Part shown: one piece after another, positions 1-64,000 of the stretch | How positions within the stretch are numbered: the stretch's first letter is position 1 | How the letters are laid out: every line of letters begins with the position of its first letter | Assembly: GCA_964498395.1 (NCBI GenBank) | Contig: CAZCHE010000011.1 | Coordinates: 18,787-82,786, forward strand | Direction: 5' to 3' | DNA: 64,000 nucleotides | Origin: an uncultured Parapedobacter sp. | GTDB lineage: Bacteria; Bacteroidota; Bacteroidia; Sphingobacteriales; Sphingobacteriaceae | Translations under genes and position numbers: made by a program | The notes under the pieces: generated by a model | Seen by the model: the letters and a program-made list of their open reading frames with translations, nothing else | What the model was told of the DNA's origin: nothing | Databases searched by the model: none

Positions 1-98
1 ACTTCAAAGGCAATTACTTCAACCAGTTTGCCGATAAGGTTTTCCGGCAGTTTGATGGTTAAACTGCTCTTCGTCGGTTTTACTATTGTGCGTATCAT
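1..98 (-). CDS. Partial small ORF (N-terminus only, runs off the window edge); antitoxin-like
   Basis: ATG at 98 on the minus strand, open to the window edge. It reads MIRTIVKPTKSSLTIKLPENLIGKLVEVIAFE and resembles small antitoxin-type proteins of Bacteroidota, from memory only. Confidence 0.25.
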   Translation of the reverse strand, partial: MIRTIVKPTKSSLTIKLPENLIGKLVEVIAFE

Positions 99-180
99 GA
101 TAAAGCAAACTCACGAAAAATTACTCGTATATAAAAGCCAGAATGCCGCTCTTACATAAGCTCTCGACTAATTATTCTGA

Positions 181-1530
181 TCATACTCCGGATTCCGCTG
201 GAAGCACATGAGTTTTACGGGTACTGAGTTTACCTTTGTACTTGCGGTGGGCACTGTCTTTTAGGATCGTAGAAGCATATACCTCCATCTTTTCGTCCTT
301 TAACGCCGTTATGTCAAAGGTTATGCTTTCCAGTTTGCTATGTTCAAAGAGGCTGCTGTTTAAGTAGGGTATATGTTCAAATTTCGTTACGTATTTCGAA
401 TGTCTTTCAGTTGTAGGCTTTGCCAAAGCCGAAAAGAATAAATCGTTTAGTTCATCAAACCCATCTATAAAATCAATGTTTAGAAATCTGTAAGCCGGTA
501 AGTTATTGTTATAGGTTAACAGTTGCGATTCCAATAACTTAAGAAATAGAATACGGTTTACCCACGTAAGGCATAACTCAAGACCTACAGTAAATGATTT
601 GTTGCCATCATTCGGCACATCTCGTACACGATTTAAGTAGTCCTTATCTTCCAAGGTGAAGATGGTGTTTTCAATTAGCGAACCATAATCCCTTTCTTCG
701 GCCTTCTTTCGTTGGATTATTCGTTTGGAGCCGTCTTTGACTTCCTCAAGACCGATGATATGAAGTAGTTCGTTGTAGAACTCTTTGTTGAGTTGATTAC
801 TGTCGTTTCCGAAGCTTTTCCCCAGCAAGTGTACATCAGAGAATAGTTTGTAGATATTCACCAGCTCACGCTCTTTGATATCCGAAACATTTTTGCCACG
901 GAAATCTACGTATACAAACGGAAGTTTTTCTTTTATTGATTCGATATAAGTTGAAGCAATTTCCCGGTAAAAAAGTTCATTCTTTGAAGTGTCTTTCAAG
1001 CCATCGCGAAACCGCTCATATTCTTTCACCAAGGATTTATTCTTGTAGAAAAGTTCATAAAAATCTTCTCCCTTGAAAAAAAACCACTCCATCCCATTGG
1101 TAATGATGAGGTGCTTGATATTATTGTTTTTTAGGTCAATACGTTCGCGAAGATAATACAAAAGCAATTCCTGTAGAGCCTTTTTATTCAAGTTAGTTGT
1201 GATCGGAAATTCCGCCCTATTGCTAGGGCGCTTTGCTTCAATGATCACTCCTACATTGGTGGTAACGTCTTTGCCGAGGTAGATGGCTAGGTCTATACGT
1301 TCTTTGGTGTTGATCTCATGTTTACTGTAAAATGTATCTTCGAGTAACCGCTTAATTGGCGACTTAAGATGCTCTTCACTTTCGTTTTTTTTGTCGATAA
1401 TTTTGATAGTGGCAATGCAACTTTCAAGTTTGTTAATAAAGTCGTCGATATCCTTGCGTAGCGGCTTAAACTTTTTGTATGCTGGGTTTATGGCCTTGCG
1501 TAGGTCTATTTGGTTTATGGGTTTAGACAT
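181..1530 (-). CDS. Type IIG/IIL-like restriction-modification enzyme, N-terminal nuclease plus helical linker only (probably truncated)
   Basis: PD-(D/E)xK-like signature (DLAIY...VIIEAKRP). IPYLNSSLFE matches the (I/V)PY(F/L)NGGLFE linker motif of MmeI/Eco57I-type enzymes. The ORF stops where the methyltransferase domain should begin, and no methylase motifs follow in any frame of 1-180. Confidence 0.5.
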   Translation of the reverse strand: MSKPINQIDLRKAINPAYKKFKPLRKDIDDFINKLESCIATIKIIDKKNESEEHLKSPIKRLLEDTFYSKHEINTKERIDLAIYLGKDVTTNVGVIIEAKRPSNRAEFPITTNLNKKALQELLLYYLRERIDLKNNNIKHLIITNGMEWFFFKGEDFYELFYKNKSLVKEYERFRDGLKDTSKNELFYREIASTYIESIKEKLPFVYVDFRGKNVSDIKERELVNIYKLFSDVHLLGKSFGNDSNQLNKEFYNELLHIIGLEEVKDGSKRIIQRKKAEERDYGSLIENTIFTLEDKDYLNRVRDVPNDGNKSFTVGLELCLTWVNRILFLKLLESQLLTYNNNLPAYRFLNIDFIDGFDELNDLFFSALAKPTTERHSKYVTKFEHIPYLNSSLFEHSKLESITFDITALKDEKMEVYASTILKDSAHRKYKGKLSTRKTHVLPAESGV

Positions 1531-1733
1531 TACCTAAATTTTAATGCTGCTTTTAGTAACTAAAGTTGTTCCATATTTTTCTCCGAAAAAGGAGCGTTGC
1601 TAATCAAAAGTGATGCTATGACAACGAAAGCGAATTGAATTCCTCAACTCATTTCAAAAAGCCCAAGATACTACAATTGTATTAAATTAGCTAAATGGAG
1701 TTTAGCCACTAATCTAGCATTAAGGTCACTGAT

Positions 1734-2639
1734 TTGGTTGTGCTGACCATTCATTTTTTGCTCCTTCAGGCTGAAATCCATATATTTACTGCCACTAACT
1801 GCTTTTGCCTTTTGCTGCCGCCAAGAGTATCCATATCATCCATAAGCCGTGCCATAGATACAGGTGGGAGTAGACCTGTGGTCGTCATGGCAGACGATTT
1901 CGAAGAGTACCTTTGTAAATACGATTCCAGTAGCAAGCTGATCAATGAGTACTGCGCACTTTGTTTTCTTGATGCTTGGGAGATTCGTCATTTGCCGGGC
2001 GCTTTCGTGAAAATACAGGCAGATCATATCAATCCTGAGGTTATCTCAAGCCGGACACAACCGCACCATTTCGGTAAACCTACTTTCGGACTGCGTTATC
2101 ACAATGATGTGATGGACGTGTCGAACTTGCTAGTAGGTCTCAAATCGGACTATCATGAGCTCAATAAATACAGAAGCAGAAGCACGTTGTTGAAAATCGC
2201 ATTGTTTGACCTCTGGCTCGCCAACACCGATAGGAGTGTTAATAATTATAATCTCTTGCTGCAACCCGAGGGCGATGGTTTTCAAATCATTCCCATAGAC
2301 CACAGCGAAATTTTTGATGGCTGTCGATTAGGACAGCAGCTTGCACAACTAACGCCCGAGGATAGTATCTTATACGCTGATTTGGCGCACGTTTTGTTGT
2401 ACAACCCCAAGAAAATAGCCGAGGAAGCCAATAGGATATTGGATAACTTTCCTACCTTTGTATCAAATTGCGGTAATGTGTTGTCTAATATCATTGCCGG
2501 AGTGCCAGATGAATGGTGCGCCAATAAACAGCGATTAGAGCAGCAAATCCGAGAAGCGGTAATCGAAGACCAGGGTTGGTTGGCTGATACCGCGACCAAT
2601 TTTAAAGAGTTGGTTGCAACACTGACAAGAGGAGCATGA
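1734..2639 (+). CDS. HipA-like serine/threonine kinase family protein (start uncertain, possibly TTG at 1812)
   Basis: GGSRPVVV...EYLCKY N-terminal pattern and the LWLANTDRSVNNYNLL...IPIDHSEIF catalytic-loop pattern are typical of the HipA C-terminal kinase fold. There is no in-frame ATG upstream of the conserved region. Confidence 0.55.
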   Translation: MVVLTIHFLLLQAEIHIFTATNCFCLLLPPRVSISSISRAIDTGGSRPVVVMADDFEEYLCKYDSSSKLINEYCALCFLDAWEIRHLPGAFVKIQADHINPEVISSRTQPHHFGKPTFGLRYHNDVMDVSNLLVGLKSDYHELNKYRSRSTLLKIALFDLWLANTDRSVNNYNLLLQPEGDGFQIIPIDHSEIFDGCRLGQQLAQLTPEDSILYADLAHVLLYNPKKIAEEANRILDNFPTFVSNCGNVLSNIIAGVPDEWCANKQRLEQQIREAVIEDQGWLADTATNFKELVATLTRGA

Positions 2640-3463
2640 TGAAGACATTTTATTCCATCCTGTATTGCAGTATTCGTCCTAATCAGGACGAACGCATTAC
2701 CATTGGCCTGTTCATGGCCGATGGTGTCAAGTGTTATTTTGCCTATACAGCAGATAAGTTGAATGCCATCAAAGACCTATTGCCCGAAGGGGCGTACCAG
2801 CTAGTTAAGTCAAATTTGCGTTCTATTGAACAACTCGCGGCTTCTTGCCAGTCTGATATACTCAAAGCACATTCAGGGCAACGCTTTTTAAGCGAAAGTT
2901 ATTTGGACTACCTGTCGGTATACGCAAACAATTTGCTTACGTTTTCCAAACCCGTGTCGCTAGATGTGCCGCTAGATGAAGCCACGTTCAATAAGCTGTT
3001 TGAAAAGTTTGTTTTTGCCCTGCCGAGGCGGCAACCGAAGGAACACGATTACATTATTCAAGCAAGACGGCGTTTGGTCAAATCAATCGGCGAACATGTT
3101 AATTTTGATGTCGAGCTGACGGAAAAAGACGTAGCAGGACTGATTGTTCCTTCGAAGGTGGCGTTTATCGGCAAGAATGATGTGAAAGTGGTAGGGGAAC
3201 TAAGCGATTTCAGCAAGGCCCTCCATGTGCTAAAACCCCAGATTGGCGCACATTTGTTTTTGGTAGATACCATTAGGCAGCAAGAAAAGGGTGCTAAATT
3301 TTTCTTCATAGGCGATGAACCTTCCAAGAAATTAAAGGACCACCACGATATATGGAAAAACCTGAAAGCCTACAAGCCTATCCAACTGGTACCCACGGAT
3401 GAGGTGCAACAGATCGAGGAATATGTAGCTCTTCATGGAGTAGAGCCGTATATGGCTGTTTAA
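2636..3463 (+). CDS. DUF3037-like protein
   Basis: The N-terminus FYSILYCSIRPNQDERITIGLFMADG fits the DUF3037 pattern (Y..RY.P....EF.NVG). It overlaps the kinase stop by ATGA, suggesting translational coupling. From memory, DUF3037 usually sits next to HipA-like kinases. Confidence 0.5.
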   Translation: MMKTFYSILYCSIRPNQDERITIGLFMADGVKCYFAYTADKLNAIKDLLPEGAYQLVKSNLRSIEQLAASCQSDILKAHSGQRFLSESYLDYLSVYANNLLTFSKPVSLDVPLDEATFNKLFEKFVFALPRRQPKEHDYIIQARRRLVKSIGEHVNFDVELTEKDVAGLIVPSKVAFIGKNDVKVVGELSDFSKALHVLKPQIGAHLFLVDTIRQQEKGAKFFFIGDEPSKKLKDHHDIWKNLKAYKPIQLVPTDEVQQIEEYVALHGVEPYMAV

Positions 3464-3501
3464 TGGCTGTAAAAAAAGCGATGTCCGAATTCTTGGGGGC
3501 G

Positions 3502-3690
3502 TTACAATGCCAAGTATTTTCGTCTTAATTCTCTTGCAAGGCCCTCAAGATCTGGAAAGATAGATGATTCGCTAAACCCTGCCTTTTCAAGTTCCATTGA
3601 AATTTTGGAGCGGTATTTTCTATCTATTATTATTTGAACAATATTGTTATTCCTATGTCGCCGATACACGGAATCTATAGCCAGTTTTTA
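3502..3690 (-). pseudogene. C-terminal remnant of an FRG-domain protein
   Basis: The minus-strand frame has no usable start and reads KLAIDSVYRRHRNNNIVQIIIDRKYRSKISMELEKAGFSESSIFPDLEGLARELRRKYLAL*. The ending (I)FPDLEGLA..L is the characteristic C-terminus of FRG-domain proteins. Confidence 0.45.
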
Positions 3691-3907
3691 AAATAGTTGC
3701 TTAGGAGAAAAAGCGATAAAAATACATGCTTACTTCAGGCCTAGGTCGCATTGATTAGGTTAAAGGTATGAACTAATCCGTTGAAATCCAAAAGCGATGA
3801 TATCAATTATGCGTGACAGAATTCCTTAAGGGTTACGCTTGTTTTGAATAGACTGAACAGCTCCATCATTTGGCCGTAACTTTTTTTATCCGTATATTCG
3901 GACTAGG

Positions 3908-4150
3908 TTTAGGTAAAAAGCCCCCAATCCCCAAGTGGGCGACATTGTTTTCATCAACATGATTATTAATTTCTTGTCTGCTTTCATCGGCATTAATGAA
4001 TGCTTCGCAGTTTGTTCTTTAACGGCGACGAAGCTTGCCTGCCTACCGCAGGCAGGCATGAGCAGTTTACAGCAGTAGCTCATGCAGGTTCATAGGAGAC
4101 GTATAAAATACCCTAGTCTGTTTTTCATAAACGGGGGCGGTTATTTTTAT
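3908..4150 (+). repeat. Two-hairpin intergenic repeat, copy 1 (interrupted by an insertion at 3955-4093)
   Basis: 3908-3954 plus 4094-4150 align at about 80 percent identity to 5828-5935 (aggtaRaaagcccccWatccc...ggggcgacat..ttttcat|aggagaYg...ccYag..tgtttttcat...ggttatttt). Confidence 0.7.
3955..4093 (+). mobile_element. MITE-like ~135-bp insertion flanked by a TTCAT duplication
   Basis: This segment is absent from the uninterrupted repeat copy at 5828-5935. TTCAT occurs at 3950-3954 and 4089-4093. The right 60 bp (4030-4089) is a GC-rich palindromic element that recurs in inverted orientation at about 26586-26686. Confidence 0.55.
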
Positions 4151-4191
4151 GCTATTCTTGTAATCTTTCTGGTAAATTAGGTTCAGTGAAC

Positions 4192-4632
4192 TCATGCCAC
4201 CTCAATCTCCGGGTTTAATTTTATCAGCTCCGCAATAAAGCTTAACTTATCTTTCGGCGATATGACAACGCTGTCAAATCTGTTGTAAAAGATTTCGAGC
4301 CGATCCAGCGAAGGGGCAGGAGCGCTAATCGGGTTTTTGGTTTCCTTGATTTTCTTAATGGAGGCGATAGCTATTTTCTTCTTGTATAAAACGCCTGAGT
4401 GAACGACCAGTTCATCGCCATCAATGGCATAATAGGTAGCTAAGAATAAGTGAATGCAAAATGCCGTTACCATAAGCATGAATAAGGTGGCGCCCCATCC
4501 AGTAGCCACCGCTGCGGTATCCGTTTCCGTGATGGCCATATAGATCAGCGGCAGCGTGCTGCCCAACATGATTGCCACAACCGGAATGAGGAGTACCAGG
4601 TCTATTTTCGCTTTATATTTTTGCATGCGCAA
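4192..4632 (-). CDS. Membrane protein with bacterial PH (bPH/YdbS-like) domain
   Basis: Two N-terminal TM helices are followed by YYAIDGDELVVHSGVLYKKKIAIASIKKI...LDRLEIFY, which is typical of bPH-domain proteins. Confidence 0.55.
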   Translation of the reverse strand: MRMQKYKAKIDLVLLIPVVAIMLGSTLPLIYMAITETDTAAVATGWGATLFMLMVTAFCIHLFLATYYAIDGDELVVHSGVLYKKKIAIASIKKIKETKNPISAPAPSLDRLEIFYNRFDSVVISPKDKLSFIAELIKLNPEIEVA

Positions 4633-4846
4633 CTAAGATACAAAATAATTGACAGGAGGCTATTACTCACCACTTCATATTGGACGTCAAATTTTGAATA
4701 TTATTTCGGGAAACCCACTCAGAGCCGATTATAAGCGGATATAAACGTTTAAAAACGGCTACGATTTGCTAATAAAAATAGTTTTAATCATGTTTGCCCT
4801 GTTGATTGATACTAAAATAAATCACTGTGAAAAAAAGCGATTGATT

Positions 4847-5773
4847 ATGGCAAAAAAATACGACTATTTGTGGAAAGGTATCGTGGAAGACCTCTTTGAA
4901 TACCTGTTGCGCTTCCTGTACCCCACTGCCGATAAGGTCTTCGACCTAGCTAAAGGTGCAACTTTTTTGGATGCCGAGCTGGAACAGTTATTCCCTCCGG
5001 AAGGTGACGAATACACCCCAAAGGTAGTGGACAAACTGGTGAAGCTGTACAGGCGTGATGGCAGGGAAGAATGGGTGCTATTGCATATAGAGGTGCAGGG
5101 TCAATACAGGCAGGATTTTGCCAGACGGATGCTTACCTACTATACACGGATATTGGATAAGTATGACCGTCCCATCACGGCATATGCAATCCTCACGGAA
5201 GGAAGCAAGAAACCCCGGCCAAGCAGTTACGAGCGGTCGTTCCTTGGCACGAGATTGCTATACGAGTACAATATATTCAAGATTGCCGAGCAGGATGACG
5301 AACAGCTGTATGCTGACGGGAATCCGTTTGCTTTGGCGGTACTGGTTGCTAAGACCGCATTTATCGGGAAGCATATCGAAAACCGGCACGATCGCGACCT
5401 CGCGCTGCTGGAAACCAAAAGACGGCTGATGCAAGCCATGCTTGGTAGGGACATCCCAAAAGACAAAATCAGGTCATTGATTATCTTTCTGACCTACTAC
5501 GTGAATTTTGAATTCAAGGAAACAAACAGTATATTTGAAATGGAAAAACAACAACTGACAGGAGGCAGTGATACCATGGGTATTGAGCAATTATTAATTG
5601 AGACGGAAAAAAAGCGCAGCGAGCAAAGGGGCATAGAAAAAGGAAAAGCCGATGTGGTCGAAAATCTATTAATGAAGCTAGGCTTGTCCGATGAGCAAGC
5701 TGCCGATGTAGCCGAAGTATCCATCGATTTCGTCCGCAAGATTCGTGCGGATTTGGCGAAGAAAAAGAAATAA
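4847..5773 (+). CDS. Rpn-family recombination-promoting nuclease / putative transposase (PD-(D/E)xK, YhgA-like)
   Basis: YDYLWKGIVEDLFEYLLRF...VDKLVKLYRRDGREEWVLLHIEVQGQ...YYTRILDKYDRPITAYAILT matches the Rpn/PDDEXK-transposase-like pattern. ATG at 4847 is preferred over the longer ORF start at 4766. Confidence 0.65.
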   Translation: MAKKYDYLWKGIVEDLFEYLLRFLYPTADKVFDLAKGATFLDAELEQLFPPEGDEYTPKVVDKLVKLYRRDGREEWVLLHIEVQGQYRQDFARRMLTYYTRILDKYDRPITAYAILTEGSKKPRPSSYERSFLGTRLLYEYNIFKIAEQDDEQLYADGNPFALAVLVAKTAFIGKHIENRHDRDLALLETKRRLMQAMLGRDIPKDKIRSLIIFLTYYVNFEFKETNSIFEMEKQQLTGGSDTMGIEQLLIETEKKRSEQRGIEKGKADVVENLLMKLGLSDEQAADVAEVSIDFVRKIRADLAKKKK

Positions 5774-5800
5774 CCTCATAGAGTATATTAAGATAACGAA

Positions 5801-5827
5801 GTCACCGCATGGTGGCTTTTTTTATTT
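5801..5827 (+). terminator. Intrinsic terminator after the Rpn-like gene
   Basis: gtcacc-gcat-ggtggc stem followed by a T-run (ttttttta), 28 nt after the stop codon. Confidence 0.55.
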
Positions 5828-5935
5828 TCCTAATTAGGTAGAAAGCCCCCTATCCCAAAAAGGGGCGACATCTTTTCATAGGAGATGAATACCCCAGCTT
5901 GTTTTTCATGGCGAGCTGGGGTTATTTTTTGATTT
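5828..5935 (+). repeat. Two-hairpin intergenic repeat, copy 2 (intact)
   Basis: Homologous to 3908-3954 plus 4094-4150. It contains hairpins gcccc/ggggc and ccccagct/agctgggg (5892-5921), the latter followed by ttattttttg. Confidence 0.7.
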
Positions 5936-6071
5936 GTTTTAGCGAATGTAGGTTAATAGAAAAACAAACCCCGCGTAAGCGGGGATGTTTGAGACTTTTG
6001 AAATCCCAGACTTTAAGTCTGTTGTGTAGTGGTGCAAAGATATGTGTAGAGTCTTTACATTAAAAATCAAT

Positions 6072-6105
6072 ATAAAAAAATAACCCCGGTGTTGCAGTAC
6101 CGGGG
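6072..6105 (-). terminator. Intrinsic terminator downstream of the 471-aa gene
   Basis: On the minus strand a ccccggt/accgggg stem is followed by ttattttttta. A second minus-strand hairpin plus T-run lies at about 5965-5992. Confidence 0.5.
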
Positions 6106-6237
6106 TGCCCATTTCGCGGACTGGGCGATTTATAATTAAGTGCGAACCGTTATGCTGTAACGCTTATTGTTGTGTACGGATATAAGTGAAGGACTACATA
6201 ACGGTGTGTTTTTACACAATATCTATATCAATCACAA

Positions 6238-7653
6238 TTAAAATTTGACTAAACCTAACTCTTCCAATCGTATCGCCATAGCGCCTGGCGACACATTAAA
6301 AACTTCAGACAGGGAGTTGAAGTTAGCCCTAGCATAAGATTTTGTGGTAGCAATCTTTTTTGCGAATTCATAAATATTTCTACATTCCTTCCGCAAGTGA
6401 CTTGCAGAACGTTGGATTAGATTGAAGGCGGTCTCCTCATTTATGGTTAGTTCATTTGTTAGGAAAAGTTCATTAAAAACTCTGGTAACCTGCTTTCGTG
6501 GCATTAGAAAGTAGCTCGCGAATTTATCAGCTTGGCGCTCTATCGGTGCTCTGGGCATTTTCGGACTGCTACCGTCAATTGGTTTGTCCCGATGAATCAC
6601 AAGATCTTTGTGGAGGATGGCATGGCCTAATTCATGTGCAGCCGTGAAATTCCGTACAGATTGTGATTGACTCCCAGATATTAGTACAAGATGAGTGTCT
6701 TGATCAATGTAACCTGCTACCTCGGACATAACTCCATCCACTTCACTTATTCCTATTTCTTCAATGGTTAGAAAATCGTAGGATAATATTTCCTGGAAGA
6801 TTTTTTCGGGGTTTAGGATTGACAAGGCATCTTTAGCATCGAAATTTTTGCCCCATATTCTCTCGCTGTAATTCCATACTAACCGCTGAAATTGGGTGGC
6901 TATATCTTCTATCTCACTGTCTGATATGACTTCTTTTGATTTAGCGAGGCTAGTAAGAGCATGGATTTCCTGATATATATCTGCATTTTTATTGCTTTCA
7001 TTTTTTAATGATAATAAGTTATCATCTGATTTGCTATAGTATGGCTGCAATCGCTGGCTGAGGTTTGAAAGTTGGTTTTTTATCGTGATCGTCCAATCGT
7101 AGTCAGGCGCGCCAAATTGCTTTAGATTTAGATATATTATGGCAATGCAACTTTTCGTCGCGGAAATTACTCCATCGAAAGCGACAAAAGAATCACCTCT
7201 AACGGCACGATAGCCTTTGTCAAAGACCACCTCGCCAATTTCAATTAGCCTTAAGCATAATAGCGCGATTTTTAATGGGATTTCAGTTGAGAGTTTCGTT
7301 AGTTCCTGAGCATGTCTCTTAAGTTCATTTTTGAGAACGGGATCCTTCTCGATATCTCTTTCTTTCTTAATTGCAATGTTTTTATCGAAAACATCAGAAT
7401 CCTCTTCAAATAGGTCTTGGAGCTGAGGTAAGATTCTTAACACAATTTCTTCTTCAAACGCAAGAAACCGTTGTCGAACACCTTCGTAACCCTTTCTGCC
7501 TTTTTTCGTTGTCAACTTGATTACAGTAATAAGCAGATTTGCGGATAACATACCTTGTAAGGCAGCCGCACTTCCTGATCCTGGCGTAGGATTTCCAGCT
7601 CCAAATTCTTTTAAAAGTTCAGCTACTGAATATTCTAGTAATTTTTTTGCCAT
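6238..7653 (-). CDS. Fusion protein: N-terminal cyclodeaminase-like (FTCD_C-type) helical domain plus C-terminal ImmA/IrrE (M78, DUF955) zinc metallopeptidase
   Basis: The N-terminus ELLKEFGAGNPTPGSGSAAALQGMLSANLLITVIKLT matches the FTCD C-terminal cyclodeaminase signature (S..P.PGGGSAAAL.GAL). The C-terminus FTAAHELGHAILH...ERQADKFASYFLMP is the ImmA/IrrE HEXXH plus downstream acidic-motif pattern. Confidence 0.6.
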   Translation of the reverse strand: MAKKLLEYSVAELLKEFGAGNPTPGSGSAAALQGMLSANLLITVIKLTTKKGRKGYEGVRQRFLAFEEEIVLRILPQLQDLFEEDSDVFDKNIAIKKERDIEKDPVLKNELKRHAQELTKLSTEIPLKIALLCLRLIEIGEVVFDKGYRAVRGDSFVAFDGVISATKSCIAIIYLNLKQFGAPDYDWTITIKNQLSNLSQRLQPYYSKSDDNLLSLKNESNKNADIYQEIHALTSLAKSKEVISDSEIEDIATQFQRLVWNYSERIWGKNFDAKDALSILNPEKIFQEILSYDFLTIEEIGISEVDGVMSEVAGYIDQDTHLVLISGSQSQSVRNFTAAHELGHAILHKDLVIHRDKPIDGSSPKMPRAPIERQADKFASYFLMPRKQVTRVFNELFLTNELTINEETAFNLIQRSASHLRKECRNIYEFAKKIATTKSYARANFNSLSEVFNVSPGAMAIRLEELGLVKF

Positions 7654-7735
7654 ATTCGATTTGTATTATATCATCTAATTTACAGATGGTTATAAGACAA
7701 ATGTGCATTTTTTAAGTTGGGGATACTACTATTTG

Positions 7736-7762
7736 TTATCCACATGACGTTAATTATCCACA
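7736..7762. promoter_or_regulatory. Two perfect TTATCCACA 9-mers (DnaA-box consensus) in direct orientation
   Basis: TTATCCACA at 7736-7744 and 7754-7762, 18 bp start to start. They lie in the 168-bp spacer between the HNH gene end and the start of the cyclodeaminase-ImmA gene. Confidence 0.5.
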
Positions 7763-7821
7763 AAGATTTTTTAGGGTAACCTTTTGCGCATTTAGTCCGG
7801 CTAAACCTTAAAAAGAGATTG

Positions 7822-8535
7822 TTACAATTTAAATAATTGAAGTTGCCCCTCTATTTTTCTTCTAGTCACTTTATCAGAAGTAGGATATGGTATTTCTATT
7901 ATGCACCAAACTGTATTATGGATATGAAAAATCATTGTCAATTTGTTTCCCCTTCGCCAATCTCTAACTACTATATATGAAAATACATTGTTCTGTATAT
8001 GAGTCCATTTTTTCAATCTAAACTTTTCGCTATATGTTAACATAAATATTTCAGCAGGTCTTGTTTCTTCGACTGTAAAGGGATAAAACCCCACACAATT
8101 AAAAGTAGATAAGCTTGGCACTTTTTTGTATTTGTGATAATATAAGCCTAGGGCATTTTTTTCAATTACTTTTTTTATTCGATTTTTTTCAACTCTGAAA
8201 TATACTCTTCCATTTTCATCTTGAATTAATGAATTTTCTATTCGGTCGTTAAGTTTTTTTGAACGTTTCCGTGCTTTGTAAACGGAGCCTCCATACTCCT
8301 TCCGTGCCAAAAGGTTAGGGTTGTCTGATATTTCAACTAGTACATTTAAAAAATATTCTTCATCAAGAGAGAAAGATTGATTACAATCTTTACACGCAGG
8401 TATAGTTAGCAAATTTTGGGGATAAGGTTTTTCCAACAAATTTTTTGATGGGATATGGTCTTTAGAGTTTGCTGGTTTCCCGCAATAATAACAATTGAAT
8501 TCCTTTTTCAATTTTTCACAAAAATTTACTGCCAA
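7822..8535 (-). CDS. HNH-type endonuclease domain protein with an uncharacterised C-terminal domain (TTG start)
   Basis: CYYCGKPANSKDHIPSKNLL...IPACKDCNQSF is a CxxC...H...CxxCN HNH zinc-finger-type arrangement. The only start upstream of the motif is TTG at 8535, with an in-frame TGA 7 codons further upstream. Confidence 0.5.
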   Translation of the reverse strand: MAVNFCEKLKKEFNCYYCGKPANSKDHIPSKNLLEKPYPQNLLTIPACKDCNQSFSLDEEYFLNVLVEISDNPNLLARKEYGGSVYKARKRSKKLNDRIENSLIQDENGRVYFRVEKNRIKKVIEKNALGLYYHKYKKVPSLSTFNCVGFYPFTVEETRPAEIFMLTYSEKFRLKKWTHIQNNVFSYIVVRDWRRGNKLTMIFHIHNTVWCIIEIPYPTSDKVTRRKIEGQLQLFKL

Positions 8536-8670
8536 CTCGCACCGATGCCCTCCAGAACATCAGTGCGAGTGGTGTCAGAAAGATATATCCGGGCAATTCA
8601 TCCGAGTAATTCTCAAATTTGGGTTTTTCAAGCCATTATTTCTTAGAATGGGGAGACAACAGCAGGGTGT

Positions 8671-9129
8671 TTAATCGGCTTCTTCTTCCCTAAGACCGTC
8701 CAGAATGGACTTTGGGTCGAATATCGGAAGATAATATTTGTTTATAAAGGCTCCTGCTGTCTTGGCAATAATGATTCCCCGGGCTGAAGAAATAGATATT
8801 CCCAATAAAGTGGCCAGCACATTGTCCGGCAATTTGAAACTACGTTCTTTTATTTCGATGTTCTCTTTTAGGTTATTGATAATAAACTCAAACGCCCCTT
8901 TGTAGGTTAGCAGCTTGACTGGGGGATTTTGTCCGTCATTGTAATCGTAAAAGAAATGCAGGTGTACGATGAACGACTCTTTTTCGATATCATGCGAGAA
9001 GTTGACACCAACGCCTACTTCAAGATTATCTTCGCTAAATTTTTCGATAAACACGTCATCGGGCTCCTTAAATGTTACCTCTTCGGTTTTAACGTGGTGT
9101 AATTTGACATATATTGCAGGCTTGCCCAT
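8671..9129 (-). CDS. SecB-like chaperone (third component of a TAC system)
   Basis: The 152-aa protein is collinear by eye with E. coli SecB. [22 protein letters not shown] matches [32 protein letters not shown] matches [46 protein letters not shown] matches [33 protein letters not shown]. Confidence 0.5.
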   Translation of the reverse strand: [152 protein letters not shown]

Positions 9130-9133
9130 GATA

Positions 9134-9595
9134 TTAATTATAGCAGAACTCTATTGCGTTTTTTGAATGGCTCTCGGAGGGGTCAATCGCATAGCCTTTA
9201 AACTGTGCGAATTTGAAATTTTTAGAAATCTCCGTATCTAGTCTAGCATATTGTTGGTGGATGCCCATCACAATCCCCAAATAGGCCACGTCGGAAAACT
9301 TCGCTTCTTGTTCCAATCCAAAGCGATCTTCATTAATATGCCTACGAATATCTTTGTATGCGAGTATAGGCACTTTGTCAAAAGCCAAAGCTAATTCCAC
9401 CAACTTGCTTACCTTATGGTCAAAGTCACCGTTTAGGATTTGGGTGATATATCCTTTTGATACGCCAAGTTTTTCAGCAAGCTGCGTACGGTTGAGTTTG
9501 TTTTTGGCCATGTATTCGTTGATTAATTCAAACAAATCCAACTGGATTTTAGTCGTCCAATATTCCTTGCTCCTTAATAGTTCTTCCCTTTTCAT
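9134..9595 (-). CDS. higA: XRE-family HTH antitoxin (HigA-like) with a C-terminal extension
   Basis: LNRTQLAEKLGVSKGYITQILNG is an HTH_XRE motif. About 60 extra residues follow the HTH, and only a 4-nt gap separates it from the upstream toxin gene. Confidence 0.65.
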   Translation of the reverse strand: MKREELLRSKEYWTTKIQLDLFELINEYMAKNKLNRTQLAEKLGVSKGYITQILNGDFDHKVSKLVELALAFDKVPILAYKDIRRHINEDRFGLEQEAKFSDVAYLGIVMGIHQQYARLDTEISKNFKFAQFKGYAIDPSESHSKNAIEFCYN

Positions 9596-9599
9596 GTAT

Positions 9600-9989
9600 C
9601 TATTTGATATCTAAAACTTTAACTAATTCTTTCTTTATCGATCTGAATCGATTAATGTCTTTTTCTTGATTGTTCTTAAAGCCACACAACACGATTATTT
9701 TTCCTCCCTTTTGATGAACGGCATATATTCGCAAATGTTTGCTCTTAAACTCATATTCCTTTATGCCGTCTTTTACCCCTTTGAGTTCCCGAAATTTGGT
9801 TTGGGGCAACGGTTTGTTATTCGCTACAAACTCCATATAGGTGAGCATTGTCCTGAACTCACTTAAATAGGAAGTACCTGCAAGTTCCTCTTCAAATGTA
9901 TCAAGCTGTTTCACACCATTAATTTCCACTTGGCAAAATATCTGTTTGCCTTTTATGGCCTCGATTTCATGGAGTACAAATTTAGGCAT
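9600..9989 (-). CDS. higB: RelE/ParE-superfamily toxin (HigB / Gp49-like)
   Basis: FRELKGVKDGIKEYEFKSKHLRIYAVHQKGGKIIVLCGFKNNQEKD matches the Gp49/HigB pattern (..l.g..gl.E.r....yRi.y.....ivll.gf.K). Confidence 0.65.
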   Translation of the reverse strand: MPKFVLHEIEAIKGKQIFCQVEINGVKQLDTFEEELAGTSYLSEFRTMLTYMEFVANNKPLPQTKFRELKGVKDGIKEYEFKSKHLRIYAVHQKGGKIIVLCGFKNNQEKDINRFRSIKKELVKVLDIK

Positions 9990-10049
9990 AATTTGTTTAG
10001 TTGTAGCTAAACTTTCGATTTTTACAATTTGCTTACTTTATTGCAGTGT

Positions 10050-11009
10050 TTAAAATGGTAAATCATCGTCATCAGAGTATACAACGTTTTCTGCTGAATA
10101 TTTAGCCCAGTCATCGTTCCAGTCTGTTTTTCGATAAAATTTTAGCTTCCCATCTTCGTCAAAAATATTGCTATTAATGGATAGCAAATAGACTTTGTTA
10201 TTCTGTGTTCTTTTAAATTCCTGGATATCTTCAAACGGTAGTGAGTCGCTTTCATAACCATAAGCTTTCATAAATGCGGCTAAATCCTCCAAAGCCTCCA
10301 CATAGAAATTATATCTGATATTCAAGGACGATTTTATAAACTCGGTAAGAGGGTGTGTTACCATAAGGATTCTGTTAATTTCTTCGGCTTGATCCTTATT
10401 CTCAGCACTTAGATAATTTACTAGCTTGTTCAACGTTTGTGCTGTTTTCTCTAATCCTTTTATAAGATTCACTTCTTGAACCCTAGATTGCTCCTGTAGA
10501 AATCTTTGGAATAAACCAGCCAATTGCTCTTTCAGATATTTAGTGATGTCTGAGACGGTATCGAACCCTTTGATGTTGTTATTGACACTTAAGGTCTTAA
10601 TATCTTCAATGAAAGTGTAAATCCTGTTGTCATCGACATATCGATAAGTAACATCGGCATCTTTGTTTAACAAATACGTTTCATATTCAGACAAGACATG
10701 GCTTTCGATGAATATATATACTTGTTTATTAGTTTCTAAAGCGGCCTTTATTTCAGCTTGGGATACAGAAGAGTCATGTTTCTTTGATTCAGAGCCATAC
10801 CTTCCACCAATGATGGCAACCAATATGTCTACACTCTCAATCTCTTTATAGCAATAAGCTTCAAGCGCATCGTCCTTTCCGTAGGGTATATCTCCCTCTT
10901 CATTTCTTACAGGTTCGTAGCCTAATTGATCCAAAAATAAATCAAGGTCAGCCCTCGTCTGTTTTAAGTCGTAAAAAGTTGAGCTAATAAATACTCTTGG
11001 TTTAGCCAT
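10050..11009 (-). CDS. DUF4062 domain protein (TIR-like/nucleoside deoxyribosyltransferase-like N-terminal fold) with an unknown C-terminal half
   Basis: The N-terminus PRVFISSTFYDLKQTRADLDLFLDQLGYEPV...VDILVAIIGGRYG is the DUF4062 signature. Confidence 0.6.
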   Translation of the reverse strand: MAKPRVFISSTFYDLKQTRADLDLFLDQLGYEPVRNEEGDIPYGKDDALEAYCYKEIESVDILVAIIGGRYGSESKKHDSSVSQAEIKAALETNKQVYIFIESHVLSEYETYLLNKDADVTYRYVDDNRIYTFIEDIKTLSVNNNIKGFDTVSDITKYLKEQLAGLFQRFLQEQSRVQEVNLIKGLEKTAQTLNKLVNYLSAENKDQAEEINRILMVTHPLTEFIKSSLNIRYNFYVEALEDLAAFMKAYGYESDSLPFEDIQEFKRTQNNKVYLLSINSNIFDEDGKLKFYRKTDWNDDWAKYSAENVVYSDDDDLPF

Positions 11010-11276
11010 TTCAAATTAATCTACTTATCTATTACTCTTTAACTCTTTCATCAAAGATACAATTTTTAGCATTGTTGGTAGATGTTTATTTTGAAATACG
11101 AATCCATTTTTCTACACAGTAAGGTTAAAAGTTGATAAGTTCTTATTTGCGAAACACTACGATTTCCGTAGTAAATCTCTAACAAAGACTAAAAACCTAG
11201 GCTATACCTACCAGATCCCGGCTTATAACCATTGTCAAATGCGAGACGGATGCGCTATGTTGGGGTAGAAGAGTAG

Positions 11277-12647
11277 TCATAGCTCGTCTATAACCTTATT
11301 AGCCAAATCGTTTAAAAAAGTTATAGGGTCTTTAGTCCTATTACCATCTTTGTAAAACAAAAGATCCATCAATTTTTTATTATCCATTATTTCGTCAACC
11401 AACTGTACGAAATAAGACAGATTATCGTTTAGAGCTTGTTTATTTTTATTTGTAATTTGTGGGTAATTCGTTGGATTTAAATTTACATAATAGCTATGCA
11501 TGTGAAATTGCCGAACAAAAAGAAGCGCTGCATATTTACTTATCCAATATTTAATATTGCCATCTGCACCGACCCCTTCCAAGTCGGGAAAAGGAAATTG
11601 AAAGGAAATGACTGGAATATTATAATCGTAAGGATCCCAGAACCACAAAAAAGCTTCGAATACCTCATCCATGGTTGTCGGCAATAATTTATACCTTGGT
11701 GGATATGACATCGTATAGTTAAATATGGTTCTGATTAGAGAGTATTCATTACTGTAAAGCAGCAATCCGCCCAACGCATAATGAAATTCGAAGAATATTC
11801 TTCTCTCTAGTTCTCTGCTTTTAACCTCTTTCTCATTTATGCATTTGTTTTGTTCATCGAATTCTTGTGAAAGCTGGGAAAGATGTGGGTCAATATATTG
11901 AAAGGCAATTTTCCAATACAATAAAACTAAATCAGGACGCTTTCGACTTAAAGCTAATGTCAATCCTTCCCAAAGCACTCTGTATGTAGTTTTGCTTATT
12001 TTATGATAACTATCCCCTAACAACCATTCTCCCCCAAAAACCATATACTGAAGATTAACATTATTATATTTGGGCTGATTGGAAATTAAGAACTGTAAAT
12101 CATATATCATACGATATAAAAGTTCATCATATACGAGTTCCTCATGTTTCTTGATATTGTTGGATTTTCTACAGTCTTTGAATAGATTCGTGAACCAACC
12201 AAGCAATTCGTTGCAGACAAAGCTAGAATCATGCTTAACCCCGTAATATAATAAATCTCTTAACTCAGAGAATAGTAGCTCGGATTTTGAGCGATTCAGC
12301 AAATATGACTTCAATTTACCCGGACTGTAGTAACTGAATATTGCTTCAGCAAAAAGCAAGAAAGAAAAAACCGTTACAATAGAGCTTAGAAGCAAACTCC
12401 AAATAACACTGTGAACAACATTTACACTGAAGCCAAAAACATTTCTTAATGAATATATAGCTATTATTGTTAATGCAAACCACAAGCTATATCGAAAGAA
12501 CTTCCATGCCCATTCTTTTTCAAAGAGATTTCTTATGGCTTCAGAAGAATACTTGTCGTCAATTCTGGCAATAACTTGTATAGATATTGGATATGCTATA
12601 CCCGTCAATGCGATAATAATAGGAATACAAATCTCAGGTATGGTCAT
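11277..12647 (-). CDS. Multi-pass membrane protein (3-4 N-terminal TM helices) with a ~350-aa cytoplasmic domain of unknown function
   Basis: Hydrophobic segments ICIPIIIALTGIAYPISIQVIA, LWFALTIIAIYSL and VIWSLLLSSIVTVFSFLLFAEAIF. I do not recognise any family for the remainder. Confidence 0.5.
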   Translation of the reverse strand: MTIPEICIPIIIALTGIAYPISIQVIARIDDKYSSEAIRNLFEKEWAWKFFRYSLWFALTIIAIYSLRNVFGFSVNVVHSVIWSLLLSSIVTVFSFLLFAEAIFSYYSPGKLKSYLLNRSKSELLFSELRDLLYYGVKHDSSFVCNELLGWFTNLFKDCRKSNNIKKHEELVYDELLYRMIYDLQFLISNQPKYNNVNLQYMVFGGEWLLGDSYHKISKTTYRVLWEGLTLALSRKRPDLVLLYWKIAFQYIDPHLSQLSQEFDEQNKCINEKEVKSRELERRIFFEFHYALGGLLLYSNEYSLIRTIFNYTMSYPPRYKLLPTTMDEVFEAFLWFWDPYDYNIPVISFQFPFPDLEGVGADGNIKYWISKYAALLFVRQFHMHSYYVNLNPTNYPQITNKNKQALNDNLSYFVQLVDEIMDNKKLMDLLFYKDGNRTKDPITFLNDLANKVIDEL

Positions 12648-12690
12648 TGAAATAATTTCATGATGAATAGAATCGCCGAACTAAAAAAAC

Positions 12691-13242
12691 TTATCTCAAC
12701 CTATACAAATACACCGAACCATTACCAAATTTATCGGCTCTTTGAAGAACGCCTTTTAAGTAAAGACGTCTAAGTTCTCTCGACAACTCTTGACTATCGA
12801 GGTCTCGTTTATATTGCTTAAGGCTGTATTCGGCAATTTCGCCAACGGTATGCCCTTCATCTGAAATAAATGAATCGGATAGCAATACATTACGGACAAA
12901 ACTAGCAACGCTATACTCACTTCTTCTATTGATAAAGAACTTTGCATTTTTTTGGTTTTCTTCATAGAACTTTTGGATGGTTGGAATTTTAAGCGGCGCT
13001 TTTAGAGCGATTGCCTTATTCATATATAGCCTTGCAATCTCGATTCCAAAGAAGTCAGCAATTTTCTTTGCCAACTTTGGAGAAATATTAGCTGCTCCCC
13101 TTTCAATCATGAGCGTGTAACTGATAGAAATTGATAGCGCAAAAGTTAGTCCTTCAATTGTCAAGCCCGCTTTAACCCTTAGGTGTTTAACGTTTTTACC
13201 AACTATAATTGGTACGTTTTCATTTCTTTCTGATACATCCAT
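12691..13242 (-). CDS. XRE-family HTH transcriptional regulator with a C-terminal winged-helix-like domain
   Basis: VKHLRVKAGLTIEGLTFALSISISYTLMIERGAANISPKLAKKIADFFG is an HTH_XRE motif. It lies 43 bp upstream of the membrane-protein gene on the same strand. Confidence 0.6.
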   Translation of the reverse strand: MDVSERNENVPIIVGKNVKHLRVKAGLTIEGLTFALSISISYTLMIERGAANISPKLAKKIADFFGIEIARLYMNKAIALKAPLKIPTIQKFYEENQKNAKFFINRRSEYSVASFVRNVLLSDSFISDEGHTVGEIAEYSLKQYKRDLDSQELSRELRRLYLKGVLQRADKFGNGSVYLYRLR

Positions 13243-13459
13243 TTACAAATGGACAATCAAATTTGTGTTCATTTTAAAGAATATTGTTTGTTTTTTTGAA
13301 AACACTTTTTTATCTTAGTCCCCATAAAACAAAGTAATTAGATATAGAGAAAATTTAACAGTATAGTTAAGAACAGTATTAACGAACCCTCGTAACAGAA
13401 ATCCGCTAAATTTCATCCTACGAGTGTGAGTATTGCGCCAAAGTCCTATCTTTGGATAC

Positions 13460-13632
13460 CTTATTTCCTAGGGTAGGGTTGGCGCTTGCTTATTCTTTGT
13501 AGGATTATTTGGTTCTTCGGAATCGATAAGGCTGAAAGCTGACCCTAGGCAGCAAGTAAGCCGAGGCCCTTAGCGGAGCCTCTGTTGCAAAGATAAGTAG
13601 GTAGCCAGCCCCCCTCTTTGAGGGTTTTTGTA
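13460..13632 (+). ncRNA. Candidate structured small RNA (family not recognised)
   Basis: A GC-richer patch in AT-rich spacer. It has long-range pairing cctagggt (13467-13474) with accctagg (13542-13549), a GGUUC-UUCG-GAAUC tetraloop hairpin (13511-13524), a gaggc/gcctc stem, and a short ccctc/gaggg stem plus T5 at 13612-13629. Confidence 0.2.
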
Positions 13633-13867
13633 AAGTTATCTATTTGGTTCGTTACTAACCGTAGCGAACAATGCAACTACAGAAAATAACTACCGGAATT
13701 AAATCCATCTCGACTTATCCAAATAGGGGGGAAGATGGTTTTGTGGCATCTAAACCGTGGGAAATCTCTACTGCAAACCTTCATAAAAACATCATCAAAG
13801 TGCCAGTTTGATTGGTGTAAGAAACCTGAATAAATTCCATTTTTCTTACACCTAAAATCAAACAACA

Positions 13868-15349
13868 ATGAAGCAAAAAATACGCTTAGGGGATAACTAT
13901 GCCCTGTTATATCGGTTGTCTGCCTACTGGCGCGACCAACTATCGGAGATATTCCGAAAACACAAACGAAAACCATCCAGTCGGAGGCGGTTTCATACCA
14001 AGCCAAAGAACGGGAGGCCGTCATTAGCTTCCCTTAAAGAAAAATCATGTGTGCAGACCCCTGCGAAGGTCCCGGCCCTCCCCGGGCTGGGCCTCGCAAT
14101 GGGGATAATGGCATTTGCATTGTCTGCTTTAAACATCCAGCTGCAAGCGCAGGATACTATAAAGCCCTTGCAAATCGGTGATACCATACCCGAATACGTC
14201 TGGCACTTGCCGCTACAGGTGGTAAACCATCCGGAAGGCAAGGAAACCATTACGCTCAATGACTATCGGGGCAAGCTGATTATACTGGATTTTTGGGCCA
14301 CGTGGTGTGGGAGTTGCATAAAGGCGTTTCCGCTTGTGGATTCCTTGGTACTATTACACCCTGAAATGCAGGTAGTGAAGGTGACGAAGGAAAACCTCGC
14401 CTCGTCACAAATTGAGTGGACATCTGTTATAAACGGCCACCCATTGGCGGAGGTATTCCCTTATCGGATAATTCCGCATTATGTATGGATAAATTCGGCG
14501 GGCGAGCTCCATGCGTTTTCAAAAACCGAACAACTTACATCATCCAACATCATCGACGCGCTAAACAATGAATCGCCAAATTTTACCGTCGTCAAGGATC
14601 TAAACGTCAAAATCGATAAGCCACTATTCCTTACAGAGGATTTCCAATCGGAAGGGCTGCAACATTATGCTGTGCTGTATAAAGGCAAATACGACGGGTT
14701 GGGAAGTGTGAGCCTATTCCGTAAGTCAGGCGATAAACTTACTGGGAGGACATTGGCGAACCGCCCACTGTATGACCTATATACCACTGTCGCCAGAGGT
14801 TTGTTGGAAAAGGAAGGACAGGCATTTGGTTTAAACCGAATCGTAACTGAGGTTAATGATAGTACAGGGCTCGCTATCCAACGGTCTTCAGTGACCCCTG
14901 ATAACCTGTACTCATACGACATCAGCGTTGCCCCTGAAAACGCGGGCCAATTGTTTGAGATTATGCTGGATGATCTCAACAGGCACACGCAATACCATGG
15001 CACAATCGAATGTCGTGTGCTGGATTGTTTTGTGTTGAAATTAACGGGAGATGAAGACAAGCTGGCCAGTAAAGGTGGTCCTGCCAGTTCAACGTTGAGG
15101 GTGAATACACCCATCTCGCTTAACAACTATCCGCTGCGTTACCTGGCTATTTTTCTGAATTCTTATAGCCAATTGCCGCATATTGTGCTGAATGAAACTG
15201 GGTATGAAGACCCTGTTGATATCCAACTGCAGCAGTTTACAACCGTAGACGATTTCAATAAACAGCTCAAAAAGTATGGGCTAGCCTTAGAAAAAGCCAG
15301 CCGATCAATCCCCATGTTCATCATCCGAGACAAATTACCTAACCGTTAA
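13868..15349 (+). CDS. TlpA-like thiol-disulfide oxidoreductase fused to a TIGR03435/DUF3738-like C-terminal domain (start uncertain; alternative ATG at 14099)
   Basis: LIILDFWATWCGSCIKAFP is a thioredoxin-fold CxxC motif. The C-terminus VLNETGYEDPVDIQL...LKKYGLALEKASRSIPMFIIRD resembles the TIGR03435 end pattern. Confidence 0.7.
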   Translation: MKQKIRLGDNYALLYRLSAYWRDQLSEIFRKHKRKPSSRRRFHTKPKNGRPSLASLKEKSCVQTPAKVPALPGLGLAMGIMAFALSALNIQLQAQDTIKPLQIGDTIPEYVWHLPLQVVNHPEGKETITLNDYRGKLIILDFWATWCGSCIKAFPLVDSLVLLHPEMQVVKVTKENLASSQIEWTSVINGHPLAEVFPYRIIPHYVWINSAGELHAFSKTEQLTSSNIIDALNNESPNFTVVKDLNVKIDKPLFLTEDFQSEGLQHYAVLYKGKYDGLGSVSLFRKSGDKLTGRTLANRPLYDLYTTVARGLLEKEGQAFGLNRIVTEVNDSTGLAIQRSSVTPDNLYSYDISVAPENAGQLFEIMLDDLNRHTQYHGTIECRVLDCFVLKLTGDEDKLASKGGPASSTLRVNTPISLNNYPLRYLAIFLNSYSQLPHIVLNETGYEDPVDIQLQQFTTVDDFNKQLKKYGLALEKASRSIPMFIIRDKLPNR

Positions 15350-15369
15350 CCAATACCTTAAAATCAATT

Positions 15370-18300
15370 ATGAAACACCTTTTATTCACGATGCTTATCA
15401 TAAGCATTATTTCCATATCATATGGCCAACAGCAAATTTCCGGAACTGTGCGGTCGGCTTCTGAAGACGTACCACTGGAAGGCGCCTCCGTCAAGCTGCC
15501 CAATGGCAGGGAAGTGACCACTGATCGTAACGGAAAATTTTTGCTTGCCGCCCCAGCTGGCAGTTTTTCGCTGATAGTCAGCTATGTCGGATACATCACC
15601 GATACGCTGGCGATAAACCTACCGATAACCGCACCGTTAGTCATTAGTCTGGATCCTTCCACAGAATTTATGCGTGAGGTAGTGGTCTCTACGGGTTACC
15701 AGAGCCTTCCGCGTGAGCGCAGCACCGGTTCGTTTTCACATATCGACAACGAGACATTCAACCAACAGGTCACCACAGATGTTATGAGTCGTTTGGAGGC
15801 AGTAGCGGGGGCGTATGTGGTGGACCGTAGGGGGGAACGGGCAGCCCGTCCGTTGATTCGTGGATTGGGAACATTGAATGGTCCAACTGAACCATTGGTC
15901 ATTCTGGATAACTTTCCCTATGACGGTGATATCAATAATATCAATCCCAATGACGTGGAAGATATCAGTATCCTCAAAGATGCTGCGGCCGCTTCAATAT
16001 GGGGTGCTCGTGCCGCAAACGGTGTAATTGTCATCCGTACTAAGCAGGGCAATTATAATCAATCGTTAAAAATCGGGGTGCAAGCAAATACCACCATCGA
16101 AAATAAGGCTAATCTGGGCTATATCCCCCAAATGTCTTCATCTGATTTCATCGATGTTGAAAGATTTCTCTATCAACACGGATTTTATACTGGAAGAATT
16201 AACCAAAATACCCGGCCAGCACTATCTCCTGTGGTTGAATTGCTCATCAAGCGTGAAGACGCAAACCCTGCGGAGATGGCCGCCATTGACGCCCAAATGG
16301 ATGGCTGGCGTGGGCTGGATGTGCGAAACGATTTCAAGCGGTATGTCTATCAACCATCAGTCAATCAGCAATATGCATTGAGCGTTGAAGGCGGTGCTGA
16401 CCGATTGGCATGGACAGCCACGGCAGGTTTTGACCATAACAAGGACAATCTCGATGGAGGCTACCAACGACTCAATCTGCGGTTGCAAAACCGCTACAAA
16501 CCAGTAGATTGGCTGGAGATTTCTACAGGACTTCGGTATACGTTGAGCCAGACCAAGAGGGGTAGGGAAGGGTTTGGTAATGTCACAGTTATCAATAGCC
16601 TATATCCATATGCTCAATTTGCCGATGAATACGGCAATCCATTGCCACTGACAAAAAATTTGAGGCAGGCGTTTATTGATGAAACAAACGGCGCTGGGCA
16701 GCTGCTTGATTGGAGCTATTACCCACTCGATGATTATAAGCACACCGACAACACCACTGCACTCAGTGACCTATTGGCCACGACCCAGCTAAATTTCAGG
16801 ATTACCCATTGGCTGGGTGCCGAGGTCGAATACCAATATGAACGGCAGGATAACAATGGCAGGGTATTACATGGAATTGGGAGTTTCTTTACACGCGACC
16901 TCATTAACCGTTACTCGCAAATAGACGGTTCGGGCGACGTTCAACGGCATATCCCTGTGGGGGAGATTCTGGACTTGTCAAACAACCAACTGAATTCCCA
17001 CCAAGCTAGGGGCAAACTAAATGTAAACCACGGTTGGGGAAACCACCAAATCACGGCCATAGGGGGCAGCGAAATCCGCCATGCAGGTACCCAGAGCAAT
17101 CGGCATCGCACATATGGGTACAACGATGATATTCTCACGTTTGGCGCGGTCGACTATCTGAACCCTTATCCCCTTTATCATAGCGGATCACCGACATTCA
17201 TTCCGAGGGCGGATGGGTTTGGCAGGCAGACCACCCGCTTTATCTCCATGTTTGCCAATGGAGCCTATGAGTATGATAGCCGATATACGTTATCCATCAG
17301 TGGCAGGCGTGATGCCTCCAACCTGTTCGGGCTGGCAACTAATGACCAGTGGAATCTGTTCTGGTCACTGGGTGGAGCATGGAATGTTTCGAATGAATCT
17401 TTCTATAATGTGTCTTGGCTGCAGAATTTAAGGCTGCGCGCCACGTATGGTAAATCGGGAAATATCGATCCCTCAATGGTGGCAACAACGACCATGGCTT
17501 ATGTAACGATGGATCCATATACCTTAACGCCGTGGGCAAGGTTTGCCAACTATTATAATCCTGACCTAACATGGGAAACCTCCGCCATGACCAATATTGG
17601 GATAGACTTCGGCCTATTTGGTAGAAGGATTAATGGGTCTATTGAATATTACCATAAGAGCGGTACAGACTTATTCGGGAGGGCAGTTGTGGATTACACG
17701 GGAGGTGTGGGGAGAACGATTACCAAAAATGCCAGCAGTATGGTCGGCAACGGGATTGATCTTGAGCTCAATAGCGTCAACATTGATGCAGCAGTGAAGT
17801 GGCAGAGCAATATAAGGTTTAGCCATTATCAAGACAAAGTGACGAGTAACATCCCTGCCACGACAACCGTGAGCTCAATCGTGGCGGCCGATGGCGGTAC
17901 AACTGGAGTACTCGCTGTAGAAGGCAAACCCGTAAATGCGCTTTTTTCATACCGGTGGGCAGGCCTTGACAGCGAAACAGGAGATCCATTGGGTTATCTA
18001 AACGGAGAACTAAGCAACGATTATAACGCATTACGTGGAAACACCCAAACCATTAACGATATAGTTTACCACGGTTCGACCATTCCCACTTGGTTTGGCT
18101 CACTGGGTAATTCAGTTTCCTATAAACAGTTTTCACTCGCCTTCAGCCTAGTTTATAAATTCGGCCACTATTATAGGCGGCCATCTGTAAGATATTGGGA
18201 TTTGTTCAATAACTGGAATTTTGCACACAGTGATTTTTCTAGGCGATGGCAACAGCCCGGTGATGAACTCACCACCAATGTACCTTCAATGGGGTATCCG

Positions 18301-18570
18301 GCCAATAGCTCACGTGACCTTTTCTATACAGGTTCGGAAGTGCTCGTAGAACGTGGTGATCACATCCGTCTACAGTTTTTACAAGTATCTTATAGCTTGC
18401 CTTTCTTTAGAAAGACACGCATTAGCAGCGCTCAAATTTTTTTCAACGCAAACAATGTAGGAGTGCTGTGGCAAGCAAATAAATCGGGATTAGATCCTGA
18501 TTTTGTTGGCTTAAACACATTGGTCGTACCCACATCGTATTCCTTTGGAATACGTTTTAGCATGAATTAA
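15370..18570 (+). CDS. susC: SusC/RagA-family TonB-linked outer membrane protein
   Basis: Signal peptide, carboxypeptidase-regulatory-like domain (ISGTVRSASEDVPLEGASVKL), plug (VVVSTGYQSLPRERSTGSF; NGPTEPLVILDNFPYDGDINNINPNDVEDISILKDAAAASIWGARAANGVIVIRTK), 1066 aa, C-terminal aromatic-rich end. Confidence 0.92.
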   Translation: MKHLLFTMLIISIISISYGQQQISGTVRSASEDVPLEGASVKLPNGREVTTDRNGKFLLAAPAGSFSLIVSYVGYITDTLAINLPITAPLVISLDPSTEFMREVVVSTGYQSLPRERSTGSFSHIDNETFNQQVTTDVMSRLEAVAGAYVVDRRGERAARPLIRGLGTLNGPTEPLVILDNFPYDGDINNINPNDVEDISILKDAAAASIWGARAANGVIVIRTKQGNYNQSLKIGVQANTTIENKANLGYIPQMSSSDFIDVERFLYQHGFYTGRINQNTRPALSPVVELLIKREDANPAEMAAIDAQMDGWRGLDVRNDFKRYVYQPSVNQQYALSVEGGADRLAWTATAGFDHNKDNLDGGYQRLNLRLQNRYKPVDWLEISTGLRYTLSQTKRGREGFGNVTVINSLYPYAQFADEYGNPLPLTKNLRQAFIDETNGAGQLLDWSYYPLDDYKHTDNTTALSDLLATTQLNFRITHWLGAEVEYQYERQDNNGRVLHGIGSFFTRDLINRYSQIDGSGDVQRHIPVGEILDLSNNQLNSHQARGKLNVNHGWGNHQITAIGGSEIRHAGTQSNRHRTYGYNDDILTFGAVDYLNPYPLYHSGSPTFIPRADGFGRQTTRFISMFANGAYEYDSRYTLSISGRRDASNLFGLATNDQWNLFWSLGGAWNVSNESFYNVSWLQNLRLRATYGKSGNIDPSMVATTTMAYVTMDPYTLTPWARFANYYNPDLTWETSAMTNIGIDFGLFGRRINGSIEYYHKSGTDLFGRAVVDYTGGVGRTITKNASSMVGNGIDLELNSVNIDAAVKWQSNIRFSHYQDKVTSNIPATTTVSSIVAADGGTTGVLAVEGKPVNALFSYRWAGLDSETGDPLGYLNGELSNDYNALRGNTQTINDIVYHGSTIPTWFGSLGNSVSYKQFSLAFSLVYKFGHYYRRPSVRYWDLFNNWNFAHSDFSRRWQQPGDELTTNVPSMGYPANSSRDLFYTGSEVLVERGDHIRLQFLQVSYSLPFFRKTRISSAQIFFNANNVGVLWQANKSGLDPDFVGLNTLVVPTSYSFGIRFSMN

Positions 18571-18580
18571 CTAAATCAAA

Positions 18581-19948
18581 ATGAAGCATATCATGTATAT
18601 TAAGAGAATCAAGTTAGTGTTGGTAAGCACTTTTTTATTCGCGGCTTGCAATTCGTTTCTGGAAGAAAAGTCAGATGGAACGCTCGTCATCCCAAGCACG
18701 TTGGCTGATCTGCAAGCGTTGATGGACAACGTTAACCCAAGAAATTCTAGTTTTAGCAGCGCCGGGGAAGCGAGTGGCGACGATTATTACCTAACCCAGG
18801 CAGCTTATCTGTCCTTGGCAGAAGAGCTCAGGCGTATGCATACTTGGCAGCCCGATTTCATTTTTTCATCCACAGGCAACAATGATTGGTTTCTATGTTA
18901 TCAAGCTGTTTACTTTTTTTCATCCGCATTGAAGTCGCTAGAAGATATCCCTAGGGTAGCTAGCAATGCAGCTGAATGGGATAATGTAAAGGGACAAGCC
19001 CTTGCATTACGCGCATTTCGGTATTTGGATGCCGTACTCATTTGGGGACCCGCCTATGATGAAGTGACAGCTGATACAGACCTAGGTATCCCTTTGCGGA
19101 ATACAACAGATTTTAACGCACCTTCCGTGCGGTCAACAATCCGTGAAACCTATACGCAAATTATCGATGACCTGAAACAAAGTATCGCTTTATTACCTGT
19201 TACCAATATTAACGCTGCACGACCAACGAAGGCTATGGCATACGGCCTGTTGGCGAGAACGTACCTTAATATGCGAGATTATGAGGCGGCGGGGCGCTAC
19301 GCAGACTCTTGTTTACAGTTGCATCACACACTAATCAACTACAATACGCTTGAACCTACTGCGGCGTTCCCTTTTCCGAATCCGATGAATGATGAGACAA
19401 TTTTTCACGCGACAGCAACCTCAAATGCTGCAACGATTACCCATGGCCGTGTGTCTGAAACATTTTTTAATCAATATGATGACAATGATTTAAGGAAAGT
19501 AATCTACTTTTCAGAAGATATTGACGGCCTGTACTTTTTCAAGGGAGGTTATACAGGGCGGCAAGCCATGTTTAGTGGTTTGGCTAGTGATGAAATGTTT
19601 TTAATACTTGCGGAATGTTTGGTTAGATTAGGAATGGTAGAAGCAGGAATCAATACGCTAAACACCCTGTTGGAAAGCCGGTGGAAAACGGGAACGTATG
19701 AGGTGATTACTGCGGAGGGTCAGGAACAGGCTTTGGAAATCGTTTTGTTAGAAAGGAGAAAAGAGCTCGTTCGAAGAGGATTGCGCTGGCATGACCTCAA
19801 GCGGCTCAACAAGGAAGGAGCAAACATCGTAATGGAAAGGAATCTAGACAATACCGTGTTTACGTTGCCAGCCGGTGATTTACGGTATGCGCTACCTATA
19901 CCTGAGGATGTGATTGAGCTTTCGGGCATGCCGCAAAACCCGAGATGA
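18581..19948 (+). CDS. susD: RagB/SusD-family nutrient-uptake outer membrane lipoprotein
   Basis: Lipoprotein signal (LFAACNSF), position immediately after SusC, and the RRKELVRRGLRWHDLKR motif typical of SusD-like proteins. Confidence 0.9.
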   Translation: MKHIMYIKRIKLVLVSTFLFAACNSFLEEKSDGTLVIPSTLADLQALMDNVNPRNSSFSSAGEASGDDYYLTQAAYLSLAEELRRMHTWQPDFIFSSTGNNDWFLCYQAVYFFSSALKSLEDIPRVASNAAEWDNVKGQALALRAFRYLDAVLIWGPAYDEVTADTDLGIPLRNTTDFNAPSVRSTIRETYTQIIDDLKQSIALLPVTNINAARPTKAMAYGLLARTYLNMRDYEAAGRYADSCLQLHHTLINYNTLEPTAAFPFPNPMNDETIFHATATSNAATITHGRVSETFFNQYDDNDLRKVIYFSEDIDGLYFFKGGYTGRQAMFSGLASDEMFLILAECLVRLGMVEAGINTLNTLLESRWKTGTYEVITAEGQEQALEIVLLERRKELVRRGLRWHDLKRLNKEGANIVMERNLDNTVFTLPAGDLRYALPIPEDVIELSGMPQNPR

Positions 19949-19959
19949 TCGTTAAAAAA

Positions 19960-19990
19960 GAAGGGTTTATTGAACTTCAATAAACCCTTC
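19960..19990. terminator. Bidirectional hairpin terminator between convergent genes
   Basis: gaagggtttattgaa-c-ttcaataaacccttc is a near-perfect 31-nt palindrome flanked by A6 upstream and TTT downstream. Confidence 0.75.
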
Positions 19991-20012
19991 TTTCAGTTAC
20001 AAACTTGCCTGC

Positions 20013-20318
20013 TTACGGAGTTGCCGCTTTACTTGATGCAATTTCAAATATTTCCTGTTCAGGATGTGCATCGAGAAGCGCCTGCAAATCTTCCTCGGCC
20101 ACGCCTACTATCTGGCATGGTAGATCCTCATCGGGTTCGCATGAATCACTACCTGGTCCTTCTTGCCAGTACATCCTTTCGTTGAACAGGTTTTCATCAT
20201 TTGGCCCTGTATAATGCCACGTAGTCTGAGCGGTAGGTTTAAATGTAAAAGCAAAACCAGCCGTCACTGTGAACAGCCCCAATACGAGGGCCATTGCACT
20301 TAAAAATAATCTGCGCAT
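20013..20318 (-). CDS. Small secreted protein with a conserved Cys pair
   Basis: Signal peptide MRRLFLSAMALVLGLFTVTAGFA followed by ...DSCEPDEDLPCQIV. It resembles a family of small Bacteroidota secreted proteins, from memory only. Confidence 0.45.
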   Translation of the reverse strand: MRRLFLSAMALVLGLFTVTAGFAFTFKPTAQTTWHYTGPNDENLFNERMYWQEGPGSDSCEPDEDLPCQIVGVAEEDLQALLDAHPEQEIFEIASSKAATP

Positions 20319-20451
20319 AACGTTAAATTTAATGCGTTAAAAAAATAGTTGTTTATTAAGCTCGGGCGATTGAACCGGCGCCCGAAAGCCGGCCCGGTGC
20401 TGTTCGGCCTGGCCATGAACATTACCGGAATTTCCAAATGATCGGTTTTTC

Positions 20452-20979
20452 CTATGGTGGCCTCCTTTCTTTAAGCGTGATGAAAAGCATGACAATGGCG
20501 ATCAGCAATAGGAAGCTGTTGATGACTAAAATGCCCGACCATGATAAGCCCTCAAACCAGCCGATACAGGTACAGATGGTAAACCCGAATGCATCGGATA
20601 GCGCTAGCTGGGCATAGCTGGTGTATCCTGCTAATATCGCGGTGGTCAAACCAAGTCCGTAAATCCGGGTTTTCCGATGAAACAACCCGACCAACAAGAG
20701 CAGGCCTGTGAGCAATTGTGCGGAAATGTTCGCCTTGGCGAAGTGTGGTGACCAATCCCCGAAAACGTGTTGGCGTTTGAAGCTCATTTCCGTATCAGCA
20801 TAATTAACCCACGAATGAATTCCTTTCCAAAGAAATAGGGCGGCTAAGGAAAGCAGGGTTGTGTAGAACGCGAACTGGCGCCAACTGATGTAGAAGCCGA
20901 AGCTTATATTTCCCGCTGTAACGGTGACTGCAATTGCCGGTAGTTGACGTTGGTTTGGTATATGCTTTGTTTTCATCAT
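20452..20979 (-). CDS. MauE/DoxX-family redox-associated membrane protein
   Basis: Four to five TM helices plus the CTCIGWFEG motif, equivalent to CGCFG of MauE-like proteins. Confidence 0.6.
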   Translation of the reverse strand: MMKTKHIPNQRQLPAIAVTVTAGNISFGFYISWRQFAFYTTLLSLAALFLWKGIHSWVNYADTEMSFKRQHVFGDWSPHFAKANISAQLLTGLLLLVGLFHRKTRIYGLGLTTAILAGYTSYAQLALSDAFGFTICTCIGWFEGLSWSGILVINSFLLLIAIVMLFITLKERRPP

Positions 20980-21122
20980 AAAAACAAAGGTCGGGAAGAT
21001 GGAGGTCGTGTACCCGCGCCATCTGGCGCAGGTTTGGGAAAACTTAATGAAATGGAAGACAGCCGGACATGCTGCGCTTCGGCAGGTCAGGCGCTAAGTA
21101 GGGCTATATTTTGCGCCCATTT

Positions 21123-21174
21123 ACATTTTTACGTACGAACTTTTGTTTTTGGACAACATTTTTATGTACGAACT
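21123..21174 (+). repeat. 19-bp direct repeat pair
   Basis: acatttttacgtacgaact (21123-21141) and acatttttatgtacgaact (21156-21174), with 1 mismatch and a 33-bp period. Confidence 0.7.
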
Positions 21175-21183
21175 CACGCCCGC

Positions 21184-21275
21184 TTACAGCTTCCGAAGGG
21201 CACGCGTAATTGTGCGCCGCGAAATATTCAGGTAATCCGCTTGCTCCTGCTGGGAGGTGATGACGTGAAGGGGGT
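21184..21275 (-). pseudogene. C-terminal remnant of a Crp/Fnr-family regulator (paralog of 22551..23177)
   Basis: The minus strand reads ...WHPLHVITSQQEQADYLNISRRTITRALRKL*, against RPIRLATSQQEHADYLNISRRTISRAIRQL* at the end of the intact Crp gene. DNA at 21181-21262 aligns by eye at about 80 percent to 22548-22632. Confidence 0.7.
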
Positions 21276-21293
21276 GCCACAAGAATGCCGAAA

Positions 21294-21344
21294 CGTATCT
21301 TTTGTGATACGTTTTTTGATTATTTTCGTATCTTTGCTGATACG
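21294..21344. promoter_or_regulatory. Twin palindromic operator-like sites CGTATC-N6-GATACG
   Basis: Perfect 6-bp inverted arms at 21294-21311 and 21327-21344, 33 bp centre to centre. The second abuts the ATG at 21345. Confidence 0.55.
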
Positions 21345-22541
21345 ATGGAACCATTAATCAATAAATACAGGGCATTACTGCAACAGGTGGAAAAAGGATT
21401 TGTGCGTAGCCTGGCCAAGAAAATCAATTGGGGTGCACGTGCCATTTGCATTGAAGGGGCGCGGGGTACCGGCAAATCGACCTTGATGCTACAGCACATC
21501 AAGGCGAATTTGCCAGTGGACCAGACGCTTTACCTATCGGCAGACGACCTGTATTTCAAGCAGCATACGCTGACGGAAGTCGCCGAACGTTTCCATCAAC
21601 AGGGGGGCAAGCATTTGTTTTTGGATGAGGTGCATAAATATGCCGATTGGCAACGGGAAGTCAAGAACCTCTATGATTTTTACCCGAAGCTGCAAGTGGT
21701 CGTATCCGGATCCTCCATACTGGCTTTGCAGCGGTCAGAAGCAGACCTCAGCCGGCGATTGTTGCGGTATCACCTGCCGGAGCTTTCCCTACGCGAATTC
21801 ATCGCCTTGAAAGATGGCGTAACATTGCCCGTTTATCCGCTCAACGATGTGCTGGAAAGGCACACGCAACTAGTGGATGAACTGAAAGGAGCCTTGCCGT
21901 CACCCCTGAAATCGTTTCAGGAGTACAACAAGTTGGGTGCCTATCCGTTTTTCTTGGAAGGCGAAGATGAATACCTCGTACGCATCAACCAATTGATCAA
22001 TGTCATCATCGATTACGACCTGCCCGAGGCCAAAGCCATCGAACCGGGTACGCAAGCCAAGTTGAAAAAGCTGCTTTATATCCTCTCCACGGCCGTGCCG
22101 TTTACACCTAATATCGCCCGGTTGGCCGAACAAGTAGGCACCTCACGGAGCAGGTTGCTGGAAATGCTGGATTTATTGGAAAAGGCCCAACTGATATATA
22201 ACCTGCGTAGTGCCTCTTTTGGCATAAGCCTGATGAACAAGCCAGAAAAAGTGTTCCTGCATAATACCAGCCTCATCATGGCATTGGCTGAGGGCCAACC
22301 CAATAAGGGCAATGTCAGGGAGACCTTTTTCTATGCGCAGTTGGTCGGTGCGGGTCATCGGATTACCTACCCGAAAGCCGGTGATTTTTATGTTGACAAT
22401 CAGTACACGGTCGAAGTGGGGGGCAAAAGCAAAGGAACGAAACAAATCGCTGCGAGTGATGATGCCTACCTCGCCATTGACGATATCGAATATGGTACCG
22501 TACGGAAAGTTCCCTTATGGTTGTTTGGATTCTTGTATTGA
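21345..22541 (+). CDS. AAA-family ATPase with a DUF4143-type C-terminal domain
   Basis: Walker A GARGTGKST, Walker B LFLDEVHKY, and overall AAA_14 + DUF4143 architecture. ATG at 21345 (MEPLINKYR) is preferred over 21285. Confidence 0.75.
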   Translation: MEPLINKYRALLQQVEKGFVRSLAKKINWGARAICIEGARGTGKSTLMLQHIKANLPVDQTLYLSADDLYFKQHTLTEVAERFHQQGGKHLFLDEVHKYADWQREVKNLYDFYPKLQVVVSGSSILALQRSEADLSRRLLRYHLPELSLREFIALKDGVTLPVYPLNDVLERHTQLVDELKGALPSPLKSFQEYNKLGAYPFFLEGEDEYLVRINQLINVIIDYDLPEAKAIEPGTQAKLKKLLYILSTAVPFTPNIARLAEQVGTSRSRLLEMLDLLEKAQLIYNLRSASFGISLMNKPEKVFLHNTSLIMALAEGQPNKGNVRETFFYAQLVGAGHRITYPKAGDFYVDNQYTVEVGGKSKGTKQIAASDDAYLAIDDIEYGTVRKVPLWLFGFLY

Positions 22542-22550
22542 TGCTGACCG

Positions 22551-23177
22551 CTAAAGCTGCCGAATCGCCCTACTGATCGTGCGCCGGGAAATGTTCAGGT
22601 AATCCGCATGCTCCTGTTGGGAGGTAGCCAGGCGGATGGGGCGCATGTATTGGTCTTTCATGAACGCAAGGTAACGCGCCGCCCCATCGCTGATCTGCAT
22701 CAACCTGCTTTTCTCGCGGTATTGCTTCAGCTTCCGCTGCTCCATCACATCCACCAGCGTATCGGCCTCCCGGCAGCTTTCCTTGTAGGCTTTCAGGGCA
22801 TCGGCGGGGATGCGGATCACCGTACTTTTGCGCAAGGCTACCACTTCATAACGCAGTTGCCTATCCGTATACAGGTTGGCCGAGGTGAGGATGGTGTGCC
22901 CGGGCAATACGAAGCGGTCGATGCGGCGGTTGCCGGCCGCATCCCACCATACCCCCGCCAATAGCCCCCTGCACACGAAATACACATGGTTGCCCCGGTC
23001 GCCCGGCTCGAACAGGTGCGTGCCGCGCTTCACGTGGGGCAGTGCCGTGCACCAGTTATGCAGCCACTCGCGGTGCGAACCGTCAAGGGTGCAGTATTGG
23101 CTCCAGTAGCCGAGCAGTTGTCTTTCCATGTGCGGTTTTGTCCAGTTGATGCCCTGAAATATGCTCATAAAAAGCAA
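22551..23177 (-). CDS. Crp/Fnr-family transcriptional regulator
   Basis: cNMP-binding beta-roll (LFEPGDRGNHVYFVCRGLL) plus a C-terminal HTH (SQQEHADYLNISRRTISRAIRQL). Confidence 0.8.
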   Translation of the reverse strand: MLFMSIFQGINWTKPHMERQLLGYWSQYCTLDGSHREWLHNWCTALPHVKRGTHLFEPGDRGNHVYFVCRGLLAGVWWDAAGNRRIDRFVLPGHTILTSANLYTDRQLRYEVVALRKSTVIRIPADALKAYKESCREADTLVDVMEQRKLKQYREKSRLMQISDGAARYLAFMKDQYMRPIRLATSQQEHADYLNISRRTISRAIRQL

Positions 23178-23568
23178 AACGTGAAGAAAGAAGCTATATA
23201 TAGGCTCATGGAAGAGATGAAACGGTATTTTCCTCGGGTAAAATGAGTTTTTCTCTAAAAAATAGTGGAAAAGGGTGTTTTACCCGGGGTATTTGGCTTT
23301 CTATCGTTTAAAAAGACGACCAACGTGATTTTTATCCCAAATTCGGGTAATGATATCAGCAAAGCTTCACTGGCCAGCTTAGAAGTCGGAAGTGCCCGGT
23401 CCGGGTCCGGGTAGATGGTTTTACCTTTTACGAGAATCAGATGGAAATGATACCAATGATGGAACTGCTCGAGACCGTAGTGGAGCAACCACTGTCTTTT
23501 TCGGAACTGATGGCGCAATATGACTGGCCCAAAACCAGCTGTGGCGACGTGTTCCCTTAACTAACCGC

Positions 23569-23600
23569 GGCGGGTAGCAATAGGCTGCCCGCCCTTTTTT
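23569..23600 (+). terminator. Intrinsic terminator or attenuator 18 nt upstream of the acyltransferase-like gene
   Basis: ggcggg (23569-23574) pairs with cccgcc (23588-23593), followed by cttttttc. Confidence 0.45.
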
Positions 23601-23617
23601 CAAACCCATTTATCCAG

Positions 23618-24577
23618 ATGACCATGAATGAATATTCCGCAAATCGCAATCTATTTACCTTCTTCAGCGCTAACCTCCATAAACTGCTTCCGCACATTCC
23701 CTTGGCAGACCATCCCACTTATTTTAAACAAGCGGCCCACTACCAGCGGATGGCCCGCGATAGGCAGCATGACGGATCCATGCTCAAACGCCTTGCAGCC
23801 CAGGGGCTCCCGCCCGGTATGCTGCACGAACCGGGCGTGGTCGCCACCTTCCACCTCGGGGCATTCAAGTTATTGCCGCGATGGCTCATTACCTGCGGGT
23901 TGCCGCTCACGCTCCTGGTATCGGCCGATATCGCCGCCAGGGAATACGATCGTTACCAAGCCATGGCCAAACAGGCCGGCGCAAGTGCGCCGTTGGAAAT
24001 CCTGCGGGCCGACGACCCCGTGGTCATGCGCAAGATGATCCGCGCAGTGCAGCGGGGTAACTGGGTGGTGGCCTTCTTGGATGGTATCGAGGGGATAGGT
24101 CGATCCAGATCGGGCCGCACCAATCTGACCGTGGATTTCCTCGGGCAGCGCCTGCATGTCAAGTCGGGCATGGCCGAACTGGCCCGCTTGGCCAGATGTC
24201 CCATGTACCCACTCGTGCTGCCGTTTGATGAGCGGGCAGGCGAGGTATCCATCGTATCCCACCTGCCGGCAGTGCACTGCGCTACCCATGAGCGGCACGC
24301 GGCCGTACAACAGACCATGCAAGACCTGTATGCATGGCTGGCAGGGTGGGTATACCGGTGCCCCGCGCAATGGGAAAGGTGGTTTTACATCCACCACGAT
24401 CTGGCGCACGATAGCTTGCCGGACCATGGCGCATTGCTGCTGCAATTCCTCCCGCTGATGACGGGCAATCACCGGTTCTTGCTGCACCGCGATACATACG
24501 GCGCGTACCCGGCATCTCCGGGCATCTACCAAAAGTTATGCGACTTTTATGACCGCCGAATGTTAAGAAATGATTAA
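23618..24577 (+). CDS. LPLAT-superfamily (LpxL/HtrB-like) acyltransferase-like protein
   Basis: VVATFHLGAFKLLP resembles the H(X)4(D/E) box region of lauroyl/myristoyl acyltransferases. AFLDGIEG and VDFLGQRLHVKSGMAELARLARCPMYPLV match the family's central and C-terminal blocks. Confidence 0.5.
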   Translation: MTMNEYSANRNLFTFFSANLHKLLPHIPLADHPTYFKQAAHYQRMARDRQHDGSMLKRLAAQGLPPGMLHEPGVVATFHLGAFKLLPRWLITCGLPLTLLVSADIAAREYDRYQAMAKQAGASAPLEILRADDPVVMRKMIRAVQRGNWVVAFLDGIEGIGRSRSGRTNLTVDFLGQRLHVKSGMAELARLARCPMYPLVLPFDERAGEVSIVSHLPAVHCATHERHAAVQQTMQDLYAWLAGWVYRCPAQWERWFYIHHDLAHDSLPDHGALLLQFLPLMTGNHRFLLHRDTYGAYPASPGIYQKLCDFYDRRMLRND

Positions 24578-24645
24578 TTTGCGCTCACTGTATCACATAC
24601 AACTAAACGGGCACACCGCCCACATCTACTGCATACAGCACACCG

Positions 24646-25710
24646 ATGATTGCATTAAAAAGAGACAAAAAGCGCCTCTACGGCTATCATATCTTGTTTT
24701 GGCTTGGGTATGCCGTTTATTTTTACGGCGTCAATAAGCTGGGTGACCTGACGTATCCTTGGCAAAAGGTGCTGATTTATGTGCCGGGATTTTCCTTGGT
24801 TTTTTACAGTGTATATGGCATACTGTGGGCTAATTTTTCCGAGCGTTTTACTTGGCGTGGATTGCGCTACCTGGCTGGTTTCTACGTCGGCTTTTCGTTG
24901 CTTGCCTTCGGGGTGGCGTTTGTGTTTTTGGAGGGTACCGCTTTTGACTTGATGGCAGGGGCCTCGCCTTCTTTTTTAGGGTTTATGCAAACGTTAGCAG
25001 TCTTGCTCAGTAACTTCAGCGTCTTCGCGCTAGCCTATTTCTGGATGCGCAGGAGCATCGCCAATGCGCGGGCGAAGCAACTGGCAGCGGAGGAGAAAGC
25101 GGCAGCCATGGAGCGGTTGCTGGATGCCGAGCGGCAGAAGCAACGGTTCGAGTACCTTTCGCTATCGGCGCAGGTGTCGCCCCATTTCTTGGCTAACTTG
25201 GTCAATACCTGGATGGGCCAACTCGGCAATACGCATGGCGAACTGGCCCAATCCATGGATCGCATGCATACTTTGGTGGTGTATCACATGGAGGCCAAGG
25301 AACAGGCCAAGGCGGTGGTACCATTGCCACGCGAACTGGAGGCCTTGCGATCGTACGTGCAATTGAGCCAACGGCCAGACCGACCGGTTTATGCCACCTT
25401 GGATGTGCCCCATCAGGTAGCGGGATACACCATCCCGCCTACGGTCCTCATCACCCTGCTCGAAAACGGGCTGAAGCATGGGGTATCCGACGATCCCGCG
25501 CACCCGATCCGGATGCGACTGGTGATGGATGGGCACGTCATGCGATTTTCCTGCCGCAACCGCACCAAGGAGCGGGCTGCCTGGCAATCACATGGCGTGG
25601 GACTGGTTAACCTGCGGCGGAGGCTGGCCATCAAGTATGGCGACCGGGCTACCTTAGCGACGGATACACGGGGGAAGGAGTTCGTGGCCGAATTAACCAT
25701 TGTTTATTAA
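24646..25710 (+). CDS. LytS/YehU-type sensor histidine kinase
   Basis: N-terminal TM helices, a His_kinase block (LSAQVSPHFLANLVNTW), and an HATPase region (LLENGLKHG...GVGLVNLRRRL). Confidence 0.8.
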   Translation: MIALKRDKKRLYGYHILFWLGYAVYFYGVNKLGDLTYPWQKVLIYVPGFSLVFYSVYGILWANFSERFTWRGLRYLAGFYVGFSLLAFGVAFVFLEGTAFDLMAGASPSFLGFMQTLAVLLSNFSVFALAYFWMRRSIANARAKQLAAEEKAAAMERLLDAERQKQRFEYLSLSAQVSPHFLANLVNTWMGQLGNTHGELAQSMDRMHTLVVYHMEAKEQAKAVVPLPRELEALRSYVQLSQRPDRPVYATLDVPHQVAGYTIPPTVLITLLENGLKHGVSDDPAHPIRMRLVMDGHVMRFSCRNRTKERAAWQSHGVGLVNLRRRLAIKYGDRATLATDTRGKEFVAELTIVY

Positions 25711-25745
25711 CCGGATTACCATTCACGATAAAAACAACTTGTACC

Positions 25746-26564
25746 ATGAAAAGAAAATTGACATTAATTGTAGTGGATGACGAGCAGGCGGCCCTGGAGC
25801 GGATGCTGGCGATGCTCTCAAAATTTGTAGACTTGGTGGTCAAAGCCACCTTTACCAACCCGAAAGCGGCCTTGGCCTATTTATCAAAAAACCACGTAGA
25901 CTTCGTGCTGGTGGATATGGAAATGCCCGTGGTGGATGGCATGGCCTTCATCCTGCAGCTACCCAAAGCCATCAAGGTGATCATTAGCACGGGCCATAAG
26001 GCGTATGCCACGGATGGGTTTGACCTCGGTGTGGTAGATTACCTATTGAAACCGGTCAGTATAGATCGACTGGCAAAGGCCATAGACCGGATGAAGAAAA
26101 GGCTGAAGGAACCGATGGGTAAGAGCACCGAACCCAATGACAATTATTACTATTTCATGCTCAAAAGGCATGCAAAAAGCGTACGTACCAAAATCAATTT
26201 CGACGAGCTGGTATACATTTCAACCCACGAGGGTGGTTCGCGGTTTTTCCTGGCCGAAGGGCTTGCTGAAGAGGTGGAGCGCAGGGCGGCGTTGCAAAGA
26301 TCGGGAAAGCGCGATGACGGTGTGGGTGCATATACCGGTGTCAGCGCAAAGGAAAAGTTCTACGAACTGAAGGAGATTTTGGAAGGAACGGCTTTCATGC
26401 AGATCCATCAGAGTTTTATCCTCAACACCATTTTTTTTCGTGAATACGGGAATAGAATCGTCACACTCAATGGGTTTGATGGGATCACGCTGCCTACCGG
26501 CACACGTGCGGCATACCCTGATTTTTTTAACTTTATCGATCACCATCACCTGCCTAACAGCTAA
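25746..26564 (+). CDS. LytR/AlgR-family response regulator (REC + LytTR DNA-binding domain)
   Basis: REC motifs (LIVVDDE, DFVLVDMEMP, KVIISTGH, DYLLKP) and a LytTR end (FMQIHQSFILN), with an about 35-aa insertion in the LytTR domain. Confidence 0.8.
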   Translation: MKRKLTLIVVDDEQAALERMLAMLSKFVDLVVKATFTNPKAALAYLSKNHVDFVLVDMEMPVVDGMAFILQLPKAIKVIISTGHKAYATDGFDLGVVDYLLKPVSIDRLAKAIDRMKKRLKEPMGKSTEPNDNYYYFMLKRHAKSVRTKINFDELVYISTHEGGSRFFLAEGLAEEVERRAALQRSGKRDDGVGAYTGVSAKEKFYELKEILEGTAFMQIHQSFILNTIFFREYGNRIVTLNGFDGITLPTGTRAAYPDFFNFIDHHHLPNS

Positions 26565-26585
26565 GCCAAATATCCCGCTGATGAG

Positions 26586-26686
26586 ACCTGCATGAGCTGC
26601 CGCTCAAAAAAGAAGGCGCGTCCATCAGCGCATGCCAGCCTGCGGTAGGCAGGCAAGCTTCATTGCCTTACAATAACAAATTATGC
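26586..26686 (-). repeat. GC-rich palindromic REP/MITE-like element (inverted copy of 4005-4089)
   Basis: The reverse complement contains gaagcttgcctgcctaccgcaggcTggcatg ... agctcatgcaggt. This matches 4030-4089, with weaker homology extending about 25 bp further. Confidence 0.6.
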
Positions 26687-27006
26687 TTATGAAAAACCAT
26701 CACTTAAGGTATGGTCGGCCGCCGCATTGTGGGTGTTGTCGGCTCATCCAGATCCTCTATCCAGAGCTGAAACACCTGCGAAAAGACCATCACGAGATCA
26801 TGCGCTTCATCCTTGATAAGCAAAAAGAAGAAACGACCTACCGCGATGCGAAATACACAGAGGATCGCGTGGGCATCAGCGAAAGTACCCTGCTGCGCTG
26901 CCAGCACAAAGGGCTTATCCGCGTAGCCAAAACCGAGCGCGGCAAGAAACTCTTCCGCGACCAGGATGTGGAGCGCCTACGGAAGGCGTATTGGGGGAAA
27001 GATTGA
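26683..27006 (+). CDS. MerR-superfamily / excisionase-like HTH protein
   Basis: YTEDRVGISESTLLRCQHKGLIRVAKTERGKKLFRDQDVERL fits the excisionase-type HTH common in Bacteroidota mobile elements. The start overlaps the repeat element, so the start is uncertain. Confidence 0.55.
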   Translation: MLMKNHHLRYGRPPHCGCCRLIQILYPELKHLRKDHHEIMRFILDKQKEETTYRDAKYTEDRVGISESTLLRCQHKGLIRVAKTERGKKLFRDQDVERLRKAYWGKD

Positions 27007-27442
27007 TCGGGCCATCGTGTTCCCACAAACGCTTGGTTTTCTTCGGCCTTTTTCCTGCTTTTTTCCTGCCGTAATGCGCTGCTGATCCGTGTCGGATGCG
27101 CTGCGGATGCGCGGGTAGCACGCATTTGCCACGGATGGTGCCCGCATCGGAACCGCATCATGAGGGGAAATGGGGTGGGGATGGTAGGGAGCTAATCGGG
27201 TGAATGACCGAAACCGGTTTCAGCCCGATGGCGTCTTTGCCATCTAAAAGCACAGGCTATCCCTTCACCTTCCCGTCAACCTACCGATGACCCCCCGTCA
27301 TGTTCCCGTCAACCGTTTTAGATGTATATATTTTTGATTTTCAGCTCACTATGTTTGCTTCCATGAAACAACGCATACCGGTATTGCTAGGTTGTGGATG
27401 GAGTTTAAATAAGTGAAAAATTAAAAATCAAAAAGTAAGGAA

Positions 27443-28084
27443 ATGGGAGTAATTAGAAGAGGAGCCAATGGAGGCTTCAAAGGAAAAGCGGGTAGCGTGA
27501 TCGGCAGCAGCTGGAAGAGCATCGACTACATCAAGGGGCTGTACAAAAAACGCACGAAACCCGCTTCGGAAGAGCAGCTCATGCAGCAGGCAAAATTTGC
27601 GTTGCTGATGCGCTTCCTGTTGCCGCTCAAGCCGTTCATCCGCATCGGATTCGGCCAGCGGCGCGTGGAAACGCTCACGGCCATGAACGTGGCCTTCCAG
27701 GATAACATGAAACGCGCCATCACGGGTGATTACCCGGATTATGCGCTGGATTATGGCCAGGTCCGCATCGGCGAGGGCTACAGTGCGGGTGGTAGCGAAT
27801 CGGCCAGCGTGGATGCGGGTGTACTCACCGTCACGTGGGATACCACACTGAACGTCATGTATAGCCAGCAACCCGATGACCGGGTGTATATCGTGCTGTA
27901 CCACCCCGGTATTGACCAGTTCCTGTCGGCACCGACACCGCCACTGCGGGAGGATGGAGAGGTAAGCATCGCGCTGCCCAACCATTTCCTCGGCGGCGAC
28001 GGCCATGTATGGCTGTTTACCGCCGGCCGGAAAGGAAAAAATGTGTCGCGTAGCGTATACCTAGGGGAGGTAGCGCTGGCATAA
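27443..28084 (+). CDS. DUF6266-family protein
   Basis: The N-terminus MGVIRRGANGGFKGKAGSVIGSSWKSIDYIKG matches my recollection of the DUF6266 signature (G..G.fsGKvG..vg..wrG). Confidence 0.55.
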   Translation: MGVIRRGANGGFKGKAGSVIGSSWKSIDYIKGLYKKRTKPASEEQLMQQAKFALLMRFLLPLKPFIRIGFGQRRVETLTAMNVAFQDNMKRAITGDYPDYALDYGQVRIGEGYSAGGSESASVDAGVLTVTWDTTLNVMYSQQPDDRVYIVLYHPGIDQFLSAPTPPLREDGEVSIALPNHFLGGDGHVWLFTAGRKGKNVSRSVYLGEVALA

Positions 28085-28097
28085 TCAGTTGAATCCG

Positions 28098-28134
28098 AAG
28101 CCGCTCACCCGCCGCGGAGGGTAGGCGGCTTTTG
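28098..28134 (+). terminator. Intrinsic terminator after the first DUF6266 gene
   Basis: aagccgc (28098-28104) pairs with gcggctt (28125-28131), followed by tttt. Confidence 0.5.
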
Positions 28135-28163
28135 GAAATTGTTGAACATAAAATCAGAATGAC

Positions 28164-28715
28164 ATGCAACTTTTAGCGAATACAGTCGATCGAAAAAAAA
28201 ACAGCGAAGTGGACGGGCGACTGCCCATCCGCCAACGTTTCCAGTTGGCCAGTGCATTCCTGAAGCCGCTGGCCAAGTTAATCGTCAGGGGCTTTGCCAC
28301 GCAGCGCAAGCGAAAGACCGCACATGGGCGGGCCATGTCGCACCTGTTGCTGCGGGCGATCCAGGGTGAGTACCCAAACCAATATGTGAACCCCGCACTG
28401 GCGATGCTGAGCGAAGGCGTATTGCAAAACCCCGCCCATGCCGAAGTGACGCGCCAGGGGAGTATGATAACGGTGGAAGCGCAAAGCGCAGACAACGCGG
28501 TTAATCAAGCGTGGGACGATCGCCTCGTACTATGCGCCTATCATCCAGCGCTGCGCGTGGCCGGTATCAACGAACAGGAGTGGCTGCGTGAAGCCGGAAG
28601 CGTGGCACTGCAACTGCCACCGCTGCTGGAAAACCAGCCGGTACACTTGTACCTGATGGTACATGACCGTGATGGCAAACGATGGTCCAATAGTCGGTAC
28701 CTGGGGGAGTTTTAA
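28164..28715 (+). CDS. DUF6266-like paralog lacking the N-terminal Gly-rich segment
   Basis: RQRFQLASAFLKPLAKLIVRGF aligns to QQAKFALLMRFLLPLKPFIRIGF of the upstream gene. The C-terminal ends are also similar (VHLYLMVHDRDGKRWSNSRYLGE versus HVWLFTAGRKGKNVSRSVYLGE). Confidence 0.5.
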   Translation: MQLLANTVDRKKNSEVDGRLPIRQRFQLASAFLKPLAKLIVRGFATQRKRKTAHGRAMSHLLLRAIQGEYPNQYVNPALAMLSEGVLQNPAHAEVTRQGSMITVEAQSADNAVNQAWDDRLVLCAYHPALRVAGINEQEWLREAGSVALQLPPLLENQPVHLYLMVHDRDGKRWSNSRYLGEF

Positions 28716-28721
28716 GCCGGT

Positions 28722-28817
28722 GCAACATTGCTGATGGGCAATCATGCAAATCCGCAGATAAGCAAATAAGCAAATAAGCGAATCTGCAGATAAGCAAATC
28801 CGCGAATAAGCAAAAAA
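28722..28817 (+). repeat. Tandem array of 12 degenerate octamers (GCRAATNN)
   Basis: gcaacatt gctgatgg gcaatcat gcaaatcc gcagataa gcaaataa gcaaataa gcgaatct gcagataa gcaaatcc gcgaataa gcaaaaaa, followed by an A-rich leader and the ATG at 28830. Confidence 0.85.
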
Positions 28818-28829
28818 ACAAAAAAACAA

Positions 28830-29282
28830 ATGACAGCAAAAATCATCCGCGTGGCACAGGGGAAGAACAGTACCCTCAGCCACCTGTACATCGGCGGCCT
28901 GTTCCGCTGCTACCTACTGGAAGACAGCATACGGGAGGAGAAAATCCCGGGGCTGACCTGCATCCCCGAGGGGGAGTACGAGCTGTCGCTCAACCACTGG
29001 GCGGGCATGAATACGCAGTACGGACGTAACCACCCCAAGCTGCACCAGGGTATGGTGGAGATCACCGAGATACCCAACTTCAGCCTGGTGTTCTTCCACA
29101 TCGGCAACTACCACACGCAGACCGCGGGCTGCCCGCTCACGGGATCGTACTGGCAACTGCTGGACGGCGACTACCAGGTGCTGCATTCGGCCGCGGCCTA
29201 CAAACACGTGTACCCATTGCTGGTGGAGCAGATCGAGCAGGGCAATGACCGCTTGGTGGTGGTTAATGAACTGAATCGCTGA
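28830..29282 (+). CDS. DUF5675-family protein (YkuD/L,D-transpeptidase-like Cys-His motif; possible cell-wall hydrolase)
   Basis: FFHIGNYHTQTAGCPLTG resembles the IH.GN...DT.GCIL.G block of DUF5675 and the H...GC catalytic block of YkuD-fold enzymes. Confidence 0.55.
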   Translation: MTAKIIRVAQGKNSTLSHLYIGGLFRCYLLEDSIREEKIPGLTCIPEGEYELSLNHWAGMNTQYGRNHPKLHQGMVEITEIPNFSLVFFHIGNYHTQTAGCPLTGSYWQLLDGDYQVLHSAAAYKHVYPLLVEQIEQGNDRLVVVNELNR

Positions 29283-29413
29283 TGCGCTGATATGCAGATG
29301 CGCGAATCCGCGAATAGGCAAATAAGCAAATCCGCAAGTGGGCAAATCCGCAAGTGGGCAAATCCGCAAGTGGGCAAATCCGCGAATAAGCAAATCTGCA
29401 AATCCGCAAAAAA
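29278..29413 (+). repeat. Tandem array of 17 octamers, including a 16-bp unit (GCAAATCCGCAAGTGG) x3
   Basis: gctgatgc gctgatat gcagatgc gcgaatcc gcgaatag gcaaataa (gcaaatcc gcaagtgg)x3 gcaaatcc gcgaataa gcaaatct gcaaatcc gcaaaaaa, followed by an A-rich leader and the ATG at 29423. Confidence 0.9.
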
Positions 29414-29422
29414 GAAAAAAAC

Positions 29423-29641
29423 ATGAAAGAAAAAGAAACCGTCGGCAACCCCACAGTGGGGAAACCGACTCTATACGAACGGATCAAGGAAACACTGGCC
29501 GTGGCCAGCCAACTCATCATTGCCTCACCGCTGAAACTGCCGCCCAAGGTGGTGGCAGCGGCCAAGTACCTCGCCCTGGCGCTGGGGGTACTGGAAGCGG
29601 TGGAAGGCGCGGCGGGGAAAGGGGAAGACGATGAAGGCTAA
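29423..29641 (+). CDS. Small hydrophobic/amphipathic protein (72 aa)
   Basis: The ORF directly follows the octamer array and A-rich leader. LAVASQLIIASPLKLPPKVVAAAKYLALALGVLEAV is a hydrophobic core with an acidic tail. Confidence 0.4.
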   Translation: MKEKETVGNPTVGKPTLYERIKETLAVASQLIIASPLKLPPKVVAAAKYLALALGVLEAVEGAAGKGEDDEG

Positions 29642-29804
29642 CCAGCAACTCGGCATCGGCACGGGCGGCGGCACGCTGCTGGGCATCGTCACACAGTTGG
29701 GCATGCACGACGTGCTGAAAACGGTGGTACTTGCCGCCATCGGGGCGGTGGTCAGCTTCGGTATAACGCTACTGCTGCAACGCGTGGCACGCAGAAAACG
29801 GTAG
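29631..29804 (+). CDS. Unlisted 57-aa two-TM protein with a basic C-terminus (holin-like)
   Basis: Hand translation gives MKANQQLGIGTGGGTLLGIVTQLGMHDVLKTVVLAAIGAVVSFGITLLLQRVARRKR*. It overlaps the previous stop by 11 nt and falls below the 60-aa ORF-track cutoff. A hairpin follows at about 29812-29848. Confidence 0.4.
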   Translation: MKANQQLGIGTGGGTLLGIVTQLGMHDVLKTVVLAAIGAVVSFGITLLLQRVARRKR

Positions 29805-29896
29805 GGTGTGATCGCAAGCGCCGTGGATATCATATCCGCGGCGCTTCGTTAATCCAATGAATTGGCGAAACCAGGTGACCATAATGCCAAGCCGCT

Positions 29897-30229
29897 TCAT
29901 CGTTGCTTCGCGGTTTGACCAATGTCCAATCGATCGAATTTTCCCGCAGTGGTTTGATGAAACTTAAAATAAACCCTGAACGTTCCCCATTGCCCTGCGT
30001 AGAAATTTCCATAGATGTCTTTTCCGTCGTTTTCTATACGGTCAATGTCCAAAAACCGCTCTTTCTTGTCGAAAGCATTGTCAAAGAATGACCTAAAATC
30101 TAACGTTCTGCCGTCATCGGTAAAAGAAGCGTCGTCGGTAAAACAACGGTACCACGCATGTTTATCATTTGCTTGCAATGCTTCCATTGCCTTTTTTACA
30201 TGCTCGTTTTTGATTTTCGATAAGTCCAT
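29897..30229 (-). CDS. NTF2/SnoaL-like fold protein
   Basis: 110 aa with ...WYRCFTDDASFTDDG...GNFYAGQWGTFRVYFKF, typical of SnoaL-like small proteins. Confidence 0.5.
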   Translation of the reverse strand: MDLSKIKNEHVKKAMEALQANDKHAWYRCFTDDASFTDDGRTLDFRSFFDNAFDKKERFLDIDRIENDGKDIYGNFYAGQWGTFRVYFKFHQTTAGKFDRLDIGQTAKQR

Positions 30230-30264
30230 CTTACTAGCTGTTTTGGTGTTCCGCCGTATTCAGG

Positions 30265-30642
30265 CTAACTCGCCTTTAACGGGTGTTGTAAATAAATAAT
30301 AATCAGGTTGAGCAATAGAAACGGAATTTCTATGGCTACGCCCTTCAGGTCTCTATGCAGTAGTTGCAGGCAAATGATCAGTAATATGCCCGCAGCCATC
30401 AGGAAATTGCCCCAAACGAACGTTTTGGGAAACACGATCAAAACGGAAGCCAGCAGCGTTACAGCGCCGTTGGTGATGACGGCATGCTTGCTGAAATTCC
30501 ATTTGCCAAACATTTCCAGCATTTCCGGCTTTGCCGTAAGCATGTTCCAGCCGTGTTTCAATCCCATAGACACGGCAAAAAGGATTAGGGCGGTGTTGAG
30601 TATTTTTAAAATCATCGCATAAGGTGTTAAAATGAAAGGCAA
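30265..30642 (-). CDS. DoxX-family membrane protein
   Basis: 125 aa with four TM helices and a DoxX-like pattern (ILNTALILFAVSMGLKHGWNML...). Confidence 0.6.
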   Translation of the reverse strand: MPFILTPYAMILKILNTALILFAVSMGLKHGWNMLTAKPEMLEMFGKWNFSKHAVITNGAVTLLASVLIVFPKTFVWGNFLMAAGILLIICLQLLHRDLKGVAIEIPFLLLNLIIIYLQHPLKAS

Positions 30643-30687
30643 ACAACCCGGTTATTTGCCTCCCTAAGTTACAAACTCATCTTCGAA

Positions 30688-31443
30688 TTACCTTGTGGTG
30701 TAACCACCATTTGCAAAAATGGTTTGCCCGGTGATCCACCAACCATCGGTCACCAGAAATTCGATGAGCGGAGCGATGTCTTTGATGTCGGTCAATCCGC
30801 CCAGGTCAGACGCCTGTTTGTGATACGCCACGGCATCCTCGCTTTCCTGCCCGTAGAAGAAAGGCGTGTCCATCGGGCCGGGGGCAACCGCTGTTACGGA
30901 AATGCCGCGAGCACCAAACTCTTTGGAAGCCGCCCTCGTAAAATGTTCTACCGGTGCTTTTGCCCCTGCATAGGTTGAGTAATACCCGGTAAATGCCGCA
31001 AGCAATGAAGTCACTACCGTATTGATCTTGCCATTATCGTTCAGTTTCTTGCCCGCTTCCTGGATAAAGAAATACGCCACTTTGGAGTTGATGTCGCTCA
31101 TGCTGTCGTATTCCGCTTCGGTGGTATCCACGAAGGGCTTTTTCAATACCTTGCCTACGGTATTGATGGCGATGTCGATGCCGCCGAATTTTTCGATCGT
31201 TGCGTCAAACAATTTGGTGATGTTTTTCACGTCGGTGAGGTCGGCTTGGAATAAAAAAGCCTCCCCGCCGGCATGGGTGATGGCTGCGAGCGTTTGCTCG
31301 GCATCAGCTTTTGTGCTGTCGCTGTTGTAGTGAATAGCCACTTTCGCGCCTTTTGCTGCAAAATCGCGACTGAGCAAACCGCCTAAGTTTTTAGCGCCGC
31401 CCGCTATTAAAACCACTTTTCCGTTTAAATCGTTTCGTGCCAT
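30688..31443 (-). CDS. SDR-family NAD(P)-dependent oxidoreductase
   Basis: KVVLIAGGAKNLGG is a glycine-rich motif, YSTYAGAK is the catalytic YxxxK, and the length is 251 aa. Confidence 0.85.
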   Translation of the reverse strand: MARNDLNGKVVLIAGGAKNLGGLLSRDFAAKGAKVAIHYNSDSTKADAEQTLAAITHAGGEAFLFQADLTDVKNITKLFDATIEKFGGIDIAINTVGKVLKKPFVDTTEAEYDSMSDINSKVAYFFIQEAGKKLNDNGKINTVVTSLLAAFTGYYSTYAGAKAPVEHFTRAASKEFGARGISVTAVAPGPMDTPFFYGQESEDAVAYHKQASDLGGLTDIKDIAPLIEFLVTDGWWITGQTIFANGGYTTR

Positions 31444-31529
31444 TTTTATTGATTTTTAATATTCTACCATGTGGTAGTGCAAAGGTGGCGAGACGGTGTG
31501 TTTATTTCGTGGTGAACTTTTCGGAACTT

Positions 31530-31907
31530 TTATTTTTTGTTTTCCTTTCTGAATTGTCCGGGAGTTGCTCCCGTAAATTTTTTGAAAAATTTGGAAAAGT
31601 TGGAGGGGTCGTAGGTGAGTATCCTCGCTATTTCCGACACGGATCGGTCGGTTTCGGTAAGCATTTTTTTGGCTTCATCGATGATTTTCAAGTCATAGAA
31701 GTGGCAGGGATGGTTTCCGGTCTCTTTTTGCACCGTATCGGTCAGGTGCTTGTGAGAAATGAATAGTTCGCTTGCGATTTGGTTGATTTCCATGAAATCG
31801 CTCACTGTTCCCGAAATGACGTCGGCAATGTGTTTATCCAGCAACCGAAAGTAGGATTCGGTAATTTCTTCGCTTCTCCGTCGTACGTCTTGTTCTACGC
31901 TGTCCAT
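31530..31907 (-). CDS. AraC-family HTH transcriptional regulator (short form)
   Basis: Dual HTH_18 pattern: INQIASELFISHKHLTDTVQKETG ... VSEIARILTYDPSNFSKFFKKFTGATPGQFRK. Confidence 0.8.
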   Translation of the reverse strand: MDSVEQDVRRRSEEITESYFRLLDKHIADVISGTVSDFMEINQIASELFISHKHLTDTVQKETGNHPCHFYDLKIIDEAKKMLTETDRSVSEIARILTYDPSNFSKFFKKFTGATPGQFRKENKK

Positions 31908-32007
31908 TTGTCAAACCTCAAAAACTTGGTAAAGATGCGTTTTTTTATTAATCCATAGATGGTGAGCTCTTCGGATAATGTGGTTGAATAACATGCGGAA
32001 AATCTCA

Positions 32008-32170
32008 CCTCAAAAGCAGCCCGTCATTTCGAACGGAGTGAGAAATCTCCCAATTTTCGGAGACACCTTAAGAGATTTATTCATATCTGTTTGCTTTTAT
32101 AGGCGCTCATGATTGCTTCGCAGTTCTTCTCATACTTCGTCGAAATGACGACATTGTTTTGCTTTTGAGG
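32008..32170. repeat. Long-range inverted repeat (about 27-bp arms) enclosing about 105 bp; MITE/REP-like
   Basis: cctcaaaagca..cgtcatttcgaac (32008-32034) pairs with gtcgaaatgacg...tgcttttgagg (32139-32170). The interior shares tgcttcgcagtt with the insertion at 3955-4093. Confidence 0.55.
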
Positions 32171-32429
32171 TTGTTCAAATCGATCATTTTCTTATCCCGA
32201 ACGCACGTTAAGTTAACAAATTCTTTCGCGCTTAGGTGTGGGGCGTGTACTGTGGGTGCACGACAAAAATCCGTTATCGCTTGCTATCTGTCAGCTGGCG
32301 GATTTGCGACTTAAAAAAATATCATCCCGCCCCGAGGCGGGACTAAGGAGCAAAGGGGGCCGCTTCGTCTCGCCTCAGGCGAGACGCTTTTGCGAGAAAA
32401 TCGAAAAGCGGAAATCTGTCGTACACCCG

Positions 32430-32690
32430 TTAAAGATTGACCCTGTCGCCGTGTGATTTAGGTTCCGATATGACGATGAACTCCAGTGCCTTATCCGTAT
32501 TATTCAAAATGCGGTGTTTCCATTTTGGCAGGATATGGAGCCCTTGGCCTTCGTGAACCTCGACCGTTTCACCCTCGACCTCAAACGTAGCCCTGCCGAT
32601 CAATATGTAGAAAAAATGCTGTTTTCGATGGGAATAGACCCTGCCCGCGGAACAAACAATGAAAAGGGATCCGGTCTGGGCTGCTGTTGG
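32430..32690 (-). pseudogene. Cupin-domain gene fragment lacking its N-terminus and start
   Basis: The minus-strand frame reads ...GSLFIVCSAGRVYSHRKQHFFYILIGRATFEVEGETVEVHEGQGLHILPKWKHRILNNTDKALEFIVISEPKSHGDRVNL*. There is no Met, and an in-frame stop lies immediately upstream. Confidence 0.5.
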
Positions 32691-32788
32691 TCAAGGAGTA
32701 TGCGGATAAACAGGGGATCAACATACGTTTTATAATCGAACCCGGCTCGGGAAGTACCTTTACGTTGATTTTTCCGTTGACTAATTGA
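32661..32788 (+). pseudogene. C-terminal fragment of a histidine kinase HATPase domain, with a frameshift
   Basis: GSGLG (G2 box) is in one frame and LLLVKEYADKQGINIRFIIEPGSGSTFTLIFPLTN* is in the next. This is consistent with a 1-nt deletion in GSGLGL. No upstream kinase body is present. Confidence 0.5.
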
Positions 32789-32901
32789 AATCACTGCAGA
32801 TATGACCTTAACTAGGCGCTAAAAATCGCTGATTCATCTATGGCTACACGGCCACGTAATGACGGTTGTATCCAATGCTATACCGGGTACGACCTACCAA
32901 A

Positions 32902-33888
32902 TCAAGGCTTCAATACCACGCTACCTGTTGTTTTCCTAGCTGCGATGTCCGAATGGGCGTTTGCGGCTTCGCTTAGCTGATATACCGTGGGAGTCTGCAA
33001 AACGATCTTTCCATTTGCCAAAAGGTCGAATAATTCAACCAATCCTTTGCCGCTTTTGTCCTGATACAACGGATAGTTATTCAGCGCATCGAATGCAAAC
33101 CGGATGTTTCTGCTCGCCATGAGGTCTTTATCGATATCGGGCATCCCCGAAGCCCATCCGTACAGTACCGCGCTGCCACCATCCTTTAATACCGACAGGG
33201 ATGTTTCGAAAGTAGCCTTACCCACACCATCATAGAAAACGTCAACACCCGCTCCATTCGTGTAGTCCTTAACCGCGGTCGTCAGATCTGCTGAACTTAA
33301 ATCGATCGCGTACTCGAAACCTCGCGCTTTTGCAAGCTGTTTTTTTGCTGCGCTTCCCACCGTACCAATGACCTGCGCTCCCAAAGCCTTCGCCCACTGG
33401 CTTAGGATACTGCCCACACCGCCGGTCATGCCATGGATCAAGACGACCTCGCCGGCTTTTAACATATGACTTTGTTTTAGTAGCATGTGAGCCGTTAGCC
33501 CTTTGATCATCACAGCGGCTGCTAAATCAAATGAAACCTCATTGGGTAGTTTGAATAGTTCGTGTTGATCGATGTTCCTGCTTTCGGTATAAGCGCCGAA
33601 TGTCTTATAATAGGCGACACGATCACCCACTTGATAATCCACGACCGCTTCGCCGATTTCTTTCACGATACCCGCCGCTTCAAATCCGATGGTGGCCGGA
33701 TAGTCATCCACGGGAAAAGAACCATCCCGGTAGAATGTATCAAAGAAATTTACACCAATGGATTGCTGGGCTACCTGCACTTCATTCGCTTTGGGATTCG
33801 GCAGTGCCACTTGTTCATACGCGAGTACTTCCGGTGCGCCCGTCGTCTTCATTCGAATAGCACCTGTTGTTTTACGGTTGTTTATCAT
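32902..33888 (-). CDS. qor: Quinone oxidoreductase / zinc-independent MDR-family NADPH:quinone reductase
   Basis: GAPEVLAYEQVALPNP...; GGVGS nucleotide-binding motif (IHGMTGGVGSILSQWAK); 328 aa. Confidence 0.8.
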   Translation of the reverse strand: MINNRKTTGAIRMKTTGAPEVLAYEQVALPNPKANEVQVAQQSIGVNFFDTFYRDGSFPVDDYPATIGFEAAGIVKEIGEAVVDYQVGDRVAYYKTFGAYTESRNIDQHELFKLPNEVSFDLAAAVMIKGLTAHMLLKQSHMLKAGEVVLIHGMTGGVGSILSQWAKALGAQVIGTVGSAAKKQLAKARGFEYAIDLSSADLTTAVKDYTNGAGVDVFYDGVGKATFETSLSVLKDGGSAVLYGWASGMPDIDKDLMASRNIRFAFDALNNYPLYQDKSGKGLVELFDLLANGKIVLQTPTVYQLSEAANAHSDIAARKTTGSVVLKP

Positions 33889-33954
33889 GTTATGTATTTA
33901 ATATATGCTGCAAAAATACCACCCATAACGTGCATATATGCTATCCCTTTCTCC

Positions 33955-33972
33955 AAGGGAAGTGCTTCCCTT
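33955..33972. promoter_or_regulatory. Perfect 18-bp palindrome in the qor/hxlR divergent spacer (candidate HxlR-type operator)
   Basis: aagggaag-tg-cttccctt. A TAAATTTG (TAnnTTTG-type) box follows at 33987-33994. Confidence 0.45.
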
Positions 33973-33998
33973 AAGGAAAGTTTTTGTAAATTTGAAGC

Positions 33999-34367
33999 AT
34001 GGGCGAAAAATTGGCCGATGGCAAATTATCACAGGAATGCATGCAGCATTTTAACGCCGTGAAAGATGCGCTCTATATTCTAGCGGGCAAATGGAGTGTG
34101 CTCCTGATCGCTGCCCTGGCTTCTGGTAAAAAGCGCTACCTCGAGTTGCAGCGTATGGTGGACGGCATTGGCCCCAAAATGCTTTCGAAGGAATTGACCA
34201 AATTGGAATTGAATGGTTTGATCAGCAGAACGCAGTATAATTCCAAGCCCATCACAGTCGAGTATGAATTGACCGAATACGGGCAATCATTAAAACCACT
34301 TATCGATAGTATGGGGGCTTGGGGGAAAGAACACCGTGAACGAATCAGGAAAGAGATGGAGAGATAA
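33999..34367 (+). CDS. HxlR-family winged-helix transcriptional regulator
   Basis: C....VKDALYILAGKWSVLLIAAL...RYLELQRMVDGIGPKMLSKELTKLELNGLISR is the HxlR signature. Confidence 0.85.
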   Translation: MGEKLADGKLSQECMQHFNAVKDALYILAGKWSVLLIAALASGKKRYLELQRMVDGIGPKMLSKELTKLELNGLISRTQYNSKPITVEYELTEYGQSLKPLIDSMGAWGKEHRERIRKEMER

Positions 34368-34407
34368 TTCGTGCAGCAACACTGATGAACGCTAATGATA
34401 TAGTCAA

Positions 34408-35541
34408 ATGGAAATGCTAAACGATACCGCTCTGAATGATCCATCTCCCTTGCGCAATATTCGGCCTGATGTGTTTTATAAAGTGGATGTCGTGGTCATC
34501 GGAGCGGGGCAGGCGGGTCTATCTGCCGCCTACTACCTAAAGCAGGGAGGGCTTGTACCCGGTAAAGGATTTGTTGTGTTGGACGATGAGTTTGGGCCGG
34601 GGGGCGCATGGCAGCATCGCTGGGATTCATTGACATTGAGCAATGTCAATGGCATCCACGATTTGCCCGGAATGGGTTTTGCCGATGCCGTGAACACGGA
34701 GGCAACGGATTTGCAAGCTAATATTGCGGTTCCGAAGTACTATGAGCGATATGAAAAGACATTTGAATTGCCAGTCATCCGCCCGATCCGAGTGGATGAG
34801 GTGACCGAACGGAATGGACGATTTATGATCCACACCAATGGCATCCAATTTAATGCCCGAGGTATTATCAACGCCACGGGTACGTGGAAAACACCAAACT
34901 GCCCGCGATATCCGGGTTGGGAAAAGTTCCAAGGAAGGCAATTGCACACCGGTCAATACAAAAGCGCTGATGAATTCATAGGAAAGCATGTGATCATCGT
35001 GGGTGGTGGAATATCCGCCGTCCAATTGCTGGGGGAGGTTTCGGCCGTCACGCGGACCACTTGGGTGGCTCGGCGTTCGCCGGATTTCCGGGTGTATGAG
35101 TTTACGCCCGAATTAGGGCGTGAGGCCGTGGCCATGGTGGAGAAGCGGGTGAGGGAAGGCCTGCCGCCAAATTCGGTGGTGTCGGTGACGGGATTGCCCA
35201 TCACGCCGGCCATCGAGCATCTATTGAAAAACGGTGTGTTGGACCGGCAACCGATGTTTGAGGAAATCACCGAAACGGGTGTGCGCTGGGCGGATGGCAG
35301 GACGCTTGCTGCCGACGTGATTTTCTGGAATACCGGGTTTCGCCATTCGCTGGACCACCTGGCACCGCTGGGATTGAAAAACGACCAAGGTGGGATCGTG
35401 ATGACCGGAAGACTGGCTACGCAGGTGGCAAAAGACTCACGGATACATTTAGTCGGCTATGGGCCTTCGGCTTCCACGATCGGCGCAAATAGGGCCGGCC
35501 GGTCGGCCGCGAAAGAATTGATCGGATTTCTCGGGATATAA
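34408..35541 (+). CDS. FAD/NAD(P)-binding oxidoreductase (flavin monooxygenase-like, COG2072-type)
   Basis: VVVIGAGQAGLSAAYYL is the first dinucleotide-binding motif and VIIVGGGISAVQ is the second. Confidence 0.75.
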   Translation: MEMLNDTALNDPSPLRNIRPDVFYKVDVVVIGAGQAGLSAAYYLKQGGLVPGKGFVVLDDEFGPGGAWQHRWDSLTLSNVNGIHDLPGMGFADAVNTEATDLQANIAVPKYYERYEKTFELPVIRPIRVDEVTERNGRFMIHTNGIQFNARGIINATGTWKTPNCPRYPGWEKFQGRQLHTGQYKSADEFIGKHVIIVGGGISAVQLLGEVSAVTRTTWVARRSPDFRVYEFTPELGREAVAMVEKRVREGLPPNSVVSVTGLPITPAIEHLLKNGVLDRQPMFEEITETGVRWADGRTLAADVIFWNTGFRHSLDHLAPLGLKNDQGGIVMTGRLATQVAKDSRIHLVGYGPSASTIGANRAGRSAAKELIGFLGI

Positions 35542-35612
35542 CGCCATCTGCTTCACCACGGAAGCCTCGATTGAAACCCCATGTCAACCCCGTTCGCTTG
35601 AAGTGAACTTTA

Positions 35613-36104
35613 CTACTGCCCGGCAGGCACGAATTTCATCGACAGCGAATTCACGCAGTGGCGGGTGTTTTTGGCGGTAAACCGTTCGCCTACGAACACA
35701 TGGCCCAGGTGCCCGTCGCAATTGGCGCAGACGATCTCCGTGCGTCGGCCATCGGCATCCGGCACGTGTTTCACCGCACCCGGTATCTCATCGTCGAAAC
35801 TCGGCCAACCGCAGTGCGATTCAAATTTATCTTCCGAACGATAGAGCGGTGCATCGCAACGCCGGCACACGTAGGTGCCCTGCGCCTTATTGTCTAGCAA
35901 GGCACCGGTAAATGGCCGTTCCGTGCCTTTATGGATAATGACGTAGGCTTCTTCTGGGGTGAGTTTATTATATTTTGTCGTGTCCATCTGTTTTTCGATT
36001 GGGGGATTTCCGGTGCGTATATTGGCCTGCTGTTGCGCGGCGGGTTGCCCGCACGCACTGCAAAAAGGCGTGAAAATGAGCAGAAACCAACTATATTTGA
36101 TCAT
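35613..36104 (-). CDS. msrB: Peptide-methionine (R)-S-oxide reductase MsrB, with signal/lipoprotein leader
   Basis: [28 protein letters not shown]...[12 protein letters not shown]...RHCVNS are the canonical MsrB CxxC pairs and catalytic Cys. ATG at 36104 gives the leader [19 protein letters not shown]. Confidence 0.9.
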
Positions 36105-36427
36105 ATCTATGGTTTGATGGAGGTACTGGCTACCCGCCAACACCCTTATACTAGGCGAATATACGGAAAATCACGCAAATATCTATACGTCGGGCGGATT
36201 CCCCAGGGCTGCCATACCGCGCGATGAGGGGGCGCGGAGGCGATGAATAACGTGGTGTTTTAGGTACACTACCATATTAAAAAATTATTATTTAAAATCA
36301 AAATTCCATGAAATTAACAAACCGTGAGAGCGGGGGCGAGTGACGATTCAAAATAACCCATACGGGCTGTAATCGCAATTTTTAATCAATTTAGAACGAT
36401 TATAAATTATTAAATTCAGTCATCAAA

Positions 36428-36460
36428 TTGTCACCGATACGCCAATAAGTTATACTTTTG
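36428..36460 (+). promoter_or_regulatory. Candidate Bacteroidota sigma-A promoter for the act-cox operon
   Basis: TTG at 36428-36430 and TACTTTTG (TAnnTTTG) at 36453-36460, about 85 nt upstream of the actA ATG. Confidence 0.35.
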
Positions 36461-36543
36461 TGGCATTATTAAAGGGGTGAAAACCCATCGGTTCAGATAA
36501 CCCATTTTTTTACATTCATCATAAACTGTATAAAGTGCTCAAT

Positions 36544-37833
36544 ATGAGAAATATCTCATTAGTTTTTGAAAGAATTGCAAGGTCGATATCCGTTGCGTTG
36601 GTGTTGTTGTTTGCAGTGACTTCATTGCAAGCCCAAGATGTGAAGGACGGCGAGTCGGTTTTCAAGGCCAACTGTTCTTCGTGTCACCGTGTGTTTGGTA
36701 AGCTTACCGGGCCGGAGCTGGCGGGAATGAGCGAGCGCCGTGACGAAGAGTGGCTGCTCAAGTGGATCCACAATGCGCCTGCAATGATCGCATCTGGTGA
36801 TCCCATCGCATTGGAATTGGACGCCCAATTCCCATCTGCAGCGATGACTGCTTTCCCCCAGTTGACCGATGACCAGATCAAGAATATCATCGCTTACGTC
36901 AAATCGGAAGAGGAAAAACGGGCAGCTGGTGACGCGGCTGGTGGTGCTTCCGGCGGTGTCGGTGGTGGCGCGGCGGCAAGCAGTGATGCCAGTACGCTCA
37001 TGATCATCGGTCTGACGGCCGTCATCATATTGGCATTTGTGGTCATCCTCGTGCTTAACAGGGTCGTCCGCACATTGGAGCGGGTGATCGCCAGCAACAA
37101 AGACCTTATCCCGCAGACGGTAGTGGCAGAAGAAGCCAAGGGCAAAGACTATGTGGCGACATTGAAGCGACTGGCCAAAAACAAGAAATTGGTGTTTTTT
37201 GCCGTGCTGATGCTGGTCGTATTCTTGGGTTCTGCCGGATGGAAAACCCTGTGGAATGTGGGTGTGCACGATGGCTATATGCCGGTGCAGCCGATCAAAT
37301 TTTCGCACCAGCTGCACGCGGGTGTGAACCAAATCGATTGCCAATATTGCCACGGTGGTGCCTATAAATCGAAGAATGCCTCGATCCCATCGGCCAATAT
37401 CTGTATGAACTGCCATACCGCAGTGACCGGCGCGGATCAATACGGTGGGCAGATTTCTCCGGAAATCGCCAAAATATACCGGGCGCTAGACTTCAATCCC
37501 GAAACCGGGGAATATGGGTCCAATACCAGGCCGATCGAATGGGTACGTATCCATAACCTGCCTGACTTTGCCTACTTCAACCACTCACAGCACGTGGTGG
37601 TGGCCGGTGTGGAATGCCAGACCTGCCACGGGCCGATCGAAACGATGGAAGAAGTCTACCAGTACTCACCATTGACAATGAAATGGTGCGTTGACTGCCA
37701 TCAAGAAACCGAAGTAAACCAAGATAATGCCTATTATGAGCAATTGATCGCGGCACACGAGCAGCTGAAAAAAGGCGAGAAAGTGACCGCTGCCTTATTG
37801 GGTGGATTGGAATGTGGTAAATGCCACTATTAA
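36544..37833 (+). CDS. actA: Alternative complex III subunit ActA (multihaem cytochrome c) with an extra N-terminal monohaem domain
   Basis: Six CxxCH motifs (CSSCH, CQYCH, CMNCH, CQTCH, CVDCH, CGKCH), a signal peptide, and a position upstream of actB. Confidence 0.85.
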   Translation: MRNISLVFERIARSISVALVLLFAVTSLQAQDVKDGESVFKANCSSCHRVFGKLTGPELAGMSERRDEEWLLKWIHNAPAMIASGDPIALELDAQFPSAAMTAFPQLTDDQIKNIIAYVKSEEEKRAAGDAAGGASGGVGGGAAASSDASTLMIIGLTAVIILAFVVILVLNRVVRTLERVIASNKDLIPQTVVAEEAKGKDYVATLKRLAKNKKLVFFAVLMLVVFLGSAGWKTLWNVGVHDGYMPVQPIKFSHQLHAGVNQIDCQYCHGGAYKSKNASIPSANICMNCHTAVTGADQYGGQISPEIAKIYRALDFNPETGEYGSNTRPIEWVRIHNLPDFAYFNHSQHVVVAGVECQTCHGPIETMEEVYQYSPLTMKWCVDCHQETEVNQDNAYYEQLIAAHEQLKKGEKVTAALLGGLECGKCHY

Positions 37834-37882
37834 TGGTTTATTAATTTAATCTAAGAAATACGCAATCTTATACATAGCTTAA

Positions 37883-40800
37883 ATGGATAGCAACAAGAAC
37901 TATTGGAAAGGTTTGGAAGAATTGCAGCAAACGCCTGCTTTCGTCGAGAAGAGCAAAGGTGAGTTTGCAGAGCCGATTCCTGTTGAGAACGTATTGAATG
38001 AAGAAGGGCTGAGCACCAAGACCCCCCGCCGCGATTTCCTGAAAGCGCTGGGATTCGGGCTGGGTGCCGTAACCTTGGCCGCTTGTAACCGTACCCCTGT
38101 ACATAAAGCTGTTCCTTACCTGATCAAACCGGAGGAAGTGACCCCCGGTATCCCAAACTTCTATGCTTCTACTTTCAATGGCCAGAGTGTATTGGTCAGG
38201 ACGCGTGAAGGCCGCCCCATTTTATTGGAAGCCAATCCGGCTGCCAATGGACTGAACTGCGGTACGGATGCTTCGGCACAAGCTTCCGTGCTGGACTTGT
38301 ATGACATGTCCAAACTAAAAGGACCTAAACTCGGCGGTAACGACACCTCATGGGATGAACTGGATGCACGGGTAGTGGCAGCGCTTGACGCGGCCAACGC
38401 CGGTGGAAAGCAAATCCGCATCGTGTCTTCTACCATCAACAGCCCTTCGACCATCGCGGCGATTGCCAGGTTCACGGAGAAATATCCGTCGACCCAATTG
38501 GTTGAGGTGGATGCGGTATCCTACAGCGGAATCATCAAGGCCAATGAGCAGAGCTTTGGTAAAGCCGTGGTGCCCCACTACCGCTTCGACAATGCAGACG
38601 TGATCGTGAGCGTTGCGGCTGATTTCTTGGGTACGTGGCTGAGTGGCGAAGAGCATACGCAACAATATATTTCGAACCGCGATTATAAGAGCCTGAAAAA
38701 AGGCAAGATGTCGCGCCATATCCAGTTTGAAGGGGGCATGAGCCTCACCGGTACAAACGCGGATGTGCGCATCGCGATCAAACCTTCGGAAGAAGGGCCG
38801 CTGTTGATCGCCTTGTACAATGAGATCACCGGCGGTTCCCTGCCTGGTGCGCTATCGAGCAATGCCAAGGCGCAAACGGCACTTAAATTGGTTGCACAGG
38901 AATTGAAGCAATCCCGGGGCCGCGCAGTGGTCGTATCGGGATCGAACGATCCGGCGACGCAAACACTGACCAATGCCATCAACGTGGCGTTGGAAAGCTA
39001 CGGTTCGACGATTGACCTGGATAACCCTTCCTATCAGTTTAAGGGAAGTGACGAAGCATTCGCCGCGTTCTTGGCCGACGCTAGCCGCGGGAATGTAGGT
39101 GTTGCGTTCTTCTTGAATAGCAACCCGCTATATGACTACTACGATGCCGAAGCCGTGCAATCGGCCTTGGGCAATATCACCTTCAAGCTTTCGTTTGCCG
39201 ATCGGGAAGACGAGACGGCATCGGAGCTGGACGCCATCGCACCAAACCACAACTTCTTGGAGTCATGGGGGGATGCGCACCCGCGTGGAGGATACTACAC
39301 CATTATACAGCCCACCATTAACCCGGTTTACGATACCCGGCAAGCGGAACATAGCTTATTGCTGTGGGCTGGCGAAAAAACAGATTACTACACCTTTGTA
39401 AAGGATCATTGGGAACAACAACTCTTGGCGGGCAGCAATAAGACCTGGAAAGAGGTGCTGCAAACGGGATTTGAGTACAAAGGCGAACAACCCGCTTCCG
39501 CCTACACGTTTGATGCGGGTACATTGGGTGCCGTAGCACAGGCGGTGGCCGCACAAAGCAAGGAATTGGCAAAAGACGTGGAGGTACAGCTTTACCAAAG
39601 CGTCGCCCTGAAAGATGGTAAGCAAGGTAACAACGCTTACTTGCACGAATTGCCCGATCCGGTATCCAAGGTGACGTGGGATAACTATGCCGCGCTTAAC
39701 CCGAAATTCGCGGAATCGCTCGGGTTGGGTGAAAACAGCTTGGTGGAAGTAACCGGTGAGAATGGTTATTCGCTGGTACTGCCCGTGTTGATGCAGCCCG
39801 GACAAGCCGTCGGAACGGTATCGATCGCGGTGGGTTATGGACGCACCAAAGTAGGGAAAGCCGGAAATAACGTGGGTAAGAATGCCTATCCGTTTGCCAA
39901 GCTAGCCAATGGAACGGTGCAATTCAACACCACCGCTACGCTGGCGAAAGCACGCGGCACCTATGAGCTGGCCCAAACACAAACGCACCACACCATCGAG
40001 GGGCGTAACGTGATCCGGGAAACGACCTTTGCGAAGTACCAGGAAAATCCCGGCCATAACGCCGGTAAATGGACCGACTCGCATAAGACGTATGATTTGT
40101 GGAACAAATACGAGCAGCCCGGCCATAAATGGGTCATGGCGATCGACCTGAATGCCTGTACGGGATGCGGGTCATGTATCGTCGCTTGTAACATCGAAAA
40201 TAACATCCCTGTCGTGGGCCGTGACGAAGTGCGCCGCCGCCGGGAGATGCACTGGATGCGGATCGACCGCTACTATGCCATCGAGCAAGACGGCAATTCG
40301 TATACCAAGGAAGACGAGATCAATCGGTTAGACGACCTCGAGAGCGTATCCGTGGTGCACCAGCCGATGATGTGCCAGCACTGTAGCCACGCACCTTGCG
40401 AGACGGTATGTCCGGTACTGGCTACCGTACACTCTTCCGAAGGATTGAACCACATGGCGTATAACCGTTGCTTCGGTACGCGGTACTGCGCGAATAACTG
40501 CCCTTACAAAGTGCGCCGTTTCAACTGGTTCAACTACTGGAATGACTCGCGCTTCGACAACTACTTGAATAATGAATTCACTCAGTTGGTATTGAACCCG
40601 GATGTGGTTTCCCGTTCACGTGGGGTCATGGAGAAATGCTCGATGTGTATCCAACGGATCCAAGCGGGTAAATTGCAGGCCAAGATGGAGAACCGCCCGT
40701 TGAAGGATGGAGACATCACCCTGGCGTGTGGATCTGCTTGTTCGGCAAATGCCATCATTTTCGGTGATGCGAACGACCCTGAGTCTGAAGTGTCAAAAGC

Positions 40801-40897
40801 ATTGCGTAACGAACGGGTGTACTACGTGCTGGAGGAGATCAACGTGCAACCTGGCATCGGTTACATGACGAAGGTGAGAAATACATACGAGGCTTAA
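37883..40897 (+). CDS. actB: Alternative complex III subunit ActB (TAT-variant molybdopterin-oxidoreductase-like plus 4Fe-4S ferredoxin domain)
   Basis: YWKGLEEL...TPRRDFLKALGFGLGAVTLAAC is a TAT-like leader. Multiple Cys clusters are present (CTGCGSCIVAC, CQHCSHAPCETVCP, CANNCPYKVRRFNW). 1004 aa. Confidence 0.9.
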   Translation: MDSNKNYWKGLEELQQTPAFVEKSKGEFAEPIPVENVLNEEGLSTKTPRRDFLKALGFGLGAVTLAACNRTPVHKAVPYLIKPEEVTPGIPNFYASTFNGQSVLVRTREGRPILLEANPAANGLNCGTDASAQASVLDLYDMSKLKGPKLGGNDTSWDELDARVVAALDAANAGGKQIRIVSSTINSPSTIAAIARFTEKYPSTQLVEVDAVSYSGIIKANEQSFGKAVVPHYRFDNADVIVSVAADFLGTWLSGEEHTQQYISNRDYKSLKKGKMSRHIQFEGGMSLTGTNADVRIAIKPSEEGPLLIALYNEITGGSLPGALSSNAKAQTALKLVAQELKQSRGRAVVVSGSNDPATQTLTNAINVALESYGSTIDLDNPSYQFKGSDEAFAAFLADASRGNVGVAFFLNSNPLYDYYDAEAVQSALGNITFKLSFADREDETASELDAIAPNHNFLESWGDAHPRGGYYTIIQPTINPVYDTRQAEHSLLLWAGEKTDYYTFVKDHWEQQLLAGSNKTWKEVLQTGFEYKGEQPASAYTFDAGTLGAVAQAVAAQSKELAKDVEVQLYQSVALKDGKQGNNAYLHELPDPVSKVTWDNYAALNPKFAESLGLGENSLVEVTGENGYSLVLPVLMQPGQAVGTVSIAVGYGRTKVGKAGNNVGKNAYPFAKLANGTVQFNTTATLAKARGTYELAQTQTHHTIEGRNVIRETTFAKYQENPGHNAGKWTDSHKTYDLWNKYEQPGHKWVMAIDLNACTGCGSCIVACNIENNIPVVGRDEVRRRREMHWMRIDRYYAIEQDGNSYTKEDEINRLDDLESVSVVHQPMMCQHCSHAPCETVCPVLATVHSSEGLNHMAYNRCFGTRYCANNCPYKVRRFNWFNYWNDSRFDNYLNNEFTQLVLNPDVVSRSRGVMEKCSMCIQRIQAGKLQAKMENRPLKDGDITLACGSACSANAIIFGDANDPESEVSKALRNERVYYVLEEINVQPGIGYMTKVRNTYEA

Positions 40898-40922
40898 CAA
40901 ATTCTTTTTGAAAAAATAGACT

Positions 40923-42404
40923 ATGTCATCGCATAACGAATCAATATTAAGAGAACCATTAGTAACCGGCAAAGACATTACCTATGCCAAGGTGACTAAT
41001 GACATCCTGTTGCCGGTAGAGAATAAGCCCAATAAAGCATGGTGGATCGGATTCATCATGGCGGCATTGGGGGCATTGCTATGGGTCGTGAGCGTAGGTT
41101 ATACCTTCTGGACCGGTATCGGCGCCTGGGGATTGAACAAAACCGTAGGTTGGGCTTGGGATATCACCGACTTCGTTTGGTGGGTGGGTATCGGTCACGC
41201 CGGTACGCTGATTTCAGCGGTATTGTTGCTCTTCCGCCAAAACTGGCGTAATTCCATCAACCGGTCTGCAGAGGCGATGACCATCTTCGCGGTGATCTGT
41301 GCGGCTACGTATGTCGTGGCCCACATGGGGCGCCCTTGGCTGGCTTACTGGATTTTCCCGCTTCCTAACCAATTCGGTTCATTGTGGGTCAACTTTAACT
41401 CGCCACTGGTATGGGATGCATTCGCGATCTCCACGTATTTCACCGTATCCCTCGTGTTTTGGTACTGCGGGCTTTTACCCGACATCGCTTCGGTACGGGA
41501 TCGTGCAGCGGGCTTGAAGCGGAGGATATACTCCATCCTGTCATTCGGATGGAATGGGTCGGTCAAAACCTGGCAGCGGTTTGAGATCGTGTCGCTGATC
41601 CTGGCGGGTATCTCCACCCCACTGGTACTTTCGGTACACACCATCGTATCCATGGACTTTGCGACATCGGTGATCCCGGGATGGCACACCACCATTTTCC
41701 CACCTTACTTCGTGGCGGGAGCGATTTTCTCCGGTTTTGCCATGGTGCAGACCCTGCTATTGGTGATGCGTAAGGTGCTCAATTTCGAGAACTATATCAC
41801 CATGTTCCACATCGAGTCCATGAACAAGATCATCATGGTGACCGGTTCGATCGTCGGTATCGCTTACCTGACCGAGCTATTCATCGCATGGTATTCAGGT
41901 TCGGAATACGAAATGTATGCGTTTGCCAACCGGATCGCGGGGCCGTATGCATGGGCTTACTGGGCGATGATGACCTGTAACGTAATCTCTCCACAGCTAT
42001 TCTGGTTTAAGAAGATCCGGACGAGCATTCCGATTTCATGGGTGCTTTCCATCGTGGTGAATATCGGGATGTGGTTTGAGCGTTTTGTGATCATCGTGAC
42101 TTCATTGCACCGGGATTACATTCCGTCAAGCTGGGCCATGTTTTACCCCACATGGACGGATGTCGGTATTTTTGTGGGCTCGATCGGATTGTTCTTTACC
42201 CTGTTTTTGCTGTTCCTGCGTTTCTTGCCCGGTATTGCGATTGCCGAAGTGAAGCTGCTGTTGAAGAGCTCGAGCTTGCAGCAGAAAACCAAGTTAATCA
42301 AAGAGGGTCACTTGGATCCGGAGCAAGTAGAATTCTTCAGGAATTCGCTTACGAAATACGATTCGGTAACTGAGGAGGAAATTAAAGCGTTAGAAATCAA
42401 GTAG
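40923..42404 (+). CDS. actC: Alternative complex III subunit ActC (NrfD/PsrC-like quinol-interacting membrane subunit)
   Basis: Polytopic membrane protein of 493 aa with an NrfD-like pattern, in the conserved operon position. Confidence 0.85.
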   Translation: MSSHNESILREPLVTGKDITYAKVTNDILLPVENKPNKAWWIGFIMAALGALLWVVSVGYTFWTGIGAWGLNKTVGWAWDITDFVWWVGIGHAGTLISAVLLLFRQNWRNSINRSAEAMTIFAVICAATYVVAHMGRPWLAYWIFPLPNQFGSLWVNFNSPLVWDAFAISTYFTVSLVFWYCGLLPDIASVRDRAAGLKRRIYSILSFGWNGSVKTWQRFEIVSLILAGISTPLVLSVHTIVSMDFATSVIPGWHTTIFPPYFVAGAIFSGFAMVQTLLLVMRKVLNFENYITMFHIESMNKIIMVTGSIVGIAYLTELFIAWYSGSEYEMYAFANRIAGPYAWAYWAMMTCNVISPQLFWFKKIRTSIPISWVLSIVVNIGMWFERFVIIVTSLHRDYIPSSWAMFYPTWTDVGIFVGSIGLFFTLFLLFLRFLPGIAIAEVKLLLKSSSLQQKTKLIKEGHLDPEQVEFFRNSLTKYDSVTEEEIKALEIK

Positions 42405-42406
42405 CC

Positions 42407-42943
42407 ATGAGCAATATCAAATATATAATCGGAAGTTTTGCCGACCCTGACGAAATGATGGAAGGGATAGACAAAATGCAGGCAAATAACATCAGTATCT
42501 ACGATTGCTTTACTCCGATGCCTATCCATGGTATTGAAGCCAAACTGGGGGTTAAGCCCTCGCGCCTGCCCATCGCGGCGTTCTGCTTCGGGATCACGGG
42601 TACTTGCCTTGGGTTTAGCTTGCTGTATTATACCATGGTTCACGACTGGCCGATGAACATCGGTGGTAAACCCGCACTGTCGTTGCCGGATTTCGTGCCG
42701 GTCACGTTTGAGGTGACCATCCTCCTGTGTGCGCTGGGCATGGTGGCGACTTTCTTCTTCCGCAACCACCTGTTTCCGGGCCGGGCCCCACGGGTGATGG
42801 ATTTGCGTGCCACGGATGATCGTTTTATCATCGCCATCGATGCAAACGAAAATACAGACCATGAAAAGATCGAAGCCTTGCTGAAAGAAGCAGGTGCTGT
42901 AGAAGTGAAGTACAATGAACGAAAATATGTTAGCTATGAATAG
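42407..42943 (+). CDS. actD: Alternative complex III subunit ActD (DUF3341)
   Basis: 178 aa with two central TM helices, in the conserved position after actC. Confidence 0.8.
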
Positions 42944-43568
42944 GAAGAAATTTCTTGGTGCTGTAAGTGCGGCCGTTGCGATAGCGGCGGTGGTAGCTGC
43001 CTGTGGGGAGAAGACCACGCGTAGCACCGGCTGGGAATTTTCGAGGAATATGTATGATCCTATCGGTTATAACCCTGACCAGCCGAACAAGAATTTCAAG
43101 GACGGCAAGACGGCCCAAACACCGCCTGCGGGTACCACCCCGGTGGGTTTCGAGCGGTTTGAGTTTGCCAATACACGGGAGGAGTACGACCGGGCCGGGG
43201 CTGAATTGACCAACCCATTGGAACGGACCGAAAAGACCCTGGCCGAAGGCGAAGCGCTATACCAAGTGTACTGTGCCGTATGCCACGGTGTAGAAGGGCG
43301 GGGCAATGGCCCGATCACCCAACCCCGCGAGCTGGTGACCAAAACGGTGAGAAGAAACCTGGAAGAGTTTCCTCCTCCACCATCCTATGCGGCAAGCGAT
43401 TCGGTAAATTCGACACGTACGGGTGGCCCCATGAAGGATCTTACCGATGGGCAGATTTACCATACGATTTACTACGGCTATAATGTGATGGGGTCTCATG
43501 CTTCTCAGCTAAATCCCGAAGAACGTTGGAAAGTCGTTATGTATGTTAGGGAATTACAAAAGAAATAA
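42936..43568 (+). CDS. actE: Alternative complex III subunit ActE (monohaem cytochrome c lipoprotein); start could also be 42915 or 42927
   Basis: Lipobox AVVAACGE and haem motif CAVCHG. It overlaps the actD stop. Confidence 0.8.
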
Positions 43569-43587
43569 TATTTATCAGCTATATTAA

Positions 43588-44823
43588 ATGGGAACTCACA
43601 GTCATCATCACGATTATAATTTTAGCGAGCAGTTTGCATTTACTGGGAAAGCGAAGACCCTGAGTTTGGTCGCTATGGTGGTGGGTATCGTGGCAATCGT
43701 CATCGGCCTGCTATCCAGTGATCACATTATGGTGGAACGCACCTATGCCAACTTACTGCTGATGGGGTATTATTTTACCTGCGTTTGCGCGGCAGGCGGA
43801 TTCTTCTTGGCGCTGCAGTTCGTTACCCAAGCCGGTTGGCCCTCGGGCATGATCCGGATTCCACAGGCCATGGCCAGCGTATTGCCCTTGGCATCCATCA
43901 TCCTGTTGGTGATCACGGCTACCGGATTGTTTTCGCATAACTTATACCACCACTGGTATGCCGAGGGGTTGACCGATCCGGACAGCCCGAATTATGATGC
44001 CTTGGTGGCGGGTAAGGCGGCGTTCTTGAATGCACCCGGCTTTTTGGTTCGCCAAGTGGTCTTCATGGGCGCCTATAGCATTTGTTCATGGCTGCTGGCA
44101 AAGTACTCTTATAACGAGGATTTGCACGGGGGCTTGAATTCATACAAGAAAAGCTTTAAGTTATCCGCATTGTTTTTGGTGATCTTCGGATTTACCACCC
44201 CCATCTGGTCATTTGATACCATCATGTCATTGGAAGCCCATTGGTTCTCGACCATGTTTGGCTGGTATAACTTCGCGGCCATGTGGGTAAGTGGCCTTTG
44301 TGTCATCACCTTGATCATCATCCTCCTGAAGAAATCAGGTTACATGGGGTGGGTCAATGAAAACCACTTGCACGATTTGGGCAAGCTGATTTTCGGGTTC
44401 TCCATTTTCTGGACGTACGTATGGTTCGCACAGTTCATGCTGATCTGGTATGCCAATATCCCCGAGGAGACGGTTTATTTCTATAGACGGTGGGAGCCGG
44501 AGTACAAAAGTTGGTTTTGGATAAACCTATTGATTAACTTTGTCTTCCCTATCTTGGCGTTGATGGATCGGGATGCGAAGCGCAAAATGAACATCATGAT
44601 GGTCGTTTGTATCGTGCTGCTAATGGGTCACTGGCTGGATTACTACATCATGATTATGCCGGGTACGGTAGAGATACACCGTGGCTTTGGCTGGATCGAG
44701 GTAGGTACAGCACTTGGTTTCGTAGGGCTGTTCTCATTCACCGTGTTAAACAAGTTGAGTAAGCACGCATTGGCACCGGCCAAACACCCTTTCTTGGAGG
44801 AGAGTTTGCACCATCAGATATAA
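43588..44823 (+). CDS. actF: Alternative complex III subunit ActF (second NrfD-like membrane subunit)
   Basis: Polytopic 411-aa membrane protein in the conserved position. Confidence 0.8.
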   Translation: MGTHSHHHDYNFSEQFAFTGKAKTLSLVAMVVGIVAIVIGLLSSDHIMVERTYANLLLMGYYFTCVCAAGGFFLALQFVTQAGWPSGMIRIPQAMASVLPLASIILLVITATGLFSHNLYHHWYAEGLTDPDSPNYDALVAGKAAFLNAPGFLVRQVVFMGAYSICSWLLAKYSYNEDLHGGLNSYKKSFKLSALFLVIFGFTTPIWSFDTIMSLEAHWFSTMFGWYNFAAMWVSGLCVITLIIILLKKSGYMGWVNENHLHDLGKLIFGFSIFWTYVWFAQFMLIWYANIPEETVYFYRRWEPEYKSWFWINLLINFVFPILALMDRDAKRKMNIMMVVCIVLLMGHWLDYYIMIMPGTVEIHRGFGWIEVGTALGFVGLFSFTVLNKLSKHALAPAKHPFLEESLHHQI

Positions 44824-44874
44824 GTCGGTATCATCGACCATAAGAGATATTACGGATAATCGTTATAATAAGAA

Positions 44875-46179
44875 ATGAGCTTCATAAAAAATATCAATTT
44901 CAGGACAGTGTTCACACTGGCATTTGTAGTGGGTATAGGGCTATCCAGTCTGGCGTTTGCACAGGAAACGGATACGGTCGCCGTGCAGGCCGCCGATACG
45001 GTAGCCATTGCAGCGGATACGGTTGCTGCCGATACGTCGGCTGCTGCCGCTGCCGCACCAGCCGCTAGCGCTGCCTCCGCCACACCCACTGCGGCCACTG
45101 CAGATTCATTAGACCTTGATCCACAGGTGTACAAGAATTTCTTTTACTATGTGCTGTTGTTCTTCCTGGTCTGCATATTGGTCGCCGTGATTGGCAAGAT
45201 TTTGCAGGTGTATGAGTTGACCCGCAAGATGAATGGCCGGGATAATGCCTACTACCTGAATAATTTGCAGGCCAGTTTGTTTATCGTGGCACTGGTCCTC
45301 GGGTTATACGGCGTATACTGGTCGTATGTAAACCACGGGTCACAGGCCATGCGGGAAGCGGCCACCCTCCACGGGGTGAACCTCGATATCATGTTTATGG
45401 TGACCACCGTCATCGTCACCATCGTATTGGTGCTTACGCATATTGCATTGTTCGGGTTTGCCTATAAATACCGCGCACGCCACGGCCGCAAAGCCTATTT
45501 CTATCCGCATAACAATACCATCGAGAAGATATGGACGATCGTACCTGCGGTGGTATTGACGACATTGGTATTGTTTGGCTTCTTTAACTGGCGGGCCATC
45601 ACGAATGTGTCTGTAGAAGATCAGAAGAACGCCATCCAAATCGAGGTGGTGGGCGAACAGTTCATGTGGACCGTACGTTATGCCGGACGCGATGGTGTGA
45701 TCGGCGAGCGGAATTACAAACTGACCACACCGCTGAATGGCTTGGGGATCGACTTTAACGACAAGCACGCATGGGATGACCAGTTGGGTTCGGAGATCGT
45801 GATTCCGGTCAACCAGCCGGTACGCTTCCAGATTACCTCTAAAGATGCCCTGCACAGTTTCTTTATCCCTGATTTCCGCGTGCAGATGAATGCCGTTCCG
45901 GGGATGAAGACGTATTTCCAGTTTACACCGACGATTACGACAGAGGAGATGCGCGAGAAGTTAAACGACTACAGCTACGATTACGTCATGCTGTGTGCCA
46001 AGATCTGCGGCGCTAACCACTTCAATATGCAGAAGAAAGTCCGGGTAGTGACCGAAGAGGAATATAAGGCTTGGCTTGCCGAACAGCCTTACTTCTTTAC
46101 GGAAGATTTGCGGAAGGAATTTCAGGTAACGCAGGCAAACGATACGGAAGAAAGCCACCTGCTTGCCGCTGCCAATTAA
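44875..46179 (+). CDS. ctaC: Cytochrome c oxidase subunit II
   Basis: CuA site DALHSFFIPDF...CAKICGANHFNM, two TM helices, and an N-terminal Ala/Thr-rich low-complexity stretch. Confidence 0.9.
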   Translation: MSFIKNINFRTVFTLAFVVGIGLSSLAFAQETDTVAVQAADTVAIAADTVAADTSAAAAAAPAASAASATPTAATADSLDLDPQVYKNFFYYVLLFFLVCILVAVIGKILQVYELTRKMNGRDNAYYLNNLQASLFIVALVLGLYGVYWSYVNHGSQAMREAATLHGVNLDIMFMVTTVIVTIVLVLTHIALFGFAYKYRARHGRKAYFYPHNNTIEKIWTIVPAVVLTTLVLFGFFNWRAITNVSVEDQKNAIQIEVVGEQFMWTVRYAGRDGVIGERNYKLTTPLNGLGIDFNDKHAWDDQLGSEIVIPVNQPVRFQITSKDALHSFFIPDFRVQMNAVPGMKTYFQFTPTITTEEMREKLNDYSYDYVMLCAKICGANHFNMQKKVRVVTEEEYKAWLAEQPYFFTEDLRKEFQVTQANDTEESHLLAAAN

Positions 46180-46209
46180 TTAAGGGATAAACGTATTCAA
46201 TAAACAGAT

Positions 46210-48102
46210 ATGTCAAGTATAACAAGTGCTCATCCTGTAGACCATCACGGCGAACATGGACATGGTCACCACCATGAAGAAACATTTTTGACGAAATACA
46301 TATTCAGTCAGGACCATAAGATGATCGCCAAGCAGTTCCTGATCACAGGGATTATTATGGCGGTATTTGCCATGTTCCTGTCCATTCTATTCCGGCTCCA
46401 ATTGGCTTGGCCGGATAAGGAATTCCCGATCTTGGAGGTTTTCCTCGGGAAATGGGCGGAAGGCGGCCGTATTAGCCCGGATTTCTTCCTGGCCTTGGTC
46501 ACCATACACGGTACCATCATGGTGTTTTTCGTGTTGACAGCGGGTCTGAGCGGTACGTTCAGTAACTTATTGATCCCTTACCAACTAGGGGCCAGGGATA
46601 TGGCATCGCCTTTTATGAATATGCTGTCGTACTGGTTCTTCTTTACGGCTTGCGTGATCATGATTGCCTCCTTCTTCGTGGAGAGTGGGCCGGCAAGTGC
46701 CGGGTGGACGGTATATCCGCCGTTATCGGCGGTGCCCACGGCGATTAGCGGATCGGCCGCGGGGATGACCCTGTGGTTGATCAGTATGACCCTATTCATT
46801 GTATCACAGGTATTGGGCGGTACAAACTACATCAGTACCGTATTGAACATGCGTACCAAGGGAATGGATCTGTGGAAAATGCCATTGACGATCTGGGCGT
46901 TTTTCTTGACGGCTATCGTCGGTCTGTTGTCTTTCCCAGTGTTGGTTTCGGCCGTGGTATTGCTCATTTTTGACCGCAGTTTCGGTACGAGTTTTTACTT
47001 GTCGGATTTGGTGGTGCAAGGGCAGATTTTGCCAAACGAAGGTGGTAGCCCGATTTTGTTCCAGCACTTGTTCTGGTTCTTAGGGCACCCCGAGGTATAT
47101 ATCGTATTGATGCCCGCATTGGGGTTAACTTCTGAAGTGATCTCGACCAACTCGCGTAAGCCGATCTTCGGTTACCACGCGATGGTCTACTCATTGATCG
47201 GTATCACGGTATTGTCCTTCATCGTATGGGGGCACCACATGTTTGTAACGGGGATGAATCCGTTCTTGGGTGGGGTATTCATGATTACGACATTGATTAT
47301 CGCCGTACCATCGGCGGTGAAATCCTTTAACTACCTCGCTACGCTGTGGCGTGGTAATATCCGGTTTACACCGGCCATGATGTTTGCCATCGGTATGGTG
47401 TCATTCTTCATTTCCGGTGGATTGACAGGCTTGCACCTCGGTAACTCGGCGCTTGACATCTCGCTACACGATACGTACTTTGTGGTAGCTCACTTCCACT
47501 TGGTGATGGGGTCGGCATCCATTTTCGGTATGCTGTGCGGGGTGTACCATTGGTATCCAAAGATGTTCGGCCGGATGATGAATGAGAAGCTGGGATACTT
47601 GCATTTCTGGTTGACATTCATCGGTGCGTACTTGGTCTTCTTCCCAATGCACTTCATGGGGATCGACGGGGTGCCACGCCGGTATTATGCCTTTACGGAG
47701 TTCCCGTTCATGGAGAAATGGATTTCTGTAAACGTATTCATCACTTGGGCGGCGATTATCGCGGCACTGGGCCAAGTGGCGTTCTTGTGGAACTTCTTCT
47801 CGTCGATCTGGTTTGGTAAGCGCGCTACGCAGAACCCATGGGGTTCGAATACCTTGGAGTGGACTACCCCGGTAGAGCACTTCCATGGCAACTGGCCCGG
47901 CGAGATCCCTACGGTTTACCGTTGGCCTTACGATTACAGCAAGCCCGGGCACCACGAGGATTTCATCCCGCAGACGGTTCCATTCTCAGAGACGATGAGT
48001 TCAAACTTGCCACACGATTTCGAAGGAAACCAAGAGGCCGAACGCATCCAACGGGAGTGGGAACAGGCGAATAAGCCGTTGACCGAAAAAGAAACGGAGT
48101 AA
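46210..48102 (+). CDS. ctaD: Cytochrome c oxidase subunit I (haem-copper oxidase)
   Basis: FWFLGHPEVYIVLMP, VWGHHMF and HDTYFVVAHFH are canonical subunit I motifs. 630 aa. Confidence 0.95.
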   Translation: MSSITSAHPVDHHGEHGHGHHHEETFLTKYIFSQDHKMIAKQFLITGIIMAVFAMFLSILFRLQLAWPDKEFPILEVFLGKWAEGGRISPDFFLALVTIHGTIMVFFVLTAGLSGTFSNLLIPYQLGARDMASPFMNMLSYWFFFTACVIMIASFFVESGPASAGWTVYPPLSAVPTAISGSAAGMTLWLISMTLFIVSQVLGGTNYISTVLNMRTKGMDLWKMPLTIWAFFLTAIVGLLSFPVLVSAVVLLIFDRSFGTSFYLSDLVVQGQILPNEGGSPILFQHLFWFLGHPEVYIVLMPALGLTSEVISTNSRKPIFGYHAMVYSLIGITVLSFIVWGHHMFVTGMNPFLGGVFMITTLIIAVPSAVKSFNYLATLWRGNIRFTPAMMFAIGMVSFFISGGLTGLHLGNSALDISLHDTYFVVAHFHLVMGSASIFGMLCGVYHWYPKMFGRMMNEKLGYLHFWLTFIGAYLVFFPMHFMGIDGVPRRYYAFTEFPFMEKWISVNVFITWAAIIAALGQVAFLWNFFSSIWFGKRATQNPWGSNTLEWTTPVEHFHGNWPGEIPTVYRWPYDYSKPGHHEDFIPQTVPFSETMSSNLPHDFEGNQEAERIQREWEQANKPLTEKETE

Positions 48103-48111
48103 GTAAAAAAT

Positions 48112-48146
48112 GGGTTTTGCGGGTTCCACGGGATTCCGCAAAACCC
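48112..48146 (+). other. Strong intercistronic RNA hairpin (11-bp stem) between ctaD and ctaA
   Basis: gggttttgcgg (48112-48122) pairs with ccgcaaaaccc (48136-48146). No T-run follows, so it is more likely a processing or stability element than a terminator. Confidence 0.5.
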
Positions 48147-48158
48147 TCACGATAAAAC

Positions 48159-49208
48159 ATGCTTCCACCTGCTGAAAAGAGGTTTTTATTAGTCAACAAG
48201 ATTACGATCATATCGTTGTTTGTGTTGATTCTTGCAGGTGGGGTAGTGCGTAGTACGGGTTCTGGAATGGGGTGCCCGGATTGGCCAAGGTGTTTCGACC
48301 GATTGGTGCCCCCTACGGATATTTCCCAGTTGCCCGAGGGCTACGAGGAAAAGTACATCGCGGGAAGGCAGGCGAAAAACGAACGCTTTGCAAACATGCT
48401 CGAACGTTTCGGGCGCCATGAATTGGCCAATAAGATTCGGCATGACGAGTCGATATTGCTGCACGAGGAATTTAATGCGGCCAAAACGTGGACGGAGTAT
48501 ATCAACCGGTTGGTGGGTGCGACTACCGGTTTTCTGTTGCTGCTTTGCGCGATTTTTTCCTTTACGTTCTTTAAAACAAAAAAGCGCATCTTCATTTGGA
48601 GCGTGATCAATGTGGTGGCCGTGGGCTACCAAGCGTGGTTAGGGTCTATCGTGGTATCCACTAATTTGATGCCTTGGATCATCACGGTACACATGCTATT
48701 GGCACTGGTGATTGTCGCCATCAGCATTTACACCTATTTCAAAGCGCGGTCGCTGCGGGATAAGGATTTGCTGATTAACCATACATCCAGCGGGATCAAG
48801 TGGCTAGCGCTGCTGTCGCTGCTGCTGATCGTCGTTCAGGTGGCCATCGGCACGGGTGTGCGGGAGGAAATTGACCTGATTGCCGCTTCGGGTGATGTGC
48901 CTGACAGGGGCGAGTGGCTCGACCGGGTGGGGAGCGTATTTAACCTCCATCGGAGTTTGGCGATCGTATCGGGATTGATCATTGTGCTGCTTTTCTTTGT
49001 GGTGCGTTCGCGGTTTTCGCCGAATACGCATCAAAGCAGGTTTACCAATTGGGTGCTGGTGCTGATGGTGTTGCAAATGGTGACGGCGGTGATACTGGCC
49101 TATTTGGATATACCACCATTCGCGCAGACAGCGCACTTGGTTTTGGCGAGTTTACTATTTGGTGCCCAATATTATCTGATGCTATTATTGGGCAAAACAG
49201 TGCGGTAG
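48159..49208 (+). CDS. ctaA: Haem A synthase (COX15/CtaA)
   Basis: GGVVRSTGSGMGCPDWPRCF N-terminal motif and a polytopic membrane protein. Confidence 0.88.
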   Translation: MLPPAEKRFLLVNKITIISLFVLILAGGVVRSTGSGMGCPDWPRCFDRLVPPTDISQLPEGYEEKYIAGRQAKNERFANMLERFGRHELANKIRHDESILLHEEFNAAKTWTEYINRLVGATTGFLLLLCAIFSFTFFKTKKRIFIWSVINVVAVGYQAWLGSIVVSTNLMPWIITVHMLLALVIVAISIYTYFKARSLRDKDLLINHTSSGIKWLALLSLLLIVVQVAIGTGVREEIDLIAASGDVPDRGEWLDRVGSVFNLHRSLAIVSGLIIVLLFFVVRSRFSPNTHQSRFTNWVLVLMVLQMVTAVILAYLDIPPFAQTAHLVLASLLFGAQYYLMLLLGKTVR

Positions 49209-49209
49209 G

Positions 49210-49243
49210 GATTTACCTGCCTGCCGGCAGGCAGGCGATTTGA
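49210..49243. repeat. REP-like element with a perfect 20-bp palindrome
   Basis: gatttaCCTGCCTGCCGGCAGGCAGGcgattt, with the palindrome at 49216-49235. A sibling lies at 52745-52777. Confidence 0.8.
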
Positions 49244-49256
49244 GACGATATAAGAA

Positions 49257-50249
49257 ATGAATAGAACTGACGATGATATGCAAGCCAAGAAGTTTGGGGC
49301 GGACGTTGCCGTGCGGAAACGCGGCAGGGGGGAGGCTTTTGCGGAAGTGATGCAGTTTGTGAGTGATTTGAAACAGTTGGTGAAAATACGGCTGACGATG
49401 ACAGTGGTATTTTCGGCCTCGATTGCTTTTCTGATCGGCAGTAAGCAACAGGGGGATATCAATTGGTTGAACTGGGTGATATTGACGGCCGGGGGCTTTT
49501 TGGTTACCGGGTCAGCCAATGGTTTCAATGAAATCATCGAACGTAATTTGGATGGGTTGATGAAGCGTACGGCAGACCGCCCGATACCTGCCGGTCGGAT
49601 GACCACTGGGCAGGCATTGGTGTTGAGTTTGTTAATGGGTATCATCGGTACCTATACGCTATTGACGCTGAATTTCGTCGCCGGATTGCTATCGGTGTTT
49701 TCCATCTTACTGTATGCATTTTTCTATACGCCGCTGAAGCGCAAGTCGCCGATAGCGGTTTTTGTGGGTGCATTCCCGGGGGCATTGCCGCCGTTGATCG
49801 GGTACTATGCGGCCTTTAGCCAGAATGACCTGGCGGCTTACAGCCAGCATAACGCTGCGGCGATCGTGATCATACCCTTGGTGCTGTTTGCCATCCAGTT
49901 CGTGTGGCAGTTCCCGCACTTCTGGGGGATCGCGTGGGTGCTGGATGAAGACTACAAGCGTGCGGGTTTTAGGCTGTTGCCTACCACCAAAAAGGATAAG
50001 GTGTCTGCATTCATGGTGCTGTTTTCGACCTTGCTGATGGTGCCGGTAAGCCTGCTCCCTTACTTTTTCGGTTTTGGGGGATATGTGGTTTCCGCCGTGT
50101 CGCTCGCCGGGGCATTGCTGTTTAGCTGGTATGGGTTGAAGTTGTTTTTGACCTGTGATTTAGCGGCGGCGCGTAAGGTGATGTTTACCTCATTTTTCTA
50201 TTTGCCGTTGATTCAGTTGGTGTTGTTGTTTGATTTTATAGCCTTATGA
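49257..50249 (+). CDS. cyoE: Protohaem IX farnesyltransferase (haem O synthase); start uncertain
   Basis: UbiA-family motifs (GSANGFNEIIERNLDGLMKRTADRP; YTPLKRKSP), polytopic. Confidence 0.88.
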   Translation: MNRTDDDMQAKKFGADVAVRKRGRGEAFAEVMQFVSDLKQLVKIRLTMTVVFSASIAFLIGSKQQGDINWLNWVILTAGGFLVTGSANGFNEIIERNLDGLMKRTADRPIPAGRMTTGQALVLSLLMGIIGTYTLLTLNFVAGLLSVFSILLYAFFYTPLKRKSPIAVFVGAFPGALPPLIGYYAAFSQNDLAAYSQHNAAAIVIIPLVLFAIQFVWQFPHFWGIAWVLDEDYKRAGFRLLPTTKKDKVSAFMVLFSTLLMVPVSLLPYFFGFGGYVVSAVSLAGALLFSWYGLKLFLTCDLAAARKVMFTSFFYLPLIQLVLLFDFIAL

Positions 50250-50836
50250 TAGCCATGGCACAGTATACGCAGGATAAAGAGGAACTGACCCAGCAGAAGG
50301 CAAAGAAATTCAACCTTTGGCTGGGGATGATCGGCATGTTCATGATGTTTGCGGCATTGTCAAGCGGTTTCATCGTGTACACGGCAGGCGGGATCGATCG
50401 GGGTATCAAGACGTTGTTGCCCGATGCATTTATCTACAGTACGGTCATCATCGTGTTAAGCAGTGTGACCATGCAGTGGGCGCTTAGTGCGGCCAAGAGG
50501 ACGGATTTCAATAAGCAGAAGTTGCTGCTGATCGCTACGATCGCATTGGGGATCGGCTTTTTTGCGATGCAGGTACATGCTTGGGGGATATTAAGTGAGC
50601 GGGGTGTGGTATTTGTGAATAGCAATGCCTCCCAATCGTTTATATATGTGTTTACCGGTATGCACTTGGCGCATATCATTGCCGGGATCTTAGTGCTCGC
50701 GCGGGCGTTGGTGGGGCGGATGCTGAACATTTCACAAGTTCGCAACGTCTTCCGAATGGATTTAGCCGCCCTCTTTTGGCATTTTCTCGGCATTTTGTGG
50801 ATTTATATTTATGTTTTTTTACTTTTGAATCAATAA
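50246..50836 (+). CDS. Cytochrome c oxidase subunit III family protein (short form)
   Basis: 196 aa with five TM helices, HLAHII and FWHFLGILWIYIYV motifs, and an ATGA overlap with cyoE. Confidence 0.8.
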   Translation: MIAMAQYTQDKEELTQQKAKKFNLWLGMIGMFMMFAALSSGFIVYTAGGIDRGIKTLLPDAFIYSTVIIVLSSVTMQWALSAAKRTDFNKQKLLLIATIALGIGFFAMQVHAWGILSERGVVFVNSNASQSFIYVFTGMHLAHIIAGILVLARALVGRMLNISQVRNVFRMDLAALFWHFLGILWIYIYVFLLLNQ

Positions 50837-50845
50837 CACTAAACA

Positions 50846-51574
50846 ATGAGTACAACTGTAACGCAATTGGACAAGGTAAAGACCGGACGATGGAACGGGG
50901 GTAGGTCGCCTTTCAATGTGGAGTATGGCAAAATCATGATGTGGTTTTTCCTGACCTCAGATGCTTTTACGTTTTCCGCGTTCCTGATCTATTACGGTTC
51001 GCAGCGTTTTGCCCACTTGACTTGGCCAGACCCAGACAAGGTATTCCAGTCCATTCCGTTTATCGCGGATAGCGGTTACCCATTGGTGTTTGTGGGGATC
51101 ATGACCTTTATCCTCATCATGAGTTCGGTGACGATGGTATTGGCCGTAGAAGCTGGGCACCGCAACGCCAAGAAGGAAGTGGTGGGCTGGATGATCGCCA
51201 CCATTATCGGTGGATTGATGTTCATCGGCTGCCAAGCGTTAGAATGGACACACTTGCATCACCAAGGCTTTTGGTGGGGTAGAATCCCGTATCAAGAAGG
51301 GGTGCCTGCCGAGGTGACATTGGCTCCGTATTTCACGCATGGGATATCGGAAGTCTCCGCATTGCAGTTCTCTAATTTGTTCTTTACCATCACCGGATTC
51401 CACGGCTTTCACGTATCGATCGGGATATTGCTTAACATCATCATCCTGTGTATGGTATTAGCCAATGTGTTTGAGCGTCGGGGTACCTACCTCATGGTCG
51501 AAAAAGTGGGCTTGTATTGGCACTTTGTGGATTTGGTTTGGGTATTCGTATTTACATTCTTTTATCTGGTTTAA
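50846..51574 (+). CDS. ctaE: Cytochrome c oxidase subunit III
   Basis: FHGFHVSIG and YWHFVDLVWVFVFTFFYL are canonical subunit III motifs. Confidence 0.85.
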   Translation: MSTTVTQLDKVKTGRWNGGRSPFNVEYGKIMMWFFLTSDAFTFSAFLIYYGSQRFAHLTWPDPDKVFQSIPFIADSGYPLVFVGIMTFILIMSSVTMVLAVEAGHRNAKKEVVGWMIATIIGGLMFIGCQALEWTHLHHQGFWWGRIPYQEGVPAEVTLAPYFTHGISEVSALQFSNLFFTITGFHGFHVSIGILLNIIILCMVLANVFERRGTYLMVEKVGLYWHFVDLVWVFVFTFFYLV

Positions 51575-51600
51575 TAACATTCAATTTAGTACTATAGACT

Positions 51601-51978
51601 ATGGCTGCTAATCACGACAATACAGTTGGGCACGAAGGGGCGGAGCACCACGAAGGAATGAGCAAAGGCAAGATCTGGAAAGTATTTTTCTACTTGCTGG
51701 CACTCACGGCATTGGAGTTTTTTATCGCGTTGGTGTTAGTCCATGGCGGATACGTAGAGAAAGGCTTGGCGGTAAATGCGACCTATATTGCGCTTACCCT
51801 GGTGAAAGCCTACTACATCGTTGCCTATTTCATGCACCTTAAATTCGAGACGTTTGGATTCATCATGTCCATTTCCATCGTGTTCTTGTTTATCGTGTAT
51901 TTGATTATCTTGATGCTGACGGAAGGGACATACCTGAAAACGCATTACAATCCCTTCTCTTTTTGGCCTAATCCATAA
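51601..51978 (+). CDS. Cytochrome c oxidase subunit IV family protein
   Basis: 125 aa with three TM helices, in the conserved position after subunit III. Confidence 0.7.
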   Translation: MAANHDNTVGHEGAEHHEGMSKGKIWKVFFYLLALTALEFFIALVLVHGGYVEKGLAVNATYIALTLVKAYYIVAYFMHLKFETFGFIMSISIVFLFIVYLIILMLTEGTYLKTHYNPFSFWPNP

Positions 51979-52691
51979 TGGAAGAGGTAAAGCAAACGAA
52001 AGGTTTTAAAAAGATTATAATCCTGGCAGCTATTTTAATCCTGCCAGGATTTTTATATTACCTCTTAGAGAAAAAGGGGGAAAACCGATACAAAAGCCTG
52101 CCCATCTATGGGGAGAAAGCGTTGACCGGAACGTTTACCAGCCGGATGGGGAAGCAGATTCCCGACACCCTGTTTCACCACATCACGCCGTTTTCGCTGG
52201 TCAACCAAGATGGTCAAGAAGTGGATGTGCTGGCAAGCGATAGCGGCATCACCATTGTCAATTTCTTCTATAGCCGCTGCGCGACATTCTGTACCCACAT
52301 GAATGATGAGATGAACCGCGTGGCCGAACGGTTTGCGACAAATAAGAAAGTGGATTTTTATACCATCAGTATAGACACGGCATATGACACGCCGCAGGTG
52401 CTGAAAGCCTATTCGGAAGCCTACCGCCCGCAGGAGAAGCAATGGCAGTTTTTGACTGCGGGTCGAGACGATGTATATACGATTGCGCGGGATGGCTTCT
52501 TGGTGGATGCGGTGCAGGATACGACAGCGGCAGCTAATTTTATCCATAGTTCTTCCTTGGTATTGGTCGATTCGCACCGCCGTATCCGGGGGTTTTATGA
52601 TGTGAACCATAAAAAGGAAGTGGATCGGTTGATCGATGAGGTGAAGTTATTGTTAGTCGAAGAGATTCGGGCGAGGAGCCCGTATAAATGA
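51978..52691 (+). CDS. SCO-family copper chaperone / thioredoxin-fold protein
   Basis: CATFC (CxxxC) plus a downstream His (FIHSSSLVLVD), with an N-terminal membrane anchor. Confidence 0.8.
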   Translation: MEEVKQTKGFKKIIILAAILILPGFLYYLLEKKGENRYKSLPIYGEKALTGTFTSRMGKQIPDTLFHHITPFSLVNQDGQEVDVLASDSGITIVNFFYSRCATFCTHMNDEMNRVAERFATNKKVDFYTISIDTAYDTPQVLKAYSEAYRPQEKQWQFLTAGRDDVYTIARDGFLVDAVQDTTAAANFIHSSSLVLVDSHRRIRGFYDVNHKKEVDRLIDEVKLLLVEEIRARSPYK

Positions 52692-52744
52692 TTATTGATG
52701 TCGTGTCTATTTTTATTGGCATCAATGCTGCCTTCGGCGGTTTA

Positions 52745-52777
52745 GATTTACCTGCCTGCCCGTAGGCTGGCGATTTT
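52745..52777. repeat. REP-like element, imperfect sibling of 49210-49243
   Basis: gatttacctgcctgcccgtaggctggcgatttt. Confidence 0.7.
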
Positions 52778-52782
52778 AGGAT

Positions 52783-53322
52783 ATGATGAATAGGGAAATT
52801 GAACAGAAATATAATAAGTGGATAGTGGTGCTATCTGTCGCTATCCCGGTAGCGGTGGCCATTTTGTTTGGGGTTAATTTACGTGACCTGGGGTATGATG
52901 TGAAGCCCTTGACGTTCTTGCCGCCGATCTATGCGGCCATCAATGGCGTCACCGCCGTGTTATTGGTTTGGGCGGTTATGGCGATCAAACGCGGTAACCG
53001 TACGTTGCATGAGCGGCTGGTGAAGATTTGTATCGGCTGTTCGGTGGCCTTTTTGGTGATGTACGTGGCCTACCACATGACCTCCGAATCCACGCCCTAT
53101 GGTGGAGAGGGGTTTATCCGTTACGTATACTTTTTTATCTTGATTAGTCATATCCTGCTGTCTATTATCATCATCCCGTTTGTGTTGGTCACCTTTGTCA
53201 GGGGCCTATCCGGCAATTTTGAAAAGCACCGGAAAATTGCGAAGATTACGTTTCCGTTGTGGTTATACGTAGCTGTGACCGGAGTCATCGTGTATTTGAT
53301 GATATCGCCGTATTATGCTTAG
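52783..53322 (+). CDS. DUF420-domain membrane protein
   Basis: 179 aa with four to five TM helices, in the position typical at the end of Bacteroidota cox clusters. Confidence 0.7.
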   Translation: MMNREIEQKYNKWIVVLSVAIPVAVAILFGVNLRDLGYDVKPLTFLPPIYAAINGVTAVLLVWAVMAIKRGNRTLHERLVKICIGCSVAFLVMYVAYHMTSESTPYGGEGFIRYVYFFILISHILLSIIIIPFVLVTFVRGLSGNFEKHRKIAKITFPLWLYVAVTGVIVYLMISPYYA

Positions 53323-53616
53323 CTACCGCAGGGTAGCCGTAGTTAACGTTTGACCTCGATAAACGAACATTATTCTACCTCGCTTCAACTTTTGTGGTGC
53401 ATTGACAGTTTTTGTGCTCCGAAATCCGCCACTACGCCAAGCTGTACTTCCATTCTTCTCTCGACAAATCCGCTCCACCACTTCCTGCACCCGGTAAAGA
53501 AGGGTCTATCGTAATTAATAAGCTAGTCTCGTGAATAAATAACGGCTACTAACTCATGCTATTTTTTGGTATGATATTAGTTATTAATCTTTTACAATAA
53601 ACTAACCGCTGTTATT

Positions 53617-53973
53617 ATGGCATACGACAATAACCTCGCAAACCGCGTCAGGGCATATTTAAGTGCTATCCAGGACATTCAGGTAACCGAGAAGAAAATG
53701 TTTGGCGGATTGGCATTTATGATTAGCGATAAAATGTGTGTCAATGTAGCGGAAGACCAATTGATGTGCCGTTTTGACCCAGAGCGCACGGAAGAATTAT
53801 CAGAAAGAACAGGCTTCTTGCCCATGATCATGAAGGGGAGGGTATATAAGGGGTATTGTTATGTCGAACCAACTGGGTATAATAGCAAAATGGACTTCGA
53901 GTTTTGGATAAATCTTTGTTTGGAATATAATGATCGGGCCAAACCGTCGAAGAAAAAGACTAAAGCGCGATGA
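53617..53973 (+). CDS. TfoX/Sxy N-terminal domain family protein
   Basis: LANRVRAYL...EKKMFGGLAFMISDKMCVNV is the TfoX_N signature. Confidence 0.7.
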   Translation: MAYDNNLANRVRAYLSAIQDIQVTEKKMFGGLAFMISDKMCVNVAEDQLMCRFDPERTEELSERTGFLPMIMKGRVYKGYCYVEPTGYNSKMDFEFWINLCLEYNDRAKPSKKKTKAR

Positions 53974-54093
53974 GCGATTTCGGTAAATCGTGGTCACAAA
54001 TGCTTTTTGCATTCGCTTTTTGTGTAATTTAGCAATTGACAACAAACACATTACCTATAATGATAGATGAATACCATCCAATAAACAATCCTG

Positions 54094-54582
54094 ATGATGA
54101 ACAATATTTTTTTAGGCGCGGCCGTGATGTTCTTCCTGATTTCTTGTACGTCAAACAAACCCCAATCGGCACAGACAAACGCGGATGAAGGAGCAGAAAT
54201 TATGATTCCAGAAAGTGGTTGCTTTGCCTTATTGACAGACAAAGACACCATTTTGTTGAAGATAGAAGTATTCCCTAATGTCGTCACGGGAGTGCTGAAA
54301 TACCAACTTTCGGAAAAGGATAAGAATGAAGGGACCATCGAGGGGAGATTAGAAGGCAATACGGTTTTTGCCGATTATACCTTTTATTCGGAAGGGGTAA
54401 CGTCTGTGCGTGAAGTTGCTTTTCTGTTAAATGGCGACCATGTGATGGAGGGGTTTGGTGATATGGAAGAGCATGACGGAAAAATGGTCTTTAAAGATAA
54501 GGCGCGTATAGATTTTTCAACGGGAATAAGGCTTACACAGATCGACTGCGTGGAAAATGACGAGAAATTCCGAATGAACTAG
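54094..54582 (+). CDS. Hypothetical lipoprotein
   Basis: Lipoprotein signal AAVMFFLISCTSN. I do not recognise any family. Confidence 0.5.
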   Translation: MMNNIFLGAAVMFFLISCTSNKPQSAQTNADEGAEIMIPESGCFALLTDKDTILLKIEVFPNVVTGVLKYQLSEKDKNEGTIEGRLEGNTVFADYTFYSEGVTSVREVAFLLNGDHVMEGFGDMEEHDGKMVFKDKARIDFSTGIRLTQIDCVENDEKFRMN

Positions 54583-54603
54583 GTAAGGAAATGGGATAAT
54601 GGG

Positions 54604-55239
54604 ATGAAGAAAGCGCTAACCCTCGGTATTGCCTTATGTTCGCTATCAGCGGTGATCATCCAGTTTGACTTAATGCTGGCTAACAGCACCCATACTGTTT
54701 TCGAAACGACTGTTCGCTTCTTTAGCTATTTTACCATCTTGACAAATACGCTGGTGGGGGTATATTTTTCATACCTCACCTACCATGTATTTAAACAGGG
54801 TAAGTTTGCCCTGCCGCATGTTGGAACATTGACAGCCATCACCGTTTACATCGTCATTGTCGGGCTCGTGTATCAAGTTTTGTTGCGACACGTGTGGAAC
54901 CCGACAGGATTGCAAAAACTAGTTGATGAAATGCTTCATTCGGTGAATCCTGTCTTAGTGATGGGCTATTGGTTTATATGTAAAGGGGAGCGGGTATTAA
55001 CATATCGCCAAATGGGCGGGTGGTTGGTATACCCGGCGGTATACTTGATCTACGTGTTGATTCGTGGGTATTTTTCCGGTTTTTTTCCTTATCCATTTTT
55101 GGACATACCCACCTTAGGCTTCTCACAGGTTTTGGTCAATAGTATTGGAATGACGTTGTTGTTTATCCTCGTTTCGACATTTTTTATTTGGATGACGAGA
55201 CTGAAAAGCAGATCGGAAAAGACGGTGACCAGTCTGTAA
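54604..55239 (+). CDS. Pr6Pr-family (FAR-17a/AIG1-like) membrane protein
   Basis: FFSYFTILTNTLVGVYF and six TM helices. Confidence 0.6.
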   Translation: MKKALTLGIALCSLSAVIIQFDLMLANSTHTVFETTVRFFSYFTILTNTLVGVYFSYLTYHVFKQGKFALPHVGTLTAITVYIVIVGLVYQVLLRHVWNPTGLQKLVDEMLHSVNPVLVMGYWFICKGERVLTYRQMGGWLVYPAVYLIYVLIRGYFSGFFPYPFLDIPTLGFSQVLVNSIGMTLLFILVSTFFIWMTRLKSRSEKTVTSL

Positions 55240-55465
55240 TAGTTATAACCCTATCTGAAGCCAGTCGCGTTAAACCAATTAACATTGCGCAAAATGCTGG
55301 GTTTTATAGTGACGCTGTTGAAATTATTGACCGATATCGCGCGTTTGCCTTTACGCGGTGATTAGACCAATTATTCCGGTTTACGACTTAAACAAATTGT
55401 TACTTCCTAATCCATTGAAAAGTAACTACATTAGCGACTAATTCAATGGATAAATCAAAAAGCCG

Positions 55466-57844
55466 ATGTACAAAAAATTACTTTTCATAGCGTTTGTGGG
55501 TGCCTGCGTGTCCGCATACGCTCAGCAATCCACCCTCTCCGTAGAGAAAATCATGCAAGACCCAAAATGGATAGGGGTTGCCCCAGATGGTGTTTTTTGG
55601 GGATGGGATAGTGAAAAGCTCTATTTCAATTGGAACCCGCAAGCGGAAGACCTCGCTTCATTGTACAGCATTCTCCCGTCAAACCACACGCCCGAAAAGG
55701 TTGCGGATGCTGAAAGACAACAGTTGATCCGTCAGTATGCTTTTGATAATGGCCGCACCCGCATGGTGTTTGAACGGCAGGGCGATCTCTACCTCCGCGA
55801 ACTGAAATCGGGGAAGGAAGTGCAACTGACCAATACCGTAGCGCGGGAAAGCAATCCACGTTTCAGCCACGATGGCAAGCAGCTCGTGTTCCAACAAGGC
55901 GATAACCTATTCTCGTTATCCTTAGCGAACCACGAGTGGACGCAGTTAAGCAACTTCAGCAGAGAGGGCAATGCCGGTAGGAGGGGGCCAGGCGGGCAGC
56001 TGACCGAACAAAACAAGTGGTTACAACAGGATCAATTGGAGCTTTTCGACATCTTGAAAACACGGAAACAGCAAGACTCGATCCGCAACGCGCAGCAGCG
56101 GCGTAACCAACCGGAGGCTGGGCTAAAGCAAATTTCCGTAGGCGACGAGATGCTGTCCATGCAGCAGTCAAGCCCAGATGGAAGATACATTACGTATCGG
56201 CTCACCAAGCGTGCCGATGGTAACAAGAATACGATTGTGCCGAATTACGTGACAGAATCGGGCTATACGGAAGATATCCCGGCGCGAACAAAAGTAGGAA
56301 ATGCACTGCCCACTTCTAAAACATACATCTATGACCGGCAGCGCGATACCGTGTATGGGGTAGACGTTACTACGCTGCCGGGTATCCGGGATCTGCCCGA
56401 TTTCTGGGAGGACTATCCAGAAGAGAAAGCAGCACTGTTAGCCAAGAATGAAGACCGGCAGGTAACGGTGGGTACAGTAAGCTGGAATGACGCGGGTACA
56501 GCAGCCGTAGTGGTGATAACGGCCGCGGATAATAAAGATCGCTGGATCATGCGCTTGGATGCGGAGACGGGCTCACTGCATTTGGTAGACCGCCATCGGG
56601 ATGAAGCCTGGATTGCTGGTCCGGGTATCGGTGGTGGATGGGGTGGAGGGAATATTGGCTGGGTAGATGAGGCAACCATCTATTTCCAGAGTGAGGCATC
56701 CGGCTATTCGCATCTGTATCTGGCCAATGTCCAAACGGGAGCGAAACAACAGCTTACCGATGGGCAGTGGGAGGTGAGTAACCTGCGGCTATCAGGCGAT
56801 AAGAAGCATTTTTATTTTACCGGCAATATCAAACATCCGGGCATTACGCATTTTTATCGATTGCCGGTCAAAGGCGGTACACCCACTCAACTGACCGACA
56901 TGGATGGTGGGAATGAAACGGTGCTGTCTCCCGATGAGAAATGGTTGGCCATACGGTATTCGTATTCCAATCGGCCATGGGAGCTGTATGTACAGGAAAA
57001 TAAGCCCGGGGCAAAGGCCATCAAAGTAACGGAATCGCTGTCAGACGAGTTTAAGGCCTATAGCTGGCGTGAGCCGGAAGTGATTTCGTTTGAGAATCGA
57101 CATGGTGATCCGGTATACGCAAGGCTGTACCAGCCGGAGAATCCCAAACCCAATAGACCGGCGGTGATCTTCGTGCATGGTGCAGGCTACCTCCAGAATG
57201 TGCACTATTGGTGGAGCCAATATTTCCGGGAGTACATGTTCCATAATCTGCTGGTCGACCTGGGATATACGGTATTGGACATCGACTACACCGGGAGTTC
57301 GGGCTATGGACGAAACCACCGTACGGGTATCTACCGGCACATGGGAGGTAAGGATTTGAGCGATCATACAGATGGAGCAAAGCTATTGGTTGAAAAGTAT
57401 GGGGTAAACCCTAAGAATATCGGCCTCTATGGTGGATCCTATGGGGGTTTCATCACGCTGATGGCTATGTTTAACGAGCCTGATGTTTTTGCCGCAGGGG
57501 GCGCATTACGCTCGGTGACGGATTGGGCACATTATAACCACGGTTATACCGCAAATATCCTCAACGAACCAACGACTGATCCGATTGCCTATAGGCGCTC
57601 TTCGCCTATTTATTTTGCAGAGGGGTTAAAAGGCCATTTATTGATGTGCCATGGGATGGTCGATGTCAATGTGCATTTCCAGGACATCGTGCGGCTGAGC
57701 CAACGGCTCATCGAGCTGGGTAAGGATAACTGGGAGTTGGCCGTGTATCCGGTGGAAGACCATGGCTTCGTCGAGCCCAGTAGCTGGACCGATGAATACA
57801 AACGCATTCTCAAACTATTTGAGGAGCGGTTGACCAATGAATAG
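55466..57844 (+). CDS. S9-family serine peptidase (prolyl oligopeptidase/DPP-type, beta-propeller plus alpha/beta hydrolase)
   Basis: Signal peptide, nucleophile elbow GGSYGGF, later MCHGMVDVNV and EDHGF (Asp/His region), 792 aa. Confidence 0.88.
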   Translation: MYKKLLFIAFVGACVSAYAQQSTLSVEKIMQDPKWIGVAPDGVFWGWDSEKLYFNWNPQAEDLASLYSILPSNHTPEKVADAERQQLIRQYAFDNGRTRMVFERQGDLYLRELKSGKEVQLTNTVARESNPRFSHDGKQLVFQQGDNLFSLSLANHEWTQLSNFSREGNAGRRGPGGQLTEQNKWLQQDQLELFDILKTRKQQDSIRNAQQRRNQPEAGLKQISVGDEMLSMQQSSPDGRYITYRLTKRADGNKNTIVPNYVTESGYTEDIPARTKVGNALPTSKTYIYDRQRDTVYGVDVTTLPGIRDLPDFWEDYPEEKAALLAKNEDRQVTVGTVSWNDAGTAAVVVITAADNKDRWIMRLDAETGSLHLVDRHRDEAWIAGPGIGGGWGGGNIGWVDEATIYFQSEASGYSHLYLANVQTGAKQQLTDGQWEVSNLRLSGDKKHFYFTGNIKHPGITHFYRLPVKGGTPTQLTDMDGGNETVLSPDEKWLAIRYSYSNRPWELYVQENKPGAKAIKVTESLSDEFKAYSWREPEVISFENRHGDPVYARLYQPENPKPNRPAVIFVHGAGYLQNVHYWWSQYFREYMFHNLLVDLGYTVLDIDYTGSSGYGRNHRTGIYRHMGGKDLSDHTDGAKLLVEKYGVNPKNIGLYGGSYGGFITLMAMFNEPDVFAAGGALRSVTDWAHYNHGYTANILNEPTTDPIAYRRSSPIYFAEGLKGHLLMCHGMVDVNVHFQDIVRLSQRLIELGKDNWELAVYPVEDHGFVEPSSWTDEYKRILKLFEERLTNE

Positions 57845-57862
57845 TTAGCCGCAAGCGCTTTT

Positions 57863-59401
57863 TTATCCCACCCAGCTTTCGCGGTCGAGGCTGCGGAACT
57901 GGATGGCTTCGGCGAGGTGCGCCGAGGTAATGGAATCGCTGCCAGCCATGTCGGCAATGGTGCGCGATACACGGAGGATTCGGTCATACGCTCTGGCGGA
58001 AAGGCCGAGGCGCTCCATGGCCGTCTTGAGCAAGGCTTGTCCGGTTTCATCGATTAGGCAAACTTCCCGGACAGTTTTTGGATTCATCTGTGCATTGCAA
58101 TGGATATCGGGAGCTGTGCCGAAACGCTCCGATTGGCGTTGCCTGGCGGTAATTACCCGATCTCTTATGGTTGCACTTTTTTCTACGTGGTGTGATGAGG
58201 ATAGTTCGCCGAATGCTACCGGTGTAACTTCCACATGCAAATCGATGCGGTCTAGCAAGGGGCCTGATATTTTGCTCAGGTACTTCTGTACCATGGCGGG
58301 GCTACAGGAACATTCTTTTTCGGGGTGGTTATGGAACCCGCAGGGGCAGGGGTTCATCGCGGCAATCAGCATGAAGCTAGCGGGGTAATCGACGGAAAAA
58401 CGGGCACGTGATATGGTGATATGACGAGTTTCAAGCGGTTGGCGGAGCACTTCCAGCACCGCGCGCTTGAATTCGGGGAGTTCATCCAAAAACAATACAC
58501 CATGATGCGCCAATGAGATTTCCCCGGGTTGGGGGTTAGCCCCGCCACCGACCAAAGCCACATCGCTGATGGTATGGTGTGGCGATCGGAAAGGCCGCGC
58601 AGTCATCAAGGATTCGGCACTGGCAAGTTTGCCTGCCACGGAGTGTATCTTAGTGGTTTCCAATGATTCATCCAATGTCAACGGAGGCAATATCGTGGGT
58701 AGGCGCTTAGCCAGCATGGTCTTCCCGGCTCCCGGAGGTCCGATCAGAATGACGTTATGCCCGCCTGCGGCAGCGATTTCCAGTGCACGCTTGATGTTTT
58801 CCTGCCCGCGCACGTCGGCAAAATCGCTCTCGTAGCCATTGATGTTTTTCAAGAACTCTTCGTGCACATTGACATATATCGGTTCGGGGGATTCTCTGCC
58901 GGTCAATAACCCAATGACATCGTGGAGATGGTGCACACCATAGATCTGCAATCCGGCTACCACTGCAGCCTCCCGCGCATTTGCCATGGGCAGGATGATG
59001 CCTTTGAACCCATCGCGTTTCGCTTGCACGGCGATAGGTAATGCACCCTTGACGGGCTGGATGCCCCCGTCCAAAGAGAGTTCGCCTAAAATCAGGAAAT
59101 CGTGGAGTAAGGTGGTGTCAATCTGGCCAGAAGAGGCCAATATCGCGATGGCGATGGCCAAGTCATAAGAGGAGCCTTCCTTGCGGATATTGGCCGGAGC
59201 GAGGTTGACGACTATTTTCTGGCGGGGCATTCGGAAACCGGAAGATAACAAAGCGCTTTCAATGCGCCGCAGGCTCTCCTTGACGGCATTGTCGGGCAGG
59301 CCGACGATGTAATAGTGGATTCCGCCTGAGATATTGACCTCTACGGTAATGGTCGTGGCTTCAATGCCCGATACGGCACTGCCAAAAGTCTTCACAAGCA
59401 T
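57863..59401 (-). CDS. YifB/ComM-family Mg-chelatase-like AAA+ ATPase
   Basis: An N-terminal Lon-like domain, GPPGAGKTMLAKR Walker A, LFLDELPEF Walker B, and a C-terminal ChlI-like domain. Confidence 0.92.
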   Translation of the reverse strand: MLVKTFGSAVSGIEATTITVEVNISGGIHYYIVGLPDNAVKESLRRIESALLSSGFRMPRQKIVVNLAPANIRKEGSSYDLAIAIAILASSGQIDTTLLHDFLILGELSLDGGIQPVKGALPIAVQAKRDGFKGIILPMANAREAAVVAGLQIYGVHHLHDVIGLLTGRESPEPIYVNVHEEFLKNINGYESDFADVRGQENIKRALEIAAAGGHNVILIGPPGAGKTMLAKRLPTILPPLTLDESLETTKIHSVAGKLASAESLMTARPFRSPHHTISDVALVGGGANPQPGEISLAHHGVLFLDELPEFKRAVLEVLRQPLETRHITISRARFSVDYPASFMLIAAMNPCPCGFHNHPEKECSCSPAMVQKYLSKISGPLLDRIDLHVEVTPVAFGELSSSHHVEKSATIRDRVITARQRQSERFGTAPDIHCNAQMNPKTVREVCLIDETGQALLKTAMERLGLSARAYDRILRVSRTIADMAGSDSITSAHLAEAIQFRSLDRESWVG

Positions 59402-59512
59402 AGGTAGGTTTTTTCCCTAAAGCTACTAAAAAACTATGGAATAAGCAAAATGGAGGTAAAAACCGCCAAGGATAGTTATAAACGGAAAACCTGAGGGAAT
59501 GAGAATCAGCGG

Positions 59513-60700
59513 TTAATTCTGGTGTTGCTTCTCTTCATACTGCTGCAACGCTTCTTCAGCCACTTCACGTGCGTGGTCACGCAATTGGAAGATTTTCTCT
59601 TGGTCTTCCTCTACGATGAGTGCTTGAGACTGTACAAGGGCTTGGCGCACATCGTATAGCCACAACATCGTATTCATCAGTAACGCAATCAGTCCGATGA
59701 GGATAAGCAATTCAACCGTTCCGATGTGTTGGAAAGATAGCGCAGTAGCAATCATCAGCACATTGAAACTGGAAAGTGCCAATGTGGCTTGGGTATGGGT
59801 CATCCCGGTATCAAGCAATCGATGGTGAAGGTGGTTACGGTCAGCCATGAACGGCGACCGGCCCTGTGCCAAGCGAATCACAATGACGCGAAACGTGTCG
59901 AAAATCGGAACAATGAGAATGGCAATGGCAATAGCAGGTACAGACTGTAGAAACGTGCCTGCAACGGGCGTTAGTTCATGGCTTTTGGTCAATTCGATAA
60001 ATTGAATGGCCAATACCGACACGATGAATCCGATGGTATATGCGCCTGCATCCCCCATGAATATCCTCGCCCGGCCGGCATTGAAACGAAGGAATCCCAA
60101 TACCGCACCCGCCATGCTAACGGATAACAGCGCTAAGCCGTATTCCTGCATTTGGAAAAATATGTAGCCAAACGTAAGGCTTACGATCAGGCTAACACTA
60201 CCCAATAGGCCATTGATACCATCAATCAAATTAAACGCATTGATGATAAATACAATGAGTAAACTGGAGAATGGGTAGCTGATGACCGGATGGATATCGT
60301 GGATGCCAAAGACACCGTAAAAGCTCGTTAACCGAATATCGGCAAAGTAGACAACGATCAACGCCGTGATGGATTGCGCCAGAAACTTCTTGTAGGGGTT
60401 TAAAGCAGCAAGATCGTCTTTAAGGCCCACCAAGAAGATGAGTAGACCCGATGCGAAGATGTAATTGGCGTAGGGCAACACGTTGCCTGAAATCGATAGA
60501 CAGGCCGTAAAGGTAAAGGAAGTCAGTACCGCTATTCCCCCTAAATTAGGTGTCCGGTACTTGTGGATTTTTCGTTCTTCAAGCGCCGGATCATCAAACA
60601 GACGCTTTTGGTAAGCCAGCTTGATCAGCGATGGTATGGCATACAGCGTGATGACGCATGAAAACAAAAACGAAAAAAGTACCAAGTATATGTCTATCAT
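59513..60700 (-). CDS. MraY/WecA-family (GT4) polyprenyl-phosphate N-acetylhexosamine-1-phosphate transferase
   Basis: PNLGGIAV, DDLAALNP, NAFNLIDGINGL and GDAGAY motifs. ATG at 60700 is preferred over the upstream TTG. Confidence 0.88.
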   Translation of the reverse strand: MIDIYLVLFSFLFSCVITLYAIPSLIKLAYQKRLFDDPALEERKIHKYRTPNLGGIAVLTSFTFTACLSISGNVLPYANYIFASGLLIFLVGLKDDLAALNPYKKFLAQSITALIVVYFADIRLTSFYGVFGIHDIHPVISYPFSSLLIVFIINAFNLIDGINGLLGSVSLIVSLTFGYIFFQMQEYGLALLSVSMAGAVLGFLRFNAGRARIFMGDAGAYTIGFIVSVLAIQFIELTKSHELTPVAGTFLQSVPAIAIAILIVPIFDTFRVIVIRLAQGRSPFMADRNHLHHRLLDTGMTHTQATLALSSFNVLMIATALSFQHIGTVELLILIGLIALLMNTMLWLYDVRQALVQSQALIVEEDQEKIFQLRDHAREVAEEALQQYEEKQHQN

Positions 60701-61072
60701 ATATAGAATAGCGTAATAGTACAAGTCTGAAGCGGCAAATATAACGTAAATAAGTTAGCCGCAGCTAAAAATAATTATTATTATGTCATTATAAATGAAC
60801 GATAAACGGGGAGCAATATTTATGCCACGAATAACATAGGCGTAATATCCCGTTGAAAATACCTAGACTTAGGTATGCGGCCAATGGCGGGCGCCGTGCT
60901 AACCCAAGAGAAATGTATCTCACGGGAAGTGTTTTTTTGGTTTTTGGCAAACGATTTGCTGATTTGTTTGTATATTTAACAGGTGACGCTTAATGCAGGT
61001 TACCTAAAATGGACAAAGACACGGGTAAGTAGTGTATTTTTGATTTTTCAATTTAAATTAATTCAATAGGTT

Positions 61073-61342
61073 ATGAATGATAATGCAAAAGTGGTAGCTG
61101 CATTGTTGGCTGGTTTGGCGGCAGGAGCCGCATTGGGAATTTTGTTTGCACCGGAAAAAGGGTCGGAAACACGTGAAAAATTGAACGACTCGTTGAAGGA
61201 TTTGAGTGACGCCTTAAAGGAACGTGCTTCCGAACAAGTAGAGCACCTGAATGATTTTAAAGAAAAAGTAATCGCAGCGGTCAAGACAAAATTGAACAAA
61301 GGCGAGGAGGCTGTGGAGGAGGCGTTAGAAGAGCACGCCTGA
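61073..61342 (+). CDS. YtxH-domain protein
   Basis: AALLAGLAAGAALGILFAPEKGSETREKL is the YtxH signature. Confidence 0.8.
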   Translation: MNDNAKVVAALLAGLAAGAALGILFAPEKGSETREKLNDSLKDLSDALKERASEQVEHLNDFKEKVIAAVKTKLNKGEEAVEEALEEHA

Positions 61343-61481
61343 ATATAGAAAGGGACTTGATCCTAAGCCATACATATGGCATCGCGCGTTGGGATACACG
61401 TTTACTAAGCACCTGATGGTCGTTTCGGGTGCGGTGTATACCCGATTGCCTGTATGATTGATAATACCTTGGCCAATTCAA

Positions 61482-61865
61482 ATGGAGGACAAAAAATTTT
61501 CTGTTAAAGGCGTGTTCCAAAAAAGTAAGGAGTACATCGATACACGCCTAAAACTGATTAGACTTAAGCTGGTCGAGCGGTCGTCGCGATTAATCGCCAG
61601 TCTGATCGTCGATGGCGTAAAAACAATTTTTGCGATCTTTGTGCTTTTTTTCTTCAGCCTGGCCTTGGGTTTTTACCTGAGCGAACTGTTAGGGAGCTCT
61701 TCTCTGGGTTTCCTCGCCACGGGAGGAATATTTGTGTTGTTGATCGTGGTGGTCTCTGTTTTTGAAGAGAAAATCGAGCGGACATTCATGAACCTTTCCA
61801 TTAAACGTTTTTTGCAAAAATGGAATGATGAAATAGACGAAGATGAGAAAGGACAGCAAAATTAA
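61482..61865 (+). CDS. Phage-holin-family (Holin-X/superfamily III-like) membrane protein
   Basis: An amphipathic N-terminus followed by two TM helices, commonly paired with YtxH genes. Confidence 0.5.
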   Translation: MEDKKFSVKGVFQKSKEYIDTRLKLIRLKLVERSSRLIASLIVDGVKTIFAIFVLFFFSLALGFYLSELLGSSSLGFLATGGIFVLLIVVVSVFEEKIERTFMNLSIKRFLQKWNDEIDEDEKGQQN

Positions 61866-62310
61866 GAACCTTGATGACCTGAGGCTGGAGATTTCCCGCC
61901 TTAAGGTCCTTGCGGCTGAGCAAGAAGGTTATCTGAATGATCAATACCAACTGTTTCAAGAAAAAATAGAGGCGCCCGTTAGGTTTATCAAATCTACGCT
62001 TTCGTGGGTGCCGGGGGTAGATGTAGCCAAAAACCTATTTGCCAAAGGTAAAAAGGATGAAGATTGGGTAACCAAGGCATTCCGCATCGGGCTACCCGTG
62101 ATACTCAACCGCTTCTTCCTGCGCAAAGCTGGATTCCTGAAAAGGGCATTGATGACACTGGCGTCCCAGCAGGCGGTGGGTGCGTTGAATAAGGAAAGCG
62201 TTAGCGGGTTAATCTCGAAGATAGCGGGATTCATCAGGCCCGCTAGAAAGGGGAAAAAGAAAACCAAGCATGTCGACTACGGGATCCCCCCGGATAGCGA
62301 AGCGTACTAA
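61843..62310 (+). CDS. Hypothetical protein (coiled-coil N-terminus), third gene of the YtxH cluster
   Basis: The ORF overlaps the previous gene by 23 nt. I do not recognise any family. Confidence 0.45.
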
Positions 62311-63239
62311 TCCAAATGTTTATCCAAAAAATCCCGATAAGCCAGCTTGATGCCGGCTTCGAGTGCTGTGGTGTGGTGCCATCCCATGGCGTGTAACTTC
62401 GAGACATCCATTAATTTTCGTGGCGTACCATCTGGTTTGGCGGGGTCAAATTGCACTTCACCTTTATAGCCCACCACCTGCTTGATGAGCAAAGCCAATT
62501 CGTTAATACTGAGGTCTTCACCTGTTCCGATATTGATGAGTTCGGGGGAGTCGTAGTGTTCCATTAAGAATGCGCAAGCATCCGCTAAATCGTCGGCATA
62601 CAGAAATTCGCGTTTGGGCGTACCCGTACCCCAAATCGTGACCTCGGGTTTTCCAGAGACCTTGGCCTCGTGGAAACGGCGGATCAGGGCAGGCAATACA
62701 TGCGAGTGCTCCGGGTGATAATTGTCATTGATGCCATACAGGTTGGTCGGCATGACCGATATGAAATGGCACCCATACTGCGCACGGTAGGCTTCGCAAA
62801 GTTTGATGCCGGCTATTTTGGCGATGGCGTAGGGCTCGTTGGTAGGTTCAAGTAATCCAGTAAGGAGGTAATCTTCCTTGATGGGCTGTGGGGCGAGTTT
62901 GGGATAAATACAGCTTGACCCTAGAAAAAGCAGTTTTTTTACGCCGTGCAGGTAGGATTGATGGACGACATGGTTCTGTATCGCGAGGTTTTCATATAGG
63001 AAATCTGCACGGAAGGTGTTGTTGGCCATGATGCCGCCTACTTTGGCAGCGGCCAGGAATACGTACTCCGGTTTTTCAGCAGCAAAAAAATCGGCTACCG
63101 CTTGTTGGTTGCGCAAATCCAATTCATCGGAAGTACGCAATACGAAATTACTGAACCCCAATCCGATGAGTTTACGGTGGATAGCCGACCCCACCATCCC
63201 GCGATGCCCGGCAATGTATATTTTTGCTTTTTTTTCCAC
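62307..63239 (-). CDS. fcl: GDP-L-fucose synthase
   Basis: [20 protein letters not shown] (YxxxK), and high overall similarity to WcaG/Fcl as recalled. 310 aa. Confidence 0.92.
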
Positions 63240-63245
63240 GAAGAC

Positions 63246-63278
63246 TTGATTTGGAATGCAAAGATAAGGTTATTTTTG
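63246..63278 (+). promoter_or_regulatory. Candidate promoter for trmB
   Basis: TTG at 63251-63253 and TATTTTTG (TAnnTTTG) at 63271-63278, 23 nt upstream of the ATG. Confidence 0.35.
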
Positions 63279-63300
63279 CCGAGCTCATTAAAATCGCGCC

Positions 63301-63951
63301 ATGGGAAAAGATAAGTTAAGGAAATTTGCGGAAATCGCCACATTCAATAATGTGTTAGAATTGGATGCAGGCAAAGTAATGAAGGGGCAATGGGCCCGGA
63401 AGCAGTTTGGCAATGAAAAGCCCATCGTACTGGAACTAGCTTGTGGCAAAGGCGAATATACGGTCAACCTCGCCAAACTATTCCCCGATAAAAACTTCAT
63501 CGGCATTGACTACAAAGGCAACCGGATTTGGCGTGGGGCGAAAACGGCATTGGAAGAAGGTATCCCCAATGTGGCTTTTTTGCGCATCCAGATCGAAACG
63601 ATATTGGACTACTTTGCCGAGGGGGAAGTCGCCGAAATATGGATTACCTTTCCCGATCCACAACCCCAGAAGGGCAGGGTGAAAAAAAGGCTCACCAACC
63701 CATCGTTCCTGGCTAAATACAAGCACATCATGGAAACCGATGGCGTGATGCACCTCAAGACGGATAATGATGGGCTATTTGCCTATACCCTCGAGACCTT
63801 GGGGGAGGCCGCCCTGAACATCTTGGTACAAACCGATGACCTGTACCATTCGGATGTGGTGGATGAGGTACTATCCATTAAAACGTACTACGAGAAAAAA
63901 TACCTCGAAGTCGACAAAAACATCAACTACGTGAAGTGGGTATGGCAATGA
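63301..63951 (+). CDS. trmB: tRNA (guanine46-N7)-methyltransferase
   Basis: LELACGKGEYTV SAM motif, IWITFPDPQPQK and LKTDN motifs. Confidence 0.9.
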   Translation: MGKDKLRKFAEIATFNNVLELDAGKVMKGQWARKQFGNEKPIVLELACGKGEYTVNLAKLFPDKNFIGIDYKGNRIWRGAKTALEEGIPNVAFLRIQIETILDYFAEGEVAEIWITFPDPQPQKGRVKKRLTNPSFLAKYKHIMETDGVMHLKTDNDGLFAYTLETLGEAALNILVQTDDLYHSDVVDEVLSIKTYYEKKYLEVDKNINYVKWVWQ

Positions 63952-64000
63952 CCTGGTTATCCCGCGCGGAAGTTATGGCTGTTCGGCCAGGTTCCGTTTG

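Follow-up and report, generated by a model that had tools for sequence, protein, structure and literature searches.

A folate-enzyme-type domain fused to an ImmA/IrrE-type zinc protease: a mobile single-gene family of candidate sensor proteases, mainly in Bacteroidota

Proteases of the ImmA/IrrE/CapP type couple DNA damage to the induction of prophages and mobile elements, to radiation resistance and to CBASS immunity, and in every studied case of which we are aware the gene for the protease lies next to that for the repressor it cleaves. IrrE/PprI of Deinococcus (3dte/3dti) and ImmA of ICEBs1 are signal-activated M78 proteases whose substrates, DdrO and ImmR respectively, are XRE repressors, with ImmR being adjacent to ImmA. 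The CBASS regulator CapP (7t5t), which works with CapH, is to our knowledge always encoded beside this HTH substrate and a CBASS operon. An M78 core is likewise present in RmrA, the antitoxin of RosmerTA, and in the HTH-M78 proteins of the spr1629 family, which have an N-terminal XRE HTH and an adjacent toxin. A more distant point of reference is Lit from the E. coli element e14, a solo zinc metalloprotease of the Peptidase_U49 family, which the Gol peptide activates when bound to EF-Tu. On the side of folate metabolism, FchA (7vg4) and the cyclodeaminase domain of FTCD (1o5h, 1tt9) share an all-helical fold, FTCD_C, and domains with this fold dimerise.

The window considered here (the whole stretch of 64,000 nucleotides that was analysed, from an uncultured Parapedobacter sp.) encodes a protein that brings these two worlds together in a single chain. 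Its gene, the parts of the gene and the gene upstream of it are:

6238..7653, minus strand: FTCD_C-like::ImmA/IrrE (M78) fusion gene, an ORF of 471 aa with an ATG start
7111..7653, minus strand: N-terminal FTCD_C-like all-helical domain, residues 1-181 (Pfam, match to FchA 7vg4, Foldseek)
6940..7110, minus strand: long single connecting helix, residues 182-238 (DSSP on the model, pLDDT above 90)
6454..6921, minus strand: ImmA/IrrE/CapP-type zinc metalloprotease core, residues 245-400 (Pfam M78, PADLOC, fold matches)
6622..6636, minus strand: HELGH zinc-binding/catalytic motif (H340, E341, H344), invariant in aligned homologues
6538-6540, minus strand: E372, candidate third zinc ligand, invariant in aligned homologues
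6241..6453, minus strand: C-terminal helical domain, residues 401-471 (alignments and model)
7654..7774, minus strand: upstream region travelling with the fusion gene (homology to the closest relative)
6083..6106, minus strand: terminator-like GC hairpin (8 pairs, of which 6 are GC) with a T run after it
7822..8535, minus strand: gene for a 237-aa HNH-motif protein, an ORF with a TTG start; an independent single-gene cassette

Pfam searches recover FTCD_C at residues 9-181 of the fusion (86.3 bits, gathering score 24.5; E 2.7e-24) and Peptidase_M78 (PF06114) at residues 315-404 (56.5 bits, gathering score 22; E 3.2e-15), and sequence matches to solved structures include FchA 7vg4 (E 1e-10), TM1560 1o5h and CapP 7t5t (E 1.6e-4). 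An AlphaFold model (pLDDT 89.6, pTM 0.73) agrees with this assignment: Foldseek aligns it with the folate enzymes 7vg4 (TM 0.88) and 1o5h (TM 0.86), with a further match to rat FTCD 1tt9, as well as with CapP 7t5t (E 2.4e-3, probability 1.0, 230 aligned columns) and IrrE 3dti (E 3e-2). The protease core is modelled as a beta-sheet subdomain and a catalytic helix pair. Residues H340, E341, H344 and E372 are invariant both in an alignment of 25 homologues and in one of 83. In the N-domain the invariant residues (83 homologues) are P24-S28, D85, F89, P126, R152, G153 and N176, falling into the subfamily motifs FGAGxxxPGSGSAAA, D85..F89, R152-G153-D154 and L175-N176, and the FTCD_C signature residues (PGxGxAAA, D..F, P, D, N) are kept. 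The C-terminal domain has a near-invariant C424 and the motif FxVS..A.A.RLE.L. Sequence and model thus agree that a folate-enzyme-type domain is fused here to a zinc protease of the ImmA/IrrE type whose HExxH...E site is intact; the first-pass annotation had named both domains, quoted motifs that are indeed present and called for the fold comparison that has now confirmed them.

None of the known systems introduced above has this combination of features. Like CapP, the fusion has an M78 core in which a Glu follows the HExxH motif, and it too occurs in defence islands; however, CapP lacks an FTCD_C-like domain and the fusion lacks an HTH partner or any fixed neighbour. It resembles IrrE in carrying the protease and an extra sensor-type domain in one chain, but that domain is C-terminal and GAF-like in IrrE, whereas in the fusion it is N-terminal, has the fold of a folate enzyme and connects to the protease through a long helix. 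With FchA and FTCD it shares the PGxGxAAA loop and several core residues, while differing from them in the R152-G153-D154 motif, in the attached protease and in having no metabolic gene context. The matches to the PADLOC RmrA models (down to E 1e-13) and to the NCBIfam spr1629 model (E 2e-12) cover the M78 part alone (residues about 297-400): the N-terminus of the fusion is FTCD_C in place of the XRE HTH, and it has no adjacent toxin. The first-pass annotation did not recognise the fusion as a described system, and within PADLOC 2.0, where only the M78 part is matched, and the literature searched we likewise found no description of the family.

The architecture defines a large family of 1,249 matches, which fall into more than 1,200 clusters when grouped at 90% identity; most are from Bacteroidota, and their annotations are only generic. 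The best 120 of the 1,249 matches all combine PF04961 with PF06114 in 461-534 aa, and a search of a representative library with the N-domain returned 284 representatives at E<=1e-10. Two apparently short new architectures, P0305 and P0245, were rejected, as both are frameshifted fusions. The database name of family members, cyclodeaminase/cyclohydrolase family protein, is probably misleading for the fusion genes.

Several observations establish that the fusion gene is a self-contained, horizontally mobile single-gene cassette. It is an accessory gene of patchy distribution; GC content is below that of the distant flanks in 20 of 26 fusion loci; and one genome carries two paralogues (L011 and L018). 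The closest relative, L096, is 92% identical at the nucleotide level over 6227-7774 and shares nothing beyond this stretch, which comprises the fusion gene with 121 bp upstream and ends 48 bp before the stop codon of the HNH-motif gene. The upstream part (7654..7774) includes a direct repeat, TGGATAA, and a candidate promoter, while the terminator-like hairpin, about 130 bp downstream of the fusion stop codon, lies outside the stretch conserved with L096. A phage or prophage origin was considered and rejected: full-length fusions were not found in IMG/VR or among GenBank phages, where only generic M78 cores match, 26-48% identical across stretches of no more than about 190 residues and lacking the FTCD_C part.

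Across 33 genome loci the fusion has no conserved neighbour, and in Pfam and PADLOC scans of these loci no flanking family occurs in more than 4 of the 117 flanking ORFs. When every ORF up to 5 kb away was taken from 53 loci and clustered, only antisense artefacts emerged for the full-length family; with simple ORF calling and BLAST clusters drawn at E<=1e-5, these surveys could overlook small partners of very divergent sequence. Photolyases, considered as neighbours in case the N-domain bound 5,10-methenyl-THF as a light-sensing chromophore, were not found. In the window the gene lies in an AT-rich island (6000-13500; 36% GC, compared with 49% elsewhere in the window) with defence-type genes recognised by PADLOC; a search of 1-20000 for a tRNA gene at the island boundary found none. 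The first-pass annotation had described such an island, and had rightly observed that the usual XRE partner is missing, as far as adjacent genes are concerned: no XRE/HTH substrate gene adjoins the fusion in the window, and HTH_3 occurs in only 4 of the 117 flanking ORFs of the 33 loci. Two XRE genes lie elsewhere in the island (9134-9595 and 12691-13242), the first of them belonging to its own tight three-gene toxin-antitoxin-like operon. Other copies of the fusion also keep company with defence genes, for instance TIR/SEFIR, SLFN AlbA_2, SIR2_2 and SymE at the P0015 locus, or CAP12-PCTIR_TIR at the P0050 locus. Many, however, are flanked by ordinary genes, often convergent, as in Kordia and F. 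alkalisoli, and thus the association with defence islands is only partial.

Relatives of the two modules that occur separately hint at a possible connection with the metabolism of folate and DNA precursors. The N-domain subfamily is also found stand-alone and fused to dihydrofolate reductase (DHFR), the latter in just two proteins that are 36% identical across both domains. In a small set of three independent locus groups (L211; L229; L232/L233/L239; 327 kb of flank) an N-domain encoded on its own has a separate M78 gene no more than 1.6 kb away, and in L229 and L239 this M78 gene abuts a gene for an HTH_3-containing protein. One stand-alone N-domain gene adjoins GmrSD_N and HEPN. The closest relatives of the protease half (E 1e-30 to 1e-49) lack FTCD_C and match fusion residues about 240-470, a region that takes in the C-terminal helical domain. 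Among these relatives without the N-domain, a ribonucleotide reductase gene is directly upstream in 7 of 19 loci, one gene is downstream of a nucleoside transporter and one protein is fused to a Ser/Thr kinase.

The reading that we prefer, tentatively and at slightly less than an even chance, is that the fusion acts autonomously, as a sensor protease that is connected with the metabolism of folate and DNA precursors and whose target is unlinked. The N-domain might bind a folate species or otherwise report the state of the folate/DNA-precursor pathway. The signal would then pass down the 57-residue helical stalk, probably within a dimer, given that FTCD_C domains dimerise, and switch on the protease, which in turn could cleave a protein encoded elsewhere. 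By analogy with the pairs ImmA/ImmR, IrrE/DdrO and CapP/CapH, the likeliest target would be an XRE-type HTH regulator, and the outcome of its cleavage may be a stress or anti-phage response. The idea of a sensor domain driving an ImmA/IrrE protease was already present in the first-pass annotation and is to us the most reasonable reading of the protein. For the N-domain itself, a role in dimerisation only, or that of an active enzyme instead of a sensor, may also be envisaged.

Among the alternatives is a single-gene abortive infection mechanism comparable to that of Lit, wherein the M78 domain would be an effector that cleaves an essential protein of host or phage when the N-domain senses that a phage has altered folate or dNTP metabolism. 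A solo gene with no linked substrate, with a patchy distribution, low GC, cassette-like mobility and some copies in defence islands, would fit such a mechanism, and one family member, P0119, also carries a precomputed Peptidase_U49 match. Nevertheless, a U49 match was not found by Pfam in the fusion protein of the window, the split-gene relatives pair M78 with HTH proteins, and all characterised M78 relatives known to us (ImmA, IrrE, CapP) are regulators that cleave repressors. We hence regard this mechanism as unlikely; the resemblance to Lit is one of functional analogy only, and the activation logic of Lit is unlike the one proposed for the fusion.

It is less probable still that the fusion is a promiscuous CapP-like regulator of whichever defence gene adjoins it, as would account for its variable neighbours. 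This proposal draws on capP being the best PADLOC match (E 2.4e-20), on CapP being the best fold match outside the FTCD-type structures, and on the presence of TRIP13, IetA, PtuA, LmuB and methyltransferases in the flanks of a few loci. Yet in the window neither a CapH-type HTH gene nor a CBASS operon is adjacent to the fusion, capH-type matches account for 2 of the 117 flanking ORFs (as do TRIP13 matches) in the PADLOC scan, many copies have the ordinary and often convergent neighbours described above, and the mobile unit is the fusion gene alone.

Equally doubtful is the literal interpretation of the database names, namely that the protein is a true formimino-THF cyclodeaminase or methenyl-THF cyclohydrolase of one-carbon or histidine metabolism with a protease-like appendage. 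While this would be in keeping with the retained FTCD_C signature residues and with the DHFR fusions in the N-domain subfamily, the fusion scores only 65 bits against the cut-off of 275 bits of the FchA equivalog (NCBIfam NF045657), no folate or histidine-utilisation genes were found flanking the fusions, the gene is a patchy, low-GC accessory, and the protease site is strictly conserved.

There remains the HNH-motif gene, which, as the first-pass annotation had noted, lies upstream of the fusion on the same strand, separated by a spacer of 168 bp (7654-7821). The nuclease domain ascribed to its product stands in part. A motif of the form CxxC..DH..N..CxxCN (C15, C18, H27, N41, C48, C51, N52) is conserved in 24 homologues, and the model predicts a beta-beta-alpha element (strands 24-28 and 43-47, helix 49-54); on the other hand, the Pfam matches are below the gathering scores (HNH_5, 20.2 against 27.5 bits; HNH, 15.1 against 21.4 bits) and the whole protein has no Foldseek match at E<=1e-3 in PDB or BFVD, the 40-residue core being too small for this. 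It has 86 homologues, unnamed and from Bacteroidota, of which five were seen in four kinds of setting, namely within a mobile element, in a defence island, among genes of ordinary metabolism and next to an Exo_endo_phos gene. Its closest relative shares 7830-8513 only. As both homologies end at the borders of their own gene and no flanking family recurs around the fusion in more than 4 of the 117 ORFs, the fusion and the HNH-motif gene are independent single-gene cassettes.

The proposal that the two form a conflict module, in which the metabolite-sensing fusion protease licenses the HNH protein as a nuclease effector, is scarcely credible despite the shared strand, the short spacer with no predicted terminator, the conserved HNH catalytic motif and the common location in an AT-rich island with defence-type genes, since none of the 61 other fusion loci (673 kb) contains an HNH homologue, none of the seven loci surveyed around HNH homologues contains a fusion, synteny with the closest relatives of each gene extends to that gene only, and Flavobacterium sp. 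LB1P62 carries homologues of both on different contigs. The neighbourhood survey that the first-pass annotation had called for thus never found the homologues together, an outcome it had set in advance as counting against the pairing. The HNH-motif gene is an unrelated neighbour of the fusion and not its partner, and the apparent protease/nuclease pair is an accident of island packing.

Returning to the sensor protease, the fusions constitute a large, strictly conserved and mainly Bacteroidota family in which the linkage to a repressor has been lost and a domain of a folate one-carbon enzyme has been gained. If the N-domain senses the status of folate or DNA precursors, this would be a new input to the ImmA/IrrE/CapP type of switch, and the family would offer a tractable single-gene system for studying how bacteria detect metabolic takeover. 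In a wider and rather unlikely extension of this reading, the family would represent a novel class of sensors for immunity or stress, each consisting of one protein, that monitor the folate/thymidylate pathway directly through a domain recruited from a folate enzyme and respond by cleaving a regulator or essential protein encoded elsewhere, with the M78 proteins linked to ribonucleotide reductase and the N-domains that stand alone or are fused to DHFR being further parts of one undescribed surveillance network. Triggers of such surveillance might include takeover of the pathway by a phage DHFR, thymidylate synthase or hydroxymethylase, as well as antifolates or thymine starvation.

The gene of central interest encodes a 471-aa fusion of an FTCD_C-like N-terminal part (hereafter the N-domain) to an ImmA/IrrE (M78) metallopeptidase, and a spacer of 168 bp separates it from a same-strand gene with an HNH motif:

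6238-7653, minus strand: fusion gene, ORF of 471 aa
7822-8535, minus strand: HNH-motif gene, ORF of 237 aa

Both ORFs lie in an AT-rich island (6000-13500) with a GC content of about 36%, versus an average of 49% in the remainder of the window. Pfam places FTCD_C on residues 9-181 of the fusion (E 2.7e-24, 86 bits, cut-off 24.5) and Peptidase_M78 on residues 315-404 (E 3.2e-15, 56 bits, cut-off 22). Comparison with solved structures pairs the N-terminal part with the methenyl-THF cyclohydrolase FchA (7vg4, E 1e-10) and TM1560 (1o5h), and the C-terminal part with CapP (7t5t, E 1.6e-4). An AlphaFold2 model built from an alignment of 83 homologues is confident (pLDDT 89.6, pTM 0.73) and shows the following organization:

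residues 1-181: all-helical N-domain
residues 182-238: one long helix
residues 245-400: protease core of a beta-sheet plus helices
residues 401-471: helical C-terminal domain

Foldseek searches with the N-domain recovered 7vg4 (TM 0.88), 1o5h (TM 0.86) and rat FTCD (1tt9), and the next matches of the fusion after the cyclodeaminase-type folds are CapP and IrrE. Since Pfam, solved structures, the model and Foldseek agree, both domain calls of the first-pass annotation were correct.

The fusion matches 1,249 database clusters, and every one of the best 120 has both Pfam domains in a protein of 461-534 aa; hence, the architecture is no one-off and recurs widely. Bacteroidota (Flavobacterium, Kordia, Pedobacter, Parapedobacter, Aureibaculum and others) contribute most of the fusions; a few belong to Proteobacteria and Planctomycetota. 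When all ORFs within 5 kb were clustered across 33 genome loci, no conserved neighbour emerged: the genes on either side vary in size, orientation and distance, and the most that any Pfam family reaches in the 117 flanking ORFs is four occurrences, the count for HTH_3. PADLOC matches among these ORFs are likewise scattered (TRIP13, methyltransferases, IetA, PtuA and LmuB, at most two or three each). Annotated settings range from ordinary genes to clear defence islands, as in the homologues P0015 (TIR/SEFIR, SLFN AlbA_2, SIR2_2 and SymE) and P0050 (CAP12-PCTIR_TIR). The distant flanks exceed the fusion in GC at 20 of 26 loci; the fusion is present in two copies in one genome (L011 and L018) and is absent at full length from IMG/VR and GenBank phages. 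Taken together, these traits are those of an accessory gene that is self-contained and moves horizontally. Such a gene might be a Lit-like single-gene abortive-infection protease, which we consider unlikely; that it is a promiscuous CapP-like regulator of the genes adjoining it is improbable.

The protease-site residues H340, E341, H344 and E372 are invariant across 83 aligned fusions, as are P24-G-S-G-S28, D85, F89, P126, R152-G153 and N176 of the N-domain, most of which match FchA residues in a pairwise alignment. The fusion scores 65 bits, far below the FchA equivalog cut-off of 275; it is a divergent FTCD_C member rather than an orthologue of the annotated enzyme. That it is a genuine folate enzyme is accordingly quite doubtful, the matching residues notwithstanding.

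The first-pass annotation had proposed that the fusion and the HNH gene form a two-gene conflict module. Yet neither the HNH protein nor any other island gene has a homologue at any of 61 other full-length-fusion loci (673 kb in total, some redundant, copies of the window excluded), and no fusion is close to any of the five HNH homologues examined. The closest fusion relative (87% amino acid and 92% nucleotide identity) has only 6227-7774 in common with the window, i.e., the fusion gene and 121 bp upstream, ending 48 bp short of the HNH gene; the closest HNH relative has only 7830-8513 in common. Given this lack of co-occurrence and homology confined to each gene, the two move as separate single-gene cassettes, with their adjacency reflecting island packing. 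The co-occurrence data refute the HNH-coupled module, which retains next to no probability. The two genes may nevertheless be co-transcribed in this strain, as the spacer lacks a predicted terminator.

All Pfam HNH matches of the 237-aa protein are sub-threshold, but its homologues (86 clusters of about 230 aa, from Bacteroidota only, none named) conserve C15, C18, H27, N41, C48, C51 and N52 as a CxxC..DH..N..CxxCN motif, which the model (pLDDT 85) places on a beta-beta-alpha element. The remainder has no significant Foldseek match in PDB or BFVD, and the family's C-terminal domain of about 180 aa is without a detectable structural relative. At motif level, the protein is probably a nuclease of the HNH type whose C-terminal domain is novel; the call is weak overall. 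Its gene (in the window and at L090-L097) behaves as a solo mobile gene. One setting of its homologues is a mobile element carrying RelA_SpoT, a MORC-like ATPase and a Dcm methylase, another is a SIR2/AAA_15-HNH/HD-CE defence island, and a third adjoins an Exo_endo_phos gene; ordinary metabolic genes surround the homologue in the fourth.

Upstream in the island, 8671-9989 is a tight operon of three genes with 4-bp gaps, which resembles a three-part toxin-antitoxin or defence module and is distinct from the fusion; 10050-13242 forms the rest of the island, and no homologues of its genes were found near other fusion loci. The other genes listed lie on the far side of the fusion:

8671-9989, minus strand: Gp49/RelE-like toxin (129 aa, weak matches); XRE HTH protein (153 aa); protein matching PDC-M64C, a PADLOC candidate-system component (152 aa, E 9e-20)
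10050-13242, minus strand: DUF4062 protein (319 aa, E 1.4e-17); multi-pass membrane protein (456 aa, no family match); XRE HTH protein (183 aa)
181-1530, minus strand: 449-aa ORF matching a type IIG restriction-methyltransferase profile (DUF7149 plus DUF7814; PADLOC E 5e-79) of 1,247 positions, but covering no more than the initial ~400 of them; either frameshifted or running past the left end of the window
1734-3463, plus strand: HipA_2-type kinase (301 aa, E 4.8e-11) and a 275-aa ORF without family match, the two overlapping by 4 bp; may be a kinase-type toxin pair
4192-4632, minus strand: bPH_4 membrane protein
4766-5773, plus strand: 335-aa ORF, weak match to the Rpn-family recombination-promoting nuclease/transposase TIGR01784 (E 2.5e-4)

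The N-domain marks out a subfamily (motif FGAGxxxPGSGSAAA ... RGDS ... LNL), of which 284 representatives reach E<=1e-10; roughly one in three of the 150 best-scoring ones is a stand-alone protein of 220-290 aa. Two others are dihydrofolate reductase (DHFR) fusions of 395 and 392 aa (P0339 and L261:381-1559) from unrelated metagenomes; since they are only 36% identical across both domains, this architecture is conserved rather than an assembly artefact. In P0300, P0348 and P0354 the N-domain leads through a low-complexity linker into a different conserved region at the C-terminus, about 90 aa long (...EEVFAxxFG...WF...FF...LGxFASR..FL.FL...) and with no Pfam match. The survey of 65 stand-alone loci (327 kb of flank) turned up three independent groups (L211; L229; L232/L233/L239) in which a separate M78 gene lies no more than 1.6 kb away. 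M78 genes are generally sparse in genomes, so, against an assumed background density, we estimate this linkage to be well above chance. At two of these loci, L229 (825-4688) and L239 (5995-9770), the neighbour abutting the M78 gene is an HTH_3-containing protein: a 609-aa Pkinase plus HTH_3 protein in L229 and a 405-aa double-HTH protein in L239, where a DUF4365 gene also lies upstream. These neighbourhoods look like the fusion in split form, complete with the HTH component that it lacks. At L182:6001-8555 (Microbulbifer pacificus), a stand-alone gene precedes same-strand GmrSD_N (DUF262) and HEPN (MAE_28990/RiboL-PSP) genes, a defence-type context.

The protease half (residues ~240-471) has close relatives lacking FTCD_C at 19 proteobacterial and other loci (E 1e-30 to 1e-49). 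For seven of them, the gene immediately upstream encodes a ribonucleotide reductase (Ribonuc_red_lgC); the Pfam-checked reductases include split forms whose TSCPD gene is separate, an intein-containing one and one that carries an ATP-cone. Another relative follows a nucleoside transporter and a metalloenzyme-superfamily gene. This reductase-linked clade (L031, L036, L037, L039, L044, L047 and L048; Proteobacteria and an Akkermansiaceae MAG) comprises the stand-alone proteases closest to the C-terminal half of the fusion; that of L037 is fused to a Ser/Thr kinase, and the L044 intein contains a LAGLIDADG domain. We know of no description of this linkage.

Going beyond architecture, conservation and context, the likeliest of these readings, though far from certain, is that the fusion is a one-chain sensor protease. 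Its N-domain, recruited from folate one-carbon enzymes, would report a folate species or the state of the DNA-precursor pathway; the long helix would pass control to the ImmA/IrrE/CapP-type zinc protease, which would then cut a protein encoded elsewhere. By analogy, the HTH-M78-N-domain neighbourhoods suggest an XRE-type HTH protein as the ancestral substrate, such proteins being the substrates in ImmA/ImmR, IrrE/DdrO and CapP/CapH. The DHFR fusions and the ribonucleotide reductase and nucleoside-transporter linkages suggest that what is monitored is nucleotide-precursor metabolism, and the patchy, island-associated distribution is compatible with a role in an anti-phage or stress response. 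The PADLOC models capP and RmrA cover only the M78 part, database names are limited to "cyclodeaminase/cyclohydrolase family protein" or "ImmA/IrrE family metallo-endopeptidase", and a literature search found no paper mentioning the FTCD_C and ImmA/IrrE combination. The fusion is thus a new form of the ImmA/IrrE sensor-protease theme, widespread, generically named and, as far as these tools tell, functionally uncharacterised; its worth lies in the unusual sensor domain and a testable folate/nucleotide link rather than in a nuclease partnership.

Follow-up and report, generated by a model that had tools for sequence, protein, structure and literature searches.

Two 2026 preprints describe proteins that join a DUF4062 domain to a C-terminal auxiliary (AUX) region as phage-activated NADases that act by abortive infection (bioRxiv 10.64898/2026.05.01.722283, 10.64898/2026.06.25.731849), and the published single-gene defence proteins of this architecture are 324-331 amino acids long. 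Swarozyc, represented by KpSwz of Klebsiella pneumoniae, is encoded by one gene, its product of 326-331 aa carrying an N-terminal TIR-like DUF4062 domain, a long helical stalk and an AUX region described as HTH/winged. KpSwz is triggered by the phage portal, and all tested members of Swarozyc come from Gammaproteobacteria. Evangelion type 01 (Eva01), from the Staphylococcus aureus plasmid pMW2, is likewise a single gene (324 aa) with a DUF4062 core. Its C-terminal AUX is needed for defence, mutation of E87 abolishes defence, the protein binds substrates with ssDNA overhangs, and escape mutants map to phage RecA/Sak/UvsX-like recombination genes (bioRxiv 10.64898/2026.06.25.731849). Three of the four human DUF4062 proteins are inactive in vitro as NADases.

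Three adjacent genes at a variable defence hotspot

Positions 10050-13242 of the window, the whole 64-kb stretch of DNA analysed here, lie within a low-GC island and hold three ORFs, all on the minus strand. An earlier note, made from the sequence, had presented them as an XRE regulator, a membrane protein and a TIR-like DUF4062 protein forming one module, and its description of the layout was accurate: all three genes were found where it had placed them, the 456-aa ORF of the membrane protein (TM-456) begins 43 nt past the stop codon of the regulator gene (XRE-183), and the DUF4062 gene (DUF4062-320) ends 60 nt ahead of a toxin-type gene, which is RelE/Gp49-like (9600-9989). A detail that it understated is the 268-nt gap (11010..11276, minus strand) between the membrane and DUF4062 genes.

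The module itself was not borne out. In locus sets fetched by peptide patterns with flanks of 7-8 kb, which are samples and not a census, no homolog of TM-456 or XRE-183 lay within about 8 kb of a DUF4062-family gene (0/51 loci), no DUF4062 or XRE-183 homolog was found at TM-family loci (0/84), and none of TM-456 or DUF4062-320 was found at XRE-183 loci (0/4); tblastn and profile HMMs agree on these zeros. Similarly, neither the DUF4062 family nor the TM family has a recurrent neighbour gene, and blastn against the nearest relatives aligns the DNA of single genes only, in blocks at 11266-12733 and 10050-11009 that stop at the gene edges. Because homologs of the three genes are not syntenic, which the earlier note had itself named as an outcome that would count against it, the claim of a module is unsupported, and with TM and TIR-like genes coupled at 0/51 and 0/84 loci its analogy to TM+TIR abortive-infection systems falls as well. 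We favour as the probable reading three units that function independently and are neighbours in this genome only, at a variable defence hotspot: an XRE border gene, a TM cargo gene and a DUF4062+AUX system. The apparent module would then be a chance adjacency of hotspot cassettes, a false lead now removed, and the three genes should therefore not be cloned as a single unit.

The reading most directly opposed to this is that the three genes make up a single regulated abortive-infection operon with two effectors, the TIR-like enzyme signalling to, or acting with, the membrane effector. TM+TIR logic does occur in other defence systems, the genes are adjacent on a common strand, and only 43 nt separate XRE-183 from TM-456. 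Against these points stand the absence of co-occurrence across 139 related loci, homology blocks that end at gene borders, the wholly different neighbours of both an 85%-identical TM gene and a 94%-identical DUF4062 gene, the 268 nt that precede the DUF4062 gene, and the fact that published DUF4062+AUX proteins act as single genes. We regard the operon as highly improbable and close to refuted.

Compared with their closest relatives, TM-456 and DUF4062-320 have dN/dS values of 0.15 and 0.04, which indicate purifying selection and hence live genes.

A solitary DUF4062 protein of a separate lineage

DUF4062-320 (319 aa, 10050..11009, minus strand) matches the DUF4062 family PF13271 at aa 5-89 with E=1.4e-17 (64 bits, where the cut-off is 24.7), upholding the earlier assignment. 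In the AlphaFold2 (AF2) model, which is of moderate overall confidence (pLDDT 68), the N-terminal domain matches structures of TIR domains, BcmB, nucleoside 2-deoxyribosyltransferase and DNPH1 (Foldseek), in agreement with the TIR-like or deoxyribosyltransferase-like fold proposed for it. The protein also matches KpSwz (PDB 10wc) with E=7e-4 over aa 5-104 and Eva01 with an hhalign probability of 92.7 over aa 3-101. About 170 aa follow the core, made up of a stalk, an alpha/beta AUX and a tail. The stalk is a long predicted helix (aa 152-200; 10410..10556, minus strand), with low pLDDT at 181-204, that joins the TIR-like core to the AUX region and is analogous to the helical stalks of KpSwz. 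The AUX region (aa 206-311; 10077..10394, minus strand) is modelled as three helices (208-217, 220-229 and 240-249) followed by beta strands (262-269, 272-279 and 302-308) at pLDDT of about 64-84, an order that appears winged-helix-like and is compatible with the HTH/winged description of the Swarozyc AUX.

The likeness to Swarozyc thus extends to single-gene organization, to the succession of DUF4062 domain, stalk and auxiliary region, to length and to residence in defence islands. It does not extend to the AUX sequence, which is unrelated, the hhalign alignment with a Swarozyc-type protein covering only aa 4-101. KpSwz-type proteins also lack the acidic LPF tail described below, and nothing points to the portal as a trigger for the DUF4062-320 lineage. 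Eva01 shares the single-gene organization, the core and carriage on mobile DNA; it differs in an AUX that is again unrelated (hhalign aligns the core only), in having no such tail, and in residing on plasmids of Firmicutes, whereas the DUF4062-320 family is found on chromosomes of Bacteroidota. On sequence grounds, DUF4062-320 represents a separate, Bacteroidota-centred lineage set apart by its unrelated AUX, by a Gln in place of the catalytic Glu of KpSwz, and by its tail. The lineage comprises 474 clusters at 50% identity (E<=1e-30) and lies outside the set tested in the two studies. The gene is placed in a defence family described only in the 2026 preprints, as a member of this large branch.

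With respect to distribution, the family is rare and patchy (the patterns used recovered 51 loci from 185,579 species genomes), and its neighbourhoods are variable, sometimes with adjoining integrases. At these 51 loci there is no conserved neighbour and no obligatory partner gene. The closest relatives (L006-L008) are 94% identical, with 89% nucleotide identity over exactly the coding sequence; they lie in a similar hotspot directly after a different gene, encoding an 80-aa HTH protein, with no TM gene. The gap 11010..11276 shows no similarity to the DNA upstream of these homologs. Within the gap, a pattern match to a -7-like box, TATCTTTG, lies at 11052-11059 (minus strand), 43 nt ahead of the DUF4062 start codon.

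Taken with the NADase DUF4062+AUX proteins of the preprints, which lend support to the earlier idea of an abortive-infection-type effector, these features make DUF4062-320 a solitary DUF4062+AUX protein and a candidate single-gene NADase-type abortive-infection system. The earlier statement that the proteins matched no known system accordingly needs dividing: the DUF4062 gene now falls in a described family, and the statement is still true for the TM protein.

Active-site residues

The residues that would have to support NADase activity lie in a helix with the motif S81-V-S-Q84-A-E86-I-K-A-A90 (10740..10769, minus strand). Alignment places the invariant Q84 opposite KpSwz E97 (E82 in the numbering of the PDB chain), so that the proven NADase position of KpSwz is occupied by Gln instead of Glu, and hhalign places E86 opposite the essential E87 of Eva01. 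Across 150 cluster representatives, the position of E86 is Glu in 143 of 145 sequences and A90 is invariant, while position 84 varies in this wider clade (Q87/M19/N14/E5), with Glu in only 5 of 143. The glutamates called catalytic in KpSwz and Eva01 are two different residues of one S-Y-T-E-x-E-Y motif; in natural lineages either the one or the other is retained. Eva01 has both, as E85 and E87, together with a Q-W-E motif in helix alpha-B; the DUF4062-320 family has Q84 and x-L-E. Specifically, A48-L49-E50 of DUF4062-320 lies opposite Eva01 Q50-W51-E52 when the alignments with KpSwz and Eva01 are read residue by residue; the hmmalign column labels are one residue off at this motif, so that only a structure-based alignment would fix the correspondence exactly. 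The clade has Leu at L49 in 112 of 133 sequences and Glu at E50 in 112 of 133, and no Trp is listed for any of the three alpha-B motif columns. With Gln at the KpSwz E97 position and the Trp of Q/W/E lost, NADase activity of DUF4062-320 is not assured.

An SSB-like tail and a possible trigger

DUF4062-320 ends in S-D-D-D-D-L-P-F (10053..10076, minus strand), equal to the C-terminal tip (SSB-Ct) of SSB, a protein that binds single-stranded DNA. This tip reads DDDIPF in E. coli and DDDLPF in S. aureus and in B. subtilis SsbA (PMC5872125, PMC5531588), and phage Sak4 requires the last six residues of SSB. The commonest ending of the DUF4062 family shares these last six residues, DDDLPF, also at the extreme C terminus and after an acidic stretch. 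An acidic run with a final [LIVFM]PF is present in 118 of 120 close family members, 54 of them with DDDLPF, and this ending is family specific: all 40 ORFs that carry it, among 1,926 in 1.5 Mb, are family members. In other respects DUF4062-320 is not an OB-fold SSB, and binding of SSB partners by its tail is putative. The AF2 model falls below pLDDT 50 at aa 312-315, and the stretch before the tip is probably flexible.

By homology to KpSwz and Eva01, and given the arrangement of TIR-like domain, helical stalk, C-terminal region and flexible tail, DUF4062-320 would be held auto-inhibited as an oligomer until the AUX region or the tail is engaged by a phage component, whereupon the TIR-like domains would change their arrangement and hydrolyse NAD+, Glu86 serving in catalysis, and the infected cell would die or arrest ahead of phage release. 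The DDDDLPF tail might act as a lure for those phage proteins of replication or recombination whose normal docking site is SSB. More explicitly, the lineage could carry an integrated SSB-tip decoy: SSB-docking phage proteins, such as Sak4-, UvsX- or Erf-like recombinases, helicases or nucleases, would bind the tail, gather the protein into clusters on SSB-like assemblies and activate the TIR-like NADase. The escape mutations and ssDNA-overhang binding of Eva01 fit such a replication-linked trigger. We hold the decoy as a tentative proposal that may well prove wrong, but it yields a concrete hypothesis on the trigger that is cheap to test. If true, it would parallel, in bacteria, the way plant NLRs use integrated decoys, and would give a direct molecular explanation for escape from DUF4062 systems through phage recombinase mutations.

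The same tail can be read in another way. DUF4062-320 might not be an NADase defence effector at all, and might instead be a conserved DNA-metabolism accessory factor, recruited to the SSB interactome through its tail, with a TIR/NDT-like domain that binds or processes a nucleotide or nucleoside, or is inert. Consistent with this are the replacement of the KpSwz catalytic Glu by Gln and the loss of the Q/W/E Trp, the extreme conservation across phyla, the identity of the tail to SSB-Ct, the fold matches to nucleoside 2-deoxyribosyltransferases, DNPH1 and BcmB, and the inactivity of most human DUF4062 proteins as NADases. However, the Glu equivalent to Eva01 E87 is nearly invariant, the protein has the same overall architecture as proven defence proteins, and the family is sporadic, occurring in variable neighbourhoods, some with integrases, and here in a low-GC island; we consider this reading unlikely. 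The mean column identity of the family, 72%, would be unusual for a sensor co-evolving with phages. Viral contigs yielded no relative.

A membrane protein family carried in defence islands

TM-456 (456 aa, 11277..12647, minus strand) is modelled with confidence by AF2 (pLDDT 89.4, pTM 0.83). Where three to four N-terminal transmembrane helices had been claimed, the model has three, at aa 3-33, 46-66 and 75-107, so that the membrane region spans aa 3-107 (12327-12641, minus strand), and two of the three are strongly hydrophobic by Kyte-Doolittle analysis. The cytoplasmic domain is all-alpha in the model and, as the earlier note had it, unrecognised, with no match in Pfam, PADLOC, NCBIfam, PHROGs, PDB (by sequence or fold) or BFVD. 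One homolog, P0111, carries a UniRef name that suggests AbiC/putAbiC, a membrane Abi protein; this assignment was not borne out, as 28 members including P0111 gave no Pfam match at E<=1 and no relevant PADLOC match. The family has 188 homologs, mostly of 740-775 aa with an additional C-terminal domain of about 290 aa, and, as judged by sequence comparison, TM-456 is a short form of this standalone family of ~750-aa membrane proteins.

The gene appears to be mobile as a unit. Blastn found 87.5% identity to L001 and L002 over exactly 11266..12733 (minus strand) and nowhere else, a cassette consisting of the coding sequence with 86 nt upstream and 11 nt downstream. At L001 an MmeI-type restriction-modification gene comes after the TM gene, and neither a DUF4062 nor an XRE-183 gene is present. 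A descriptive tally of 140 neighbours of TM-family genes includes restriction-modification systems of types I, II and III, GmrSD (four times), pAgo (twice), PD-T4-6, MADS, Mrr, nSTAND3, TraG and RteC. In our reading the family travels as single-gene cargo of defence islands and conjugative elements, and our best guess from this genomic context is that TM-456 is a membrane-acting abortive-infection or exclusion protein. Here, then, is a confidently folded, unmatched family whose companions are genes of restriction, pAgo and conjugation. The ~750-aa proteins may be a new single-gene membrane defence system, independently of how DUF4062-320 is read.

XRE-183 and the border of the hotspot

XRE-183 (183 aa, 12691..13242, minus strand) was correctly recognised as an XRE regulator: HTH_3 matches aa 19-70 with E=6.8e-7. 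The HTH occupies about aa 15-76 (13015-13200) and is followed by a C-terminal domain of 100 aa that nothing matches, which leaves the winged-helix part of the earlier label without support. The family has 40 matches, those with names all from Sphingobacteriales. In 4/4 loci examined, XRE-183 homologs have a SusC-like gene as their divergent neighbour, and in 3/4 a thioredoxin-like gene intervenes, as in the window; the cargo downstream differs in each of the four and includes MACPF, CBASS and NERD/S_4TM, and the C-terminal motif DKFGNGSVYLY is kept irrespective of it. XRE-183 is a conserved border gene of the hotspot. From its position, it is most likely a general repressor or regulator of whatever adjoins it, much as BrxR or C-protein regulators are. 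Like these, it is a small HTH regulator kept at the upstream edge of variable defence cargo, and it weakly matches the PADLOC Control_protein and capH models; it differs in having no WYL or other recognisable sensor domain, and the likeness is one of position, not of sequence.

Given the 43 nt on the same strand, XRE-183 and TM-456 may be co-transcribed in this genome, and the two could form a unit that pairs a repressor with a membrane effector that is toxic, as in an Abi gene under a regulator's control, with the DUF4062 gene separate. The conserved L001/L002 block runs 42 nt into the 3' end of XRE-183-type sequence, so the XRE/TM junction predates the split of those sequences, and another small HTH_3 gene lies upstream in L001. 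Nevertheless, a clean XRE-183 profile finds no full-length homolog at 85 TM-family loci, the cargo after XRE-183 homologs is unrelated in 4/4 loci, and other short-form TM genes (L003, L004) have no adjoining HTH gene, all of which makes a dedicated pair distinctly unlikely beside independent units. Inside the 3' end of the XRE gene, TAAATTTG (12726..12733, minus strand) is a candidate -7 promoter box of Bacteroidota type that could serve the TM cassette, and it falls on the base at which the L001/L002 homology block begins; as a pattern match it is weak evidence, and the -7 motif is not enriched across the window (49 found against 48 expected).

The region forms the proximal end of a hotspot, a low-GC defence island that adjoins a pair of genes, one SusC-like and one thioredoxin-like. 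The character of the island, as the earlier note had supposed, is supported by defence genes both here and at related loci, and in the window it additionally carries PDC-M64C, a capP-like M78 peptidase and HNH. The conserved flank consists of two plus-strand genes identified by Pfam, one thioredoxin/AhpC-like (13868-15349) and one for a SusC-like TonB-dependent receptor (15370-18570), and GC climbs from 34-38% to 47-49% at this flank (13868..18570). This defines a defence hotspot of Sphingobacteriales-type genomes, with XRE-183 beside a SusC-like gene and usually a thioredoxin-like gene between, that can be mined for new systems. The flank arrangement recurs in L141-L143 and L006; L144 has the SusC-like gene, and no thioredoxin-like gene is on record there. 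Identity of the thioredoxin-like proteins is 30-34%, and that of the SusC-like proteins is 36-49% in four of the five loci and 25-29% in L144.

Three separate genes in a low-GC region

The three ORFs described in the earlier note all exist, and the minus strand encodes them. They encode the regulator XRE-183 (12691-13242; 183 aa), the membrane protein TM-456 (11277-12647; 456 aa), and the DUF4062 protein DUF4062-320 (10050-11009; 319 aa), with spacers of 43 nt between the XRE and TM genes, 268 nt between the TM and DUF4062 genes, and 60 nt between the DUF4062 gene and the next gene. Pfam searches upheld the assignment of the first as an XRE regulator (HTH_3, E = 6.8e-7) and of the third as a DUF4062 protein (E = 1.4e-17 over aa 5-89), and TM-456 falls outside recognized families, as had been claimed, with zero matches in Pfam, PADLOC, NCBIfam, and PHROGs. 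All three genes lie inside a stretch of 34-39% GC running from position ~1 to 13,700, compared with 47-55% in the adjoining thioredoxin-like and SusC-like genes, and Pfam and PADLOC scans showed that the genes directly downstream of DUF4062-320 are likewise defense-like.

The earlier note had read these genes as a module and had named synteny of their homologs as a test of that reading; the homologs proved not to be syntenic, and the module reading is not supported. For the DUF4062 family we assembled 51 loci from genomes, and for the TM family 80 from metagenomes; tblastn searches with all eight window proteins as queries found no cross-occurrence among them. Profile HMMs of the three families again gave no cross-occurrence, while recovering their own family in control searches. 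Neighbor clustering revealed no recurrent partner for either the DUF4062 or the TM family, the only clusters being near-identical contigs or housekeeping genes. The nearest relatives have company of their own. Downstream of the closest relative of TM-456 (P0002, 85% identical) comes an MmeI-type restriction-modification gene, and other short TM forms lie in a conjugative element beside RteC or amid housekeeping genes; no DUF4062 gene was found near the short-form TM relatives, P0002 included. The closest relative of DUF4062-320 (P0121, 94% identical) is encoded 53 nt behind its own 80-aa HTH gene and precedes an unrelated 500-aa gene, at a locus from which a TM gene is absent.

DNA similarity to the window is similarly restricted to one gene at a time. 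In the loci L006 to L008 it is limited to 10050-11009 (89%), which is exactly the DUF4062 coding sequence, and the idea that a leftover of the L006 80-aa HTH gene lies upstream of DUF4062-320 was rejected, there being no DNA similarity beyond the coding sequence. In two other loci, L001 and L002, similarity is limited to 11266-12733 (87.5%), and a clean XRE-183 profile, with the L001/L002 ORF left out of the alignment, found no match in either. The block shared with L001 and L002 starts exactly at a -7-like box, TAAATTTG, in the 3' end of the XRE gene (12726-12733; position 2735 in L001). Since it starts inside that gene end, L001 retains ~42 nt from the end of an XRE-183-type gene that is otherwise missing, a remnant that looks like a recombination scar. 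As promoters, the TAnnTTTG boxes are weak candidates, since the motif shows no enrichment; a sigma-70 promoter and terminator scan returned 13 sites against 14.9 expected, using a model that is wrong for Bacteroidota. A search for integration sites found no tRNA, tmRNA, or Rfam family in the window, and no direct or inverted repeats of note flank the genes as cassette boundaries.

DUF4062-320 is a probable variant of a newly described single-gene defense system

Two 2026 preprints identify DUF4062 as a TIR-like domain with NADase activity and show that single proteins combining it with a C-terminal auxiliary (AUX) region act as anti-phage abortive-infection systems (bioRxiv 10.64898/2026.05.01.722283; 10.64898/2026.06.25.731849). 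The Klebsiella pneumoniae Swarozyc protein, KpSwz, is triggered by the phage portal and requires E97 (bioRxiv 10.64898/2026.05.01.722283). Evangelion type 01 from the S. aureus plasmid pMW2, Eva01, requires F11, E87, W162, and its AUX region, and escape mutations fall in RecA/Sak/UvsX-like genes (bioRxiv 10.64898/2026.06.25.731849). DUF4062-320 shares the plan and the size of the Swarozyc and Evangelion proteins. In sequence it matches KpSwz (PDB 10wc), Eva01, and a full-length protein of the Swarozyc type encoded on a Vibrio plasmid, in each case only over aa ~4-104. An AF2 model (pLDDT 68) has a TIR-like core, a long helix (152-200), an alpha/beta region (206-308), and a tail modeled with low confidence, and structure matches relate the core fold to TIR domains, BcmB, and nucleoside 2-deoxyribosyltransferases. 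We judge DUF4062-320 to be a variant of the single-gene DUF4062 defense kind that has only just been described. Its family is large, with 2,316 matches in a 90%-clustered collection and 474 clusters at 50% identity (E <= 1e-30), most members being ~320 aa long and aligning over their full length. The gene is strongly constrained (dN/dS 0.04), has no conserved neighbor, and is patchily distributed: the patterns used retrieved 51 loci from 185,579 species genomes. At the sensitivity used, no relative was found on the viral contigs of IMG/VR; aa 1-200 have a 30%-identical match in two Acinetobacter phage records.

The canonical active-site motif reads S-Y-T-E1-x-E2-Y. Eva01 (L140:3863-4837) has both glutamates, E85 and E87, as does the Vibrio protein (L145:1486-2481), and the "catalytic" residue mutated in Eva01 is E2, whereas KpSwz has only E1 (E97) and lacks E2. 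The "catalytic glutamate" therefore differs between the two preprints, KpSwz E97 being the first and Eva01 E87 the second. In the window family the motif reads S-V-S-Q84-A-E86, with E1 missing and E2 kept. Among 150 cluster representatives, Glu occupies E2 in 143 of 145, and E1 is Q, M, or N, with Glu in only 5, so that the DUF4062-320 clade, if it is enzymatic, must use E2. The clade also differs from Eva01 in lacking the Trp of the Q/W/E motif, in place of which our reading of the alignments gives x-L-E. The Gln at the position that is catalytic in KpSwz leaves room for a role of DUF4062-320 other than that of an NADase.

DUF4062-320 ends in an SSB-like tail

The C terminus of DUF4062-320 reads SDDDDLPF. 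An acidic run followed by an [LIVFM]PF ending is present in 118 of 120 close relatives, DDDLPF being the commonest form, and a strict tail criterion recognized 57 of the 118 full-length cluster representatives, ~15 more having weaker versions by our count. In 1.5 Mb of fetched DNA, the 40 ORFs with an SSB-like ending were all family members, including copies from Acidobacteriota and Longimicrobiales. This ending matches the conserved, partner-recruiting C-terminal tip of the DNA-binding protein SSB, DDDIPF or DDDLPF (PMC5872125, PMC5531588). The phage recombinase Sak4 depends on the six C-terminal residues of SSB. Eva01 and the Vibrio Swarozyc-type protein both differ in having no SSB-like tail, and neither the Swarozyc nor the Evangelion preprint mentions SSB. 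Five relatives (P0318, P0323, P0359, P0393, and P0394) have another recurrent C terminus, (Y/F)DPFAD(E/S), for example DPFADE, instead of DDDLPF, which suggests a second type of docking peptide.

The present analysis shows the architecture of DUF4062-320, its solitary genomic behavior, and the conservation of both Glu86 and the SSB-like tail. By homology with the characterized proteins, DUF4062-320 would be an auto-inhibited oligomer that is switched on by a phage component, and once activated it would hydrolyze NAD+, leading to abortive infection. We hypothesize that the tail may serve as bait for SSB-docking phage proteins. We also considered auto-inhibition in cis, in which the tail would fold back on a basic, DNA-binding AUX surface, and found this less likely because AUX is net acidic.

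TM-456 represents a separate family that is a candidate for defense

TM-456 has 188 homologs, typically 740-775 aa long, and aligns with the first ~485 residues of the long forms, lacking a C-terminal domain of ~290 aa (aa ~485-760 in P0006, P0022, and P0111) that itself has no Pfam match. One reading of this difference is a split gene, with the 319-aa DUF4062 protein as the detached C-terminal domain of the ~750-aa homologs. BLASTP comparison rejected it (best E values 0.8 and 2.5), showing the missing domain to be unrelated to the DUF4062 protein, and the ~450-aa TM forms make up an established subfamily, which also counts against the split-gene idea. TM-456 is under purifying selection (dN/dS 0.15). 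A confident AF2 model (pLDDT 89.4, pTM 0.83) places three membrane helices at the N terminus, together with a cytoplasmic domain that is all-alpha. Searches of Pfam, PADLOC, NCBIfam, and PHROGs with TM-456 and 27 relatives gave no family match, and Foldseek found none in PDB or BFVD, the best hits (E values 0.68 and 0.58) being generic alpha-solenoids. A PDB profile match to the designed repeat protein 7rdr was dismissed as a compositional artifact, as no stretch passes alone, and the names "TctB family" and "phage abortive infection protein" carried by two homologs in their source records were reproduced by no scan. The residues conserved across the family (W226, W245, N271, LGG292-294, PPxYxLLP316-323, and R379) do not look catalytic, and its action is probably membrane-linked and nonenzymatic.

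Among 140 genes flanking family members, restriction is represented by HaeIII, HpaII, and EcoRV enzymes and type I, II, and III methyltransferases; other defense functions by GmrSD (four times), pAgo (twice), PD-T4-6 kinases, MADS components, Mrr, and nSTAND3; and the flanks also include TraG/VirD4, YWFCY, RteC, and ParB. Guilt by association thus suggests that the TM family is standalone cargo of defense islands or ICEs, and we regard it as a candidate for defense. The family is nearly absent from viral contigs; two IMG/VR loci, viral or proviral (L146 and L147), hold relatives of 28-31% identity.

XRE-183 marks the edge of a variable hotspot

XRE-183 has 40 homologs, the named ones all from Sphingobacteriales genera. 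At all four loci examined, as in the window, a SusC-like receptor gene divergently adjoins the XRE-183 gene; in three of the four a thioredoxin-like gene intervenes. The downstream cargo is different each time: unknowns and DUF2513 at the first; DUF2806, NERD, and S_4TM at the second; MACPF, HNH_4, and HATPase at the third; and an HTH-M78 gene followed by CBASS at the fourth. Identity to the window is 57-72% for XRE-183, above that of the flanking core genes (25-49%), which is 30-34% for the thioredoxin-like gene and, for the SusC-like gene, 36-49% in four of five loci and 25-29% in L144. Given the constant SusC-like flank and the changing downstream genes, XRE-183 marks the edge of a variable defense hotspot. 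In Sphingobacteriales-type genomes this hotspot (12691-13242 in the window; L141 to L144 and L006) sets a SusC-like side against variable cargo, with XRE-183 as the marker; L006 is also a site of this kind, though its small HTH gene is another one. By position XRE-183 resembles BrxR and the C-proteins of restriction-modification systems, and from this analogy we only infer that it may have such a regulatory role.

Other genes of the island

Just downstream of the DUF4062 gene lie an HNH-like gene and a compact three-gene operon (8671-9989, minus) with 4-nt gaps. The operon encodes a weakly RelE/Gp49-like protein (129 aa), an HTH protein of the XRE type (153 aa), and a protein of 152 aa with a match to PDC-M64C, a component of a PADLOC candidate system (E = 9e-20). 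It resembles a toxin-antitoxin-like pair joined by a further, defense-associated gene. An unusual 471-aa fusion (6238-7653, minus) joins an FTCD_C, methenyl-THF cyclohydrolase-like N terminus (E = 2.7e-24) to a C-terminal ImmA/IrrE M78 peptidase (E = 3.2e-15; PADLOC capP, E = 2.4e-20), and the usual capH-type HTH partner is absent beside it. Positions 1734-3463 (plus) hold a HipA_2-like kinase gene (E = 4.8e-11) and an overlapping 275-aa gene with zero family matches. Beside them, a 449-aa protein (181-1530, minus) is made up entirely of DUF7149 and DUF7814 (E = 2.8e-80 and 2.2e-71) and may be the shortened N-terminal part of a larger enzyme.

Follow-up and report, generated by a model that had tools for sequence, protein, structure and literature searches.

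A conserved, separately regulated operon of a soil Bacteroidota chromosome combines two DUF6266 genes with a predicted phage-type lysis cassette that probably serves DUF6266 release

The analyzed window, a 64,000-nucleotide stretch of a Parapedobacter-like soil Bacteroidota chromosome, carries between positions 23618 and 29804 a module that is conserved in Sphingobacteriaceae and consists of an acyltransferase-like gene, a LytS-type kinase, a LytTR regulator, a small HTH gene, the genes DUF6266 and DUF6266', and a lysis module. From its gene order and sequence signals, this module reads as a conserved, separately regulated operon in which two DUF6266 copies are joined to a phage-type cell-lysis cassette. 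The following features were mapped.

23618..24577, + strand: acyltransferase-like gene (LPLAT / lipid A acyltransferase-like product of 319 aa; Pfam Lip_A_acyltrans, E 8.3e-7), first gene of the conserved upstream block
24646..25710, + strand: LytS/YehU-type histidine kinase, a membrane sensor (354 aa; His_kinase PF06580 in Pfam at E 4.6e-9)
25746..26564, + strand: response regulator whose output domain is of LytTR type (272 aa; Response_reg E 2.6e-19; LytTR weak, E 6.9e-4, below cut-off)
26683..27006, + strand: small HTH protein (107 aa, MerR/HTH_17-like; weakly matched by MerR_1 at E 1.4e-4, with 22.3 bits where the cut-off is 21.6)
27262..27311, + strand: four direct heptamer repeats in phase, with CCKTCA at 27262, 27273, 27295 and 27306 (spacing 11/22/11)
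27350..27357, + strand: TATGTTTG, which fits TAnnTTTG, the -7 promoter box of Bacteroidota
27375..27384, + strand: palindrome ATACCGGTAT, which follows the -7 box at a distance of 18 nt
27443..28084, + strand: DUF6266 protein a (213 aa; Pfam E 3.9e-33), the proposed cargo
28094..28136, + strand: GC-rich hairpin with a 3' U run (fold -27.6 kcal/mol, z -3.0)
28164..28715, + strand: DUF6266 protein b (183 aa; Pfam E 2.1e-18), a paralogue without the N-terminal arm
28746..28831, no strand assigned: 8/16-nt tandem repeat array of GCAAATCC / GCAAATAA units (TRF), upstream of DUF5675
28830..29282, + strand: DUF5675 protein (150 aa, no signal peptide; Pfam E 1e-27; phrog_1501)
29290..29410, no strand assigned: second array of the same 8/16-nt repeat (TRF), downstream of DUF5675
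29423..29641, + strand: s72 (72 aa, moderately hydrophobic centre, acidic tail), conserved in 32 loci
29631..29804, + strand: s57 (57 aa, strong TM at residues 27-53 by hydropathy, RRKR tail), conserved in 30 loci

A sequence-only reading had described the six genes from the small HTH gene to s57 as a compact island. All six open reading frames, their Pfam assignments, the 436-bp spacer and a 12-mer repeat within it were confirmed. The island does not start at the HTH gene, since the conserved module also takes in the acyltransferase-like gene and the kinase/LytTR pair (23618-26564), and the six genes are the 3' part, or predicted output half, of a larger chromosomal module. Among 75 loci with at least 4.5 kb of upstream sequence, acyltransferase-like homologues occupied the same position in 31, the LytS/YehU-type kinase lay upstream of DUF6266 in 36 and the response regulator was present in 37. 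The top NCBIfam matches of the latter are BtsR and LytR, and its orthologues in two loci (L002 and L007) have LytTR on record. Homologues of the small HTH protein were found upstream of DUF6266 in 47 of these loci (plus 7 probable cases), including Pedobacter loci with no response regulator detected in 6 kb upstream; no other regulator accompanies DUF6266 as consistently. Its earlier description as excisionase-like comes down to a resemblance of HTH folds, with a PHROG excisionase match of E 0.019 and no recombinase nearby.

Synteny is conserved: the order DUF6266-DUF6266'-DUF5675-s72-s57 recurs in Olivibacter, Sphingobacterium and several Parapedobacter loci, while the flanking genes differ. 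The reading frames are intact in dozens of species, and genomes carry two or more intact copies of the module, many with regulator genes of their own. All six genes are under purifying selection, with dN/dS values of 0.05-0.35 overall (0.16-0.30 for the small HTH gene, 0.11-0.14 and 0.05-0.12 for DUF6266 a and b, 0.11-0.35 for s72 and 0.12-0.32 for s57), from which it follows that a function is maintained.

The spacer between the HTH and DUF6266a genes (27007-27442) contains TTCCCGTCAACC exactly twice (27270-27281 and 27303-27314), with no other copy in the 64 kb and none expected. This 12-mer had been taken for a direct repeat; it does occur twice, but rather than a simple two-copy repeat it is part of the four phased CCKTCA heptamers, which are probable activator binding sites. 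A layout of four repeats with a locus-specific core was seen in most of 70 aligned loci (judged by eye). The heptamers and the palindrome, a candidate operator or 5'-UTR element, flank the putative promoter, whose TAnnTTTG consensus is established for Bacteroides promoters. A search of 1.1 Mb of loci for TAnnTTTG-N14-22-TACCGG returned 75 matches, 73 of them directly upstream of a DUF6266 gene, and the predicted promoter signature is thus specific to DUF6266 genes.

DUF6266a combines 35 conserved, basic and Gly-rich N-terminal residues (pI 10.3) with two long helices and, at the C-terminus, a variable sandwich of FN3/Ig-like type. Conservation is 0.78 over residues 1-35 versus 0.43 in the C-terminal domain. 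The AF2 model has a pLDDT of 87 with low confidence in the N-terminal arm, and Foldseek returned FN3 matches only. The protein starts without a visible hydrophobic signal segment, and a toxic domain was not detected. The family, which is very diverse (7,272 clusters at 50% identity), was not found in 50,697 phage records or in IMG/VR. The second paralogue lacks the Gly-rich N-terminus, as had been observed, and its Pfam match begins at profile position 27. The hairpin after the first gene is terminator-like and is predicted to act as a terminator or attenuator; hairpins of -14 kcal/mol or lower followed the first DUF6266 gene in 82 of 88 loci versus 28 of 88 coding-sequence controls. DUF6266 genes also occur in arrays of 4-6 copies that adjoin prs-rplY-pth and lack lysis genes, and 23 of 49 metagenome DUF6266 loci have unrelated neighbours. 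By association with the lysis genes, DUF6266 would be a cargo and not a phage part; a regulator or an intracellular structural protein could fit instead.

DUF5675 carries FFHIGNYHTQTAGCP at residues 88-102, in which H90, G100 and C101 are invariant, phage homologues included. It is proposed to be a cytoplasmic endolysin in which Cys101 and His90 form the active site, and its activity may be that of an L,D-carboxypeptidase or endopeptidase. Homologues were found in 161 phage records, some of them annotated as peptidoglycan hydrolase or L,D-carboxypeptidase/transpeptidase, and in a Thiohalocapsa phage the gene lies two genes away from an annotated Rz-like spanin gene. A 2026 preprint groups the domain with the C82 peptidases (C82-like). 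The view that all components are DUFs without a defined function therefore has to be qualified for DUF5675. The suggested likeness to YkuD-type enzymes holds for the Cys/His motif but not for the fold: three family members gave weak Tlde1_dom matches (E 0.06-0.08, short of family thresholds) and the window protein gave none, Foldseek found no significant match in the PDB, a sequence comparison with the PDB found no match, and hhalign did not match the protein to LdtB. Of the two small proteins, encoded by reading frames that overlap by 11 nt, s57 is proposed to be the holin on the basis of its size, one TM, charged tail and position, and s72 is proposed as an accessory lysis protein, which may be an antiholin or an outer-membrane factor. 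The RRKR tail of s57 agrees with the two-TM protein described before; of the two TMs one is strong, and the other, a weakly hydrophobic Gly-rich N-terminal stretch, is plausible but uncertain. Neither protein matches a holin or spanin family in Pfam or PHROG, and no spanin is recognizable in the cassette variant of the window.

Related loci show what can occupy the lysis slot. In 83 genome loci the sequence extends at least 1.5 kb past DUF6266, and in 75 of them a peptidoglycan hydrolase cassette follows directly. The set of DUF5675, s72 and s57 is found in 34, and 41 contain a 3-TM protein, a CHAP endolysin with an N-terminal TM (Pfam CHAP 2e-7 to 2e-9; PHROG endolysin 5e-10 to 2e-13) and a lipoprotein of u-spanin architecture, its TM being C-terminal. 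Other hydrolases occur in more distant loci: L092 combines a GH19-like lysin (phrog_181, 4.8e-26) with a TM/coiled-coil protein and a lipoprotein that likewise has a C-terminal TM, and 16 of 49 metagenome loci encode a Phage_holin_4_1 holin, a phrog_873 lysin (2.5e-39) and, again, such a lipoprotein. That four unrelated hydrolases share one slot argues that DUF5675 is an endolysin and that lysis is the selected function. These replacements and the recurring synteny support the earlier proposal of a domesticated lysis or release module, which is probably correct. The ORFs between 13.9 and 31.4 kb, the stretch that was scanned, include no member of an integrase, capsid or terminase family, and the lysis-cassette-like set is not an ordinary prophage. 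In L092 the DUF6266 and lysis unit is located on an AT-rich island of about 9.7 kb together with ParA and a tyrosine integrase.

The explanation that we favour, with moderate confidence, is a regulated release module resembling type 10 secretion or colicin operons, in which DUF6266 would be a mass-produced cargo and the cassette phage-derived. The LytS-type kinase would sense a signal and activate the LytTR regulator, and this regulator and/or the small HTH protein would act on the heptamer repeats and the invariant palindrome. Because of the hairpin after the first gene, the transcript would be mostly DUF6266a mRNA, with minority read-through into DUF6266b, DUF5675, s72 and s57. The putative holin s57 would then open the inner membrane, the signal-less DUF5675 would reach and cut the wall as a Cys/His peptidoglycan peptidase, and s72 may modulate timing or an outer-membrane step. 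The cell, or part of the population, would lyse or leak and thereby release DUF6266, whose N-terminal arm and Ig-like domain may work extracellularly as an adhesin, matrix protein or competitor-binding protein.

The described examples of type 10 secretion are ChiWXYZ of Serratia marcescens, the lysis cassette that releases the Tc toxin of Yersinia entomophaga (PMC10847048) and the Salmonella chitinase/TtsA system (PMC10109510). Like the window module, they combine a chromosomal, non-prophage cassette of holin, peptidoglycan hydrolase and in some cases spanin with a neighbouring protein thought to be released, under dedicated transcriptional control, and probably only some of the cells express them. 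However, they all come from Enterobacterales (with holin-dependent toxin release in Clostridioides in addition), and their cargo is a known enzyme or toxin, whereas here, in Bacteroidota, the putative cargo is an uncharacterized Ig-like protein, the proposed lysin is DUF5675 and control is by a LytTR-type two-component pair plus an HTH protein. Colicin and pyocin operons (cargo, immunity and lysis gene) likewise place a highly expressed cargo gene first and a terminator-like hairpin before the lysis genes, so that lysis proteins arise by read-through, and release costs the producer; in contrast to them, the module has no identified immunity gene and no toxic domain detected in DUF6266, and it has a predicted holin/endolysin set instead of a small lysis lipoprotein. 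Phage cassettes such as lambda S-R-Rz/Rz1 and those with a T1-type unimolecular spanin (PMC6139136) share the small membrane protein with a charged C-terminus, the muralytic enzyme of interchangeable type, the overlapping genes (as in s72/s57) and, with the sister loci, the lipoprotein with a C-terminal TM. They differ in that the module lies outside a phage genome, its window variant has no spanin-like gene, and s57 and s72 match no holin or spanin family.

Lysis itself could instead be the purpose, as regulated autolysis of a subpopulation in the LytSR-cid/lrg manner that yields eDNA, nutrients or biofilm, with DUF6266 as a co-regulated intracellular or regulatory protein that binds, for example, RNA or DNA at the hairpin. 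In Staphylococcus, too, a PF06580 kinase and a LytTR regulator of the same two-component family (LytSR) adjoin holin-like and murein-hydrolase-related genes (lrgAB/cidABC), every variant of the module keeps a lysis cassette, and the basic arm of DUF6266 together with a conserved hairpin directly 3' would suit such a role. The parallel is weak, however, because PF06580/LytTR pairs are very common in Bacteroidota, and it extends to regulator family and theme, LrgA/CidA-family proteins being absent from the module. Autolysis is considered rather unlikely, since the lysin is interchangeable while DUF6266 is kept more constantly than any other member, DUF6266 arrays exist without lysis genes, and a hypervariable Ig-like domain is more in keeping with an exposed or binding protein than with a regulator.

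DUF5675 might also edit peptidoglycan under envelope-stress control as an L,D-carboxypeptidase/transpeptidase-like enzyme with the small proteins as membrane partners, and nothing would be released. The comparison here is with Tlde1a, an L,D-carboxypeptidase/exchange enzyme of YkuD fold (MEROPS C82; PDB 7UMA; PMC9638812). Both share a His ... (S/T)-x-Gly-Cys motif with short His-Cys spacing (H121...H129-G-C131 in Tlde1a, H90...T98-A-G-C101 in DUF5675) and, as predicted from the annotation of phage homologues, peptidoglycan as substrate; the weak Tlde1_dom matches point the same way, though they stay below family thresholds and Foldseek and hhalign found no similarity. Non-lytic remodelling is nevertheless improbable: DUF5675, which is not a T6SS effector, has neither signal peptide nor membrane anchor and would depend on a lesion in the membrane for access to the wall, and the same slot also holds CHAP, GH19-like and phrog_873 lysins with holin-family and u-spanin-type proteins, a phage lysis cassette and not a housekeeping set.

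It is still less probable that DUF6266 self-assembles into a particle, fibre or coat of a minimal virus-like or GTA-like entity, or of its domesticated descendant, with the lysis cassette as exit route. The basic, Gly-rich and highly conserved arm modelled with low confidence is what would be expected of an inter-subunit or nucleic-acid-binding arm, full-length and arm-less paralogues are paired, the first gene is predicted to be expressed far more strongly than those after it, and L092 has its integrase/ParA island; yet the FN3/Ig-like C-terminal domain is not a known capsid fold, and in Sphingobacteriaceae the module has no linked genes for replication or packaging.

An inert prophage or phage-satellite remnant, the tail end of a late operon with a structural protein and a lysis cassette but no host function, would account for the phage-type lysis genes, the membership of DUF5675 in PHROG 1501 and the L092 island. 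This reading, a satellite remnant having been suggested earlier, is very improbable given the purifying selection, the multiple intact copies per genome with recurring upstream regulators, the conserved promoter signature, the lack of integrase, replication, capsid or terminase genes near the locus, and the absence of DUF6266 from the phage collections searched. An anti-phage abortive-infection module that kills infected cells is the least credible, since, even though metagenome DUF6266 genes often have defence-type genes close by (at least 8 loci with Piwi/pAgo, and AbiE-like pairs recognized by eye), PADLOC matched none of the effector proteins of the module, membrane two-component control does not suggest intracellular infection sensing, and the role of DUF6266 would be left unexplained.

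The role of the lysis cassette is thus probably the release of DUF6266, and the module would represent a kind of release system of which none has yet been described in Bacteroidota.

The best-supported reading of this region is that of a regulated module in which production of DUF6266 is coupled to a lysis cassette of phage origin that would release this protein. Comparative evidence for the lysis-cassette part is strong and points to a probable phage-type lysis function; we infer that DUF6266 is the cargo and s57 the holin, and also what the regulators do. The sequence-only reading had described a compact, lysis-cassette-like island that starts at an HTH gene. All six open reading frames that it named were found in their places and Pfam confirmed both DUF6266 genes and DUF5675, but the unit proved to be larger and covers 23618-29804 of the window:

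23618-24577, acyltransferase-like gene
24646-25710, PF06580 histidine kinase
25746-26564, LytTR-type response regulator
26683-27006, small HTH protein (107 aa)
27443-28084, DUF6266a (213 aa)
28164-28715, DUF6266b (183 aa)
28830-29282, DUF5675 (150 aa)
29423-29641, s72 (72 aa)
29631-29804, s57 (57 aa)

For the comparison, 80 related genome loci were fetched and supplemented with loci reached via individual homologues, and open reading frames were mapped by profiles and all-against-all clustering. The order acyltransferase-like gene, kinase, response regulator, small HTH gene, two DUF6266 genes and a downstream block recurs across the mapped Sphingobacteriaceae loci, so that the synteny is indeed conserved. 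At the 75 loci with at least 4.5 kb of upstream sequence, the HTH gene was found 47 times (plus 7 probable cases), the regulator 37 times, the kinase 36 times and the acyltransferase-like gene 31 times. Several genomes carry two or more complete module copies at separate places, including P. pyrenivorans (loci L007 and L014) and P. koreensis (loci L008 and L009). The closest relatives of the window proteins are found in Parapedobacter (82-86% identity), and the sequencing DNA runs that contain this stretch are metagenomes. A wider neighbourhood (13868-23177 in the window) is likewise found repeatedly on the upstream side of DUF6266 modules from several genera, which suggests a larger duplicated block. 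Its genes encode a thioredoxin protein of the TlpA/AhpC type, SusC/SusD, a MauE/DoxX membrane protein and a cNMP-binding regulator similar to Crp. The segment at 7000-13000 is low in GC (0.34-0.38 compared to 0.42-0.57 elsewhere in the window) and may have been acquired horizontally, unrelated to the DUF6266 module.

The kinase matched PF06580 with 36.8 bits (cut-off 25.2) and the receiver domain of the regulator also scored above its cut-off. The LytTR match of the window regulator (20.2 bits) stayed under the cut-off of 22.6; its orthologues have LytTR on record. No names were obtained from an NCBIfam search. The HTH gene had been called excisionase-like, and an HTH assignment could be retained through a weak MerR/HTH match (E 1.4e-4), but the excisionase part did not hold (PHROG E 0.019). 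A function as mobile-element excisionase was rejected, as no recombinase is located nearby and the gene is conserved within the regulator block.

The view that this is not an ordinary prophage was borne out, since no integrase, capsid or other structural, terminase or replication gene was detected among the scanned neighbours, and the window contains no tRNA gene. Comparison of the window with five Parapedobacter loci yielded dN/dS values of 0.05-0.35 for all six genes, at dS values near or above 1; an inert phage remnant fits these data less well than a regulated release module. The one clear mobile context was found at locus L092. There, an AT-rich island of approximately 9.7 kb (0.30-0.34 GC; positions ~400-10100) lies between host genes. 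Besides ParA and several unknown proteins, it encodes a tyrosine integrase as well as DUF6266 with a GH19-like lysis cassette, and may represent a small integrative element that carries the DUF6266 and lysis unit. The PADLOC defence models returned a receiver-domain match for the response regulator only and nothing for the other eight proteins, and abortive infection is likewise a less fitting explanation. A gene for a Piwi-domain protein (prokaryotic Argonaute, ~694 aa) was observed upstream of DUF6266 at eight loci (L099, L111, L114, L115, L131, L138, L145 and L169). It is followed by ~1.3 kb of DNA that is conserved in part and apparently codes for no protein, in which Rfam identified no known RNA, and often by a DUF6943 gene.

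The region downstream of DUF6266 contains interchangeable cassettes. One of two of them, A or B, was present in 75 of the 83 genome loci with at least 1.5 kb of sequence downstream of DUF6266. Variant A consists of DUF5675, s72 and s57 and was detected at 34 loci, the window included. Variant B (41 loci) encodes a three-TM protein of ~128 aa, a CHAP protein of ~195 aa with an N-terminal TM (Pfam CHAP 2e-7 to 2e-9; PHROG endolysin families 5e-10 to 2e-13) and a lipoprotein of ~150-165 aa with a C-terminal TM. Eight loci were assigned to neither cassette; two of these eight are partial cases, one with s72 and s57 (L016) and one with a CHAP gene between two DUF6266 copies (L072). Variant C was found at L092 next to a distant DUF6266 homologue (33% identity) and combines a TM/coiled-coil protein, a GH19-like lysin (phrog_181 4.8e-26; Glyco_hydro_19 E 1.5e-4) and a lipoprotein with a coiled coil and a C-terminal TM. 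Variant D was detected in 16 of 49 metagenome loci, which had been picked by a different N-terminal DUF6266 pattern, and comprises DUF6266, a Phage_holin_4_1 holin (25.1 bits, cut-off 22.2), a 136-aa phrog_873 lysin (2.5e-39) and a lipoprotein with a C-terminal TM. A lipobox together with a C-terminal TM is common to variants B, C and D, and this architecture defines unimolecular spanins (PMC6139136).

Loci listed for variant D (L097, L098, L104, L106, L108, L131, L135, L136, L139, L145-L147, L159, L160, L162, L164 and L172) originate from digester, rumen and gut metagenomes. Their cassettes lie ~0-2 kb after the DUF6266 gene and start with a Phage_holin_4_1 holin or a TM/coiled-coil protein, followed by the phrog_873 lysin with an RNNNPLNIR motif and a lipoprotein of 126-130 aa.

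The position behind DUF6266 is thus shared by four unrelated peptidoglycan hydrolases, each accompanied by membrane proteins of its own. This replacement is the strongest evidence for a putative endolysin role of DUF5675 and argues that lysis or wall breaching would be the selected function. Non-lytic wall remodelling fits less well than lysis.

The window protein is a clear member of DUF5675 (PF18925; 96.7 bits, cut-off 26.7, E 1e-27) and matches phrog_1501 (E 1e-20). Its His/Cys block had been compared to YkuD-type enzymes, and that comparison stands for the motif, His ... (S/T)-x-G-C as defined in PMC9638812, but not for profile membership, as YkuD and Tlde1_dom remain below threshold. Residues H90, G100, C101, R7, T15, E31, P46, G48 and S120 are invariant in the family, phage members included, and T98 is kept in close Parapedobacter-type homologues. 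The L,D-carboxypeptidase/exchange enzyme Tlde1a uses H121, H129 and C131 (PMC9638812); its His-Cys spacing is 10, compared to 11 in DUF5675. Tlde1_dom was weakly matched by three DUF5675 homologues (E 0.06-0.08, ~14 bits versus a cut-off of 30.1), and neither this profile nor YkuD was matched by the window protein itself. A Foldseek search of the PDB with the AF2 model (pLDDT 90) returned no match at E <= 0.001 and no L,D-transpeptidase among the top 50, and a profile search of PDB sequences gave a chance match only. Alignment to E. coli LdtB by hhalign reached a probability of 0.2%, in what is a weak test with a single-sequence template. In a 2026 preprint, a structural comparison (US-align) placed a candidate DUF5675 lysin with the C82 peptidases. 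Homologues were identified in 161 phage records, from Vibrio, crAss-like and Cellulophaga phages; several carry the annotation L,D-carboxypeptidase/transpeptidase or peptidoglycan hydrolase, and in Thiohalocapsa phage LS06-2018-MD03 the homologue is located two genes from a gene annotated as Rz-like spanin. On balance, DUF5675 is likely a Cys/His peptidoglycan peptidase; its placement in the YkuD fold is unproven. The protein has no signal peptide and would therefore gain access to the wall only through a lesion of the membrane.

The proteins s72 and s57 are each conserved in ~30 loci with dN/dS values of 0.11-0.35 and, given this conservation under purifying selection, are real genes. Their reading frames overlap by 11 nt in the window, and the ORF maps of L009, L010 and L016 show the identical overlap. 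A strong TM spans residues 27-53 of s57; the N-terminal stretch of this protein is Gly-rich and weakly hydrophobic, and its tail carries RRKR. In s72, a central part of moderate hydrophobicity is combined with an acidic tail. Neither matched a holin or spanin family in Pfam or PHROGs, and we infer s57 to be a candidate holin from its predicted topology. No spanin-like gene, either an i/o pair or a lipoprotein with C-terminal TM, was detected in the window variant; approximately 15% of phages also lack spanins (10.1101/515445).

Both DUF6266 copies matched PF19781 (cut-off 23.4), DUF6266a with 115.1 bits (E 3.9e-33) and DUF6266b with 67.0 bits (E 2.1e-18). The second match starts only at profile position 27, which confirms that DUF6266b lacks the Gly-rich N-terminus, as had been noticed from the sequence. 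The DUF6266 model (pLDDT 87) shows an N-terminal beta-meander of low confidence, a pair of long helices and an FN3/Ig-like sandwich of seven strands, and generic FN3 domains were its sole Foldseek matches in the PDB and BFVD. Residues 1-35 are basic (pI 10.3) and form the most conserved part of the protein (0.78), compared to a variable Ig-like domain (0.43). No N-terminal hydrophobic signal segment is visible in the sequence. A scheme in which DUF6266 acts inside the cell and the module serves regulated autolysis fits less well than release of the protein.

The family comprises 7,272 clusters at 50% identity, nearly all of ~213 aa with some tandem fusions. DUF6266 was not matched in 50,697 phage records (tblastn) or in PHROGs, and none was found in IMG/VR with patterns biased towards Sphingobacteriaceae N-termini. 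The literature search returned no paper that mentions DUF6266 or PF19781. DUF6266 is not invariably located beside lysis genes; many single copies occur in variable regions and arrays of 4-6 copies adjoin prs-rplY-pth. Tandem arrays of 2-6 paralogues without lysis genes were observed at L004 (8001-10652), L112, L113, L118, L125-L127, L130, L132, L133, L140, L151, L153 and L158. Where enough downstream sequence was available (L004, L113, L118, L127, L130 and L153), they are situated immediately upstream of prs-rplY-pth, and phased ...CCAA repeats precede the L004 array.

A particle-forming element also accounts for the data less well than a release module. In the fullest form of this reading, DUF6266 would be the subunit that builds the coat or fibre of minimal virus-like or particle-forming Bacteroidota elements, which would make up a class so far unrecognised. 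The basic N-terminal arm would mediate assembly or bind nucleic acid, with the variable Ig-like domain turned outward; the element would exit via its own lysis cassette, still be mobile on small integrase/ParA islands such as L092, and have been repeatedly domesticated under two-component control in Sphingobacteriaceae. We consider this reading highly improbable.

The 436-bp spacer at 27007-27442 does carry the direct repeat reported for it, as TTCCCGTCAACC occurs twice there and nowhere else in the 64 kb. A shared layout was found upstream of DUF6266 in 70 of 86 loci, namely four direct heptamer repeats, ~35 nt, TAnnTTTG (which we take to be the Bacteroidota -7 box), 16-19 nt, the palindrome (A)TACCGGTA(T) and an A-rich leader. 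In the window, the repeats (CCKTCA) start at 27262, 27273, 27295 and 27306 with a spacing of 11/22/11, followed by the box at 27350-27357 and the palindrome at 27375-27384. The compound box-plus-palindrome motif had 75 matches in 1.1 Mb of loci, 73 of them directly upstream of DUF6266 genes. The repeat core varies among paralogous modules (CCGTCAA, CGGTCAA, CGGACAA, CTGCCAA, GCTTCAA and others) and the palindrome is invariant, which suggests one module-specific and one common predicted DNA-binding factor. Covariation of the repeat core with protein identity, compared between the HTH and the LytTR regulator, gave AUC values of 0.87 against 0.93 and was dominated by phylogeny, with only four informative distant pairs.

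In 82 of 88 loci, the end of the first DUF6266 gene is followed immediately by a strong hairpin (28094-28136 in the window), mostly with a U run; a coding-sequence control showed one in 28 of 88. Since no TAnnTTTG box was seen in the downstream spacers of the window, the lysis genes probably rely on read-through past this hairpin and are expressed more weakly than DUF6266a. Rfam found nothing in the 5' region and the long upstream spacers, a sigma-70 promoter scan is uninformative for Bacteroidota, and two metatranscriptome runs, which contain long contigs only and probably carried-over DNA, are uninformative on expression and operon structure.

Further repeats were observed. At L007 (6260-6480), ~ten tandem copies of a unit containing GGCCAAACGTGT, absent from the window, separate the HTH gene from the DUF6266 promoter of the P. 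pyrenivorans paralogue. In the window, two arrays of one 8/16-nt tandem repeat (GCAAATCC / GCAAGTGG units; 28746-28831 and 29290-29410) flank the DUF5675 gene. Low-depth contigs in run X5 join both arrays (28809 to 29302) and reflect either an assembly artefact or a DUF5675 deletion. The corresponding spacers of orthologous Parapedobacter loci contain other REP/MITE-like repeats or none, and the arrays were therefore rejected as essential parts of the system.

The module would act in a manner similar to a type 10 secretion system (T10SS) or a colicin operon, with the lysis cassette releasing DUF6266. As in T10SS, holin and peptidoglycan hydrolase genes are located outside a prophage and beside the proposed released protein, in conserved chromosomal synteny. 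Membership in T10SS would in addition require cassette-dependent export of a cargo without a Sec/Tat signal. The T10SS examples returned by the literature search all belong to Enterobacterales or Clostridioides, and the system has so far been described for a few enterobacteria, together with a holin-dependent form in Clostridioides. If the proposed reading is true, a family-wide, multi-copy and separately regulated Bacteroidota version would extend T10SS-type release to another phylum. To our knowledge, Bacteroidota lysis proteins are poorly known, and the module would supply four endolysin cassettes that replace one another in nature, together with holin and unimolecular spanin candidates. 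The compact and specific promoter/operator signature would make regulator-operator specificity among paralogous modules directly testable. The module would also place DUF5675, a lysin domain that many crAss-like and Vibrio phages share, in context and give DUF6266, a very large orphan family, its first functional context.
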